This document shows positions 1 through 39,505 of a stretch of 39,505 bases of DNA, piece by piece. Made by a program: the position numbers and the translations under genes. Positions within the stretch are counted from its first letter, which is position 1. Each line of letters opens with the position of its first letter. Under the pieces are notes generated by a model, which saw only the letters and a program-made list of their open reading frames with translations, was not told the DNA's origin and ran no database searches. The stretch spans positions 1 through 39,505 of the forward strand of contig JBHLQH010000033.1 of the NCBI GenBank assembly GCA_048884965.1. The letters are read 5' to 3'. The DNA is from Candidatus Thorarchaeota archaeon. GTDB lineage: Archaea; Asgardarchaeota; Thorarchaeia; Thorarchaeales; Thorarchaeaceae.

Positions 1-144
1 ATTCAGTACGACATATACCGAATAATCAATGACCCAATCAACAACATTGAGTGTCACAAGCACTCCAGGTAGCCATAATAACCAAGAGAAAAGGAATGTC
101 AACGCGAAGAACATGATGAGGTATCTTTCATTATTGCTAGTCAC
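1..144 (-). CDS. N-terminal fragment of a probable CPBP-family (CAAX/Abi) intramembrane metalloprotease, runs off the window edge
   Basis: Read manually: GTG at 144, open to base 1, MTSNNERYLIMFFALTFLFSWLLWLPGVLV... It resembles the N-terminal helix of the CPBP at 25528-26367 (FFILTYVISWIFWAP). Not in the ORF track. Confidence 0.6.
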   Translation of the reverse strand, partial: MTSNNERYLIMFFALTFLFSWLLWLPGVLVTLNVVDWVIDYSVYVVLN

Positions 145-314
145 TTCTTATTAGCACGCCTCGCCAAGCTTGAATTGAATCTGAGATATATTTCTTCGCC
201 TTCTTTTGGCCTCTAAAAGGAACTCCTCTCCAGAACTATATTATAAAATACTTAGTTCATTAACAAATGTTTTAATAAATTCGTGCGATTGCGTATGGTG
301 AGGATACAACGCAA

Positions 315-485
315 GTGCCTTCTTTCAAATGCAAAGATATCGGATTTCCTTGTGGTTACAAGGCTGACGCCTTGACCATGAAAGACCTGATGAAGAAAAT
401 AGCGATCCATGCTGAACGGACGCACCACCTGAAGACTCTGCCCCCTGAAACTATGGCGAAAGTCAAAGCAGTAATCCACCAGTAG
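315..485 (+). CDS. DUF1059-family small metal-binding protein (56 aa)
   Basis: Read manually: MPSFKCKDIGFPCGYKADALTMKDLMKKIAIHAERTHHLKTLPPETMAKVKAVIHQ, with the family-typical C-x-D-x-G-x-x-C and H-A-x-x-x-H pattern. SD-like GGTGAGG at 297-303. Below the ORF-track length cutoff. Confidence 0.85.
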   Translation: MPSFKCKDIGFPCGYKADALTMKDLMKKIAIHAERTHHLKTLPPETMAKVKAVIHQ

Positions 486-545
486 ACTCTTCCTATTCTC
501 TTTAATACGGTTTGATTTTCATCGCAGAAGCTCATGACATAGTCT

Positions 546-589
546 TACGGGAGTAATGATATGCAACTCCCGTACTTTCTTTCATTTTT
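546..589 (+). terminator. Hairpin plus pyrimidine tract between convergent genes, probable terminator
   Basis: TACGGGAGT (546-554) pairs perfectly with ACTCCCGTA (566-574) and is followed by CTTTCTTTCATTTTT. Confidence 0.5.
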
Positions 590-617
590 GACCATTTCAA
601 TAGAGTTACTCAGACAC

Positions 618-1235
618 TCATCCACCATGTCTTTTTACCCATATTAGTATCACAACCACTGATACGCAGGATACTATGAGAATAGTGGATATACCCATAG
701 GACTTAGAAAGAAGCTATCCGGAGGAGGACTGACAATCATGTATCCCCCCGTGTATGTCATCGGATTCGTCTCAGCCCAATTACCCATTGTATCATTCGC
801 CCAGATCTTGAAATGGAAATTACCTCCACTCCCTTCTGTCTGTGGATATCCACTAGTGTAATTCCACCAGACTGCATAGGTGAGATTACCGCGATATTGT
901 CCATTTGTTGCATTGCCAATGATTCGACTCGCCGTTCTATTCATCCACTCTGTTTCTCCAATCCATTGATATCGAAACAGGACCGTGTCAACCCCATCAG
1001 TGTCATTCACCCATGCAACATAGTTACATACTTCTTGTGTCTGTCCAGTATATGCGCCATCCCATGCGATAGTTACACCTTCTGTACTATTCCACCACTC
1101 AATGACAGGCTCGCCGCATCCATCGTCTGAGAGCGAGAACAAAGCTCCCTGTATTCTTTGAGCATCAGCAGTACCATAAAGGTGAGATATCCCCAGAACA
1201 AGAACTAGTCCCATCACGATTAGCAGTTTTCTCAT
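618..1235 (-). CDS. Hypothetical secreted protein with C-terminal membrane anchor
   Basis: N-terminal signal peptide (MRKLLIVMGLVLVLG), beta-rich body with several N-x-S/T sequons, C-terminal TM helix followed by KRH. Confidence 0.75.
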   Translation of the reverse strand: MRKLLIVMGLVLVLGISHLYGTADAQRIQGALFSLSDDGCGEPVIEWWNSTEGVTIAWDGAYTGQTQEVCNYVAWVNDTDGVDTVLFRYQWIGETEWMNRTASRIIGNATNGQYRGNLTYAVWWNYTSGYPQTEGSGGNFHFKIWANDTMGNWAETNPMTYTGGYMIVSPPPDSFFLSPMGISTILIVSCVSVVVILIWVKRHGG

Positions 1236-1535
1236 GTGTGAAATACGCTAGAAATGGATTAGATTCTATTTTTTGTACAAATTGGCATTCTGCGTTCTAA
1301 AAGATGGACACTGGCCATTTGTTAAGTTAACGATTTTGTATGCTTTCTCGAAATCCTTCAGTCCATACACTTCTATCAACTGCACTCGCTTTATGCTATA
1401 AGACCTCAATAGAAGCACCGGAGATATGAAATAGAGGCATGGAATAAAATGTAGCTTCTTATTAATGCTTTTTACAAATCTACCACAGCACGACCATCTG
1501 CCTTCTGAAGGGCTTGACTAACCGAGGACAGCAAA

Positions 1536-2189
1536 ATGACGAATTCCATGAATACGCCTCAGCTAAAAGACAAAGTGAAGAGTTCTTCCTCTATCTCGCT
1601 TCGGAGTGGAGTGACGAAGATTCTCGTCGCAGGCTCTGGAGCTGTAGGGAAGACGACGCTACTGCAGGTACTCAAGGACAATAAACCCCTTGAGATCACC
1701 ACCCTCTCGCAAGAATATCACCGGACGCCATTTCTCAACATTGAGACCATCAGCGTAGAGCGTATTGGAGGTACTGGGTCCAGGGGCATCTTCCTTATGG
1801 TCGATGTCGCTGGCCAGCTTGACCTTCCCATTCATGCTCTACGTGACTTCAGTAATCTCGCACTTGGCAGTGTGGAGCTTGTGATGCTGATGTTCTCAGC
1901 AGATAATCTGCAATCTCTGCTCGATCTGAAGGATTGGGTTTCCATCGTGAAGACGCAGCATAAGGGAAACCGTCCGCTGCAATTTGTCTTGATCATGAAC
2001 AAGTGCGACCTTGACAATTGCATCGATCGAGGGCTGGTGGAGCAATTCATGGAGTCAGAGCCTTTGACTGCAGGATACTTTGAGATTAGCTGTAGGAATG
2101 GCGAAGGTCTGGATGAGCTGCAACAATGGCTAGTTGAAACAACGAAACAAGAGAGTGATTTAGGGGACTTCAAAGATGACACTACTTAG
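1536..2189 (+). CDS. Ras-superfamily small GTPase (Rab/Arf/Roc-like)
   Basis: G1 GSGAVGKTT, G2 Thr (RTPF), G3 DVAGQ, G4 NKCD, G5 EISC. No C-terminal CaaX. Confidence 0.9.
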   Translation: MTNSMNTPQLKDKVKSSSSISLRSGVTKILVAGSGAVGKTTLLQVLKDNKPLEITTLSQEYHRTPFLNIETISVERIGGTGSRGIFLMVDVAGQLDLPIHALRDFSNLALGSVELVMLMFSADNLQSLLDLKDWVSIVKTQHKGNRPLQFVLIMNKCDLDNCIDRGLVEQFMESEPLTAGYFEISCRNGEGLDELQQWLVETTKQESDLGDFKDDTT

Positions 2190-3093
2190 TACAACTGAAT
2201 TCATTTGCAAGGTATGTGGCAAGCCAATCGAGTTTGATATCACCAAGGAGAAGACCTACATCTCCAAGACCGAGCATGAGGATTTCTTCGGAATGAAATT
2301 GACGACCTATCGCGTGTCCCATGATGATGAGAATGAACGACATTACAACTCTGTTGTTGTTGACCACATGGGATTGTTTAGAGGACATCGTGATGCCTAC
2401 TCTGAACCGATACACGCTCTTGATCCATCGACAGAGCGAAGATATTGGGTCTATCATGAGGATGAGAAAACTGGCGATCCAACAAATGGAATTGGACTTG
2501 CCCTTCTTATCAGCAGAAACCAGAGGTGGGTCGTAGACATTGTATGTCCAACACGAATGAACGCATCTGAGATTGCTACACTAGTATTAGACCGAGTCGA
2601 AGAAGCTTGGCGTATCTATAATGATATCCCTCAACCTATGGAAACCCATTTTGCGGACTTGGACTTCCATGTATGGACTTCGGATGAGCGTGTTCTTTGT
2701 GTCAGCTTCAATAATCCAAAGTTGCTCAAACCCATGGAATCTATTGCCCGTCAAATAGTGACAGAAAATGATGAGAGTATAATTCCACGGCGTAGATTGC
2801 TGAATCTCGTGTTCCAGATTCTTGAGAAGGATCCCAATCTATCTCCTCAAATGCTCTCTAAGATTATGAATGAGGATATGCTCTTCACAACATTTCATAC
2901 GCCCTATGAAGATAGGATACCTAGTATTGTTGAGAGGACGACTGAAAGACTCCCGATTGCCAAGGATATTCTTGGACCCCTTCTACGGGGATACCTTACA
3001 TTGATTGACATGCTTGAGGGAGAATACTGCTCAAGATACAAGGAAATCTTTGAGCTTGTTGATTTCATAAACCGACGACGTGTTTTGGGATAG
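2176..3093 (+). CDS. Hypothetical protein with N-terminal CxxC...H...H putative Zn-binding domain, coupled to the GTPase
   Basis: 305-aa ORF overlapping the GTPase stop by 14 nt. CKVC, then SH and RH. Helical C-terminus. Confidence 0.75.
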   Translation: MTLLSTTEFICKVCGKPIEFDITKEKTYISKTEHEDFFGMKLTTYRVSHDDENERHYNSVVVDHMGLFRGHRDAYSEPIHALDPSTERRYWVYHEDEKTGDPTNGIGLALLISRNQRWVVDIVCPTRMNASEIATLVLDRVEEAWRIYNDIPQPMETHFADLDFHVWTSDERVLCVSFNNPKLLKPMESIARQIVTENDESIIPRRRLLNLVFQILEKDPNLSPQMLSKIMNEDMLFTTFHTPYEDRIPSIVERTTERLPIAKDILGPLLRGYLTLIDMLEGEYCSRYKEIFELVDFINRRRVLG

Positions 3094-4140
3094 GTGAATA
3101 GAATGATCTCTACAATAAGTGCATGGCTTGAAATTATGAAAGCAATTGGTGCTCGAGATATAGCAAAGGTGTTGCGAGAGTATTATCGAGCGCTTTCTGT
3201 AAATGTCCTACGGAAAGAAGGACTATTTGATTTCTTGGTATCCCCACGAAAGATCCAAGATATTGCGGACCACTTCGGATATACAGATTTAGAATATCTC
3301 ACCAAATATCTTGAGGTGTTTGCTAATGACGATATAATCATCAAGGAGAATGGCACATTTAGAACAAATGGGTCTGTAAATGAATTTCCATTGGAACCCC
3401 CTAAAGATTTTGGTCCTGGTTTTGTGCAAGTAACCACGGATGCTTCTGCAGGAATTCCCGACCGCATGAGAGGTCACTACATAACGTTCTCTGATGAGAT
3501 GAGCACCTTCAATTGGGATGACTCTCTCCGTATGAAGATGTATGATTCTATTCGAAGGGCTGCATTCAAATATACAGATGCACTCAAAAGAGGCGGCAAC
3601 TTCATTGATGTTGGTTGTGGTAACGGGGTTGGAACTGCAGCAATCTGGGGTTACTACTACAAGAAAGGTTCATTCCAATCTAATAATCCTGTGAAAATCT
3701 ACGGATTGGAATACGATCCGAACCTCAAACGGATTGCAGAAGAGGAGTTTTCTTACTCTGCTGCTCGTCTTCTAAATGTAGATCGTGATGTTGTTGATGC
3801 ACTTAAGGAGCACCATCCGACGTTTGTGCATGGTAATGCAGAAGAACTCCCCTTTGATGACGAATTCTTCGATATGGTCTATACCTCTCAAGTCATTCAT
3901 TGGTGTGATGCTGAGAAAGCTACTAAGGAGATGATGCGCGTTTTGAAGCCAGACGGACTCATGTTTGGAACTGAGGCGTTCCATCCAACGATGGATTCCT
4001 ACGTTGAGATGTACATTCTACTAAATGAAGGAGCGTATGGCTCCATAAAGAAGGAGGACTTCTTCCGGTGGGTCCAAGAAGCTGGAGCTTCTGATGTGAA
4101 TTCAGTCACTCCGGCAGGTGTATTCAGAGTGCTGAAGTAA
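3094..4140 (+). CDS. Class I SAM-dependent methyltransferase with N-terminal extension
   Basis: Motif I IDVGCGNG, GNAEELPFDDEFFD and RVLKPDG. Starts immediately after the upstream TAG. Confidence 0.85.
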   Translation: MNRMISTISAWLEIMKAIGARDIAKVLREYYRALSVNVLRKEGLFDFLVSPRKIQDIADHFGYTDLEYLTKYLEVFANDDIIIKENGTFRTNGSVNEFPLEPPKDFGPGFVQVTTDASAGIPDRMRGHYITFSDEMSTFNWDDSLRMKMYDSIRRAAFKYTDALKRGGNFIDVGCGNGVGTAAIWGYYYKKGSFQSNNPVKIYGLEYDPNLKRIAEEEFSYSAARLLNVDRDVVDALKEHHPTFVHGNAEELPFDDEFFDMVYTSQVIHWCDAEKATKEMMRVLKPDGLMFGTEAFHPTMDSYVEMYILLNEGAYGSIKKEDFFRWVQEAGASDVNSVTPAGVFRVLK

Positions 4141-4171
4141 TTCATAGGGAGTATACTTAGACCAAAACCAT

Positions 4172-4259
4172 GACCCCGGCGGCCGTATTCAAGGTTCAAA
4201 ATAGATGTGCTCTTCCGGCGTACATCCCCCTCTATCTACGCTGGGGTCGCCCCCTTTTT
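4172..4259 (+). other. GC-rich stem-loop element followed by a T-tract (terminator or small RNA)
   Basis: GACCCCGGCG (4172-4181) pairs with CGCTGGGGTC (4239-4248) with one G-U. Inner stem GATGTGC (4204-4210)/GTACATC (4220-4226). TTTTT at 4255-4259. Confidence 0.45.
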
Positions 4260-4297
4260 CTCATACTCCTTCCACCCATTTCATACTCGGAAACTTC

Positions 4298-4314
4298 GGG
4301 AATAGGTTATATTG
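4298..4314 (+). promoter_or_regulatory. Putative BRE/TATA promoter of the homocysteine operon
   Basis: Purine-rich GGGAATAGG followed by TTATAT (4307-4312). Archaeal spacing puts the TSS at about 4336-4340. Confidence 0.5.
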
Positions 4315-4339
4315 GAATTTGCATCGCAATCGCACGCCA

Positions 4340-4492
4340 GACGAATCGAAAAGTATCCAGTAATTGCTTGAGTAGGGGAAGCGACAGCTCATCGAGAAGA
4401 TGGGTTGTTAGATTTAGTGCAGATTACCATCAAACTAGTTGGGACTAGGATAGGTAGGAATCTCGCACCTCGATTCGTCAGATACTACTTTT
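4340..4492 (+). ncRNA. Candidate structured cis-regulatory 5' leader (riboswitch-like)
   Basis: Perfect 10-bp long-range stem 4340-4349/4470-4479 enclosing nested stems whose G-U pairs work only on the + strand. Lies upstream of the Met-precursor operon. Confidence 0.45.
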
Positions 4493-4537
4493 GTGATTCT
4501 CGGATTCCTTCGAAGCGTCAATAGGAGGTAAAAGAAC

Positions 4538-5899
4538 ATGGTTGAACAAATAAGAACTGTAGAGGAAATCAATGAGCGAATCAAGAATGGTGATGCACAC
4601 GTAGTTACAGCATCTGAGATGAAGGGAATTGTAGCAGAGCTCGGTGCTGAAAAGGCCGCCTATGAGGTTGATGTCGTTACGACCGGTACATTCGGTGCGA
4701 TGTGCTCATCTGGATTGTGGATGAACTTCGGGCATTCTGAGCCTCCTATGAAAATGTCGCGAGTCTGGCTGAACGATGTGGAGGCCTATGCAGGAGTAGC
4801 TGCAGTTGATGCCTATGTTGGAGCCACCCAGCTCTCTGAAACGCATGGCATGGACTATGGTGGAGGACACGTTATCGAAGACCTTCTGAGGGGAAAGGCA
4901 GTACACTTGCGAGCTGAGGCATATGGCACTGATTGCTATCCGAGAAAGGAACTATCCATCGATATATCTCTTGAAGAGATGAATCAGGCGATCTTGTCCA
5001 ATCCCCGAAACGGGTATGAGCGCTATGCAGTCGCAGTGAACACAACTGAACGGACTCTCTACACATACATGGGGAAGCTTCTTCCTGATTTGGGGAATGC
5101 TACATTTTCTGGTGCAGGTTCCATTGCTCCCATTCTGAACGATCCTTCCTATCGTGCAATTGGCATAGGGGCTCGAATTTTCCTAGGTGGTGCCCAAGGT
5201 TACATTATCGGACGAGGGACTCAGCATAGCCCAACGACTGGCTTTGGCACACTGATGGTCCAAGGGGACCTCAAAAAGATGAGATCCGAGTATCTCAAGG
5301 GTGCTACCATGACGAAATATGGAACCACGCTCTTTGTTGGGCTTGGAGTACCTATTCCGATTCTGGACAGAAGGATGGCTGAGGCAACTGGGATAACTGA
5401 TGATAGGATAATAACAAATGTCTTCGATTACTCGCAGCCCACTCGTAGTCGTCAGTCCTTGAAACAGGTCACATATGATGAGCTAAAGGCAGGTGCTCTC
5501 GAGATAGGTGGTCGAGAGATTAGTACTGCACCTATCTCTAGCTTCAAGGTCGCTGAGAGAATAGGAGAGGAGCTGAGGCAGGAGATTCTCTTAGGCAAGT
5601 TCTATCTCACCTCTCCCGTTGAGCAACTCTTTCAGGTAGAGGTGTGCAATCCTATGACCCAACGAGCTGTGTCCGGTGAGCCACTGCAGCTCAGGATTGC
5701 GCCTACTGTACCTGAAGGTCAATCTGTGATTAGGATGGCAGATCGATGCATTCACTGTGGGCTCTGTGTTTCCTACTGTCAAGCAGGAGTGTTCCAGCGA
5801 AGTAAGGATGGCACCATTGTCGATAATCCTGACCTTTGTGTAGAGTGTGGCGAGTGCCAAGATATTTGTCCTCACTTGGCCATTGGCACAAGGAGCTGA
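4538..5899 (+). CDS. Homocysteine biosynthesis protein (DUF39, MA1821/MJ0100-like aspartate-semialdehyde sulfurtransferase) fused to a C-terminal 2x[4Fe-4S] ferredoxin
   Basis: RTVEEINERIKNG, VDVVTTGTFGAMCSSG, YGGGHVIEDL, GTDCYPR. C-terminal CIHCGLCVSYC and CVECGECQDICP. SD GGAGGT upstream. Confidence 0.9.
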   Translation: MVEQIRTVEEINERIKNGDAHVVTASEMKGIVAELGAEKAAYEVDVVTTGTFGAMCSSGLWMNFGHSEPPMKMSRVWLNDVEAYAGVAAVDAYVGATQLSETHGMDYGGGHVIEDLLRGKAVHLRAEAYGTDCYPRKELSIDISLEEMNQAILSNPRNGYERYAVAVNTTERTLYTYMGKLLPDLGNATFSGAGSIAPILNDPSYRAIGIGARIFLGGAQGYIIGRGTQHSPTTGFGTLMVQGDLKKMRSEYLKGATMTKYGTTLFVGLGVPIPILDRRMAEATGITDDRIITNVFDYSQPTRSRQSLKQVTYDELKAGALEIGGREISTAPISSFKVAERIGEELRQEILLGKFYLTSPVEQLFQVEVCNPMTQRAVSGEPLQLRIAPTVPEGQSVIRMADRCIHCGLCVSYCQAGVFQRSKDGTIVDNPDLCVECGECQDICPHLAIGTRS

Positions 5900-5910
5900 G
5901 GTGGTGGCAA

Positions 5911-6633
5911 TTGAAACGTCAAAGCATCAGAGTCGATGAAACGATTGCAACCATCACAGCGGAGGAGCACCTAATTCCGCCTGCCCTGAAGTTGGTACAA
6001 GAATCTCGGGAGTTGATACTGAGTTACATCAATGAAGACCCTGAGTTCGAGTCCAGCCTCAGTCCTGTGGACGTTTCCAAGAATGCTCCTGTTCTCATTC
6101 GAAGAATGGCGGAGGCAAGTGCCATAGCTAACGTTGGACCAATGGCCTCTGTGGCAGGAGCTATCGCTCAGTTCGTCGTTGAGGGTTTGGTTGCAGATGG
6201 CGCTGACCATGTTATCTTTGATAATGGTGGAGATATCGCTATGTATCTGAGTCAACCGGTCATTGCAGGTATCTATGCGGGTCCCACAGCGATCGATGGT
6301 CTTGGTCTTCGGATTTCATCTTTAGGGACACTCCTTGGCCTCTGCACGTCGTCTGGGACTGTTGGGCACTCGTTCAGCTATGGCGTGGCTGATGCAGCGA
6401 TCGTATACTCCCCCGATGTGGCGCTAGCTGATGCAGTCGCGACAAGGCTAGGTAACCAGATTACCGTAAGAGACCCTGAGATCCTCACTTCCTCAATGAG
6501 GGCTGTCATGTTTGATGGAATCGAGGGAGTCATGACCATTCTAGGGGATGCGATTGGAACCTGCGGTCATTTGCCTGAAGTTGTCAAGGCGAATGTAGAT
6601 TACGACTTGATCTCAAAGGCTTGGGAGGTATGA
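5911..6633 (+). CDS. UPF0280/ApbE-like protein (MA1715-like, sulfide assimilation)
   Basis: VGPMASVAGAIA, DNGGDIA, CTSSGTVGHSFSYGVADA, ALADAVATRLGN. Start moved to TTG 5911 after the SD GAGGTGG (track start 5836 overlaps the upstream gene). Confidence 0.88.
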   Translation: MKRQSIRVDETIATITAEEHLIPPALKLVQESRELILSYINEDPEFESSLSPVDVSKNAPVLIRRMAEASAIANVGPMASVAGAIAQFVVEGLVADGADHVIFDNGGDIAMYLSQPVIAGIYAGPTAIDGLGLRISSLGTLLGLCTSSGTVGHSFSYGVADAAIVYSPDVALADAVATRLGNQITVRDPEILTSSMRAVMFDGIEGVMTILGDAIGTCGHLPEVVKANVDYDLISKAWEV

Positions 6634-6636
6634 ATC

Positions 6637-7704
6637 TTGGGGAAGATACGAGTAGGCATCTTTGGCGCAACGGGTATGGTTGGCCAACACTTCGTTAGGT
6701 TGCTTCACGACCATCCTGCCTTTGAACTGGTGATGGTGACCGCGTCAGAGAGGTCACGAGGGATCAGATATCTAGATGCGACTGACTGGATGATTGGAAG
6801 CACTATGCCTGAATCGGTTCATGACCTGATACTCCAAGAAACCACCGCGACTGCTCTGCAAATCGAGGAGGTCGATGTAGTGTTCAGTGCGCTTCCCTCA
6901 CAGATCGCTGGTCCTGTGGAGGATGATGCTGCATCCATAGGAGTCCCTGTCTTCTCGAACGCAGGGGCACATAGGATGCGACCTGATGTTCCCATCCTTA
7001 TACCAGAGATAAATTCCCAGCATCTGCAGCTAGTCAGTGAACAGAGATATGCCCCAGGATTCATCGTCACCAATTCGAATTGCTCTACTTCTGGACTCGT
7101 CTTCGGCCTCAAGCCATTGATGGCATTTGGTCTGGAAGAAGTCAATGTCACGACCATGCAAGCGGTTTCCGGTGCTGGGAGGAGAGGTGTGGCGTCCTTG
7201 GACATTCTCGGGAACATCATTCCTCACATCAAGAATGAGGAACAGAAGATGGAAACAGAGCCACAGAAGATACTGGGCTCTCTCGTTGACGGACGTGTGA
7301 GGTCAGCAGATTTCAGAATTACTGCGACTTGTACCCGAGTCCCTGTTGCGAATGGTCATCTCGAAAGTGTTTCTGTGAAGTTGAAGGAGGATATATCCGC
7401 TGAGGATGCGATTAGTGCCTTCTCGGAGTTTGCTGGAGATATCCCATCACTAGGATTGTCAACTGCTCCTATTCGACCAATCACTGTGTTTCTGGAACAC
7501 GACCACCCACAACCCTCAAGAGATCTCTTCACCACAGACGATCCATTAGGGATGAGTATAAAGATAGGACGAGTCAGAAAGAAGGGTGACTCGATTCAGT
7601 TCATATTACTCGTACATAATACGATGAGAGGTGCTGCAGGCGCATCAGTACTGAATGCAGAATACGCCTTTCATACTGGGTACTTGGATGAGGTGATAGC
7701 ATGA
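6637..7704 (+). CDS. asd: Aspartate-semialdehyde dehydrogenase (archaeal/fungal type)
   Basis: GATGMVGQ, NSNCST catalytic Cys, QAVSGAG, CTRVPVANGH, HNTMRGAAG. Confidence 0.95.
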   Translation: MGKIRVGIFGATGMVGQHFVRLLHDHPAFELVMVTASERSRGIRYLDATDWMIGSTMPESVHDLILQETTATALQIEEVDVVFSALPSQIAGPVEDDAASIGVPVFSNAGAHRMRPDVPILIPEINSQHLQLVSEQRYAPGFIVTNSNCSTSGLVFGLKPLMAFGLEEVNVTTMQAVSGAGRRGVASLDILGNIIPHIKNEEQKMETEPQKILGSLVDGRVRSADFRITATCTRVPVANGHLESVSVKLKEDISAEDAISAFSEFAGDIPSLGLSTAPIRPITVFLEHDHPQPSRDLFTTDDPLGMSIKIGRVRKKGDSIQFILLVHNTMRGAAGASVLNAEYAFHTGYLDEVIA

Positions 7705-9074
7705 AGGTGATGAAATTCGGAGGAGGCTGTCTTCGTGATGGTCAAAGCTTCATTAGGATTGCAAAACTGCTTAGGGACGAGCCTTTTGGTCAGACTGTCA
7801 TTGTGGTATCTGCCATCAACGGTGTCACGAATTCCCTTGAACAAGCAACCCTATCTGCCTTGGAGTCTGAAGGTAATATTTCTCGATTCATTGAGGACAT
7901 TCGGGCCCTGCATGAGAACATCATTCAAAGTGCCATTCAAGATCCCAAGACCCAAGAGCACATCATGAAGATCATTGAGTCGAAGATCAGAGCATTAGAA
8001 CGACTCCTCTATGGCATATCCTACACTGGTGAGATAACAGATACTGTCCGGGTCATCGTATTGAGCCAAGGTGAGCGTCTGTCTGCCATAATTCTAGCTG
8101 CAGTACTATCCGAACATGGTAAGAACGCTCGTAGCTTCGAAGCAGACAAGATCGGTATCGTGACCGATACAGTCTGTGAGAACGCCACAGCGAACCTCTC
8201 AATGGTTAGAACCAACCTTCAAGAAAACCTAGTGCCTTTGATTCGACGAGGAATCATTCCTGTCATCACTGGATTCTTTGGCTGTACTGAGGATGGCAAA
8301 ACCTCCTCCTTTGGACGCAATGGATCTGACTATAGCGCTGCAGTGATTGCTCATGCCCTTGAGGCTCGTGAGGTGTACATCTGGAAGGATGTGGATGGAT
8401 TCATGACAGCAGACCCTGGTCTGGTCCCGAGTTCCAAAAGGATAAAGCATCTCTCATATATGGAAGCTGCTGAGCTCTCATATTTCGGAGCAAGGATTCT
8501 GCATCCCCGAACTGTAGAACCCCTCATGGGCACTAATACGAGGATCTACATCAAGAACATACACTCGCCCAAGAATGCAGTGACCCTTATCGAGGAGTCT
8601 GGCCATGAGGAGAAGGACATAGTCAAAAGCGTGACCTATAATGATAAGATTGCGGTACTTAGGATTCATGGAGCTGGTGTCGGGCATAAGCCTGGTATCA
8701 TTGGAGAGATAGGAAAGACCCTTTCTGATGCTCGGATCAACATCTTCTCCGTATTGACATCACAGACTTGTATCAATCTCCTTTTGGACAATAAGGATGC
8801 TGGACGTGGCATTGACGCGCTTAGGCCGCATGTCGGAGGTGTAATAGAACGACTTGAACTACGAAATGATGTAGCCCTCATCGCGGTCGTTGGCCAAGGT
8901 CTTGGGAATAGAGAAGGTCTCGCAGCCCGTGTCTTCTCAGCAGTCGCTCAAAAATCCATCAACGTGGAGATGTTCGCAGCAGGTGCTTCTCATGTCGCGT
9001 ACTATTTCATCGTCGCTCAGAAGGATATGCAAGGTTCTATTGCCGCTGTCCATGATAGCTTCTTTGGAATCTAG
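7701..9074 (+). CDS. lysC: Aspartate kinase with C-terminal ACT domains
   Basis: VMKFGG, VVSA, GERLSA, GRNGSDYSA, DVDGFMTADP, ELSYFGARILHP. ATGA overlap with asd. Confidence 0.92.
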   Translation: MKVMKFGGGCLRDGQSFIRIAKLLRDEPFGQTVIVVSAINGVTNSLEQATLSALESEGNISRFIEDIRALHENIIQSAIQDPKTQEHIMKIIESKIRALERLLYGISYTGEITDTVRVIVLSQGERLSAIILAAVLSEHGKNARSFEADKIGIVTDTVCENATANLSMVRTNLQENLVPLIRRGIIPVITGFFGCTEDGKTSSFGRNGSDYSAAVIAHALEAREVYIWKDVDGFMTADPGLVPSSKRIKHLSYMEAAELSYFGARILHPRTVEPLMGTNTRIYIKNIHSPKNAVTLIEESGHEEKDIVKSVTYNDKIAVLRIHGAGVGHKPGIIGEIGKTLSDARINIFSVLTSQTCINLLLDNKDAGRGIDALRPHVGGVIERLELRNDVALIAVVGQGLGNREGLAARVFSAVAQKSINVEMFAAGASHVAYYFIVAQKDMQGSIAAVHDSFFGI

Positions 9075-9553
9075 ATTTGGGAGGTGTATCCTCCCTCTTT
9101 TCTTGCTTGCATGATGCTCAAAACAAGCTGTGTTGCACTTGTTGTAGGGATATACCACCAGTTCAGACGACCTGATGTCTTGGTGATATGTACCCATTGA
9201 GCGTTTGGATAGAAATATTGGAAATTAGCCCACCATGGTGGATAGTCCACAAGCTCGGAATTGGTGATTCTCTCAAGGGGAATCTTGATGGTCCAAAGTT
9301 TCCCATGACGGATCCATACTTGTCTTCGGGTCACCACTACCTTTGTGGGGACGACTAAGAGGTAGGGTATTGAATAGACAAAGAGCGGCACGATAACCCA
9401 CAGGATAAGCCCCCAGTATCCCCATTCAGGCTCCATCAAGAATATCAACAGGAATACAGGTGACATGACAAAGAAACAAGCGAATGCTACAGCTCGAATG
9501 AATACATGATCGTACGGTGGCCGATCTGTGAGGATAATCTCTTCTGAAGTCAT
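9071..9553 (-). CDS. Membrane protein with two TM helices and a bacterial-PH-like domain
   Basis: Two hydrophobic helices, then beta-rich VVTRRQVWIRHG...KIPLERIT. Confidence 0.65.
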   Translation of the reverse strand: MTSEEIILTDRPPYDHVFIRAVAFACFFVMSPVFLLIFLMEPEWGYWGLILWVIVPLFVYSIPYLLVVPTKVVVTRRQVWIRHGKLWTIKIPLERITNSELVDYPPWWANFQYFYPNAQWVHITKTSGRLNWWYIPTTSATQLVLSIMQARKEGGYTSQI

Positions 9554-9601
9554 GGTACATTTGATTCTTTGATTGAAACCTTAAGAACATACATCTCTAT
9601 C

Positions 9602-9856
9602 CTATCGCTTCATCTGGACAGCACAAAGGATCAGTACTGCAATCACTATACCGATACTAACCAAGGTAGCTGTAAATGGTCCCCCCGGTAATGTTGCGGC
9701 AATCTCCGGAGTCCCTAACATCCCTGCAAGGATGAATAGCGCCACAGATCCAAGGCAGTAGCTTGTTTGCTTCATACAGTCTGCCTGTGCTCGGCGATTG
9801 GGGTCGATTTGGTAGTCCTCAGTATCAATGGAGTTCGTTCTGAATGTTGACATCAC
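9602..9856 (-). CDS. Small hypothetical membrane protein
   Basis: 84 aa with two hydrophobic segments, fills the gap between neighbours. Confidence 0.6.
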   Translation of the reverse strand: MMSTFRTNSIDTEDYQIDPNRRAQADCMKQTSYCLGSVALFILAGMLGTPEIAATLPGGPFTATLVSIGIVIAVLILCAVQMKR

Positions 9857-9960
9857 TACTTTACCGATTACAGAGCAGGATTGATTCGGTATTATCTGTT
9901 CCCTACAACGCAGAAAGAACCCGCAGGAGTTTTATGTTCCCTTGGTAGCAACGTATCAGG

Positions 9961-10698
9961 ATGAACAAGTCTATTGATTATGACAGCGTATCTGCGATCT
10001 ACGACGAGGTCCGAACAGGTGATCCTGAGATGATCCTTCATCTCCTCCAAGGAATCACCTCCTTAGAAGCACCCAGAGTACTTGATGTTGGCTGTGGAAC
10101 AGCAAACAATACCCTTCTTTTCGCCAAGACCTCGGGGCTTGTCGTCACTGGACTAGACCTCTCGTTCGGAATGCTGTGTGAGGCATGTACCAAGGCGCCA
10201 TTGCTCTCCTTCGTTCAGGCTCCTGCAGATTCCATCCCGTTCCTCGATGCGTCATTTGACTTCATATTCATGACCGAGGTCGTCCATCATCTTCCAGATA
10301 TTAGAAGCGCCTTCGCTGAGATATATCGCGTAACTGCGAAGGGTGGAAGAATATGCATCGTGACTCAATCTCACAAGCAGATAGAAGGACGCATGACCTC
10401 CAGATTCTTTCCTGCGACAATAGATATCGATCAGGCAAGATACCCTTCTATTCCCAGTCTCGAAGCATCATTGCTAGATATAGGATTCTCACAGATCGAT
10501 GTTCAGTCTTTTCAATTCACTCCCGTTCGACTTGGGAACGAGTATCTAGAAACTGTCGAGAAGCGTGGCTATTCGATGCTTCATAAGATATCAGATGATG
10601 CATATCAGGAGGGTCTCTCAAAGCTGCGCGATGCGATGGCTACAGGTGCACGATTAGACTATGCTGCTGGATACTCCTTTGTGTGGGCCGAACGATAA
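9961..10698 (+). CDS. Class I SAM-dependent methyltransferase (UbiE/Methyltransf_11-like)
   Basis: VLDVGCGT, GLDLSFGML, IPFLDASFD. TATA-like TTTTAT about 25 nt upstream of the ATG. Confidence 0.88.
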   Translation: MNKSIDYDSVSAIYDEVRTGDPEMILHLLQGITSLEAPRVLDVGCGTANNTLLFAKTSGLVVTGLDLSFGMLCEACTKAPLLSFVQAPADSIPFLDASFDFIFMTEVVHHLPDIRSAFAEIYRVTAKGGRICIVTQSHKQIEGRMTSRFFPATIDIDQARYPSIPSLEASLLDIGFSQIDVQSFQFTPVRLGNEYLETVEKRGYSMLHKISDDAYQEGLSKLRDAMATGARLDYAAGYSFVWAER

Positions 10699-10759
10699 TT
10701 ACCAAGGGTATCCAAAGTCATCCGATAATATCTGGCCAACATCTTGGAGTCTGTCACCA

Positions 10760-11107
10760 TTATCGCACGATGACCTTCACGCTATGCTCGCTCTCGACAT
10801 CGAATCGGAATAGCACCTTGACCGTTAGGATTGTTTCTCCCTTCCCGACCGCCTTGAAGTCCCAGTAGGCACGCTCTGCATCGCCTCCAGTCCAACCGGG
10901 TTTCTTCATATGCTCAGGGTGTGTATACTCCGCCTTCGTATCCTCATGAGCGATGATCGATGTATCTCCTATCTCGAACTCCGCGTCCTCCCCGACAGAG
11001 CCATGTCGATGGAAGCGACATCTGAAGGTCTCTCCTAGTGCCAACGTGACCTTCGGGTTCTCAGCTTTCCAATCAACTTCAATGATCTCATCTGTTGGTG
11101 GTTTCAT
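10760..11107 (-). CDS. Chagasin/I42 cysteine-protease-inhibitor-like protein
   Basis: VTLALGETF, HGSVG, GG...WDFKAVGKGETILTV pattern. Start at ATG 11107 after the SD GGAGGT. Confidence 0.6.
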   Translation of the reverse strand: MKPPTDEIIEVDWKAENPKVTLALGETFRCRFHRHGSVGEDAEFEIGDTSIIAHEDTKAEYTHPEHMKKPGWTGGDAERAYWDFKAVGKGETILTVKVLFRFDVESEHSVKVIVR

Positions 11108-11114
11108 GACACTC

Positions 11115-11873
11115 TTACCTCCCAAGCTCAGCTGCTAGTCCCTTCGGTGTCCTTACCCATCTGTAGGCAAGAAAAGCAACTATCACTCCAATGGAACCTC
11201 CGACAGCCAACATCAGGATTGTTGTCAATTGTAGCTCAGGAGGTAATATTGTAGGGTCTCCTTCCTCCCATTGAGAGAGGATGATGTCTATCACATCCGT
11301 CCCCATTGTAGTCACTCGATATCGACTGTAGACAAGAGTACCCTGTGTCTTCTCGTATCTCCACTCATAGTGATAGCTGTAAAGCCTTCCTCCAAAGGAG
11401 AAGGATGAGTCCTCAGCAAGCCCCCACTCAGTGTCTGTATCAGTCACTGTCATATCGGGACTTTCGAGTGAGAAGTTCAGGAATTCCCCTTGGAACTCCC
11501 AGTCATTTATCAGAATGGCAATTACCGTAGAATCTGTCAGCAGATTCGAGGAATCATTCTCCAAGGTCAAGCTTGCATGGGATAGTGGCAAATCATCTGA
11601 AAGGGTGATGTCTGCCGGAATCACTTCTAGTTCTGTGATAGTCGCGATGAACTTTGTACCAGCATCAATAGGGATGATGAAGTTCATCCAGAAGGGAATG
11701 ATCGAAATATACGCTGAATCCAGCACCTTTCTCTGCAATGCATATGTGAACTCATCTCCGACCTCGACTCCCCACTCAAAGGTGTGTGCGGTCGCGAAAC
11801 TCGGATTGATGAGAAATAATGTGATCAGAAGTAGTACGACAGACCTGTGTCCACGATTCAATCTCATTGCCAT
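11115..11873 (-). CDS. Hypothetical secreted protein with C-terminal TM anchor
   Basis: Signal peptide, FEWGVEVGDEFTY N-terminal motif, C-terminal TM helix plus basic tail. Confidence 0.75.
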   Translation of the reverse strand: MAMRLNRGHRSVVLLLITLFLINPSFATAHTFEWGVEVGDEFTYALQRKVLDSAYISIIPFWMNFIIPIDAGTKFIATITELEVIPADITLSDDLPLSHASLTLENDSSNLLTDSTVIAILINDWEFQGEFLNFSLESPDMTVTDTDTEWGLAEDSSFSFGGRLYSYHYEWRYEKTQGTLVYSRYRVTTMGTDVIDIILSQWEEGDPTILPPELQLTTILMLAVGGSIGVIVAFLAYRWVRTPKGLAAELGR

Positions 11874-11927
11874 TTACACCTTGGATGATGAGGCTTTAGG
11901 AGTTCTTAAAGTAATGAAGATATCCCT

Positions 11928-12707
11928 TCAAGTGGCCTGTTTCAGTTTCTCCTCAAGCTCGTCTATATGCTCAATGATAATTGTCCCATCTGGAGCAAGG
12001 GCTCTCTGCTCAGGATCACACCAAGTAATGAGCACTGGCAGCATACTTGCTCTCTGTGCTGCTATGACATCGTCACTGACAAGGTTCCCAACATATGTGC
12101 ATCGCAATGGATTCGAACCCAAGTCCTTTGCTACTGCAAGAAGCATGTAGGGTGAGGGCTTCGCATATCCTGGAACTGATGTATATTCAATTGCGCCGAA
12201 GAGCTCTAGTATTCCATCTGCAACAAGATAGCTCCGAGGGTCCCCAAAACGATTGGAGGCAATCCCTAGTTTGTATCCTTGGGCGTGTAGGTATTCGAGG
12301 CCCTCCTTGCACCCATCAACGAGCTCTGGCTTGGCGGTAGGGATGTACTCGTCCCATTTTGATTGGTATGCCTCAGCCAAGGTATCCAGATCGCCATCAA
12401 TACATAGGTTCTCCAAGAGAATCCTATCATATTGGATCCACAGCTCGCGAGTTGGCTCCCAGTATGGATCGACATCATGCTCAAGCATGTATTTGATGAG
12501 GAAATCATTTCTCTGCCAATCAAGGGCTCGCTCCATCTCCTCATTTGTGATCATTTCACACTCATGGATTCCTGCTTCAATCAGATGCTTCCTTGCGATG
12601 TTTACGAGCTGATCCAGCGGCTTGTACAATGTTCCTCCCAAGTCGAAAATGATTGTATCGATCTCTCCTCTCATCGTTGCTTCCCTTTCTACCAAAGGAA
12701 TCATCAC
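11928..12707 (-). CDS. HAD-superfamily hydrolase
   Basis: IIFDLGGTL, GIASN, KPSP, YVGNLVSDD. Confidence 0.85.
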   Translation of the reverse strand: MMIPLVEREATMRGEIDTIIFDLGGTLYKPLDQLVNIARKHLIEAGIHECEMITNEEMERALDWQRNDFLIKYMLEHDVDPYWEPTRELWIQYDRILLENLCIDGDLDTLAEAYQSKWDEYIPTAKPELVDGCKEGLEYLHAQGYKLGIASNRFGDPRSYLVADGILELFGAIEYTSVPGYAKPSPYMLLAVAKDLGSNPLRCTYVGNLVSDDVIAAQRASMLPVLITWCDPEQRALAPDGTIIIEHIDELEEKLKQAT

Positions 12708-12752
12708 TGATTAGGTTTTGGAATCATAGCTCATCAATGTGAAGCCTTTTGA

Positions 12753-13925
12753 ATGGTCACGGCTTTCAGGATGATGGTTGCGATGAGCTCTCCTGAAATA
12801 CCCCTGAAGGAAGTGGAAGAATACCTAAAGATACATCCAGATGATGCTATGGCCTGGAACACAAAGGGAGTCCTATTAGCAACATTAGGGGACTTTGGTC
12901 CTGCATTACGGGCTTTGAATGAAGCTATCAAGTTGAATGCTGACCTTCATCAAGCACACACCAACAAAGGAAGGGTCCTGCTTGCTCTTGGCTCGGATAA
13001 GGCCTCGGAGGCTTTGAAGTCGTTTGACACTGCACTTCGCTTGAAGCCGAATGATCTTGATGCGCTCCGTGACAAGGCTGTAGCACTGCGAGCCCTTGAT
13101 AGATTGGCTGAAGAGATGAGATGTCTTCTGAAATTCGTCGATCTTGCACCGCAGGAATGGAAAGCGTGGATGCGAATCGGGGATATCCAGCTTGAGTCTG
13201 GTGATTTCAGACAAGCAGAATCTAGCTTTTCAAGAGTCCTTGAGTTGGAAGCTGAGAATGTGTTCGCATTGATTCATCGAGCAATTGCATTGTCTATGCT
13301 AGAAGAATGGGGCGATGCTATCAAGAGTGCTGAAGAGGCGTGCAAGCACGCTCCAGATCAGGTTGAAGCATGGAAAGTCCTTGGGGATGTCAATGTACGT
13401 GCGGGAAGGAATCGAGCTGCGCTCAAAGCTCTTGAAAAAGCCGCCAGACTAGATCCTGAGGATGCACATGTTGAGCTGACACTAGGCATGGTGGAATACA
13501 AGTCTGGGCGTCTAAAGGACGCAGTGAAGCATTTCAATCGAGCAATAATACGTGATCGAAAGAACCCTCGCGGATATCGGAATATTGCATTGGTGTCCAT
13601 GGAACTTGAGGAATGGGAGGCTTCTAAGGATGCCTGGGAGCGATTCATCCAACTGGTTAAGAATGATGCTGAGGCATATGATGCGCTCGCAACCTCCTGT
13701 GCGCGATTAGACGATTTCTGTTGTGCTGCAGATGCTTGGGACATGGCTCGCAAGCTCTTCAAGAAGAACGGGCAGAATGCTGACGCTTCTCGAGTCACTG
13801 AGCTCGGTCGCGCAGCTAGAATTAATTGCTCAAGGATGAAGAAGGCCCTAAAGGCCCAGAAGGAACATGAGAAGGCAACTCGAACATTCTCTGATCGCCA
13901 TAAGGGTCGCAGTACGAAACGTTAG
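12753..13925 (+). CDS. Tetratricopeptide repeat protein
   Basis: Repeated AW.NKG..L..LG...AL....A..L.P units across the ORF. The true start may be the downstream Met (MSSPE). Confidence 0.88.
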   Translation: MVTAFRMMVAMSSPEIPLKEVEEYLKIHPDDAMAWNTKGVLLATLGDFGPALRALNEAIKLNADLHQAHTNKGRVLLALGSDKASEALKSFDTALRLKPNDLDALRDKAVALRALDRLAEEMRCLLKFVDLAPQEWKAWMRIGDIQLESGDFRQAESSFSRVLELEAENVFALIHRAIALSMLEEWGDAIKSAEEACKHAPDQVEAWKVLGDVNVRAGRNRAALKALEKAARLDPEDAHVELTLGMVEYKSGRLKDAVKHFNRAIIRDRKNPRGYRNIALVSMELEEWEASKDAWERFIQLVKNDAEAYDALATSCARLDDFCCAADAWDMARKLFKKNGQNADASRVTELGRAARINCSRMKKALKAQKEHEKATRTFSDRHKGRSTKR

Positions 13926-13927
13926 TC

Positions 13928-14734
13928 CTAGGGGTCATCCTCAAGCAGGGACCTCAGAAAGAATTCCACGCTGAATCTATCCTTAGTCATCTCGATATAC
14001 CAAGGTGGCTCGATTTCAAGCTTCTCTATCATATCGGAATAGCTCAAGCCATCATTATGCATCTCTTTCACCTTCCCTTGAGTTTCCTTGAGATAGTCAA
14101 TCCTTCTCTGGATGTGCTCAGAAGGTGATTCGATGGGTCCTCTGTGGGAGTCGAAGAGAATCTCAATGCCAAGAGTTTGTATATGCTCCATAGACTTGAT
14201 CATGCGAGGGATATTCTCATCTGGCATTGCGATGTATTTTCGCGAAGGCAGAGGTACGGCATCTGAGGAGAACAGCCATTTCCTATCTGGCTCGAAGAAT
14301 GCGACCATATCCTTCATGTGTCCCGGAACCTCAATGACTTCGAATCTGTAATCTCCAATAGCAAATGTTTCCTGCATTGGCCTGACATCTTTGATGGGCT
14401 TCGGTTGTCCCCAGACATATTGGAAGAATTCTCCGATCTCAATTGGTTCCCGAAGGAGATCAATTCCTGATTTCCAAGCGTATACATTTGCCTTTCCTGC
14501 GAATAGATCAACACACCCAAAATGGTCCTCATGAGCGTGAGAGATATAGACATCATTGATTTGCCGCTTTGAGAGATATGTTTCGAGCTCAGTTCTGGAA
14601 TTACCACAACAAGCATCGAACATGGAATTCCCTATATGATAGGCGTAGACCCACATTATCGCATTTCCATCAGGACCTGCAGTGGCAGTCTTTAGACCAA
14701 TGATGTCATCATTGAATGACTCTTTCTCAAACAT
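13928..14734 (-). CDS. Metallo-beta-lactamase-fold hydrolase
   Basis: SHAHEDHFG, PGH, SSD, DSHRG. Confidence 0.88.
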   Translation of the reverse strand: MFEKESFNDDIIGLKTATAGPDGNAIMWVYAYHIGNSMFDACCGNSRTELETYLSKRQINDVYISHAHEDHFGCVDLFAGKANVYAWKSGIDLLREPIEIGEFFQYVWGQPKPIKDVRPMQETFAIGDYRFEVIEVPGHMKDMVAFFEPDRKWLFSSDAVPLPSRKYIAMPDENIPRMIKSMEHIQTLGIEILFDSHRGPIESPSEHIQRRIDYLKETQGKVKEMHNDGLSYSDMIEKLEIEPPWYIEMTKDRFSVEFFLRSLLEDDP

Positions 14735-14809
14735 GGTATCAGCAAACTGTGAAGTCTACTAAAAGGATTCTTCGGTCTATCATATCGGGTGCAAACCACC
14801 ATCCCAATT

Positions 14810-15730
14810 CTAGAGAAAGCCTGCACCCTGAATCATTCTTCTCAGAGCTTCTTGGCGCAGATGTCTAATCTTCTTCGGAGGGTAGACTAGAATGGTATTC
14901 CTGACGATCACAGATGGGATTTTTCGCAACTCCCTAACGACTTCTTCAGATTTCTTGGGATGATCTATGAGGAAATCACACCACATCAATGGCTCCATTG
15001 CAGAGTACATGCTGGTCCAATATGCATCAGGAAAGCGCTCGCGCAATATACTATCTATTGTAGCTGGATTGGTTTTCTTGGGATCCCATGCCACCCTGTA
15101 GGAGATATACGAGGCATCAGATGATGTCAAAGAAACGAAAATCCTGAAAGTTACTGCCTCACTGTCAATCAAGTCCGTAAGTGTTCGACGAACGCGCTTC
15201 ACGGTCAATCCTGAACGACGCGCGATATCCGCAATTGGCATTCTCGGGTTATCTATGAGTACAGCCAAGACTCGCAATTCGATGCTGGAGAGTTCTTTCT
15301 TCTCTCCACGGGGAAGAGGTAGGGAATGAACTTCAAGGTCATGAACGCTCTCCAGACGGCGAAAGAAAGAAGTTAGGTCCATCATCTGCTCAGGATTCTC
15401 ATACTCCGACAATACTATACATGTTCCGAATGAATCATAATGCACACGGAATACATTTGGATGCGCAAAAGCCATCTCGGCGAATGAGTCATCATCAATT
15501 GACTTATCCGTGTACAGAAGCGAAAATAGAATCTCAGTGTTCGTCATAGCCCGACTTACTTGAACGATGTAGTCTCGAATCACTCCTTTTTCTTCAAGTG
15601 CTGCGATTCTCCTTCTGATGACCTTTGATGTCACACCATGCTTATCTGCGAGAGCCCTCAGACTAACACGATAGTTCCTTTGCAGGTCGAGGATGATTCC
15701 TCGATCTATTGGATCCATTGGGCGCACCAC
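14810..15730 (-). CDS. Lrp/AsnC-family regulator with duplicated wHTH modules
   Basis: MDPIDRGIILDLQRNYRVS...RRRIAALEEKGVI and a second unit IELRVLAVLIDNPRMPIADIARRSG. Confidence 0.85.
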   Translation of the reverse strand: MVRPMDPIDRGIILDLQRNYRVSLRALADKHGVTSKVIRRRIAALEEKGVIRDYIVQVSRAMTNTEILFSLLYTDKSIDDDSFAEMAFAHPNVFRVHYDSFGTCIVLSEYENPEQMMDLTSFFRRLESVHDLEVHSLPLPRGEKKELSSIELRVLAVLIDNPRMPIADIARRSGLTVKRVRRTLTDLIDSEAVTFRIFVSLTSSDASYISYRVAWDPKKTNPATIDSILRERFPDAYWTSMYSAMEPLMWCDFLIDHPKKSEEVVRELRKIPSVIVRNTILVYPPKKIRHLRQEALRRMIQGAGFL

Positions 15731-15898
15731 CTTCAGCTTTAAGGCACACGAGGATAAAGGTTCTCCCTGTCGCGCATTGCGTCAATCATACTTACTTAGA
15801 TAGGAACATGTCATTGCTATTGTACGAGAAATTCGATTACAGGCATACAAAGCGTAAGGAATGAAAAATCGAGATACTCAACACTCTGAAAATGATGA

Positions 15899-17122
15899 AT
15901 GATTGGTGATTCTATGAAGAAGGGTTTGCAACTGCTCTCAATCCTCTTGATGCTACTCCTACTTGGTCCAATATCCTCCGGTGACATGCAATCCTCTGGA
16001 TTACAATCCCACCTGTATCTGTGTGAGAGGGATTATTGGCCCACCAATGGATGGTTGAACACGACCCCTGAGGAGCAGGGTATGGACTCATCTCTACTGA
16101 ATGGAATGATTGATTACATTGAGGAAGAGGACATTGCTATCAATTCCGTCGTTGTAGTCAAGAATGGCTACATCGTTCTTGAGAAATACTTCAGATCCTA
16201 TCAGAATGAGAATTCCACCTATGCCCTCTATTCAGTCACGAAGAGCTTCACCTCTGCACTAGTGGGGATCGCAGTGGATCAGGGCTATATCGACAATGTG
16301 AGTCAGCTAGTTCTCCCATTCTTTCCAGAGTATGAGATTGCGAATGTTGATGAAAGGAGAGAACGCATAACAATTGAGGACCTACTTACCATGCGGTCTG
16401 GTCTCTTCTGGGATGAGAGCAGTGCCCCCTTCACAAGTCCAGCTAATGGGATCTATCATTTGATGGTTCGGGATGGAGTGAACTACACACTCAACTTGGA
16501 CATGGTTTCTGAACCCGGTACGGAGTTCCTCTATAATACCGGAGCATCTCATCTACTCGCAGCGATAGTCTGGAAGGCAACTGGTATGTCCACCTTGGCA
16601 TTCGCTGAGGAGAATCTGTTCGGTCCTCTGGGAATCGATCATGTGTCGTGGTATCGCGACGCCGCGGGATGGTATCGAGGCGGTTTCGACCTAATCCTCT
16701 CGACTAGGAGTATGGCAAAGTTCGGGTATCTCTACCTGAATAATGGCACATGGGATGGAGAGCAAATCCTTTCTGAAGAATGGGTTCAGGACTCAATCGA
16801 AAGTTATACGCTTTTGAATCAGTACCATGGCTACGGATATCAGTGGCATACAGACCCTGAGGTGGGGCTGTACTACGCTGCCGGACTCTATGGTCAATTT
16901 ATCTTCGTCATCCCTGAGCATGACATTGTCGTTGCGTTCACTTCAAACCTTGGGATAAACGATCCTGCACCCCATGAGAATCTGGTACTGAACTATGTCG
17001 TTGCGGCTGATGGAGGAATAGGGGATCCCCAACTTGATATTCTACCGATACTGACAGTCGTTCTAGTTGCACCAGTGGCTATCGCCGCTGTGTACTATGT
17101 CTTTGTCTTGAAACGACGATGA
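15899..17122 (+). CDS. Membrane-anchored serine hydrolase (beta-lactamase class C/AmpC-like family)
   Basis: SVTK (SxxK), YNT (YxN), LLTMRSG, AAGLYGQ. Signal peptide and C-terminal TM plus KRR. Confidence 0.9.
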   Translation: MIGDSMKKGLQLLSILLMLLLLGPISSGDMQSSGLQSHLYLCERDYWPTNGWLNTTPEEQGMDSSLLNGMIDYIEEEDIAINSVVVVKNGYIVLEKYFRSYQNENSTYALYSVTKSFTSALVGIAVDQGYIDNVSQLVLPFFPEYEIANVDERRERITIEDLLTMRSGLFWDESSAPFTSPANGIYHLMVRDGVNYTLNLDMVSEPGTEFLYNTGASHLLAAIVWKATGMSTLAFAEENLFGPLGIDHVSWYRDAAGWYRGGFDLILSTRSMAKFGYLYLNNGTWDGEQILSEEWVQDSIESYTLLNQYHGYGYQWHTDPEVGLYYAAGLYGQFIFVIPEHDIVVAFTSNLGINDPAPHENLVLNYVVAADGGIGDPQLDILPILTVVLVAPVAIAAVYYVFVLKRR

Positions 17123-17164
17123 AAGCGGAACCTTCAAACCCTTTCATTTCTAGGTCTTCCCATT

Positions 17165-18061
17165 ATGCCTGAGAAGAATACGCCAGTTCGGTATGCAATG
17201 CGTGATGATGAAGGGAACCTCATTCCTCCCTTTCCGGTGGATCCCGTTACCTTGACAGAAACGACTCGGGCTTCCGTTTGTCGCACTATGGATGGAGTTC
17301 ACCTGAGAAAATATACAAGCTTCTATGGGGTGGGAGTCTACGGTGGGATTGCCACTGCATACTCTGTAGGATGTAACTATCGATGTGTCTTCTGCTGGGT
17401 CGATTGGAGTCGTGACTGGCCAGAAAGCTATGGTGAGTTCTACTCACCCGCCCAGGTCTATAGCAATCTCAGAGCAGTAATGAAGGAACGGAACTTTCGT
17501 CGAGCTCGGATAAGTGGAGCCGAGCCGACTCTCTGTCCGGATCACCTCTGTGGTGTGCTTGAGTTGGTCCATCAGGACCGTGACGATTTCGATCTGTTCG
17601 TGATTGAAACCAACGGCGTAGTTCTCTCCCAAGAAGCTGGACTTGCGGAACGACTTGAGAAATATGCATCAAGGCGTCGAAAGCAGGAAACAGTAGGTCA
17701 TGTGCGTCTATCTATTAGAGGTGGACTACCAGATCCATTCGAAGAGAAGACAGGTTGCTCCCGTGAGTTCATGGAGCTTCCCTTTGTTGCAGCTGAGCGT
17801 CTGTGGAAGGCAGGAGTATCCTTCCATGTTGCTGTTGTCGTCGACCCTCGTTTCACCACAGTTGAAGAGAGACAAGAAATCCATGATAAATTGGCTGCTA
17901 TCAATCCCTCAATAGCTCAGCAGGTAGAAGAGGAGTACCTTGATCCATATCCCCATGCTCTGGTTCGCCTTCGAGCGGTAGGACGAGAAGACGTGACAGG
18001 TGAAAACATCTCTGATAGAGAGGACGCTGTCCTCAGACGACGTCCAAGAATTGACTCCTAG
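17165..18061 (+). CDS. Radical SAM protein
   Basis: CNYRCVFC (CxxxCxxC), ISGAEPT, IETNG. Confidence 0.88.
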   Translation: MPEKNTPVRYAMRDDEGNLIPPFPVDPVTLTETTRASVCRTMDGVHLRKYTSFYGVGVYGGIATAYSVGCNYRCVFCWVDWSRDWPESYGEFYSPAQVYSNLRAVMKERNFRRARISGAEPTLCPDHLCGVLELVHQDRDDFDLFVIETNGVVLSQEAGLAERLEKYASRRRKQETVGHVRLSIRGGLPDPFEEKTGCSREFMELPFVAAERLWKAGVSFHVAVVVDPRFTTVEERQEIHDKLAAINPSIAQQVEEEYLDPYPHALVRLRAVGREDVTGENISDREDAVLRRRPRIDS

Positions 18062-19182
18062 CTAGCTGTCGTATGGAGGGTCGGAGGTGCAAATTTCCTC
18101 AGTCTTCGTAGCCCAACGACCTTGTCCTTTCTTCCGAGCTTGGCTTCTTGGAGCGCTGTTTCCATGAACTGGATAGCTTCATCATAGGCCTTTCTTGGGA
18201 CTGGAAACGGCACACCATCCTTTCCCCCAAATGCAAAAGTCATCCGCACAGGATCAGACCATGAAGGAGCACTTCCATAGACCATCTCAGATATCAGCGA
18301 CAACCCTCTAATCGCAGCTGGTCCGATGCCCTCAATGAATAATAGACCTTCATAGTCAGCAGGTTGGGTTTCGTAGGCTTTTCTTACAGCATTCCAATCC
18401 ATCCTTCTTGGAATCACCTTGTATGATGGAAGAGTTGTAACTGGTTCCTTCCCTTCAAGCCAGGGGATTAGGGTCGTTTCACCATATGCCTTGATATCCT
18501 CTAACATCCGGCGCACGCGAATTGGGTCTTCCTTTACAATGTCCAGAGAGGTCTTTCGACACTCGTCAGACTCCTTGGCAGTCATATCAAGTGCTGCCTG
18601 TTTGATCTCTCCTGATATCATACCTGAGTGTGGCTCATTGATGAAGCTACGAATATCCTCTGAAGTCCAATGATACCTTCTGGCATCGTCTGTCTTGCTA
18701 TCCATTCCCTGCTGTACAACGGTCCAGTTCTCTTCATTGTCAACGAAGAAGACATGCTGATACAGGCTGTAGCCGTCTTGGATAGCTGCGTTATCCACCT
18801 TGGCGACATTCCTACTTATCTCCGCGAGACCTGCCCCGTCAAGACCATAATCCTCTAAGGCTCGGAGCTGTTCAGGTGTCTTCATGGAGGCAAGTCCCTT
18901 ACCTCCAGCTGCAACGATATTGTGTTGTTCCCACGTAAGGACGGATTTTAGAACACCACATGTGACTGTGGTGCTTCCACTCGAGTCCCAATCATATCCG
19001 AGGACATTTGAGAGTGCTTGGAAGTACACAGGGTCCGCAAGTCTGCTAAGAAGTTCTTGCGTGCCATACTCATCTACAATGAACTCGCAGAGCGCACTAG
19101 CCATGGGCTTCATACGCTTAACAAGCCAATGTGGAGCCTTCCCAGGATGCAGCTTGAGATCTGCAACACCGCCTCTCTTCAT
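18058..19182 (-). CDS. DUF763-family protein
   Basis: ADLKLHPGKAPHWL, GYDWDSSGSTT, AKVDNAAIQDGY, VVQQGM, ARRYHW, GGKDGVPFPV. Confidence 0.88.
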   Translation of the reverse strand: MKRGGVADLKLHPGKAPHWLVKRMKPMASALCEFIVDEYGTQELLSRLADPVYFQALSNVLGYDWDSSGSTTVTCGVLKSVLTWEQHNIVAAGGKGLASMKTPEQLRALEDYGLDGAGLAEISRNVAKVDNAAIQDGYSLYQHVFFVDNEENWTVVQQGMDSKTDDARRYHWTSEDIRSFINEPHSGMISGEIKQAALDMTAKESDECRKTSLDIVKEDPIRVRRMLEDIKAYGETTLIPWLEGKEPVTTLPSYKVIPRRMDWNAVRKAYETQPADYEGLLFIEGIGPAAIRGLSLISEMVYGSAPSWSDPVRMTFAFGGKDGVPFPVPRKAYDEAIQFMETALQEAKLGRKDKVVGLRRLRKFAPPTLHTTAS

Positions 19183-19246
19183 AGTCGCTGACCTACATCT
19201 ATGTACTTACAAGTAATAATAAGCATAACAGCTACCCGAAACTATT

Positions 19247-19597
19247 CTACCGTAGGGACTCGCGGATGGACTCCAGAGTGCTTCGTGCATATTCTCCTAG
19301 GATGTCAAGACTTTTCGTGATCTTCTCACAGCCGTAGTCCTCACAATGTGCGCAGGTCTTTACTCCACGCCTGTTCGCGCATTCACGAACCTCACAGGTG
19401 GCGCAGTGCTTGAAATGGGTACCATCAATAGTCTTACACCCATCACAAAAAACATCGTCAGGTAAGACCTTGTACTCTGGAGATGACCATAGTTCTGCGG
19501 TTTGCTTCCTCAGTTCGTAGCTATCACTCTGCTTCGCGATAAACGCACCACACTTCGAACAGTCCAATCCACAGTATGCCATCTTCTCTTTCTTCAT
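19247..19597 (-). CDS. DUF3795-family Cys-rich protein
   Basis: AYCGLDCSKC, CDGC, CATCEVREC, CAHCEDYGC. Confidence 0.85.
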   Translation of the reverse strand: MKKEKMAYCGLDCSKCGAFIAKQSDSYELRKQTAELWSSPEYKVLPDDVFCDGCKTIDGTHFKHCATCEVRECANRRGVKTCAHCEDYGCEKITKSLDILGEYARSTLESIRESLR

Positions 19598-19659
19598 ATC
19601 TATAGAGCAATGGCACTCCTTTGATAAAAAAGATTCTCAGGCATCCCGAGTGATTCGTA

Positions 19660-20343
19660 TCATACCTTCTTGCTACTTTCTTTCAAAACCAGCTTGGTCA
19701 TCGAACCTTTGTGCTCTGAGATGAACTTCGTTGCCTTCTTTGGCTCTCGCTTACTTAGCTCACGTATGACCCATCCTGCAGCCTTTCCAACAAAGAACTC
19801 CTCATCAGCGATGTGCGGCTTTACTGCTGATAGGATGCGTTCTGCATATTCAGGCTTGTAATTCTGTTTTAATGAGAGGAATAGATAGGGAAGAATGCTT
19901 GCTCTTCTTCTCCAAAAGTTATCAGATTTGGACCATTTAATGAAGACCTTTTCCAAATCCGGTTTGCGAAGCAACAGTGTCCCAAGACAATTGGATCCAA
20001 TGGGATCCATCAATGCCCATGTATCCATCTGATCGATCCAACCATCAATTATCCGAAGTGCGGAATCAACGTTTCCCTTCATCGAGTACTTCTTCATCAC
20101 ATCCACTGCAGCTCGGCGGCTTTCGAAGATTTGCTCGCTCCATAGAGCTTCCATAAGTGCCATCATATCATCGTCTGATAGTCCTTTGAGATGCTTTCCG
20201 ACTATTTTCGCAATCTCCGGAATCTTCACACCAAGGAATTCCAAGCTCGACGTCTTGAGATAGCCTGCGATAATCTTGGCTTGCTCGGGATCCCCTGCTC
20301 CTTTCAAGTCGCGCAGGACATCATCTTTCTTCATATTTGTCAT
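19660..20343 (-). CDS. DNA alkylation repair protein (AlkD-like HEAT-repeat)
   Basis: FLGVKIP, DTWALMD, WSKSDNFWRRR, FFVGKAAGWVIRE. Confidence 0.85.
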   Translation of the reverse strand: MTNMKKDDVLRDLKGAGDPEQAKIIAGYLKTSSLEFLGVKIPEIAKIVGKHLKGLSDDDMMALMEALWSEQIFESRRAAVDVMKKYSMKGNVDSALRIIDGWIDQMDTWALMDPIGSNCLGTLLLRKPDLEKVFIKWSKSDNFWRRRASILPYLFLSLKQNYKPEYAERILSAVKPHIADEEFFVGKAAGWVIRELSKREPKKATKFISEHKGSMTKLVLKESSKKV

Positions 20344-20444
20344 CGAATATCTCTCTGAAACCCCTTTAATTCTTCCCTCAGATTGGTATTCTTGATAATG
20401 TTTTTATCCCAATGAATGAGAATGGTATGTGATGTTTTACTGGG

Positions 20445-21020
20445 ATGCCCAGTGGAAATCTTTCATCATTAGAAGTGGTAAGTATGACTGAGATTGCTGA
20501 GTGGAACGATGCGATAGGATACAAGGAGTTCCTTGCAAACGCTAGAGAGAATGTAGAGATTATGAAAGCGAGATTCACAGACCTTCCCCTCACAGAGGAA
20601 GAGGAATCAAAAGTGAAGAGTATACAGAATGAGATCAAGATACTTGTGTTAGGTACAGATAGATGCAACGACTCAGCAGGAGTACTCCCCGTTCTGGCAA
20701 AGATGGTTTCTCTCTCGAAGCATCTTGAGCTTCGTGTACTTGATAGCGATAAATATGCCAAGTTCCATCAGCAATATCGTGTGAATGGCAAGCGAAAGAC
20801 TCCCGTTGTACTTTTCCTCAGCTCCGAGCTCAATGAGCTTTGCAGATGGATCGAACGTCCTAATGTTGTGTATAAAGTGGTGAATGAGAAGAACGTCACC
20901 ATGGATGACCGAAAGGGAACCCTTCGGAAGCTCTATAGTGACCCCGAAATTCTCCGGCAGCTCTTTGGTGAACTAAAGCATTTGTTGATCAGGGCGGACC
21001 TCTTACTAGGACGCAGCTAA
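20445..21020 (+). CDS. Thioredoxin-fold protein with CxxS motif
   Basis: ILVLGTDRCNDSAGVLP, NGKRKTPVVLF, WIERP. The true start may be ATG 20484. Confidence 0.75.
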   Translation: MPSGNLSSLEVVSMTEIAEWNDAIGYKEFLANARENVEIMKARFTDLPLTEEEESKVKSIQNEIKILVLGTDRCNDSAGVLPVLAKMVSLSKHLELRVLDSDKYAKFHQQYRVNGKRKTPVVLFLSSELNELCRWIERPNVVYKVVNEKNVTMDDRKGTLRKLYSDPEILRQLFGELKHLLIRADLLLGRS

Positions 21021-21021
21021 T

Positions 21022-21675
21022 ATGGAGAATCTTGCAAAAAGCAATTGGACAGATCCCGAAAGGGTTCAGGAATTCGCTAAAACCTACGAAAGTAGGTATG
21101 GGGACGAATTCTGGCAGATCCTGTGCCAGCTACTCCCTCTACTCTCTGCACCTTCCATCGGTGATTTCGGGTGTGGTCCCGGTCTCTGGCTCGCTGATGC
21201 TGCGACACGATTTCGCGCATCCAAATTGTATGGGCTTGATGCAAGTGAGGCAATGCTCGAATACGCAGAGGAAATCCTACAGAATATGGTATCCAAAACA
21301 CCCCATGAGCTTCACCAAGTCGATTTTGACACTGATGAGATCCCCCTCTCTCATGATACGCTAGGTCTTGCTTTTGGAGGATATATGCTACATGAGGTCA
21401 CCAGTGCTGATGACTTCCTACAATCACTTTCAAATCACATACAAGAACAGGGAGTCTGCGTCATCTTCGATTTTGTATCCGGGAGCGAAGAGGAATTCGT
21501 ACGACAGATGGTCGAGCGAGGTATGCCAGAAGACCGAGCTCGTAGCCGCTACCCCCATATGTGTAAGCACTCTATCGAAGATATCGAAGAGAAAATGAGA
21601 AATTCAGGTTTTACATCAATCCAGTCCGAGAAGATTAGACATACCCGCGCAATAGTTGTGGGAATTAAAGGTTAG
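21022..21675 (+). CDS. Class I SAM-dependent methyltransferase
   Basis: GDFGCGPG, GLDASEAML, MLHE. Confidence 0.85.
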   Translation: MENLAKSNWTDPERVQEFAKTYESRYGDEFWQILCQLLPLLSAPSIGDFGCGPGLWLADAATRFRASKLYGLDASEAMLEYAEEILQNMVSKTPHELHQVDFDTDEIPLSHDTLGLAFGGYMLHEVTSADDFLQSLSNHIQEQGVCVIFDFVSGSEEEFVRQMVERGMPEDRARSRYPHMCKHSIEDIEEKMRNSGFTSIQSEKIRHTRAIVVGIKG

Positions 21676-21700
21676 AAACCATAGTATACTGGTGATTGAG

Positions 21701-22822
21701 ATGGTAACGCGACTCCAACTTCTGAGGTATCCATTCTCATCACAGGCTAGACAGGCATCTCAAGGCGTAGCTCGGGACATTGGCGCTTTGATAGACACCA
21801 TAGAGGAACCTGGTGGGAACTACGTCATACGCGAGGCCTCGAATCGTGTGTTCGCTGCACTGAATCAAGAAGAAATCACAACAGTCAACACGAATGATGA
21901 CCGTGACTTCTTGATTTATTCTGCTTCACGTCTAATCGTCGAGAAGCTCGGTGACAACCGGTTGAAACAATATCAAGCCGAAGCTGAATCCAAGAGCGTG
22001 AACAAGCATCTTGGAAATGAACCTGACGATTTCGTATTGGATCTTTGTCAGACCAGTTTCAATTGGAATCTTGAGCTCATTGGAGGTAGGAGTACCAAAT
22101 CTGAGCTTCCTCTCTATCTTCGAAGCTTTGACTTCTTCATGCCCTTTGTGACATTCTTGGAGATTGCTCCAAGGTTTCATGCTGATGAGTGGAAATTGGT
22201 TAACCGTATCGTGGAGGATGGTCAGGTTCCCATAAGGAAATCCGAACTGCACAGAATGATCTCGGAGAAGTTCAAGGTACTCATCCTCAATAGTAGTCTG
22301 AATGTGCCTACCCTACCACGAAATCTGAGTCTTGCAGTTCAACAGATAGAGTCCGAGCTCAAAGTAAAGCTGAAGCGGACAGAACCTATCAAGTTCACAG
22401 AACAGACAGTCACTGCATTTCCTCCATGCATCTCTCAGATGCATGCAGCAGCACTTGAAGGTCGTAACCTCTCGCATGATGCGCGTTTTACCTTGGCTGC
22501 CTTCCTCCTGAAGATTGGGATGTCCGATAACGAAGTACTCGGGATATTCAGAGCCGCACCTGATTTCGTTCGTGGTCTCGCAGAGTACCAAGTGAAGCAT
22601 ATTGCATCCAAGTCCGGAGGAGAGGGATACACTCCACCCTCATGTCGAAAGCTCCAAGGGAATAGTCTTTGTCCAGTCTATCTTGGTTCAACCAGTGATC
22701 CCCTTTGTGAGTATATCGTCCACCCACTAGCTTTCTATGAAACACGAGCGTGGGAAATGTCAAAGGGTATCAAGAATCACTCTTGGTACGCGAAAAAGAG
22801 GAAGAAGGTGCAGAACTTCTAA
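21701..22822 (+). CDS. priL: DNA primase large (regulatory, Fe-S) subunit
   Basis: RYPFS, WKLVNR, FPPCI, NLSHDARFTLAAFL, YQVKHI, YTPPSC...LC...C...HPL. ATG 21701 follows the SD GGTGA. Confidence 0.92.
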   Translation: MVTRLQLLRYPFSSQARQASQGVARDIGALIDTIEEPGGNYVIREASNRVFAALNQEEITTVNTNDDRDFLIYSASRLIVEKLGDNRLKQYQAEAESKSVNKHLGNEPDDFVLDLCQTSFNWNLELIGGRSTKSELPLYLRSFDFFMPFVTFLEIAPRFHADEWKLVNRIVEDGQVPIRKSELHRMISEKFKVLILNSSLNVPTLPRNLSLAVQQIESELKVKLKRTEPIKFTEQTVTAFPPCISQMHAAALEGRNLSHDARFTLAAFLLKIGMSDNEVLGIFRAAPDFVRGLAEYQVKHIASKSGGEGYTPPSCRKLQGNSLCPVYLGSTSDPLCEYIVHPLAFYETRAWEMSKGIKNHSWYAKKRKKVQNF

Positions 22823-22836
22823 CTAGGCCCGGAAGC

Positions 22837-23679
22837 TCAGGTCACCAAATTGCGAGAGTAATGGTATAGATACTCTTGCGCATATCCTGCATATCTTCCA
22901 AAGTATTCTCTTGCTGCTTGTGATTTTTTCTTGTAGGACTTGCCAGACGAGGTGAAGAGACCATATCTTTCTTGAATTATCCTCTCTATCCAGAGGTCTA
23001 TCGGGAACGCTTCAAGATGTCCCAAAGAGAATAGACTGACACAATCTGCAACTTTATCGCCAACACCGTGCAGTGTCTTCAATGTCTTGTGTGCCTCTTC
23101 ATATGTCATCACCTTGAGAGCATCCAGATCCACAATCCCTTCTACAATCATATCGGTCGAGTGTTTGATGAACTCAGCCCTCCAAGCGAGTCCGAGTGAT
23201 TTCAGGAAGGGGATATCTATATCGCACATCAGCTCAGGAGTAGGCATTCCATAGTAGGTATTCCCGTTCAATTCATACTGCGGACCACAGCTTTCACGAA
23301 TTCGTTGCACCATTGTCTTGATGGCTGGAATGTTCTTCCAGGTCGCACACAGGAAAGAAACCAGACATGGATAGACAGGGTCCTCTATTATCCGCAGTCC
23401 TGGCGCGAACGCAACGCTCTCTCTTATGAAGTCGTCCTTACTAATCTCCTTCTGGATCTTCTGGAGTGGATCCCGCAGTCTGAGCATATCCTCAATAGCC
23501 GCCTCCCCCGTTGAGGATTCCCACCGAAGGATGTTGCCTTCCTGCTCGATGTAGATAACCTGTCCTGCATCTGCATTGACATATCCATTCCCTTCAGGGA
23601 CCCAACAGAACGTCTGTCCACACTCTAATGTATCACGCAGGCTAAACAGTGTGACCTCTAGCTCATTCATCCTGAACAT
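22837..23679 (-). CDS. ogg1: 8-oxoguanine DNA glycosylase, OGG1 type (HhH-GPD)
   Basis: OGG N-terminal domain TLECGQTFCW. HhH with catalytic Lys LHGVGDKVADC, FPIDLW, YAGYAQEYLY. Confidence 0.85.
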   Translation of the reverse strand: MFRMNELEVTLFSLRDTLECGQTFCWVPEGNGYVNADAGQVIYIEQEGNILRWESSTGEAAIEDMLRLRDPLQKIQKEISKDDFIRESVAFAPGLRIIEDPVYPCLVSFLCATWKNIPAIKTMVQRIRESCGPQYELNGNTYYGMPTPELMCDIDIPFLKSLGLAWRAEFIKHSTDMIVEGIVDLDALKVMTYEEAHKTLKTLHGVGDKVADCVSLFSLGHLEAFPIDLWIERIIQERYGLFTSSGKSYKKKSQAAREYFGRYAGYAQEYLYHYSRNLVT

Positions 23680-23717
23680 ATGGATAATTGATGAAACAAG
23701 AGTATTGTGCTAGGGCA

Positions 23718-24575
23718 TTAACGGACCATAGATATCTTATCGATGTACTTCTTTGTAGCCTCTGTCTGTTCCATGGTCTTGAGAATATCTAGCGCATCGT
23801 GATAATGGGCTATTATCCTGTCATCAGCACCCCTCTCTACGACTTGATCAACTAGTTTGGCTAACGCATAGAGGTGTACACCTAGTGCTTTCTCGCTCAA
23901 GTCCTTGATGTCCACAGACCACTCCTTGAATTGCTTCAAGTATTCAATGTTGCTTCGGACCAGCTTGTCATCATATTGAACAAGGTCATGACCTGTCACT
24001 AAGGCAACCCACTCCTTATCGAGGTAACCCTGCAGACTGGCAAGATAGATATCAAAGTTCAAGCTGTTGACATAGGGAATGTCGGTCTCTACATTGTCTC
24101 CTACAAATAGTACCTTGTCCTTGTGATCGTAGCATGATGAAGAGTCGATGGTATGTCCTGGTGAATGATAGAACTCTATATGATCATCTGCAAAATAGAG
24201 TCGGTTCTCGAAGAGAAGATTCGGTGGTACCAGGGTGACCTCTCCTTGCTTGCTGTCTTTCCACTTCTCTAGCTCAGATTCTCCTTCCTCAATGACTCTC
24301 TTCCGAGAGAACGTATGACCGATGATTGATGCACCTTCGAAGTAGCAGTTGCCCCAGATATGATCCCAGTCTGCATGGGAGTTGAAAACAACTACCCGCA
24401 TTCCTCCAACGCCTTCTTTCTTCAGGACCTTTTCGACCTTCCTCATGGAATCAGGACCGAGGAAGGTATCGCAAACATAGACTCGCTCTTCGCCTAGGAT
24501 TAGATGCGTTGTTGTCTGGAAAGGCTCGTCATAAATAATCGTGATATTCCTTTGTCCTATCCTTTCTATCTTCAT
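23718..24575 (-). CDS. Metallo-beta-lactamase-fold hydrolase (HxDxDH variant)
   Basis: NSHADWDHIWGN, SPGHT, FVGD, TGH. Confidence 0.85.
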   Translation of the reverse strand: MKIERIGQRNITIIYDEPFQTTTHLILGEERVYVCDTFLGPDSMRKVEKVLKKEGVGGMRVVVFNSHADWDHIWGNCYFEGASIIGHTFSRKRVIEEGESELEKWKDSKQGEVTLVPPNLLFENRLYFADDHIEFYHSPGHTIDSSSCYDHKDKVLFVGDNVETDIPYVNSLNFDIYLASLQGYLDKEWVALVTGHDLVQYDDKLVRSNIEYLKQFKEWSVDIKDLSEKALGVHLYALAKLVDQVVERGADDRIIAHYHDALDILKTMEQTEATKKYIDKISMVR

Positions 24576-24614
24576 GATAAGTCAATTAGAGGATTCTTGA
24601 ACTCCTCTTGAAGT

Positions 24615-25217
24615 TCACGATTCGTGCCTTCCTCTCTGTCTGAGTCTAGAGCGTATCAGATAGTGAAGAGGTACTACCAAGGTATCGGGATGGTCATAGT
24701 ATCTGGTCAAAGCGGGTGATCTTTCGAATTTATGCCTGTAAACAATAGCACCCAAGGCAATGAACCCAACTAACACACCCACTACGATTGTTGAGATCGG
24801 CACTTGTCTCATAACTACTCTGATGTGTACTGATTCTGATATCGAATTCGACAGATAGTCTGAACATTCCAAGGTTAGTATGAATGCACCATCTCTTCTG
24901 GGTTTCCACTTGTAGGGTATCTCATAGTTGCCTATTTTCAGTTCTTCATTGCCCACTAGTAGGTTGAGAGAGCTGATACCATGCTCTGATTTGATATCAA
25001 AGCAAATATCCACTGTACCATAGGGTACTGTGTCTCCTTCCTGCGGAGAAAGAAACCTCACGACGATTGGATCTGTTTCGTTATATTCCTCCTGCTGAAT
25101 ATAGAAAGTTGTGATTGGAAGTATCATGTCACGATCAGGTGGACAGCTTGTAGCTGATGGAGTCAGAGATAGGATGCATATGATAATCCCATAGAGAACC
25201 CATCGAATTTCCTTCAT
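24615..25217 (-). CDS. Hypothetical membrane-anchored protein with an Ig-like domain
   Basis: Signal peptide, PIVVRFLSPQEGDTV...PYKW...G.FILTL..D..N pattern, TM helix, cytoplasmic tail. Confidence 0.65.
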   Translation of the reverse strand: MKEIRWVLYGIIICILSLTPSATSCPPDRDMILPITTFYIQQEEYNETDPIVVRFLSPQEGDTVPYGTVDICFDIKSEHGISSLNLLVGNEELKIGNYEIPYKWKPRRDGAFILTLECSDYLSNSISESVHIRVVMRQVPISTIVVGVLVGFIALGAIVYRHKFERSPALTRYYDHPDTLVVPLHYLIRSRLRQRGRHES

Positions 25218-25429
25218 TCCACGATATATTTAGGTAATTACCAAATTAGCTTTTTGTTGATTGCTAGAGTATTGCAAAACCACGAGGTCATATCTTAGCA
25301 AATTGGTTCCTATGTCTTATCACAATCACCATCGCGTTCTCCGCTACACTTGGTAAGTCATAGGTACGAATCCTCTAGGCAGGTGAGTATTTAGAAAGAG
25401 TAAAAGCCTCTATCATCCTTGGTGAACCT

Positions 25430-25495
25430 GCGGTGATGATGAACCACCATTTGTGAGTATGAACACATGATCGTCCCAAGGGGTATCTGAGCCGC
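25430..25495 (+). ncRNA. Box C/D guide sRNA (2'-O-methylation guide)
   Basis: Terminal stem GCGGT/GCCGC; box C ATGATGA 25436-25442; D' ATGA 25459-25462; C' ATGATCG 25467-25473; box D CTGA 25487-25490. Exact K-turn register, intergenic location. Confidence 0.72.
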
Positions 25496-25527
25496 CCTAT
25501 TTCAAAGCAGGTCCCAGACTGTTCCGA

Positions 25528-26367
25528 TCACTTTTCTTTTCGAAGCATCTTCTGTCCATACACGACAACTAGCACGACTGCTACTATCACAAACAGCACA
25601 AGAGATGCATATGTTGCTACCTGCGTATTGAGGATGGGGAACAACCATAGCGATAGGTTCAGTGAGGTGTGCAGTAAAAGGGTCGCAAGCACGCTACCGT
25701 TTGCGTTATTGTACACCCAAGTGAAGATGATTGTGCTAAAGGTCACTGCGATGAACATCACCCAAATGGGATGCTGGTAGTACATGGACCCAGTCGCGCC
25801 TGCATAGACTAGGAAGAGAGGTAGGTGCCATGCGGACCACAGAAGCCCTAGAATGATGCTCGAAGTGAGTGCACTGAATCGTTCCTGTAGACGCGGAAGG
25901 GCATAACCTCGCCAACCAAACTCTTCCTGTAACGGTCCTGCCGTCAAGAGGATGATGATGAACGAGATTGGGACGACGAAGACAAGCTCCGCTGTCAGTG
26001 CTGGGAAGGTGAAGTCCACTGCTATCATCCCGATTACTGCAGATACCACCACAATGATTGGGAATAGGAAGAGTACTGGCAAGAGCCAGATCTTTGAGAA
26101 CTTGATGTTGATACCACTCTTCAAGAGATCCTTGATCGCCTGCAGCTTTCCGGCTCTATAGCTCATGATAAGGGCAGCAAGGAGAGGTCCAAAGGCCGCA
26201 GGATTGAAGGGGCTCATGAAAAAGTCTGTTATTGGAGATGCCGGCAGGAATCCAAGGCTCTCCAAGATTATAGGAGCCCAGAATATCCATGAGATCACAT
26301 AGGTGAGGATGAAGAATATCCAGATGTCTGTAGCATGTTCTTTCTGTGTTGACTCTTTTACTGCCAT
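25528..26367 (-). CDS. CPBP-family (CAAX/Abi) intramembrane glutamic/metalloprotease
   Basis: EEFGWRGY, WSAWHLP, LLHTSLN and multiple TM helices. ATG 26367 follows AGGAG. Confidence 0.92.
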   Translation of the reverse strand: MAVKESTQKEHATDIWIFFILTYVISWIFWAPIILESLGFLPASPITDFFMSPFNPAAFGPLLAALIMSYRAGKLQAIKDLLKSGINIKFSKIWLLPVLFLFPIIVVVSAVIGMIAVDFTFPALTAELVFVVPISFIIILLTAGPLQEEFGWRGYALPRLQERFSALTSSIILGLLWSAWHLPLFLVYAGATGSMYYQHPIWVMFIAVTFSTIIFTWVYNNANGSVLATLLLHTSLNLSLWLFPILNTQVATYASLVLFVIVAVVLVVVYGQKMLRKEK

Positions 26368-26477
26368 GGATAGCACTCCTTGGCGAAATCAAGTCGTCGC
26401 TGCTAGAGGTCCTAATAAGACTAGCGCGAGCTCTCAGAAGACCTAGGTCTAATAGGCTTGGGAGCTATCTTCACCTG

Positions 26478-29400
26478 CTATTCTCGCTTGTAGACTCGCA
26501 TCTTGAGGAAGGAATAGATGATCATCAACAGGATGACACTCAACAGGGCTACTGGCGATACAACCGTGATCCAGTGCTCCTGCGGGTCCCAGTCGATGCC
26601 ATCTGGGATACCATCTCCATCGGTGTCATCAGAGTTGGGTAGCATGCAGTACTCGACCTCATAGGCATCTGACCAGCCGTCTCCGTCAGTGTCCGCGGTA
26701 AAGGGCGAGAGGTTGTTCAGCACCTCAAAGAGGTCGCTCAACGAATCACCGTCTGTGTCAGGAGATAGAAGGTTGAGGCCCATCTCGTACTCGAAGCCGT
26801 CTTCCAAACCGTCAAGATCAGTGTCCGCGCTCAGAGGATTGCTGAAGATCACGTACACTTCCTGATAGTCGTTTAAACCGTCCCCATCAGTGTCGGCCGA
26901 TGTAGGATTGGTTCCGAGCTGTGCTTCTGTACCGTCTGAGATTAAGTCCCCATCGGTATCGTTGGAGAGAAGGCTTGAGCCCCATGTGTACTCATCATAG
27001 TCCGATGCTCCATCTCCATCGGTATCATCGGAAGTAGGATTCGTTCCAGCATTGATCTCAAAGTCATCACTAAGTCCATCCAGATCCGAGTCTCTGAGAT
27101 AGGGTGAGGTCCCGAGGGCGACCTCATCATAGTCATTGATAGTGTCACCATCCATGTCCTCATGCAGGGTGACTGTAAGAGTAAAGTTCGTTGCTCCACC
27201 ACCAATGTTCGTGACATTGAAGTGGTATGCACCAAAATCTTGAACAAGATACTTGAGGACCGCGGTACCATCACTCTCGGTTCTTTGATAGACGACTTCC
27301 CCAGTTTCTGAGTTCACGATACTGACCTGTAAGGTAGTCGCATTATCCCAGGTCACAGTACCATTCAAGAATCCTTTGAGCGAGGCTGTGAGTCGCATTT
27401 CCTCTTGAGAGGTTATATTGAGCCAGCCATTCAGATATCTCTGTGGCACCTCGCCAGATCCTAGCAGTCCCATGTAGCTGACAATGGAAGCAGTAGTTGA
27501 AGCTACCTCGGCAGCCTTCACAAGGGAGAAGTCAGGGTTGTCCCAAGTATCATCTTCTGTATTGGATTGCGGGTCTGGAAGATATCCCTGAGTGACGTAG
27601 AGAGCTGGGCGTCCCGCTTGCCAAAATTCGTAGGCACATGATCTTTGGGCTATCGAAAGGTCTGAAACCTGCTGGAAGAAGCCGTTACCATACTGAGAAG
27701 ATATCTGGATCATCATATCCGGAATCCAGCCTGCATCATGATAGTTGCTTGTTGAAGAGTACGTTCGAATATTCACTTTGTAGCCATAGAGATAGCCCGT
27801 GCGCTGGAACATCAATCTATCGTAGGAGATGGTCGTAAAGGATTGGACTCCCTGGGCTACAATCCAATCTACAAAGGCACCTCCTCCTAGGTCATAGTCT
27901 TCATCCAAGTGTACGCCATTAAGCAGGACATAGTAGACATCGTAGGCAAGGTCATAGTCGTGCAGAATACGAGCGACCTCTAGAACTACTGCTACAGTGA
28001 CTGCTGCATCATTTGCTCCTGGCGTGTACTCAGAGTCGATAATTCCTGTGATGACTAGGGCTGGTCGTGGAGCTGGTGCAGTACCTTGCTTGATAGCAAT
28101 GAGATGTTCAAAGTCGGTTTCCTGAGCGAAGGTGAGCTCATCATTGGTGTTGTTCTGAAGCACCTCGTTGGCCCATTCCCACGCATCCGTCAGATTCTGA
28201 TTCGCACCATCATCTGTATTCCATATCCTGTTGGGATACGTTTCCGAGAGGTACTTGGTATAATTACCGATGTTATCAATGGATGTTTCCTCCCAGATAG
28301 TGAGAAAGAGGTTCGTTGCGTTGAAGTATGTGGTTGCTGAAAGAACAGGGCTCTCGATGCTTGTTCCAATAGAATGTGACGCGATCGTCCCTGTCATAGT
28401 AACGGATGATCCGATGAAAAGTGAGAGCACAATGAGTGACAGTCCCAGCTTAAACCCTGTGCCTTTCATACCTTTAGCGTGACTCCGAAGCCCATTAAAT
28501 GCGTTGTTCTTAGCGTAGCTAGGAATCACTACCTTCTCGCCACCCTTGATATATGCGCGGCGTTTAGAGAATAGGATACCAAGGATTGCCAGAGTAAATG
28601 CAATGAGTATCACCGGCGGTATTAGCATGATCCAGTGCTCTCGAGGGGCCCAATCCTGTCCGTCAGGAATGCCGTCTCGGTCCGTATCTGCATCAAAGGG
28701 CATAAGGCAGTGCTCTACTTCGTAGGCATCAGAGAGCCCATCAAGATCCGTATCTGCGGATAGAGGGTTCAGAGCGTTGAGCACTTCGAACAGATCACTC
28801 AATCCATCTTGATCCGAGTCCGGCGAGAGGGCATTCGTGCCAATAAGCCACTCTTGGTAGTCATCGATACCGTCTCGATCAGTGTCGTCCAATCTAGGAT
28901 CCGTTCCAAAGTCTAGCTCGAAGTCATCAGTCAAACCTTCTCCGTCAGTGTCATTTGAAGACGGATCATAACCGTGGTCGATCTCATATCCATCGAGAAG
29001 TGTGTCTCCGTCAGAATCCTGTACCAAGGGATTGCTACCGTAGATGATCTCGATACCATCGATTGCACCATCAGCGTCAGAATCAGCAAGCCGCGGGTTG
29101 GTTCCGAACACCTGTTCGTCAGGATCTGACAACAAATCAGAGTCTGTATCTGTCGAGAGGCTGTCTGTTCCGAAGAGGTATTCCTCATAGTCATCCAGGT
29201 TGTCCCAATCCAAGTCTTGGAACTGCGCATAGTTGTAGAGGATAGAAATGGACTCATTCCCATAGTTGGTGAACCTGATTGAGTATTCGCCTCTTGTAGG
29301 ATTCAAGCAACTCATATTGATAGCCTGATCAGATTCATTCCGGGAAAGAATCGTGGCTCCAGTGGGTGTCCGGATCTCAGCACGGACAGAGAAGTTCTTG

Positions 29401-30551
29401 TTCCAAGAAAGAGAAACATTGACTATGGAGAGACCTGTGATAGGCAGGGGAACGCTGGCCTGTGAGTACGCCCCAACGCCAATGGAACGTGTCAGCTCAG
29501 GAGCCTCACCATATCCTAGTCTACCAAGTGTAGCGACAATGGATGATGCAAGTCCGACCGCCTCTGCTATCTTTGCATAGTCATATGCCCAGACATCCCA
29601 TTCATCAGCGTAGTTATAGCTGTAGGGATCGCCATAGAACTGACCCAAGCTGATGCTCGGGATGCCATTCCGCCACCCTTCATAGCCGCCGGTGGAGTAC
29701 CAGAAGGGCAAGCTCGAGCTTTGGTTCGCTACTGTCAGGATATTCGTACCTGAGATTTCTGAGATTGTTCGAGCCATCCGTATGATATAGGCGACCGGGT
29801 CATATGGAGTCGCGAGTATGTTCCAGTCGAGTCGGATGTTCTCCCCGTAGGTCGTCACCGGATCAGAATAGAGAAGTTGATTGAACCAGATGATGCCTGC
29901 TGGCTTACGTCCCTGATTCTCAAGGTCACCAATGAGATTCTGAAGACCTTGATTACCATTCTCGAAATTGAAGTTTCCTGCTGAGATTGTGTTTGTCAGG
30001 ACAAAGTAAATGTCATTCGTCAAGTCATATTGATTGAGTATCCGTGCCGCTTCAATGACAGCTGCGACTGATGAGCCATAGGTATTTGCTCCAGGTCCAG
30101 TGGTATAGCGACTTGCAATGGTGCCAACGATAAGGATCGGAGCCAAATTATCTTCAGTGCCTTCTTTAATTGCAACCAGGTTCAAGTATTCTGTCAAGAA
30201 ATGGAATTCCAGTTCATTCCCTGTCGCTGTCTTAATGGTGTCGTTGACCCATTCCCATGCTCCTAGAAGCTCTAACGATCCATTCTTGTCCAAGGGGAAC
30301 CAGACTCGTTGCCCATAGTTCTGTGAGAGAGTACGAACGATACTCAAGGCGTTGCTCTCGCTAACCTTGGAATAGATATCATCCCAGAGGCTTTCAAGTG
30401 AGAAGGTCTCACTTGGAGCCAGTTGAACAATTGGATCGATAACAAGGTCGCTATGGGTTTCACTGTTTGTCATTGTTCCAGCAAATGGTATGCAAGAGAT
30501 AGCTAGAACGAATATCAATGCCACACTTACGTAGAACCGGCTCCAATTCAT
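26478..30551 (-). CDS. Tandem two-module surface protein: 2x [signal/TM, degenerate M28 peptidase fold, beta domain, 9 DxDxDG Ca-binding (TSP3-like) repeats, TM]
   Basis: PGANTYGSSVAAVIEAARIL and PGANDAAVTVAVVLEVARIL. About 22-aa repeats of type DTDGDGLSD..E...GTNP. The second module begins at ATG 28469. Confidence 0.8.
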   Translation of the reverse strand: MNWSRFYVSVALIFVLAISCIPFAGTMTNSETHSDLVIDPIVQLAPSETFSLESLWDDIYSKVSESNALSIVRTLSQNYGQRVWFPLDKNGSLELLGAWEWVNDTIKTATGNELEFHFLTEYLNLVAIKEGTEDNLAPILIVGTIASRYTTGPGANTYGSSVAAVIEAARILNQYDLTNDIYFVLTNTISAGNFNFENGNQGLQNLIGDLENQGRKPAGIIWFNQLLYSDPVTTYGENIRLDWNILATPYDPVAYIIRMARTISEISGTNILTVANQSSSLPFWYSTGGYEGWRNGIPSISLGQFYGDPYSYNYADEWDVWAYDYAKIAEAVGLASSIVATLGRLGYGEAPELTRSIGVGAYSQASVPLPITGLSIVNVSLSWNKNFSVRAEIRTPTGATILSRNESDQAINMSCLNPTRGEYSIRFTNYGNESISILYNYAQFQDLDWDNLDDYEEYLFGTDSLSTDTDSDLLSDPDEQVFGTNPRLADSDADGAIDGIEIIYGSNPLVQDSDGDTLLDGYEIDHGYDPSSNDTDGEGLTDDFELDFGTDPRLDDTDRDGIDDYQEWLIGTNALSPDSDQDGLSDLFEVLNALNPLSADTDLDGLSDAYEVEHCLMPFDADTDRDGIPDGQDWAPREHWIMLIPPVILIAFTLAILGILFSKRRAYIKGGEKVVIPSYAKNNAFNGLRSHAKGMKGTGFKLGLSLIVLSLFIGSSVTMTGTIASHSIGTSIESPVLSATTYFNATNLFLTIWEETSIDNIGNYTKYLSETYPNRIWNTDDGANQNLTDAWEWANEVLQNNTNDELTFAQETDFEHLIAIKQGTAPAPRPALVITGIIDSEYTPGANDAAVTVAVVLEVARILHDYDLAYDVYYVLLNGVHLDEDYDLGGGAFVDWIVAQGVQSFTTISYDRLMFQRTGYLYGYKVNIRTYSSTSNYHDAGWIPDMMIQISSQYGNGFFQQVSDLSIAQRSCAYEFWQAGRPALYVTQGYLPDPQSNTEDDTWDNPDFSLVKAAEVASTTASIVSYMGLLGSGEVPQRYLNGWLNITSQEEMRLTASLKGFLNGTVTWDNATTLQVSIVNSETGEVVYQRTESDGTAVLKYLVQDFGAYHFNVTNIGGGATNFTLTVTLHEDMDGDTINDYDEVALGTSPYLRDSDLDGLSDDFEINAGTNPTSDDTDGDGASDYDEYTWGSSLLSNDTDGDLISDGTEAQLGTNPTSADTDGDGLNDYQEVYVIFSNPLSADTDLDGLEDGFEYEMGLNLLSPDTDGDSLSDLFEVLNNLSPFTADTDGDGWSDAYEVEYCMLPNSDDTDGDGIPDGIDWDPQEHWITVVSPVALLSVILLMIIYSFLKMRVYKRE
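26600..27160 (-). repeat. Nine Asp-rich DxDxDG protein repeats, module 2 (approximate bounds)
   Basis: From DMDGDTIND to DTDGDGIPD in the translation. Confidence 0.8.
28660..29217 (-). repeat. Nine Asp-rich DxDxDG protein repeats, module 1 (approximate bounds)
   Basis: From DLDWDNLDD to DTDRDGIPD in the translation. Confidence 0.8.
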
Positions 30552-30596
30552 AGGCTCCGAGAGCAGACGAAGTCCAGTTATATCTTGCGAAAGGCG

Positions 30597-31103
30597 CTAT
30601 GAAATTCCATTGATACTGAAATAGTCGATCGCTTCCTCCTTTAGGATAGCGACAAGCCTTTGGATGTCAGAGTTAGGAATGATGGGCACTCCATCCTTCG
30701 AACTTCCAAGATCTACTCCTTCCCAGACTACATATGCTTTCACGTTTGAGGGGCTGAACTGTTCCTCCGCGATTTCTTCGCCTATGCACCAGAATCGTGG
30801 CACCTCAAGTTCCTTGAATCCTTCAAGAAGCAAGTAGTCCACATCAATGATTTTTGCAAACTTTGAGATTGCCGTTTTTCCCCTCGCTCTCATTGTGGCA
30901 GTAGATGGTCCGATCAGCAGAGTGGGGTTGGCGCCTGCTTGTGCATGTCTCCAAGTATCCGTTCCCTCCGGAGCGATGATATCCTCTTTAGTGCTCTTGA
31001 TACTTGCGACGCTCTTTCCTTCTTCCTTCAGCTTGCTAATGAGCTGTTCCAAAAGGAAGGTCTTTCCTGAGAATGAGAATCCTGAAACCGCGAAAACCTG
31101 CAT
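30597..31103 (-). CDS. mobB: Molybdopterin-guanine dinucleotide biosynthesis protein B
   Basis: SGFSFSGKT, IKST, EGTDTWRHAQAGA, LLEGFK. Confidence 0.85.
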   Translation of the reverse strand: MQVFAVSGFSFSGKTFLLEQLISKLKEEGKSVASIKSTKEDIIAPEGTDTWRHAQAGANPTLLIGPSTATMRARGKTAISKFAKIIDVDYLLLEGFKELEVPRFWCIGEEIAEEQFSPSNVKAYVVWEGVDLGSSKDGVPIIPNSDIQRLVAILKEEAIDYFSINGIS

Positions 31104-31231
31104 CGTTTACTCACTTCTGTTGTCAGTTTGAAGGTTTTTACTACTTTCGATAGTCTTACATGCGATTTGGATTCGGCTTTGAGCTAGTTGCTCCTGTAGT
31201 AACCTTAAAAATTGGCTATGACGGGAACACA

Positions 31232-32029
31232 ATGATGGAGACACCGCCCTTGGACACCGATAAAGAAGCTGCAGTAGTCTGCCAAGAAGTATTCAGAGAA
31301 TTTCAAGATGGAACAAGAGTCATCAAGGTTCTTCGAGGCACAGATCTTACTGTGAACAGAGGTGAGTTCGTAGCAATCGTAGGAGCCTCAGGTTCAGGGA
31401 AGACAACGCTCTTGAATCTCATTGGAGGGCTTGACAAGCCTACCAGCGGAACGATTCTCGTCGATGGAATTGATATCACTGGTCTCAATGATGACCAGAT
31501 GTCCGAAATGCGACGCCATAAGATTGGCGTTCTGTTCCAAGACCAACACCTTCTACCTATCTTTACTGCCATTGAGAACGTACAGGTTCCCATGCTGCTC
31601 GATGAAGTGCGGGCTGAGAAACGCCATACGAAGTCCATGGAACTCCTAGCTGCAGTAGGTGTCGACCATCGAGCACATCACATGCCTCACGAACTCTCTG
31701 GTGGTATGAGGTCTCGAGTTGCACTTGCAAGGGCTCTTGCCAATGACCCGATCGTGCTACTTTGTGATGAGCCTACAGGAGATTTGGACCACAAGACCGG
31801 CGCTGAAGTCATCCGTTTGATGCGTGATCTCGCCAAGAAGCAAAACCGCGCTGTCATTACTGTTACGCACGACCCTGAAACTGCGAAGATGGCTGATAGG
31901 ATTCTACTCCTTAGGGATGGAAAGCTTGTTGACGAGCTCATTGGAGAGTTCTTCAGAGCAAGTGGCGTTGAGGTAGAATCTAGACATAAACGAGGGTCCG
32001 AATCGGGTGACAGTTCCATCACGGGGTGA
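31232..32029 (+). CDS. ABC transporter ATP-binding protein (LolD/MacB family)
   Basis: GASGSGKT, LSGG, LLCDEPTGDLD, VTHD. Start moved to ATG 31232, downstream of the TATA-like CCTTAAAA. Confidence 0.92.
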   Translation: MMETPPLDTDKEAAVVCQEVFREFQDGTRVIKVLRGTDLTVNRGEFVAIVGASGSGKTTLLNLIGGLDKPTSGTILVDGIDITGLNDDQMSEMRRHKIGVLFQDQHLLPIFTAIENVQVPMLLDEVRAEKRHTKSMELLAAVGVDHRAHHMPHELSGGMRSRVALARALANDPIVLLCDEPTGDLDHKTGAEVIRLMRDLAKKQNRAVITVTHDPETAKMADRILLLRDGKLVDELIGEFFRASGVEVESRHKRGSESGDSSITG

Positions 32030-34922
32030 TGTAGTGGCTCGAAAAGAGAATCATGTTAAGATGCTACCTGGAAACAAGCTCTATGCATTCTCATATGCAC
32101 TCAGTTCTATGAGGGCATATCCATTTAGAGCATTGAGCCTTGCGCTAACTTTGAGTCTGGGAGTATCCCTCATTGGTGGGGTTCTAATATGGGCTGATAC
32201 TGGGGTTCAGGTAAGTGTCGATGATTACTTTGATAATAATGCGTTCCAGATGCTTCTGCAGAATCCAGCTGGCCTTACAGATTCTGTCGATGCGGCTGAA
32301 GCCTATATGCTGAATAGCCCCCTCATAGAGTCATCCTATCGGGTCAATTCTACAGTCGGACTTGTGTACGGAACACAACTTCCTGATGAAACGGTCTATG
32401 GATTGAATGAGCCTCTATATACAGAAGGGATGAAGGATTGTGAGGTCATCTTTGTCAATAATGCTCTCTTGAACATAATCGAACGACAATTCAAAATAGA
32501 GGGTCGACTATCTCTTCAACCTGGCGAAACTGTGGTCTCATCTCAGTTCGTGAACTACGTATACGAGGTCTTTGGCATCACTCTAACAATCAATTCGACT
32601 ATTGATGTTGAGGTTCTTACTCGAAGACCAACAGGGCTGACTGGTGAGATAGGCGATCTAGGGAGAAACACACTCGATGGACTGACAATAGTTGGCATCT
32701 ATGAAATCGAAGGATACAACTCCATTATCGAAAGAGGGTTTCCCTCCATCATGAGAAAGAACTACGACTTCTTACATTACTACACCCCAGTGCTAGGCAT
32801 CCGCGATAGCATCATGGTCCTATCCAATTCCATAGTCGCTCCGAGCATATCACAAGTGGGTTTCTTTGGTGCAAATTCCTTCATCCGAGCATCTAGCGAG
32901 AACCTGATCGCATCTGGGGTCAACGAAATGGATGAGAAACTCCTCACATTGAAGGCACGTGTAGATGAGGCCTACGAGGTGACCGTCGATGGCCTCGAGG
33001 AAATAAACTATCTACAAGGACTCGTTGACACATACACCGAAACGATGCCTCTGGCACTACTGAATCTCCCCATATTCATTCTTGCACTATTCCTATCAGT
33101 ATTTGCTGCTGACACATTCATGGCGACTCGTAACATCGAAGTGAGTGCGCTTCGTTCCAAGGGTGCCAGCTCAAGCCAAGTCTATGGAATTTTCTTCTCA
33201 GAATCAATCATCATTGCCTTGTTCAGCATTGCAACAGGCATTGGACTAAGCATACTATTCTCAGCTCTGATACCTTCCGCTGTCGGCTTCATGGTCTTTG
33301 ATTTCGAGATGTATCAATTCTTCCTTAACGCCACTGTTCTCAAACCGGAAACCATTTTCATCTCAACCCTACTTTGTATCGTTCCTCCCCTTCTTTTCAT
33401 CTTGGGCTCGGCTAGAAAGGCTGCCATGACTGAGATTGGAATGCAGTTGATGGAGGTTTCAGAACCCCTCTCTGAAGGTAGTGAGGCATACGGGTTCACC
33501 ATTGGTGCATCTGTGGTTCTCCTTGCAATGGTTATCGGCTCAGTGATGTTCCTTCCGAGCAATCCAATGATGCTATTGCTGGAATTAGGGCTTGGTACCG
33601 CCGCATGGTTCTTCATGGCCTATAATGGTTCCCGAATATCTCGCGTTGGATTTGCGAGAGTCACTCGGAAGCTGTCCTTTGTTCTCGGTGAGAAGAACCT
33701 TATAGCCTCTGGAAATCTACGAATGAGGAAGGGTCGTATCGTTCCCCTCATGGTCGTTCTTGCACTAACACTATCTTCAACGATAGCCTTTACTGTGCAG
33801 GCTGAGAGCTTCCAAGTTGACCTACAGAAGGAACTGGATTACGCAATAGGTTCAGATTTACGTGTTACTTGCACCGCTCGTCCCTTCAGCTTCAATGACA
33901 CCTTGGAGGAGTATCCTGGAGTTAACAGAGCTACTCCCGTTATGAGAACTTGGGGTGGTATTGGGGTAGAACGGATTAGTATGATTGGGATAGAAGCGAT
34001 AGAATACTCTCTCATAGCCCACTTTGATGAATCAAGCTTTCCAAATGAAGATTCAAACTTCCTCCTGTCCCGTCTCGCGACCATACCAAATGGTATCATC
34101 CTAAGTCAATATCATGCCGATCGATGGAACAAGTCTATTGGCGACAATATCAATCTTGAAGTTGGAGGGCAGCTTTCAGCTTCATGGGCCACTTTCACAT
34201 TAGTTGGCATCGTCCATAGCGCACCCGGATTTGGATACGCGAACGCTGAGGACATTCCGTACTCACGACTTGGACCTGCATTTGGATATCAAGCTGGTCT
34301 ATCTGGGTTTGCTCTAGTGAATATCGATTTCCTATCCGCGCAGACTTCCATTATTACAGCAAATCTATTCTTCGCAGACTTAGTATGTGTCACTGACCAA
34401 GAGCTTGTATTGCGAGCTCTTCAAGATCTAACTGGTGTTAGTGCAACAACTCCTGAATCATATGACCTTGAGAGCTACTCCTTCGGAACAGCCCTTTTCC
34501 TGAGCACAGTAGAAGGTCTCTTCTCAATTGGCTTTGCCATGTCCCTTCTTCTGAGTATGTTCGCACTCACACTCTTTCTAGGCTCCATCGTTCGAGAGCG
34601 GAAGCGTGACTATGCGATCCTACGTGCAGTTGGAGGCTCAAAGAATCAGATCATTCGTGTAGTGCTCTCTGAGTTCACCGGTATCGTTCTCGCTTCATTG
34701 ACACTAAGCCTCGTGCTTGGGACATTGTTCGGTTATGTGATGAGTACGGTGATTTTCTCAATGAGTCCCTTTGCTCGGACCCTTTCAGCCCTGATCACAT
34801 TTCCAATTGGCTTTCTAACAGCTGTGTTACTACTAGAGATATTTGCAATGATTGCTGGTGCGTATCTCCCTGCAAGAGAGGCATCAAAGACAGACCCTGC
34901 GATAGTACTACGAAACCTGTGA
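32007..34922 (+). CDS. FtsX/MacB-like ABC permease (duplicated architecture)
   Basis: ALRSKGAS and RKRDYAILRAVGGS motifs, two large ectodomains, ends PAREASKTDPAIVLRNL. Confidence 0.88.
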   Translation: MTVPSRGDVVARKENHVKMLPGNKLYAFSYALSSMRAYPFRALSLALTLSLGVSLIGGVLIWADTGVQVSVDDYFDNNAFQMLLQNPAGLTDSVDAAEAYMLNSPLIESSYRVNSTVGLVYGTQLPDETVYGLNEPLYTEGMKDCEVIFVNNALLNIIERQFKIEGRLSLQPGETVVSSQFVNYVYEVFGITLTINSTIDVEVLTRRPTGLTGEIGDLGRNTLDGLTIVGIYEIEGYNSIIERGFPSIMRKNYDFLHYYTPVLGIRDSIMVLSNSIVAPSISQVGFFGANSFIRASSENLIASGVNEMDEKLLTLKARVDEAYEVTVDGLEEINYLQGLVDTYTETMPLALLNLPIFILALFLSVFAADTFMATRNIEVSALRSKGASSSQVYGIFFSESIIIALFSIATGIGLSILFSALIPSAVGFMVFDFEMYQFFLNATVLKPETIFISTLLCIVPPLLFILGSARKAAMTEIGMQLMEVSEPLSEGSEAYGFTIGASVVLLAMVIGSVMFLPSNPMMLLLELGLGTAAWFFMAYNGSRISRVGFARVTRKLSFVLGEKNLIASGNLRMRKGRIVPLMVVLALTLSSTIAFTVQAESFQVDLQKELDYAIGSDLRVTCTARPFSFNDTLEEYPGVNRATPVMRTWGGIGVERISMIGIEAIEYSLIAHFDESSFPNEDSNFLLSRLATIPNGIILSQYHADRWNKSIGDNINLEVGGQLSASWATFTLVGIVHSAPGFGYANAEDIPYSRLGPAFGYQAGLSGFALVNIDFLSAQTSIITANLFFADLVCVTDQELVLRALQDLTGVSATTPESYDLESYSFGTALFLSTVEGLFSIGFAMSLLLSMFALTLFLGSIVRERKRDYAILRAVGGSKNQIIRVVLSEFTGIVLASLTLSLVLGTLFGYVMSTVIFSMSPFARTLSALITFPIGFLTAVLLLEIFAMIAGAYLPAREASKTDPAIVLRNL

Positions 34923-34931
34923 GGAACAAAG

Positions 34932-37838
34932 ATGGCAAAGAAGAATCAGAATCAACTCAAAGGGAGCTCGTTATGGGCTCTTACATATGCAGTGACCTCG
35001 CTTAGAAACTACCCTATTCGAAATATGGGTATCGCCCTTGTTCTCGCTGTGGGTATTGCCCTTCCTACGACAATATTCGTTTGGGCAGATACCGGAACTC
35101 AGATGGTGGTCCATGATTACTTTGATGAAAGCACCTACCAGTTGTCACTCTCTCTCAAGCCCTCCGCGTTGTATGATTGGCGCCAGACTCAGGAGCTAAT
35201 TGACACAGCTGAAGCGCACCCCTATGTTGATTTCCTGCATCGAGTGGTATCAACGGTGGGGATACTCCAAAATGACACTCTTCCTGAGTGGAATTCGTAT
35301 GACATCTACGGCTTCAATTATCCTCTAGGTATAAAGGACATGCGAACTATTTTCGTCGATAATGAGTTTCTGGGCAATTGGTCCCGAGATTTCACATATG
35401 AAGGCGACTTTCATCTTGAAGCTGGACAGATTCTAGTTTCCCAAGGCTTTATTGACTACACCCTAGAGCTTCATGGAATCGAACTCCAGATTGGTGACGA
35501 GATTGATTTCGATATTATTGCCCATGAACAGCGATACACGGGTCGTAATTTAATCGATAATCTCTATGTCCTGCCATATGAGAACTTCACAATTGCAGGA
35601 ATCTACGAGATTGGTCCCAACGCGAATATGTTCGCTGAAGCCTTTCCCTCAATTTCTAGGAAGAATTGGGACCCTATGCAGCTATCCAACGATCTTGTCC
35701 TTGGTATTCGTGACTCGATTATGATCTTGAAAAGCGATATCGGTGAGGATAATGTCGCTGAGATCGCGGAATGGAGCTACTGGAGCCCATCCCTTCTGAT
35801 TCGCACCTCTGAAGCCAATCTTATTGCTGCAGGTGCGTCGAATATAGCTGATAATCTAGTTACTTTCAAATCGCAGTTCGAGGAAACCTATCCTACGTAC
35901 AACATTGATGGACTTTCGGAGATATGGCAACTCGAAGCAAAGATCAATACCTATCTCCAAAGTCAGATCCTGACGGTAGTGGCATTTCCTGTCCTCATAA
36001 TGAGCCTGATGCTGACTGTCTATACTTCAGAAACTTCTGTTTCTCGGAGAAAAGGTGAGATTAGCGCACTCCGCTCCAAAGGAGCTTCCTTCAATCAAGT
36101 CTTTGCTACTTTCATGTGGGAATCATTGGTACTCAGTATGATCGGACTTGGGGTGGGAATCCTCGTTTCCTTCATGCTAGCTCCATTAGTAGGTTCGACA
36201 ACAAGTCTATTCATCTTTGATTTTGGCTTATTCAACAAGTACATGATGAATATCTCCATTCCAATTTTGTCTATCATCATTGCAGCTGCGATTGCCATGT
36301 ACCTTCCCGCTGCCTATCTACTCCATGTTGCTCGAAGAATCGATGTGACAGAGGTCGGTCAGCCAATGACGGAAACTGCAGAGGAAGGCGCTGAGATGGG
36401 AGGTATCCGGCGCTATGGACTTGGTCTTGGGGTGGTGCTTTCGTCTCTAATTCTCTTGCCGACATTGGTAAATCCAACTGGGACTACTGCAGTAGTTGAG
36501 ATTCTAATCGCTACAGTGATGCTATTCGTTGCATCCTATCTTGGTTCTCGAACTATGCGATTAGTGACTGCAAAGCTCTCTAGTGAAACAAACTTTCTCT
36601 TAGGAGAGAAGGCCTTGTATCTAAGTCAGAGCCTTCGGAAGAGAAAGGGCCAGTTCATACCCTTGTTGGTGATTCTTACTCTTACCCTTACAACAACAAC
36701 GATGATGCTTGTTCAGACTGCAAGCTTTGAAGCCACGATGTATAGTGAGCTTGGGTACTCGATAGGTGCTGACATGCGTGTTGAATGTGATCCTAAGGCC
36801 TTTGACTTCAACGAGTCTCTGCTTCAATATCCTGGAGTCATTGATGCGACCCCGGTCATCGAAACTTGGGGACAGGTTTCAGGAGATAGATTCTTCCTCG
36901 AGGGAGTGGATGCCCTGAAATATGCTCATATAGGAGCCTTCTCAGTTGACAGTTTCTATGGGAATGATTCCCTTTCTGTCTTAACCGAGTTGAGCAATTA
37001 TCCGAATGGAATTGTGATTAGCAAATTCTACTCTACTCTTTGGAACAAGACCATTGGGGACAGCCTCTTGATCTACCTTGGAGGTCTGAATGGTACCCGA
37101 ATCGTTGCATTCAGGGTTGTTGGAATCGCCTTGAGCGCCCCTGGATTCGGTGTTGCTTCAACAGACGACCTTGCAGGAGCATCCTTTGCATCTCAATTTG
37201 GATTCCAAGTCGGACTAGGCGGCTTTGCATTGGTCAATCTCGATTTCCTATCCTATGTATCAGGGATTCAGTATTCTGATCTATTCTTGGTAGATACGAC
37301 ATGCTTCACAGATATGGTGCCAATAATCAACGTTCTGGAGGAAGATAAGAACACTCACGTGTATACCTTGGAAACCTTTGATGTGAACAGTCAATCCGCA
37401 TCTATTAGGCTGTTCCTTTCCGGTATTCAAGGATTGACCACCATCTCCTACTTGCTATGTGCCGCAATGGGCCTCATGGCCATCGCCCTCTTCTTAGGGT
37501 CTGCAGTGCTTGAGCGTAGGTCTGAGTACGCCGTATTTCGTGCACTTGGTGGAACACAGCGTCAAGTGATATCCATGGTCTTTGGAGAGTTCGCTGGCTC
37601 AGTTATAGCTGCGATCTCTATCAGTGTAATCCTGGGCTTTGTCTTCGGGTTTGCGATGAGTATCATGACTTTTGGCATCTCGCCATTCTCCCCGGTCCTT
37701 CCAGAGATACTCGCATATCCCTTCTTGATGATGCTCGTTACCATAGCAGCTGAGAGTGCAGTGATGATCGCATCCTGCTATCTCCCAGCAAGACGCGCAG
37801 GCTCTGTTGATCCAGCAACTGCGCTCAGAAACCTGTGA
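34932..37838 (+). CDS. FtsX/MacB-like ABC permease, paralog of the upstream gene
   Basis: RRKGEISALRSKGAS, RRSEYAVFRALGG, ends PARRAGSVDPATALRNL. Confidence 0.88.
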   Translation: MAKKNQNQLKGSSLWALTYAVTSLRNYPIRNMGIALVLAVGIALPTTIFVWADTGTQMVVHDYFDESTYQLSLSLKPSALYDWRQTQELIDTAEAHPYVDFLHRVVSTVGILQNDTLPEWNSYDIYGFNYPLGIKDMRTIFVDNEFLGNWSRDFTYEGDFHLEAGQILVSQGFIDYTLELHGIELQIGDEIDFDIIAHEQRYTGRNLIDNLYVLPYENFTIAGIYEIGPNANMFAEAFPSISRKNWDPMQLSNDLVLGIRDSIMILKSDIGEDNVAEIAEWSYWSPSLLIRTSEANLIAAGASNIADNLVTFKSQFEETYPTYNIDGLSEIWQLEAKINTYLQSQILTVVAFPVLIMSLMLTVYTSETSVSRRKGEISALRSKGASFNQVFATFMWESLVLSMIGLGVGILVSFMLAPLVGSTTSLFIFDFGLFNKYMMNISIPILSIIIAAAIAMYLPAAYLLHVARRIDVTEVGQPMTETAEEGAEMGGIRRYGLGLGVVLSSLILLPTLVNPTGTTAVVEILIATVMLFVASYLGSRTMRLVTAKLSSETNFLLGEKALYLSQSLRKRKGQFIPLLVILTLTLTTTTMMLVQTASFEATMYSELGYSIGADMRVECDPKAFDFNESLLQYPGVIDATPVIETWGQVSGDRFFLEGVDALKYAHIGAFSVDSFYGNDSLSVLTELSNYPNGIVISKFYSTLWNKTIGDSLLIYLGGLNGTRIVAFRVVGIALSAPGFGVASTDDLAGASFASQFGFQVGLGGFALVNLDFLSYVSGIQYSDLFLVDTTCFTDMVPIINVLEEDKNTHVYTLETFDVNSQSASIRLFLSGIQGLTTISYLLCAAMGLMAIALFLGSAVLERRSEYAVFRALGGTQRQVISMVFGEFAGSVIAAISISVILGFVFGFAMSIMTFGISPFSPVLPEILAYPFLMMLVTIAAESAVMIASCYLPARRAGSVDPATALRNL

Positions 37839-37915
37839 GGTGCGCCTAGTGAAAACGATATTGACCTATGCGCAGCTCAATACTCTTATTTGCGACATGA
37901 ACAGTTTGGAGGTTA

Positions 37916-38941
37916 GTGACTAAAATGGTCAGCGCTGAAGATTCTCTGGATTTGTATGGTGCATATCCAGATGACGTTGTAGTTAGCGTCGAGAATGTGT
38001 ACAAGATATTCAAGACCAATGAGCTTGAGGTAGTGGCTCTCAGCGGGGTATCAATGCAGATTCTTGAAGGAAAGATCATGTGCGTTGTCGGCCCCAGTGG
38101 TTCTGGAAAGACAACCCTTACGAACATCATTGGTGGTATCACAAAAGCGACCGTTGGGAAGGTGTACTGGGCGAATCTACGTTCAGACATCACAAAGCTT
38201 AGTGAACGTGTGCTGACCGAAGCAAGACGCAGCTTCATCGGATTCATCTTCCAAGTGAACAATCTCTTGCCTCACCTGAATGCGTGGCAGAATGTGGAAC
38301 TTGCAGCTCGAATCGCTGGAGTACCAAAGAAGGTCCGACAAGATCGTGTGGACAGACTCATCAAACTGGTCGGTCTTGAGGAACGGAAACGGAACAAGGC
38401 AACTACCCTCTCTGGTGGTGAGCGTTCCCGAGTCGCTATTGCTAGCTCACTCGTGAACCTAATTGATACTGAGGGAAAGGGACTCGTGCTTTGTGACGAA
38501 CCTACTGGTGACCTCGACCCAGAGACTGCACAGAGGATCCTCGAGCTCTTCAAGGAGCTCAATGAATCCTTGGGCACCTCATTCTTCATCGTTACTCACA
38601 GTCAACAAGTTGCATCTATGGCAGATGTCACTGTGGAGATTCGCGATGGTATCGTTTCTGGATTCCACCAGACTGGTATCGACCTGGATGAGCTTGGAGG
38701 AACTCGTGTTGTCAAGCTTGACAACAACTACAGACTTCCAATGCCTGTCGATCTACTTGAGAAGGCTGGGAACCCAAGCGAGTTCAGGATCTCTTATGAG
38801 AATGACCGCTTCATCCTCGTTCCACAGCTTGGTGGAGTAGTCGATGAGATGCGTGAGCGAAAGGTTCGCACCTGTCGTGTCTGCGGTGCTGAGATTGCTC
38901 AGGGCAAATTCATATGCGCGAATTGTGGTAGCACAGTATAG
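37916..38941 (+). CDS. ABC ATP-binding protein (LolD/MacB family) with C-terminal AbrB-like and zinc-ribbon domains
   Basis: GPSGSGKT, LSGGE, LCDEPTGDLD. Tail VVKLDNNYRLPMP... and CRVC...CANC. Confidence 0.9.
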   Translation: MTKMVSAEDSLDLYGAYPDDVVVSVENVYKIFKTNELEVVALSGVSMQILEGKIMCVVGPSGSGKTTLTNIIGGITKATVGKVYWANLRSDITKLSERVLTEARRSFIGFIFQVNNLLPHLNAWQNVELAARIAGVPKKVRQDRVDRLIKLVGLEERKRNKATTLSGGERSRVAIASSLVNLIDTEGKGLVLCDEPTGDLDPETAQRILELFKELNESLGTSFFIVTHSQQVASMADVTVEIRDGIVSGFHQTGIDLDELGGTRVVKLDNNYRLPMPVDLLEKAGNPSEFRISYENDRFILVPQLGGVVDEMRERKVRTCRVCGAEIAQGKFICANCGSTV

Positions 38942-38961
38942 TCTACTGTGGTGCCAACTTC

Positions 38962-39505
38962 ATGAATCGGACCCAATCTACTGCATTGGTATTTGCGATT
39001 TTCATCTTTGTAGCTAGTGTAGGGTCCATCTTCTTTTCCATCGGTTTTGGCTATCCAACACAAGCTACAGAGGTCAAGTCAGAGGAATTCTATGATACGT
39101 CCTTCTGGGACCTTTCAGACGCAATCTCATTGCCTCTCAATGTGCAGCTGATCTCTACGGAAGTCAGTTCAGTTCAGACTGGTATTGGTTCCGTTCAGTT
39201 GAATATTACTCAATTCACCTTCCTGAGTGAGACCTATGAGAGTGTGAACGTCCGGATCAATTCCTATCTAATGCAACGGGTAGACCTGTTGACCGACGCT
39301 CCTGCTATCCTTCTTCTGCATGGCTACGGGAGTAATGTGCTGGAATTGCTTCCCATGATGCATGAGATTGCAGCTACGGGCTATATCGTGATGGGAATCG
39401 ACTCCCCAGGGTCTGGCGACTCCACTAGCTTTCCTCAACTGAATCCCTACACGTTCTATGATGTATCTGATGGTCCAACCTCCGCCCATATTTATCACTC
39501 AGTCT
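38962..39505 (+). CDS. Secreted/membrane-anchored alpha/beta hydrolase, truncated by the window end
   Basis: Read manually: MNRTQSTALVFAIFIFV..., PAILLLHGYGSN, GYIVMGIDSPGSGDS. Open to the window edge, not in the ORF track. Confidence 0.8.
   Translation, partial: MNRTQSTALVFAIFIFVASVGSIFFSIGFGYPTQATEVKSEEFYDTSFWDLSDAISLPLNVQLISTEVSSVQTGIGSVQLNITQFTFLSETYESVNVRINSYLMQRVDLLTDAPAILLLHGYGSNVLELLPMMHEIAATGYIVMGIDSPGSGDSTSFPQLNPYTFYDVSDGPTSAHIYHSV

Follow-up and report, generated by a model that had tools for sequence, protein, structure and literature searches.

A candidate two-state RNA leader before the aspartate-to-homocysteine operon of a Thorarchaeota genome

Known leader switches and the Thorarchaeota operon

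Protein-controlled leaders of bacteria, such as those of TRAP/trp, PyrR/pyr, HutP/hut, ThrRS, and the ribosomal proteins, combine mutually exclusive helices with a short conserved sequence. The Thorarchaeota leader described here resembles them in both respects and in its tie to amino acid or nucleotide pathway control, but it has an archaeal promoter, and its switching strand starts at the very 5′ end in a switch that spans the whole leader. Metabolite riboswitches couple mutually exclusive folds to an expression platform, an arrangement seen in the leader on computational and comparative grounds (strongly for a long rod formed by its 5′ end, moderately for the competing helix P1, and at the level of base composition for the pairing that covers the Shine-Dalgarno sequence, or SD); however, the aptamers of such riboswitches are conserved in sequence and fold, and the leader has no domain conserved in this way. 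Like the SAM-I riboswitch (RF00162) and its clan in their translational OFF type, the leader lies before methionine and sulfur genes, has an early P1 that would free an anti-SD, and is predicted to follow OFF logic. Unlike them, it has no model match and no conserved core words, four-way junction, kink-turn, or pseudoknot, and its interior sequence turns over inside one archaeal family. On the folding model it would work like bacterial anti-SD switches, but it goes unrecognized by the tests that define their families; the Rfam models and conserved motifs of the lysine riboswitch and the T-box are also unmatched.

Leader-peptide attenuators, such as the mycobacterial polycysteine leaderless ORFs (bioRxiv 10.1101/834739), offer a similar case, in that occupancy of a 5′ strand would govern access to the SD of a sulfur amino acid operon; the Thorarchaeota leaders, however, lack a conserved AUG mini-ORF or a run of Met/Cys codons. 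The fluoride riboswitch of Thermococcus kodakarensis, named in a 2021 paper as the sole natural riboswitch of archaea established by experiment (PMC8241225), is likewise an archaeal leader thought to control translation, but it has a small conserved pseudoknot common with bacteria and precedes unrelated genes, whereas the Thorarchaeota leader has no Rfam match. Titles and abstracts on archaeal riboswitches and attenuators, which cover the literature incompletely, yielded no published description of the leader. RNA switches are barely documented in archaea, and this leader sits on a complete amino acid pathway; if our reading is true, it would be, to our knowledge, the first archaeal RNA switch shown to respond to an amino acid or to SAM, and it would belong to a type that escapes motif-based searches. 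It would also make RNA-level control of biosynthesis, and its sensor, directly testable in the Asgard relatives of eukaryotes.

The window, by which we mean the whole 39,505-nt stretch analyzed (contig C33), is part of a 4.09-Mb genome that is 96% complete. It contains an operon preceded by an RNA leader of roughly 200 nt, and the nearest relatives of the first gene carry Thorarchaeota labels. The genes of the operon are as follows.

4538..5899, + strand: DUF39/HcyBio homocysteine biosynthesis enzyme with a fused 4Fe-4S ferredoxin domain (PF01837, E = 1e-139, plus Fer4)
5836..6633, + strand: COG2122/UPF0280 (ApbE-like) protein (PRK04334 models, E = 1e-76, under the curated cutoffs; PF27030 in orthologues); the start at 5836 is probably called too far upstream
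6637..7704, + strand: aspartate-semialdehyde dehydrogenase, asd (TIGR00978, above cutoff)
7701..9074, + strand: aspartate kinase (ask) with ACT domains (TIGR00657, above cutoff; PF00696)

The synthesis of homocysteine from aspartate semialdehyde by DUF39, ferredoxin, and COG2122 proteins is an established route (PMC5764234). The distribution of the operon is patchy, with asd in 17 of 86 family genomes, almost the same set as those with full-length DUF39. Neither homoserine dehydrogenase nor DapB was found in the window's genome, which leaves homocysteine as the known exit for aspartate semialdehyde and makes the operon look dedicated to methionine. Searches with PF01717 and PF02574 detected no methionine synthase, although divergent core synthases could escape these models. 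One relative, G014 (locus L142, 1430-1669), has kept the leader and asd/ask, while all that is left of its DUF39 gene is a decayed N-terminal piece of 79 aa that overlaps the start of asd. Its leader is nevertheless intact (z = −5.9 for the rod and −3.4 for P1), and the signal may thus extend more widely to asd/ask. Either DUF39 was lost only recently or asd/ask are served by the leader as well, and this genome therefore weakens a strictly homocysteine-specific reading. Another genome, G061, has two copies of the operon (L089 and L141, on contigs C77 and C35) with diverged leaders of the same architecture, which may reflect strain mixing.

A conserved convergent gene follows aspartokinase (9071-9553, − strand) and its product, probably a membrane protein, is similar to PH-domain proteins of bacteria. 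It was rejected as a regulator because its resemblance is to these membrane proteins and not to a transcription factor. An Lrp/AsnC regulator occupies the place of this gene in a Hodarchaeota locus (L173).

Proposed competing pairings of the leader's 5′ end

The features of the leader and its promoter are listed below.

4280..4302, + strand: operator-like DNA site, CATAC then TCkGA-N4-TCkG, immediately upstream of the BRE/TATA and outside the coordinates of an earlier sequence-only reading of this DNA
4307..4312, + strand: TATA box TTATAT (from sequence; at the equivalent position in orthologues)
4336..4339, + strand: predicted 5′ end GCCA (from orthologues)
4340..4375, + strand: purine-rich 5′ switching strand, predicted to form the ON rod with 4485-4519 or, through its first 10 nt, to form P1 (OFF) with 4470-4479
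4370..4375, + strand: SD-like decoy GAGUAG, at the end of the 5′ switching strand
4383..4409, + strand: 11-bp hairpin present in both folds, changed in sequence but kept in the three closest relatives
4412..4468, + strand: variable inner domain including hairpin 4435-4448, with neither sequence nor fold kept between groups
4470..4479, + strand: 3′ strand of P1 (OFF), with a core GAUUCG that is invariant in the four closest leaders and dispensable for the ON rod
4485..4492, + strand: pyrimidine tract, predicted to pair with the decoy GAGUAG (ON) or with the SD (OFF)
4485..4519, + strand: 3′ strand of the ON rod, separated from the SD by three bases
4523..4529, + strand: SD AGGAGGU (from sequence; kept in orthologues)

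Twenty-three leaders were collected and sorted by eye into 11 sequence groups. Four more were fetched as a late check, one of which (L203) lacks the operator and was left unscored, giving a total of 26. These leaders are 169 to 300 nt long, nearly all end in a GGAG-type SD, and with few exceptions they are preceded by both a TATA box and the operator-like site (L086 and L092 have no operator). Between groups, leader identity is 59%, compared with 54% for shuffled sequence. One of the contigs (L006, CAZWAO010000108.1) was binned as Ignavibacteria and is probably misbinned; it has the Thorarchaeota operator, TATA box, and leader and is very similar to the Thorarchaeota group.

The sequence-only reading had placed a TATA box at 4307-4312 and a start near 4336, and orthologues back both: GCCA starts 28 to 31 nt after the first T of the TATA box (ACCG in L172). 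The near-invariant bases of the leader lie at this 5′ end only (GCCA..A9), with C2 and C3 invariant in 26/26 leaders and A9 present in 25/26. GCCA is no general start motif in the window's genome, where it occurs at 5 of 707 TATA-like sites. The predicted start thus lies well away from the ATG at 4538, as that reading had held. Its view of a long, structured, conserved leader before an Asgard homocysteine operon also holds up, as far as can be judged from sequence. No conserved upstream ORF was found; the ORF of 92 aa at 4170-4448 is cut short by stop codons in L166 and L168.

The predicted folding energy of the 205-nt leader is −60 kcal/mol (z = −2.56), and 2 of 200 shuffles did as well. All the helices proposed earlier lie where that reading placed them, and most pair fully when G-U is allowed (4340-49/4470-79, 4354-58/4448-52, 4383-93/4399-4409, 4435-39/4444-48, and 4352-57/4481-86). 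The perfect 10-bp stem, our P1, is present, and such a stem has a chance rate of 1.1% in shuffles. The bulged stem at 4360-73/4412-27 does pair, but in three pieces, and G4448 belongs to two of the pairings described as nested. The crossing helix AGTATC/GATACT pairs in the window but is not kept in L166 and G014 (alignment A1, by inspection). The idea of mutually exclusive folds is supported, but this particular helix is not.

In the architecture common to the leaders, which the sequence-only reading did not name, a 45-nt strand at the 5′ end pairs with the 55-nt segment immediately upstream of the SD. In the window this rod comprises helices 4340-43/4516-19, 4346-50/4509-13, 4355-58/4502-05, 4362-67/4493-98, and 4370-75/4485-90, and it ranks third among the 470 TATA-anchored upstream regions of the genome. 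The rod duplex beats shuffles in most of the 23 leaders, with a mean z of −3.1 for whole-leader shuffles and −3.8 when segment composition is kept. Furthermore, in 21 of the 23 leaders, the 3′ segment pairs better with its own 5′ strand than with that of any other group (mean, −30.5 versus −18.1 kcal/mol). Combined with the low identity between groups, this cognate preference indicates that pairing has been kept through sequence turnover, and it provides alignment-free evidence of compensatory change. The sequence-only reading had proposed structural conservation in orthologous leaders as a check, and the rod is indeed kept across groups. The three scored late leaders, all with the operator and GCCA, have rod z values of −2.2, −0.8, and −2.9 and P1 z values of −0.2, −2.0, and −2.2, such that each has one or both helices. 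Leaders that keep pairing while losing identity would be invisible to Rfam-type searches, and more may therefore be hidden.

P1 takes the same 5′ strand as the rod. Early pairing of the 5′ end in P1 is significant in 11 of 23 leaders, with a group mean z of −1.8, and is seen in shortened-transcript folds of most leaders; in about half of them, it is nonsignificant (e.g., L166, L034, and L092). The 3′ strand of P1 is group specific (−19.2 for cognate versus −14.0 for other-group strands). Among the four closest leaders, six of seven P1 pairs never vary, and both folds are 80 to 83% paired, compared with 32 to 55% when the strands are slid; double-sided changes in these four are not above the shuffle control. 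Comparison of the genomes thus shows the rod and, less strongly, P1.

The computed energies of the two folds in the window are nearly equal, at −59.0 kcal/mol for the ON fold, with the SD free, and −60.0 kcal/mol for the OFF fold, with the SD paired (4486-92/4524-30). The SD-hiding fold is the computed minimum in the window, L086, L089, L141, and L004. In silico deletion of the 5′ 45 nt lowered mean SD accessibility from 0.53 to 0.29, with a decrease in 18 of 26 leaders. However, the anti-SD pairing is no stronger than in composition-matched shuffles (mean z, −0.5 to −0.8; 0.23 versus 0.23). The SD-covering effect therefore lies at the level of composition, and a dedicated anti-SD is indicated only in the closest group, where a single tract is predicted to pair with both the decoy and the SD.

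Support for the rod is, on this comparison, far stronger than that for P1 or the anti-SD, as would be expected if the rod were constitutive and served to protect the 5′ end or to present the SD near it. P1 and SD hiding would then be by-products of purine/pyrimidine asymmetry, and regulation would fall to a protein binding the operator, whose high conservation allows for transcriptional control. With 64% purine in one strand and 37% in the other, alternative pairings cost little. We nonetheless consider this explanation unlikely, because the 3′ strand of P1 is invariant in the closest group and group specific elsewhere, because the SD-hiding fold is the computed minimum in the five leaders named above, and because 170 to 300 nt would be a costly way to present an SD. 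That the leader is regulated and two-state, by whatever means, seems to us likely.

Regulation could also act on transcription, with the alternative fold exposing a U-rich segment to aCPSF1/FttA and the rod hiding it. The archaeal termination factor aCPSF1 is reported to work with U-tracts (PMC8716108). U makes up 25 to 53% of the final 60 nt upstream of the SD, and blocked translation could itself lead to premature termination. The T-tract noted by the sequence-only reading is present as four T's (4489-4492) within our pyrimidine tract, but a terminator role for it is not supported, and no intrinsic terminator was found. U4 tracts are not enriched in the leaders (16 of 26, against 17.3 expected from composition) and are absent from 10, and the rod ends precisely at the SD. 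Attenuation of this kind is thus quite improbable.

The preferred reading is a cis-acting translational switch. During transcription, the 5′ strand would pair first with its nearer partner, forming P1. If P1 persisted, the pyrimidine-rich 3′ segment would be free to cover the SD (OFF). If P1 yielded, the 5′ strand would invade that segment to form the long rod, which would end just before the SD and hold the pyrimidine tract on the SD-like decoy (ON). The switch would in this way control how readily ribosomes reach the operon's first gene. With 26 natural variants and precise coordinates for the ON and OFF helices, cheap tests in vitro are possible without culturing.

Possible signal and sensor

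The natural guess for a biosynthetic operon is an OFF response, with methionine or SAM supply as the signal. A trans-acting protein, possibly one of the enzymes of the operon, would recognize P1 or the invariant 5′ GCCA..GAA end. We infer that the balance between the folds is regulated, that methionine or SAM status is the signal, and that the signal arrives via a trans-acting factor; this specific version of the translational switch is plausible at somewhat short of even confidence. That the leader is a methionine/SAM-responsive Asgard RNA switch built from a pair of long-range helices in competition, together with a small number of invariant 5′ bases and no conserved aptamer sequence, is offered tentatively and with more doubt. 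Rfam does not contain the element, which is probably an RNA switch not described before.

The same two folds could instead belong to a new, fast-evolving riboswitch class, in which the domain closed by P1 binds a small molecule directly (SAM, methionine, homocysteine, or another metabolite of the aspartate pathway). The layout is classical for a translational OFF riboswitch, with an early P1-closed domain, an anti-SD right behind it, and near-equal energies, and the gene context is typical of SAM control. The window's DUF39 protein, which carries the ferredoxin fusion and no CBS domain, also favors direct binding, as do conserved blocks within groups, such as a stretch of 19 nt around 4364-4382 that is nearly identical in three close leaders; however, the need to pair with two partners partly explains such blocks. 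A k-mer search (5 to 8 nt) across the 11 groups found no motif beyond purine/pyrimidine tracts. YAGU was rejected as a core motif, since so common a 4-mer is expected by chance to be frequent. A covariance model of the 5′ domain matched only its training sequences and detected neither an orthologue from another group nor, among 87 genomes, any second locus, a pattern not expected of a metabolite aptamer, and nothing similar to the leader was found before the SAM synthetase gene. With no motif common to the groups and a covariance model that misses the other groups, a trans-acting factor is favored and is somewhat likelier than direct ligand binding, to which we give a low probability.

The SAM synthetase gene (L196 to L200, e.g., L199, 837-1491) lies in divergent orientation to one encoding a small helix-turn-helix protein (184 aa in L199, with CBS domains by eye), and a palindrome, TATTAC-N5-GTAATA, lies between the two in five genomes. 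This pair likely represents a SAM-sensing transcription factor system.

Kinship with SAM-I had been proposed because four short words occur in SAM-I order. The words are present in that order in the window (nominal P = 0.0016, for a pattern loosened and fitted after the fact) but are not conserved in orthologues: ATCCAG occurs only in the window's genome, and L166, a 73%-identical relative, has no ATCnAG, GCRAC, or GTGC. A pattern scan of metagenome contigs gave six chance matches, none of them before DUF39. The covariance-model check proposed earlier, with models of the SAM-I clan, lysine riboswitch, and T-box, gave no match: Rfam found no riboswitch or T-box in the window, in the genome, or, at E values up to 10, in the leader or that of G014; ten orthologous loci had no match at gathering thresholds, and RF00162 had none in the genome at E values up to 1. 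The same scans gave no sign of a P2 kink-turn or pseudoknot (the folding program handles no pseudoknots), and the predicted folds of the 26 leaders have no common four-way junction, in agreement with the earlier statement that this is not a canonical SAM-I. A divergent member of the clan (SAM-I, SAM-IV, or SAM-I/IV) would fit the gene context and the words seen in this one genome, but, with the models silent in leader, orthologues, and genome and the core words absent from L166, it is extremely improbable and was rejected.

Sensing by a ribosome or tRNA would depend on a leaderless mini-ORF located at the 5′ terminus, or on an uncharged tRNA whose NCCA end pairs with a UGGY that otherwise pairs with the leader's GCCA. 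AUG or ACG is found at nt 5 to 6 in most leaders, UGG occurs in the middle of 24 of 26 (a raw count), and bacterial homologues have Met-rich mini-ORFs. Yet there is no conserved AUG reading frame (non-AUG starts may occur), the L166 leader has no AUG at all, no T-box was matched, and P1 in the window has no UGG partner, all of which makes this reading very unlikely.

The mini-ORFs precede bacterial DUF39-ferredoxin genes (Aminicenantes, Planctomycetota, and Clostridia). They are rich in Met and Cys, end in M-I-M-stop or C-C-M-V-M-stop, lie 110 to 350 nt upstream of DUF39 (L009, L010, L011, L015, L016, L019, and L042, with a variant in L012 and L014), and are directly followed by a GC-rich hairpin. 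No Rfam match was found among those regions scanned. Each mini-ORF with its hairpin is a candidate methionine-sensing attenuator, which suggests RNA-level methionine control in the DUF39 gene clade.

The operator-like site and neighboring elements

The operator-like site (4280-4302) is the most conserved stretch among the orthologues. Only two strong sites occur genome-wide (37.6 and 32.1 bits by weight matrix; the next scores 21.9), and none was found before DUF39 genes at 41 loci of other archaea, where GCCA has the right spacing in two. The second strong site lies before the gene for tetraether synthase (Tes, identified by NF045702), at about 60326 on the − strand of G000:C18 (locus L143), and the operator plus TATA precedes Tes in many Thorarchaeota (L114 to L140). 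The start region of the Tes gene differs from the GCCA start, though the operator is common to both. The DUF39 gene and the Tes gene both code for iron-sulfur enzymes, the latter a consumer of SAM. The two form a candidate two-member regulon linking homocysteine and membrane lipid synthesis. The short Tes leader (L143, upstream of 4225 on the − strand; L114 to L140) has a conserved hairpin, ACCACY..AGUGGUGG, which had no Rfam match at gathering and whose 3′ arm is often GGUGGNWCC, resembling a T-box word.

We also found a GC-rich stem-loop 3′ of the methyltransferase gene (4172-4249 in the window, 3138-3222 in L166, and 3145-3228 in L168). It is kept in the two relatives with a changed stem sequence and probably serves the upstream operon as an element for stability or as its 3′ end.

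Follow-up and report, generated by a model that had tools for sequence, protein, structure and literature searches.

A probable box C/D guide sRNA gene with conserved orphan guides in an intergenic gap of a Thorarchaeota genome

Does an apparently empty intergenic gap in an Asgard archaeal genome hold a gene for a box C/D guide sRNA and, if so, which RNAs could its guides address? In archaea, box C/D guide RNAs correspond to the snoRNAs of eukaryotes, and the Asgard archaea are the lineage closest to eukaryotes. The source genome is a Thorarchaeota (Asgard) archaeal metagenome-assembled genome (MAG) of 4.09 Mb in 99 contigs, 95.7% complete with 7.2% contamination, and the window, the whole stretch of DNA that was analysed, covers 39,505 nt of one of its contigs. 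The element, at 25430-25495 on the plus strand, lies within a 310-nt gap flanked by two minus-strand ORFs, an Rce1-like CAAX protease (25528-26376) and an ORF of 200 aa that matches nothing in Pfam (24615-25217). It is not a 5' UTR, because no sense-strand gene lies downstream. We conclude, with a probability of about 0.9, that the evidence is best explained by a genuine archaeal gene for a box C/D sRNA, equipped with a promoter of its own; the class of RNA is well known, and this newly described case of it has guides that are conserved orphans.

The 66 nt read GCGGT-G-ATGATGA-ACCACCATTTGTGAGTATGAACAC-ATGATCG-TCCCAAGGGGTAT-CTGA-GCCGC, identical to the letters first reported. At the ends, GCGGU (25430-25434) and GCCGC (25491-25495) can pair as a 5-bp terminal stem (G30-C95, C31-G94, G32-C93, G33-C92 and U34-G91, as offsets from 25400), enclosing box C, AUGAUGA (25436-25442), and box D, CUGA (25487-25490). 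Between these boxes, all on the plus strand, lie a 10-nt D' guide, ACCACCAUUU (25443-25452), the D' box GUGA (25453-25456), a 10-nt D'-C' internal loop, GUAUGAACAC (25457-25466), the C' box AUGAUCG, which departs from the canonical RUGAUGA (25467-25473), and a 13-nt D guide, UCCCAAGGGGUAU (25474-25486). A 3-nt bulge of G25435, A25436 and U25437 follows the stem in kink-turn register, and beyond it come G38.A90, A39.G89, U40.U88 and G41-C87 (again as offsets from 25400), so that every contact behind the earlier claim of an exact kink-turn register, with a 3-nt bulge and tandem G-A pairs, is in place. Boxes C and D would be expected to adopt this fold. The single-sequence fold of the sRNA is not stabler than those of shuffles (MFE z = -0.34), which is expected for the box C/D class, and RNAalifold on a 13-sequence alignment predicted no structure in the guide regions.

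Motifs this short could in principle have come together by chance where there is no RNA gene, and the whole window has no Rfam match at the gathering threshold. A strict scan of both strands of the 4.09-Mb genome, requiring RTGATGA, CTGA 28-62 nt downstream and a stem of at least 4 bp in register, returned 11 sites, compared with 1-3 in reversed or block-shuffled controls; with D'/C'-like boxes at sensible spacing as a further requirement, 25430-25495 was the sole match and the controls gave 0. By chance, the architecture is to be expected ~2 times per genome, and 0 times with the internal boxes included. When species-representative genomes were scanned for the pattern, five MAGs proved to carry the element. 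BLAST against 40 relatives gave matches in five genomes of the same genus and in several further genera, limited to the element (query positions ~27-99 of the segment 25400-25520) and excluding the flanks. A covariance model (R1), built from an alignment of 13 sequences (A1), identified homologs in 45 of 86 family genomes and 9 of 16 genera, usually in single copy: 5/6 genomes of genus g1, 26/28 of g6, 3/3 of g7, 4/4 of g10 and 2/2 of g9, as well as members of g8, g13, g14 and g15. No homolog was found by this search in g3 (0/17), g4 (0/7), g5 (0/5), g11, g2, g12 or g16, which makes for a clean division by genus. The source genome carries a single copy by the same model; three weak matches (C5:138773, C5:156494 and C39:15661; E 0.2-0.5), which resemble coding sequence and lack well-formed boxes or stems, were rejected.

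The homologs also support the pairing and the boxes. In A1, 94% of terminal-stem cells are paired, against 31-53% with partners slid, and two stem pairs show compensatory changes (G-C to A-U; U-A / U-G / C-G). A larger alignment of 34 homologs (A2) is the source of the box and spacer counts given here; in it, stem columns 7/68 are UA in 7 sequences, UG in 5 and CG in 22, and the kink-turn contacts between box C and box D (G.A, A.G, U.U and G-C) are invariant (34/34). The initial annotation had named unconserved boxes in relatives as one of the observations that would count against a gene; box C (RUGAUGA) and box D (CTGA) are each kept in 34/34. With 45 genomes carrying homologs, compensatory changes in the stem, invariant boxes, a conserved promoter and homology confined to the element, we regard the probability of a chance constellation of motifs as practically negligible.

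The putative promoter consists of a BRE-like purine-rich AGAAAGA (25393-25399, plus strand) preceding a TATA-like GTAAAAGCC (25400-25408, plus strand), which is centred ~26 nt upstream of 25430, the standard archaeal distance from BRE/TATA to start. Each of the 33 homologs with upstream sequence has an A/T-rich octamer (for example GTAAAAGC, GTAATATC, CTAAAACG or CTCATATC) at -31 to -24 relative to the start of the stem, with a purine-rich stretch before it. The A-rich promoter-like stretch originally placed about 25-30 nt upstream is present at 25393-25408, its position kept in 33 homologs, and we infer that it works as a BRE/TATA promoter.

The protein partners expected for such an RNA are encoded in the genome, with fibrillarin on contig C7 (294 bits) adjoining Nop5 (238 bits), and L7Ae-family proteins scoring 96 and 70 bits. 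Conservation, covariation and the fibrillarin, Nop5 and L7Ae genes strongly support the earlier proposal that this gap holds a box C/D guide sRNA which annotation had missed and which has a promoter of its own. It resembles archaeal box C/D sRNAs such as the Pyrococcus and Sulfolobus sR families in having the same box C RUGAUGA, box D CUGA and K-turn stem, the same internal D'/C' K-loop with two spacers of ~10-13 nt and an overall length of ~60-70 nt, and the same three protein genes in the genome. Its only sub-threshold Rfam matches are to archaeal C/D families, sR14 (RF01145; 13.7 bits against a gathering threshold of 38) and sR5 (RF01304; 11.8 bits against 40), with similarity limited to the boxes, and it belongs to no Rfam family. 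Our search of the literature for a catalogue of Asgard box C/D sRNAs found none.

Where the element departs from these known sRNAs is in its internal boxes, and here our reading differs from the initial annotation, which took AUGA (25459-25462) as the D' box behind a 16-nt guide. That AUGA is kept in just 21/34 homologs and reads GAGG or AGGA in other genera, whereas GUGA/GAGA at 25453-25456 holds invariant G-A pairs: the G and A of this box are unchanged in 34/34, and D'3-C'3 (G.A) and D'4-C'2 (A.G) are both found in 34/34. The D'1-C'5 position, which joins the first D' G to the C of C' UGAUCG (25468-25473), is a G-C pair in 33/34, and D'2-C'4 is U.U in 10, U-A in 6, A-U in 17 and C.U in 1. 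C' itself is ATGATCG in 26 homologs, ATGAACG in 6 and GTGATCG in 2. With GUGA (25453-25456) as the D' box, the guide ahead of it spans 10 nt (25443-25452) instead of 16.

GUGA and UGAUCG are non-canonical box sequences, with the closing D'/C' G-C pair flipped to C-G relative to the CUGA/UGAUGA consensus, yet they are able to form a K-loop. The 10-nt loop between them is long for an archaeal sRNA and is partly conserved, its length being 10 in 31/34 homologs and 9 in 3/34, and its motif UAUGAAC being kept in g1, g6, g8 and g15. The D' spacer ranges from 10 to 13 nt in the homologs (mode 11), which puts the 10 nt here at the short end, and the D spacer ranges from 12 to 14 nt, the 13 nt here being one over the usual range of 10-12. 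Archaeal guides of 10-12 nt are normal (PMC7994747).

By analogy with characterized archaeal sRNPs, the element would work as follows. The BRE/TATA promoter at 25393-25408 would drive its transcription, which would begin at about 25428-25430. The 5-bp terminal stem would join box C and box D into a kink-turn, and D' GUGA with C' AUGAUCG would form an internal K-loop. L7Ae would bind both the kink-turn and the K-loop and recruit a Nop5 dimer and two fibrillarins. The N+5 nucleotide of the D' guide is C25448, and the predicted target residue is therefore G; that of the D guide is G25482, so the 13-nt D guide is predicted to direct 2'-O-methylation of the C paired with it. Activity at the D or D' site is not guaranteed, because the C' and D' boxes are non-canonical, the 10-nt loop is long and the spacers are 13 and 10 nt.

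The D' guide differs in sequence between species, with a CC motif alone common to the homologs, and the D' guides of 10 homologs share no common or covarying site in same-genus rRNAs, a site at SSU nt ~215 included. Two specific substrates were weighed. The initial annotation had pointed its 16-nt guide at SSU rRNA 934-945 (CACAAGnGGUGG); the Thorarchaeal site reads CACAAGGGGUGGA, to which the guide is partly complementary, and in the distant homolog G020a the pairing there extends to 9 bp. In the source sRNA it amounts to 3+5 bp with an A.G mismatch beside N+5, depends on the mis-assigned D' box (AUGA is present in just 21/34, against the invariant K-loop contacts of GUGA/GAGA), is equalled by 31/200 shuffles of the 16-nt guide, whose best matches are located elsewhere, and is not tracked by the variable D' guides of the homologs. 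This target is most improbable. Methylation of the T-arm of a tRNA-Phe (GGAUGGUGGU, position ~49) is also very unlikely, though slightly less so: all 10 nt of the D' guide pair with the tRNA-Phe at C9:108575 (8 Watson-Crick and 2 G-U), but 36/400 shuffled guides do as well, the differing D' guides of homologs are unable to pair there, and the gene for this tRNA, which encodes the CCA end, is part of a Leu x4-Phe array whose origin is uncertain, the MAG being 7% contaminated. The 10-nt D' guide is fast-evolving, and probably weak or non-functional.

The D guide has a different pattern of conservation. An 8-nt core abutting box D, AGGGGUAU, is identical in 28/32 homologs with this guide type and is shorter by one G in four g10 copies, and the 5' part of the guide varies (CCCA, CCUA, CCUU or CCCU). 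Since the core is conserved and the 5' part is variable, the constrained target core is AUACCCCU. SSU and LSU rRNA genes were looked for in the source assembly and are absent, and the rRNAs of congeners were therefore used for the target search, which covered the SSU rRNAs of G005, G001, G006, G007, G008, G014 and G009 and the LSU rRNAs of G006, G004, G015, G014, G008 and G010. Against the 61 tRNAs of the source genome, with flanks and introns, the D guide forms no duplex of at least 10 bp and does not exceed shuffles; neither guide has a target in its 5S, SRP RNA or RNase P RNA, and neither has one of at least 10 bp in the organism's own assembled RNAs. The best guide complementarity is 10 bp with the LSU of the congener G006, and 7 bp in other genomes. 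A resemblance of the D guide to the sense-strand sequence of 23S H91-92 was also checked and rejected, the best match having 2 mismatches in 12 and being located elsewhere. That no target could be assigned to the D guide, as the initial annotation stated, still holds after this extensive search.

Several explanations of the constrained core merit comparison. The best of the candidate substrates is a hairpin in LSU domain I (~nt 137-146), which holds the sole AUACCC[CU] site in the family SSU and LSU rRNAs examined. It has a conserved loop, YUAAUAC, a 3' strand CCCC... and a covarying stem, and lies just 5' of the conserved GGGAAC...GAACUGAAGCAUCU, in a variable helix found at 4412-4483 of a congener LSU locus (L033). 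The invariant guide core falls opposite the conserved half of the loop and the closing CCC, and in G006, of the same genus, 10 contiguous Watson-Crick bp directly abut box D. In G004, also of the same genus, 11/13 positions pair (10 Watson-Crick and 1 G-U, with 2 mismatches), and in G008, a member of g3 without the sRNA, the site has diverged to AUAACCUG. However, the 10-bp duplex is found in G006 only, and pairing elsewhere is shorter, at 7 bp (7 + 2 bp) in G004, 7 bp in six g6 genomes and 6-7 bp in both G015 and G014. The variable 5' part of the guide does not covary with the rRNA stem, G010 (g5) has AUACCCCU in its LSU yet has no sRNA, and chance alone would give a 7-mer match within ~4.5 kb of rRNA in about one case out of four. 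We therefore treat this hairpin as a tentative candidate substrate, more doubtful than probable, and would word with the same reserve the suggestion that the sRNA methylates the second C after AUA (~LSU nt 141) and/or chaperones folding of the variable helix.

Alternatively, the element may belong to a conserved C/D sRNP in which both guides are orphans and whose role lies outside rRNA and tRNA methylation, with an unidentified mRNA or ncRNA target, or a structural or chaperone function. Maintenance of the 8-nt core across 9 genera with no matching rRNA or tRNA site is consistent with such a role, as is an internal loop that is unusually long and conserved. To our knowledge, no archaeal C/D sRNA has a conserved target other than rRNA or tRNA, which argues against it. 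Scans for exact 12-mer complements also weigh on that side: in 61 family genomes (g1 guide) and in 28 g6 genomes (g6 guides), they returned only the antisense strands of the sRNAs themselves and chance-level matches with unrelated flanks. Orphan guides have precedent, making up 28% of Pyrobaculum guides (PMC7994747, PMC6009581), and conserved families in which both guides are orphans, though rare, have been described, Pyrobaculum sR43 among them (Lui et al. 2018, PMC6009581). The sR43 type is alike in its canonical external boxes, cross-species guide conservation and lack of detectable RNA complementarity; it differs in belonging to Thermoproteota rather than Asgard archaea, bears no sequence relationship to the present element and has no equivalent of the pattern here, in which the D-guide core alone is conserved and the D' guide drifts (PMC6009581). 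On balance, we consider a dual-orphan sRNP of this kind doubtful, if conceivable. It is unlikely that the core AGGGGUAU reads a non-canonical substrate (an mRNA or unknown ncRNA), or makes a 7-8 bp contact with the LSU hairpin loop as a folding chaperone; if either is true, archaeal C/D sRNPs would gain their first conserved target or mode of a non-canonical kind.

Alone, the box C/D sRNA gene at 25430-25495 changes no concept, as the RNA class is ordinary and orphan guides are common, and its main value is for annotation. It adds a family-wide Asgard sRNA gene with a defined, putative promoter and a conserved non-canonical K-loop, GUGA/UGAUCG. Together with the covariance model, which recovers the sRNA in 45 genomes, it should help in the annotation of Asgard MAGs and in future RiboMeth-seq work.

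Some relatives carry duplicated or altered copies of the sRNA. Genome G020 has two tandem sRNA copies ~60 nt apart (L010/L079; G020:C16 ~24633-24831, minus strand) that carry different D guides, one of the orphan type and one of a type directed at the LSU A-loop, and G001 has duplicated copies at G001:C552 656-726 and 1421-1491 (L005/L076). The differing guides of the G020 copies suggest duplication followed by guide replacement. The alternative D guide, (A/U)ACGGUGAGCA(U/G), is carried by the G020b and G012 copies and pairs over 9-10 bp with GUGCUCACCG, the LSU A-loop hairpin, a match kept in four LSUs from three genera. This pairing of the G020b/G012 guide gives one family branch a conventional rRNA target, at the active centre of the ribosome.

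In the source genome, the alternative guide occurs in a separate, more canonical sRNA candidate on contig C4 (~53125-53205, plus strand), with a stem GGCGGT/ACCGCC, a box C-like UCGAUGA, D' CUGA, C' UGACGA and box D CUGA; its D guide, AUCGGUGAGCAG, is complementary to the A-loop hairpin GUGCUCACCG of congeners. Another C/D candidate in this genome, at C43:6118-6182 on the minus strand, has a 6-bp stem (TGTCGG/CCGGCA) and perfect C/D boxes, with no obvious D'/C'.

The searches also brought up features of the RNA genes themselves. A tRNA array at C9:108216-108648 consists of Leu x4 and Phe, the tRNA-Phe having an encoded CCA end, and a second cluster at ~160.8-163.3 kb of another contig packs ~20 different tRNAs into 2.5 kb. 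Arrays this dense are atypical of archaeal genomes; viral or mobile DNA, or contamination of the MAG, could account for them. The G004 LSU (C122:57442-61312, L037), at ~3.9 kb, and the G014 SSU (C2:589938-592348, L105), at ~2.4 kb, far exceed the Rfam models in length, which suggests rRNA introns or large insertions.

The genomic neighbourhood of the sRNA differs among relatives. A divergent gene for a metallo-beta-lactamase (MBL)-fold protein stands beside it in g1 and g8 only, and synteny was accordingly dropped as a clue to function. In congeners the divergent MBL gene is directly beside the sRNA, ~135 nt away, and in the window the 200-aa ORF (24615-25217) is an extra one inserted between the two. 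Elsewhere in the window, a 1357-aa ORF on the minus strand (26478-30551) combines bacterial TSP3 repeats with a peptidase M28 domain, and is probably a secreted or surface protease.

Follow-up and report, generated by a model that had tools for sequence, protein, structure and literature searches.

On its reverse strand the window, which is the whole stretch of 39,505 nucleotides that was analysed, carried a single open reading frame of 1357 aa with two modules and four transmembrane (TM) segments; its neighbours and subdivisions are listed in Table 1. Each module combined an M28-fold head, a beta-sandwich, about nine TSP3 calcium-binding repeats and a TM anchor. In a Pfam scan of the protein (E ≤ 0.1), matches were confined to TSP3_bac (PF18884, E = 1.5e-20), Peptidase_M28 (PF04389, 43 bits against a cut-off of 21.3), EMP24_GP25L and CarboxypepD_reg; neither Nicastrin nor Aph-1 appeared. 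The repeats were assigned to the bacterial TSP3 family, both PF18884 and the DxDxDGxxD calcium-binding pattern being present, and a pattern search recovered 17 DxDxDxxxD motifs with a period of 22. An earlier note on this DNA, made from the sequence alone, had each ectodomain closing in calcium-binding repeats and a TM helix; Pfam, pattern search and hydropathy agreed on this.

Table 1. Features of the window, with related genes from elsewhere in the same genome (G000) in the last two rows
Feature	Position	Strand	Basis or remark
Single-pass membrane protein, 200 aa	24615..25217	-	Weak Big_7 Ig-like match (E 0.0076)
CPBP (Rce1-like) intramembrane protease, 282 aa, intact motifs	25528..26376	-	PF02517, motif reading
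P0001, natural in-frame M1+M2 pseudo-M28 fusion	26478..30551	-	ORF, motifs, Pfam, hydropathy
TM4, residues 1326-1354, then short basic tail	26490..26576	-	Hydropathy scan
Stalk 2, residues 1132-1317, nine TSP3-type repeats	26601..27158	-	PF18884, pattern search
Head 2 (E2), residues about 725-1131, M28-fold and beta-sandwich	27159..28379	-	Predicted structure, catalytic columns
TM3, residues 702-724, former module 2 signal-anchor	28380..28448	-	Hydropathy scan
Cytoplasmic linker, about 37 aa, from M1 stop read-through	28449..28559	-	Junction comparison
TM2, residues 638-664, module 1 C-terminal anchor	28560..28640	-	Hydropathy scan
Stalk 1, residues 446-630, TSP3-type calcium-binding repeats, period 22	28662..29216	-	PF18884, pattern search
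Head 1 (E1), residues 29-445, M28-fold and beta-sandwich	29217..30467	-	Predicted structure, catalytic columns
TM1/signal-anchor of module 1, residues 3-28	30468..30545	-	Hydropathy scan
MobB-like P-loop gene, directly upstream, co-oriented	30597..31103	-	Conserved in block, also where pair absent
MacB/FtsX-type ABC system, divergently transcribed	31160-38941		
Active stalked M28 paralogs	G000 C1:138082-139956, C1:185365-187428, C1:26318-27823		HxD, GA(N/D)D, EE, D, SDH kept
Second dead tandem pair	G000 C5:80469-82430 and 82502-84463		Two adjoining 653-aa proteins

Both heads belonged to the M28 family by homology, PF04389 lying above its gathering score, and by fold, the predicted structures (E1: pLDDT 90.0, pTM 0.89; E2: pLDDT 92.3, pTM 0.90) adopting an alpha/beta fold like that of the aminopeptidase AAP. 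The best PDB profile matches were secreted M28 aminopeptidases (2ek8 at E = 7.5e-7). Structurally, E1 best matched 2ek8 (Z = 30.7) and 1rtq (Z = 29.9), and E2 matched AAP (3b35/1amp) with Z of 31.1-31.3 and rmsd of 2.5 over 266 aligned residues; Foldseek returned 2anp/1amp for E2 (E = 3e-16). Among the matches listed, active M28 aminopeptidases of bacteria and fungi come nearest to both modelled heads. These secreted leucyl aminopeptidases comprise AAP of Aeromonas/Vibrio proteolyticus (1amp, 1rtq), LapA/LapB of Legionella (6esl, 5gne), Bacillus BSAP/YwaD (6hc6), the Aneurinibacillus aminopeptidase (2ek8) and Aspergillus LapA (6zeq). The likeness to them spanned the entire catalytic domain (255-271 residues aligned, Z 30-31, rmsd about 2.5), with GAND and the surrounding motifs recognisable, and no PA-domain insert was seen in heads aligned to the single-domain enzymes (266 residues aligned to the 291-residue AAP). 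Unlike these enzymes, the heads had neither of the two His ligands and had lost the catalytic Glu as well as the Glu ligand; they were carried on a beta-sandwich, TSP3 stalk and TM anchor as a conserved pair.

Pseudo-peptidases are well known as binding modules in eukaryotes, where transferrin receptor 1 (TfR1), nicastrin, nicalin and GPAA1 combine a peptidase-inactive M28 fold with a single-pass membrane anchor and a binding role; nicastrin itself spans the membrane as a type I protein whose M28 head is inactive. Such proteins matched the heads more weakly than active AAP-type enzymes did (TfR1, Z 26.5-27.9; GPI transamidase chain 7w72_A, Z 19.6), and profile searches of the PDB at E ≤ 10 matched no TfR1, nicastrin, nicalin or GPAA1 chain. 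Active aminopeptidases led the lists of 50 structural entries (Foldseek and VIA); nicastrin and nicalin were not among the entries listed, which does not in itself exclude them as structural matches. The heads further differed from the eukaryotic proteins in having neither a PA nor a helical dimerisation domain.

The conserved unit was a translationally coupled tandem, M1 followed by M2. Of 31 other loci, 24 carried separate M1 and M2 genes, two carried them fused and five had M2 without M1; in 18 of the 24 loci with separate genes, the M2 start lay -10 to +20 nt from the M1 stop. M1 is not obligatory, because genus g15 (L067, L069, L071) and L072 carry M2 alone. Matches at E ≤ 1e-5 occurred in 66 of the 70 genomes of family f1, to which all strong matches belonged. 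Four other families gave weak matches only (12 of 44 genomes, best E = 3e-21), and the 186 genomes of the 25 remaining families gave none at E ≤ 1e-5. A library of 1.84 billion proteins yielded 27 representatives at E ≤ 1e-30. On the strength of these searches, close relatives of the pair are confined to one Thorarchaeota family.

In each of the 31 loci that retained the flank on the MobB side, ABC1-FtsX1-FtsX2 stood beyond MobB as viewed from the pair, the two FtsX proteins being about 970 aa long with one FtsX domain each. EnvC is a dead-peptidase adaptor that works with FtsEX, and the pair could likewise work with the MacB/FtsX-type ABC system, ATP-driven movement being coupled to an extracellular task. 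This was considered improbable. The adjacency carries little functional weight, because synteny extended over the full 20-kb block, PriL, OGG and DUF763 included. Genera g11 and g12, moreover, had the block without the pair, MobB sitting directly beside OGG at three of the four loci examined (the fourth was rearranged), and the second dead pair of the window genome (on C5) had no ABC/FtsX neighbour.

The register of the catalytic motifs was taken from three alignments, using HMMER against Bacillus YwaD/BSAP (6hc6), profiles against 2ek8 and 6hc6, and the active paralogs of the genome itself. In this register (module 1/module 2) H-x-D had become (T/I)-x-(A/D), GAxD had become GANT/GAND, EE had become I-S/V-H, the D of NxDM was N/D and the H of SDH was Y/Y. 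Module 1 carried GTIAS at 143, GANT at 154 and NTIS at 187, and module 2 carried GIIDS at 836, GAND at 845 and NGVH at 878; all of these except GAND had been quoted in the earlier note, and their presence was confirmed. With the AAP site taken here to comprise H97, D117, E151, E152, D179 and H256 (also D99), module 1 had lost every metal and catalytic residue, including three acidic ones that module 2 kept (the equivalents of D99, D117 and D179). E2 was without both His ligands and both Glu, and had His at the E152 position. The claim that metal and catalytic residues were lost from both domains therefore stood in full for module 1; for module 2 it held for the His and Glu residues, but not for the three Asp.

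The same columns were read across 55 ectodomains (31 M2-type and 24 M1-type). E1 of L070 and E2 of L072 were dropped before counting for partial coverage, and the E1 set did not include L059 and L074, in which E1 is a truncated fragment; A4 and A5 comprised the window and the 23 genomes with both heads full-length. The H97 column was never His (0/55) and the E151 column never Glu (0/55, with Asp in 1/55), so that the loss of catalytic residues was not due to chance. Tyr occupied the H256 column in 20 of 31 M2-type and 16 of 24 M1-type heads, and His did so in one. The co-catalytic site of active M28 enzymes was thus absent. Among M2-type heads D99 was kept in 29/31, D117 in 26/31 and D179, as D or E, in 27/31; in M1-type heads, neither the D99 nor the D117 position was ever Asp. 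The E152 column of the 31 M2-type heads contained H in 14, R in 9, N in 3, Y in 2, and others.

Loss of both His ligands and both Glu means that peptides are not hydrolysed by the M28 mechanism. To judge from the sequence, the three Asp and the His at former metal positions of M2 in the window genome may form a residual single-metal or cation site. It could be argued further that the heads are still enzymes, the metal site of this M2 having been rebuilt from Asp, Asp, Asp, His and Tyr, with an activity that might be mononuclear, like that of the glutaminyl cyclases. The retained Asp residues, the His that 14 of the 31 orthologs have in the E152 column, and the presence of glutaminyl cyclases among the good structural matches (Z 27-29) all favour this. 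Against it, the E152 column is variable, the general base at E151 is never Glu, both His ligands are gone and M1 has lost everything; residual catalysis was therefore judged very unlikely.

The active stalked paralogs of the window genome resembled the pair in having a signal-anchor, M28 head, TSP3 repeats and C-terminal TM, and the two longer ones also had the beta-sandwich. They differed in keeping their catalytic residues, in being single genes and in falling outside the clade formed by E1 and E2 (SH-aLRT 100 in a quick IQ-TREE tree); none had an adjacent CPBP. As part of the explanation preferred overall, the heads probably arose from active stalked M28 aminopeptidases of the same lineage, and would thereby differ from the eukaryotic inactive proteins in having arisen inside one Thorarchaeota family. 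The second dead pair shared the layout of M1 and M2 and the loss of HxD, EE and H, but it occupied a different neighbourhood, again with no adjacent CPBP, and grouped with the active paralogs on long branches in the quick tree. This suggests that it lost activity independently.

Fusion of the two genes was observed in the window genome and in two congeners, G016 and G019. The junction was compared between unfused (G015, G018, G076) and fused (G016, G019) relatives; the ancestral M2 start Met corresponds to residue 695 (nt 28469). The genome is a MAG of 99 contigs with 7.2% contamination, and most relatives have two genes, both of which would suit the view that the single 1357-aa frame is an assembly or frameshift artefact and that two genes are really present. 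This view was held to be extremely improbable, since G016 and G019 are fused in the same way through a homologous linker, the highest-ranked representative from the library of 1.84 billion proteins has 1351 aa and two matched stretches, and the intact junction was found without indels on contigs of three runs from one study (depths about 14, 10 and 7). The junction contigs of two further samples measured 36 kb and 6.4 kb; one run may be the window's own source. A natural gene fusion argues that both dead heads work together.

That the next co-oriented gene encodes an intact CPBP protein, as the earlier note had it, was confirmed by PF02517 (52.6 bits against a cut-off of 22.4) and by the motifs EEFGWR, WSAWH and HTSLN. 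These correspond to EExxxR, FxxxH and HxxxN/D; the family motifs EExxxR, FxxxH and HxxxN are partly quoted in PMC6588880. The protein scored 95.4 bits with the MmRce1 equivalog NF041656, for which the curated cut-off is 425, and in Pfam (E ≤ 0.1) the protein (P0002) matched Rce1-like and MpPF26 only, with no match to the APH-1 family model. The spacer from the fused gene measured 101 nt and contained no oligo-T run, so that co-transcription with the CPBP is possible in this strain. Together, the CPBP and the 200-aa membrane protein constituted an insertion of ~1.9 kb seen only in the window genome. In the 31 orthologous loci of other genomes of the family, a CPBP adjoined the pair in none, and in 29 the pair was followed by OGG or MBL; no homolog of the 200-aa protein turned up at the 31 syntenic loci, nor at any other place in its own genome. 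The window genome contained 15 PF02517 matches, and the nearest relatives of this CPBP lay on other contigs or 8-257 kb away. The CPBP is not part of the conserved pair system.

These observations bear on the central proposal of the earlier note, a nicastrin/APH-1-like pairing of substrate receptor and intramembrane protease. Spelled out, it would have the dead M28 protein act as the nicastrin-like receptor and dock by its TM helices onto the CPBP as a relative of APH-1, in a system that might even be ancestral to parts of gamma-secretase. In its favour, the genes adjoin and are co-oriented with no obvious terminator between them, the CPBP keeps its motifs, the organism belongs to the Asgard archaea, and the protein, like nicastrin, combines a type I membrane topology with a dead M28 head. 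The relationship of APH-1 to CPBP proteins, on which the proposal relied, is indeed in print (PMC6588880, citing Pei et al. 2011). The proposal was given next to no credence, however, for the adjacency recurred in none of the 31 loci, an outcome that the note itself had named as telling against it; the relatives of the CPBP are unlinked, the C5 pair and the active paralogs lack such a neighbour, and the heads most resemble active AAP-type enzymes and match no nicastrin family at the thresholds given above. Nor did the co-occurrence with presenilin-like genes that the note had asked about support a partnership of APH-1/CPBP and presenilin type: the presenilin-like gene is on a different contig and is also present in genera without the pair (g11, 26/28; g12, 7/17). 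Archaeal SPP (PF06550) had no match at E ≤ 0.01 in the window genome, which is 95.7% complete. The pair is limited to one Thorarchaeota family that also has active paralogs, and is too narrowly distributed and too AAP-like for a nicastrin ancestor.

The best explanation, considered probable though well short of certain, is that the locus encodes a family-specific pair of surface-displayed pseudo-aminopeptidases serving as a non-catalytic binding unit. Each protein begins with a signal-anchor, followed by an AAP-like M28 head, a beta-sandwich, a TSP3 stalk of ~nine repeats, a C-terminal TM and a short basic tail. M1 and M2 are ordinarily encoded by two translationally coupled genes, and their products may form a heteromer; in the window genome, read-through of the M1 stop has produced one four-TM chain, which would place both heads outside the cell and the ~37-aa loop in the cytoplasm. 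Held off the membrane by calcium-stiffened stalks, the heads would act jointly as a non-catalytic receptor or adhesin, M2, with its three acidic pocket residues, being the likelier ligand-binding head and M1 its more degenerate partner. The downstream CPBP and small Ig-like membrane protein are a two-gene insertion and no conserved partner; the absence of any conserved CPBP or presenilin link is a further difference from the eukaryotic inactive proteins. The more cautious suggestion of the earlier note, an archaeal family of pseudo-peptidase receptors or adhesins, draws support from sequence and fold, to the extent that these can show it.

A bolder version would make the pair a convergent Asgard counterpart of the eukaryotic pseudo-M28 receptors, in which the residual acidic pocket of M2 captures free N-termini or a cation-bridged ligand at the cell surface, with M1 as an obligate scaffold, and the fused chain is co-transcribed and acts with the newly acquired CPBP, for instance if the CPBP clips the fused precursor or a captured substrate. 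This is very doubtful; if true, it would amount to a young, independently assembled receptor and intramembrane-protease module in this one strain. Under the preferred reading of a non-catalytic binding pair, the step taken by the eukaryotic pseudo-peptidases would have been taken independently within one Asgard family whose active ancestors are still in the genome, and the ligands of a dead M28 head could be studied cleanly in this system. The locus says nothing about how gamma-secretase arose; that a CPBP lies next to the pair is an accident of the window genome. Literature searches found nothing joining nicastrin with Asgard, and nothing relevant by title or abstract either on such a pair (Thorarchaeota and M28) or under Asgard, thrombospondin and archaea.

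A sorting-signal tag of the kind borne by substrates of myxosortase-like CPBP proteins was considered and rejected, as no common motif preceded the TM among the 25 ORFs with three or more TSP3 motifs. Most hydrophobic C-termini in this set were a plain TM followed by a basic tail, and a DWxPxEHW motif was specific, among these 25 ORFs, to M1 and M2.

P0001, the long open reading frame of the window, contained four transmembrane (TM) segments in a hydropathy scan (residues 3–28, 638–664, 702–724 and 1326–1354), matched Peptidase_M28 (PF04389, 43 bits; cut-off 21.3) and the bacterial TSP3 repeat (PF18884, E = 1.5e-20) in Pfam, and showed 17 DxDxDxxxD motifs of period 22 in two blocks by pattern search. 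Together, these features gave the order of the chain: signal-anchor, head 1, stalk 1, TM, cytoplasmic loop of ~37 aa, TM, head 2, stalk 2, TM and short basic tail. At least three TSP3 motifs were present in 25 ORFs of G000, the genome of the window; those whose C-terminus was hydrophobic mostly finished in a TM segment and basic tail.

Features of the M1/M2 locus and of related loci (window coordinates unless a contig or locus is named)
Feature	Position	Strand	Remarks
P0001, one 1357-aa ORF	26478-30551	-	ORF reading
CPBP/Rce1-like protein	25528-26376	-	PF02517, 52.6 bits (cut-off 22.4)
200-aa single-pass protein	24615-25217	-	signal peptide, weak Ig-like Big_7 match, TM, basic tail
ABC ATPase, two ~970-aa FtsX-domain permeases, second ABC ATPase	31160-38941	+	divergent from MobB
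Ras/Arf-family small GTPase, 217 aa	1536-2189	+	PF00071, E 1.7e-11
Aspartate-semialdehyde dehydrogenase/aspartokinase	6637-9074	+	17 kb from the pair
The same, genome G015	L051:10109-12618		directly downstream of M2
TnpB/OrfB-like protein, 705 aa, genome G019	L054:898-3015	+	C-terminal zinc-ribbon motif; directly downstream of fused M1-M2 gene
Presenilin-like polytopic ORF, 292 aa	G000 C76:6709-7587 (L082:1480-2358)	-	GVGD stretch; PF01080 E 1.3e-5, below cut-off
Second dead pair, two 653-aa stalked M28-like proteins	G000 C5:80469-84463 (L100:7470-11464)		lacks HxD, EE, His

Models of the heads of modules M1 and M2 (E1 and E2), built with a 55-row alignment, were both confident predictions (pLDDT 90.0 and pTM 0.89 for E1, 92.3 and 0.90 for E2), and an eight-strand beta-sandwich occupied residues about 313–409 in each. 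The top Foldseek matches of E2 were to the active Aeromonas/Vibrio proteolyticus aminopeptidase, AAP (2anp/1amp, E 3e-16 to 1e-15); Legionella LapA/LapB, Streptomyces SGAP and Aspergillus LapA were the other leading matches, followed by glutaminyl cyclases and, from rank 40 onward, the transferrin receptor. Rescoring of these matches with VIA-align placed E2 closer to AAP (Z 31.1–31.3, rmsd 2.5, 266 aligned) than to TfR1 (Z 27.9), with Z 30.9 for 2ek8 and 6hc6. E1 was searched without Foldseek against 48,161 representative chains; 2ek8 (Z 30.7), 1rtq (Z 29.9), 6zeq and 5gne (both Z 29.7) were the best matches, while TfR1 (Z 26.5), GCPII (Z 22.8) and the GPI transamidase chain 7w72_A (Z 19.6) were weaker, and Z was 18.2 at rank 50.

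The window genes were mapped onto one orthologous locus in each of 31 other genomes of the family. The conserved block comprised DUF763, AlkD, thioredoxin-like, methyltransferase, PriL, OGG, (MBL), M2, M1 and MobB, and beyond MobB the divergently transcribed ABC1, FtsX1, FtsX2 and ABC2. M1 and then M2 were separate in 24 loci and fused in two, while M2 stood alone in five. Of these five, three belong to genus g15; the others are L072 and L063, the latter on a contig that stops at M2. The distance from M1 stop to M2 start was between -10 and +20 nt in 18 of the 24, a 4-nt overlap being commonest. The conserved feature of the locus was the tandem M1-M2 pair, and not the CPBP gene. Names borne by homologs, together with an archaeal primase gene near P0001, mark the host as a Thorarchaeota (Asgard) genome. 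The small GTPase is a typical Asgard eukaryote-like gene.

The ABC/FtsX cluster was conserved throughout the family, genera that lack the pair included; in two of these, g11 and g12, three of four loci examined had the same block with MobB directly beside OGG and no pair. The pair is therefore not required by MobB or by the ABC/FtsX system. Elsewhere, G000 encodes three stalked, active M28 paralogs and, on contig C5, a further dead tandem pair, apparently independent, whose neighbours (ferredoxin/CCG, FAD-binding, malic enzyme and three AhpC genes) are unrelated to those of the M1/M2 locus. Both observations make a functional link between the pair and the ABC/FtsX system unlikely.

The degenerate motifs that the earlier note had read in both heads were recovered in P0001 where it had placed them. 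Three alignments, made independently, set the register with active enzymes: one by phmmer to BSAP/YwaD 6hc6, one of the ortholog profile to 2ek8 and 6hc6, and one by MAFFT with the three active paralogs of G000, in which HxD, GA(N/D)D, EE, D and SDH are retained. Catalytic columns, named in AAP numbering, were then counted in 55 heads.

Residues at catalytic columns in M2-type heads (window plus 30 genomes) and M1-type heads (window plus 23 genomes)
Column	M2-type (n = 31)	M1-type (n = 24)	Overall
H97, first His ligand	His 0/31	His 0/24	
D99	Asp 29/31	none (0/24)	
D117	Asp 26/31	none (0/24)	
E151, general base	Glu 0/31	Glu 0/24	Asp 1/55
E152, Glu ligand	His 14, Arg 9, other 8	no Glu	
D179	Asp or Glu 27/31	Asp 4/24	
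H256, last His ligand	Tyr 20/31	Tyr 16/24	His 1/55

By these counts, M1 and M2 heads are both pseudo-peptidases throughout the family, and erosion of catalytic residues has gone further in M1 than in M2. The variable E152 column argues against a rebuilt metal site, and residual enzymatic activity is very unlikely.

Within the genus, the genes were fused in G000, G016 and G019, unfused in G015 and G018, and present as fragments in G017 and G020. Unfused M1 ended in ...KRRxYxRG(G/A)-stop, while the fused forms shared a homologous linker (...YAKNNAFN...) continuing into the M2 Met; a stretch similar to this linker lay in the M2 frame upstream of the M2 start in G018. A quick tree of both heads grouped G000 with G015, and G018 with (G016, G019); this topology requires at least two events to account for the fused state. 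It is highly improbable that the single ORF is an assembly artefact: contigs from three runs (36 kb, 6.4 kb and two shorter from the third), all of one study and one perhaps the window's own source, carry the interval 28150–28850, differing at one or two bases and free of indels. The data bear out the fused frame.

The earlier note had proposed that the dead M28 protein and the CPBP protein were partners, as nicastrin and APH-1 are. Homology of APH-1 and CPBP proteins is documented in PMC6588880. EEFGWR, WSAWH and HTSLN were legible in the CPBP sequence, which scored only 95 bits against NF041656 (cut-off 425). Neither the CPBP nor the 200-aa gene had a match at E <= 1e-3 among the ORFs of the 31 syntenic loci. 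OGG or MBL lay downstream of M2 in 29 of 31 loci, at a gap of at most 360 nt in 28 and of 1024 nt in L057, where none of the ORFs listed for the gap was a CPBP. Genes annotated by eye followed M2 in G015 (aspartate-semialdehyde dehydrogenase and aspartokinase-like, a position that indicates rearrangement or deletion there) and in G019 (TnpB-like, replacing the MBL/OGG neighbours). The nearest relatives of this CPBP lay elsewhere: at G009:C71 (59% identity), 257 kb from the pair in G025, on another contig in G082, and 22 kb and 8 kb away in G008 and G005. Other genomes of the genus held no relative above 30% identity, and G000 itself had 15 PF02517 matches. Since the 31 loci gave no match and relatives lie elsewhere, the CPBP and 200-aa genes (24615–26376(-)) are a two-gene insertion of ~1.9 kb in the MBL/M2 interval, found only in G000, and adjacency of CPBP to the fused gene is incidental. 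A TATA-like 'taaatatat' precedes the 200-aa gene by about 25 nt. With no CPBP match at any orthologous locus, its nearest relatives elsewhere and so many PF02517 matches in G000, the nicastrin/APH-1 model is not supported and is the least probable of the alternatives. Co-occurrence with a presenilin-like gene lent it no support: the gene lies on another contig in G000, is far from the pair wherever one contig carries both, and has orthologs in 73 of 87 genomes of the class, including genera without the pair (g11, 26/28; g12, 7/17; g17, 1/1).

The locus encodes two AAP-like heads that lack a catalytic site and are each carried on a TSP3 stalk with a TM anchor; they form a conserved, coupled pair that is fused here. 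The note's fallback, an archaeal pseudo-peptidase receptor/adhesin family, is supported at the level of sequence and fold. Both heads would face outward, with which the topology of the fused chain is consistent; the stalks may be Ca-stiffened spacers, and the acidic pocket retained by M2 would be the likelier ligand site. Surface display of the heads as a joint binding unit on such stalks is, on balance, the probable role, and the locus a further variety of pseudo-peptidase surface protein.

In the quick tree, E1 and E2 formed one clade (SH-aLRT 100), with E1 on a long branch, apart from the active paralogs and the C5 pair. Loss of activity seems to have preceded the M1/M2 duplication, to judge from the Tyr that the two heads have in common in place of the last His and from the absence of HxD and EE in both. 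A literature search, at listing level, found no published work on the family. In a sample of 301 genomes from the phylum, strong matches were confined to family f1, in which 66 of 70 genomes had a match at E <= 1e-5. At this threshold, weak matches (best E 3e-21) came from 12 of 44 genomes in four further families, and none from the 186 genomes of the remaining 25 families. In a profile search over 1.84 billion representatives, 27 proteins reached E <= 1e-30 and 93 reached E <= 1e-10; the best was a 1351-aa two-module form.
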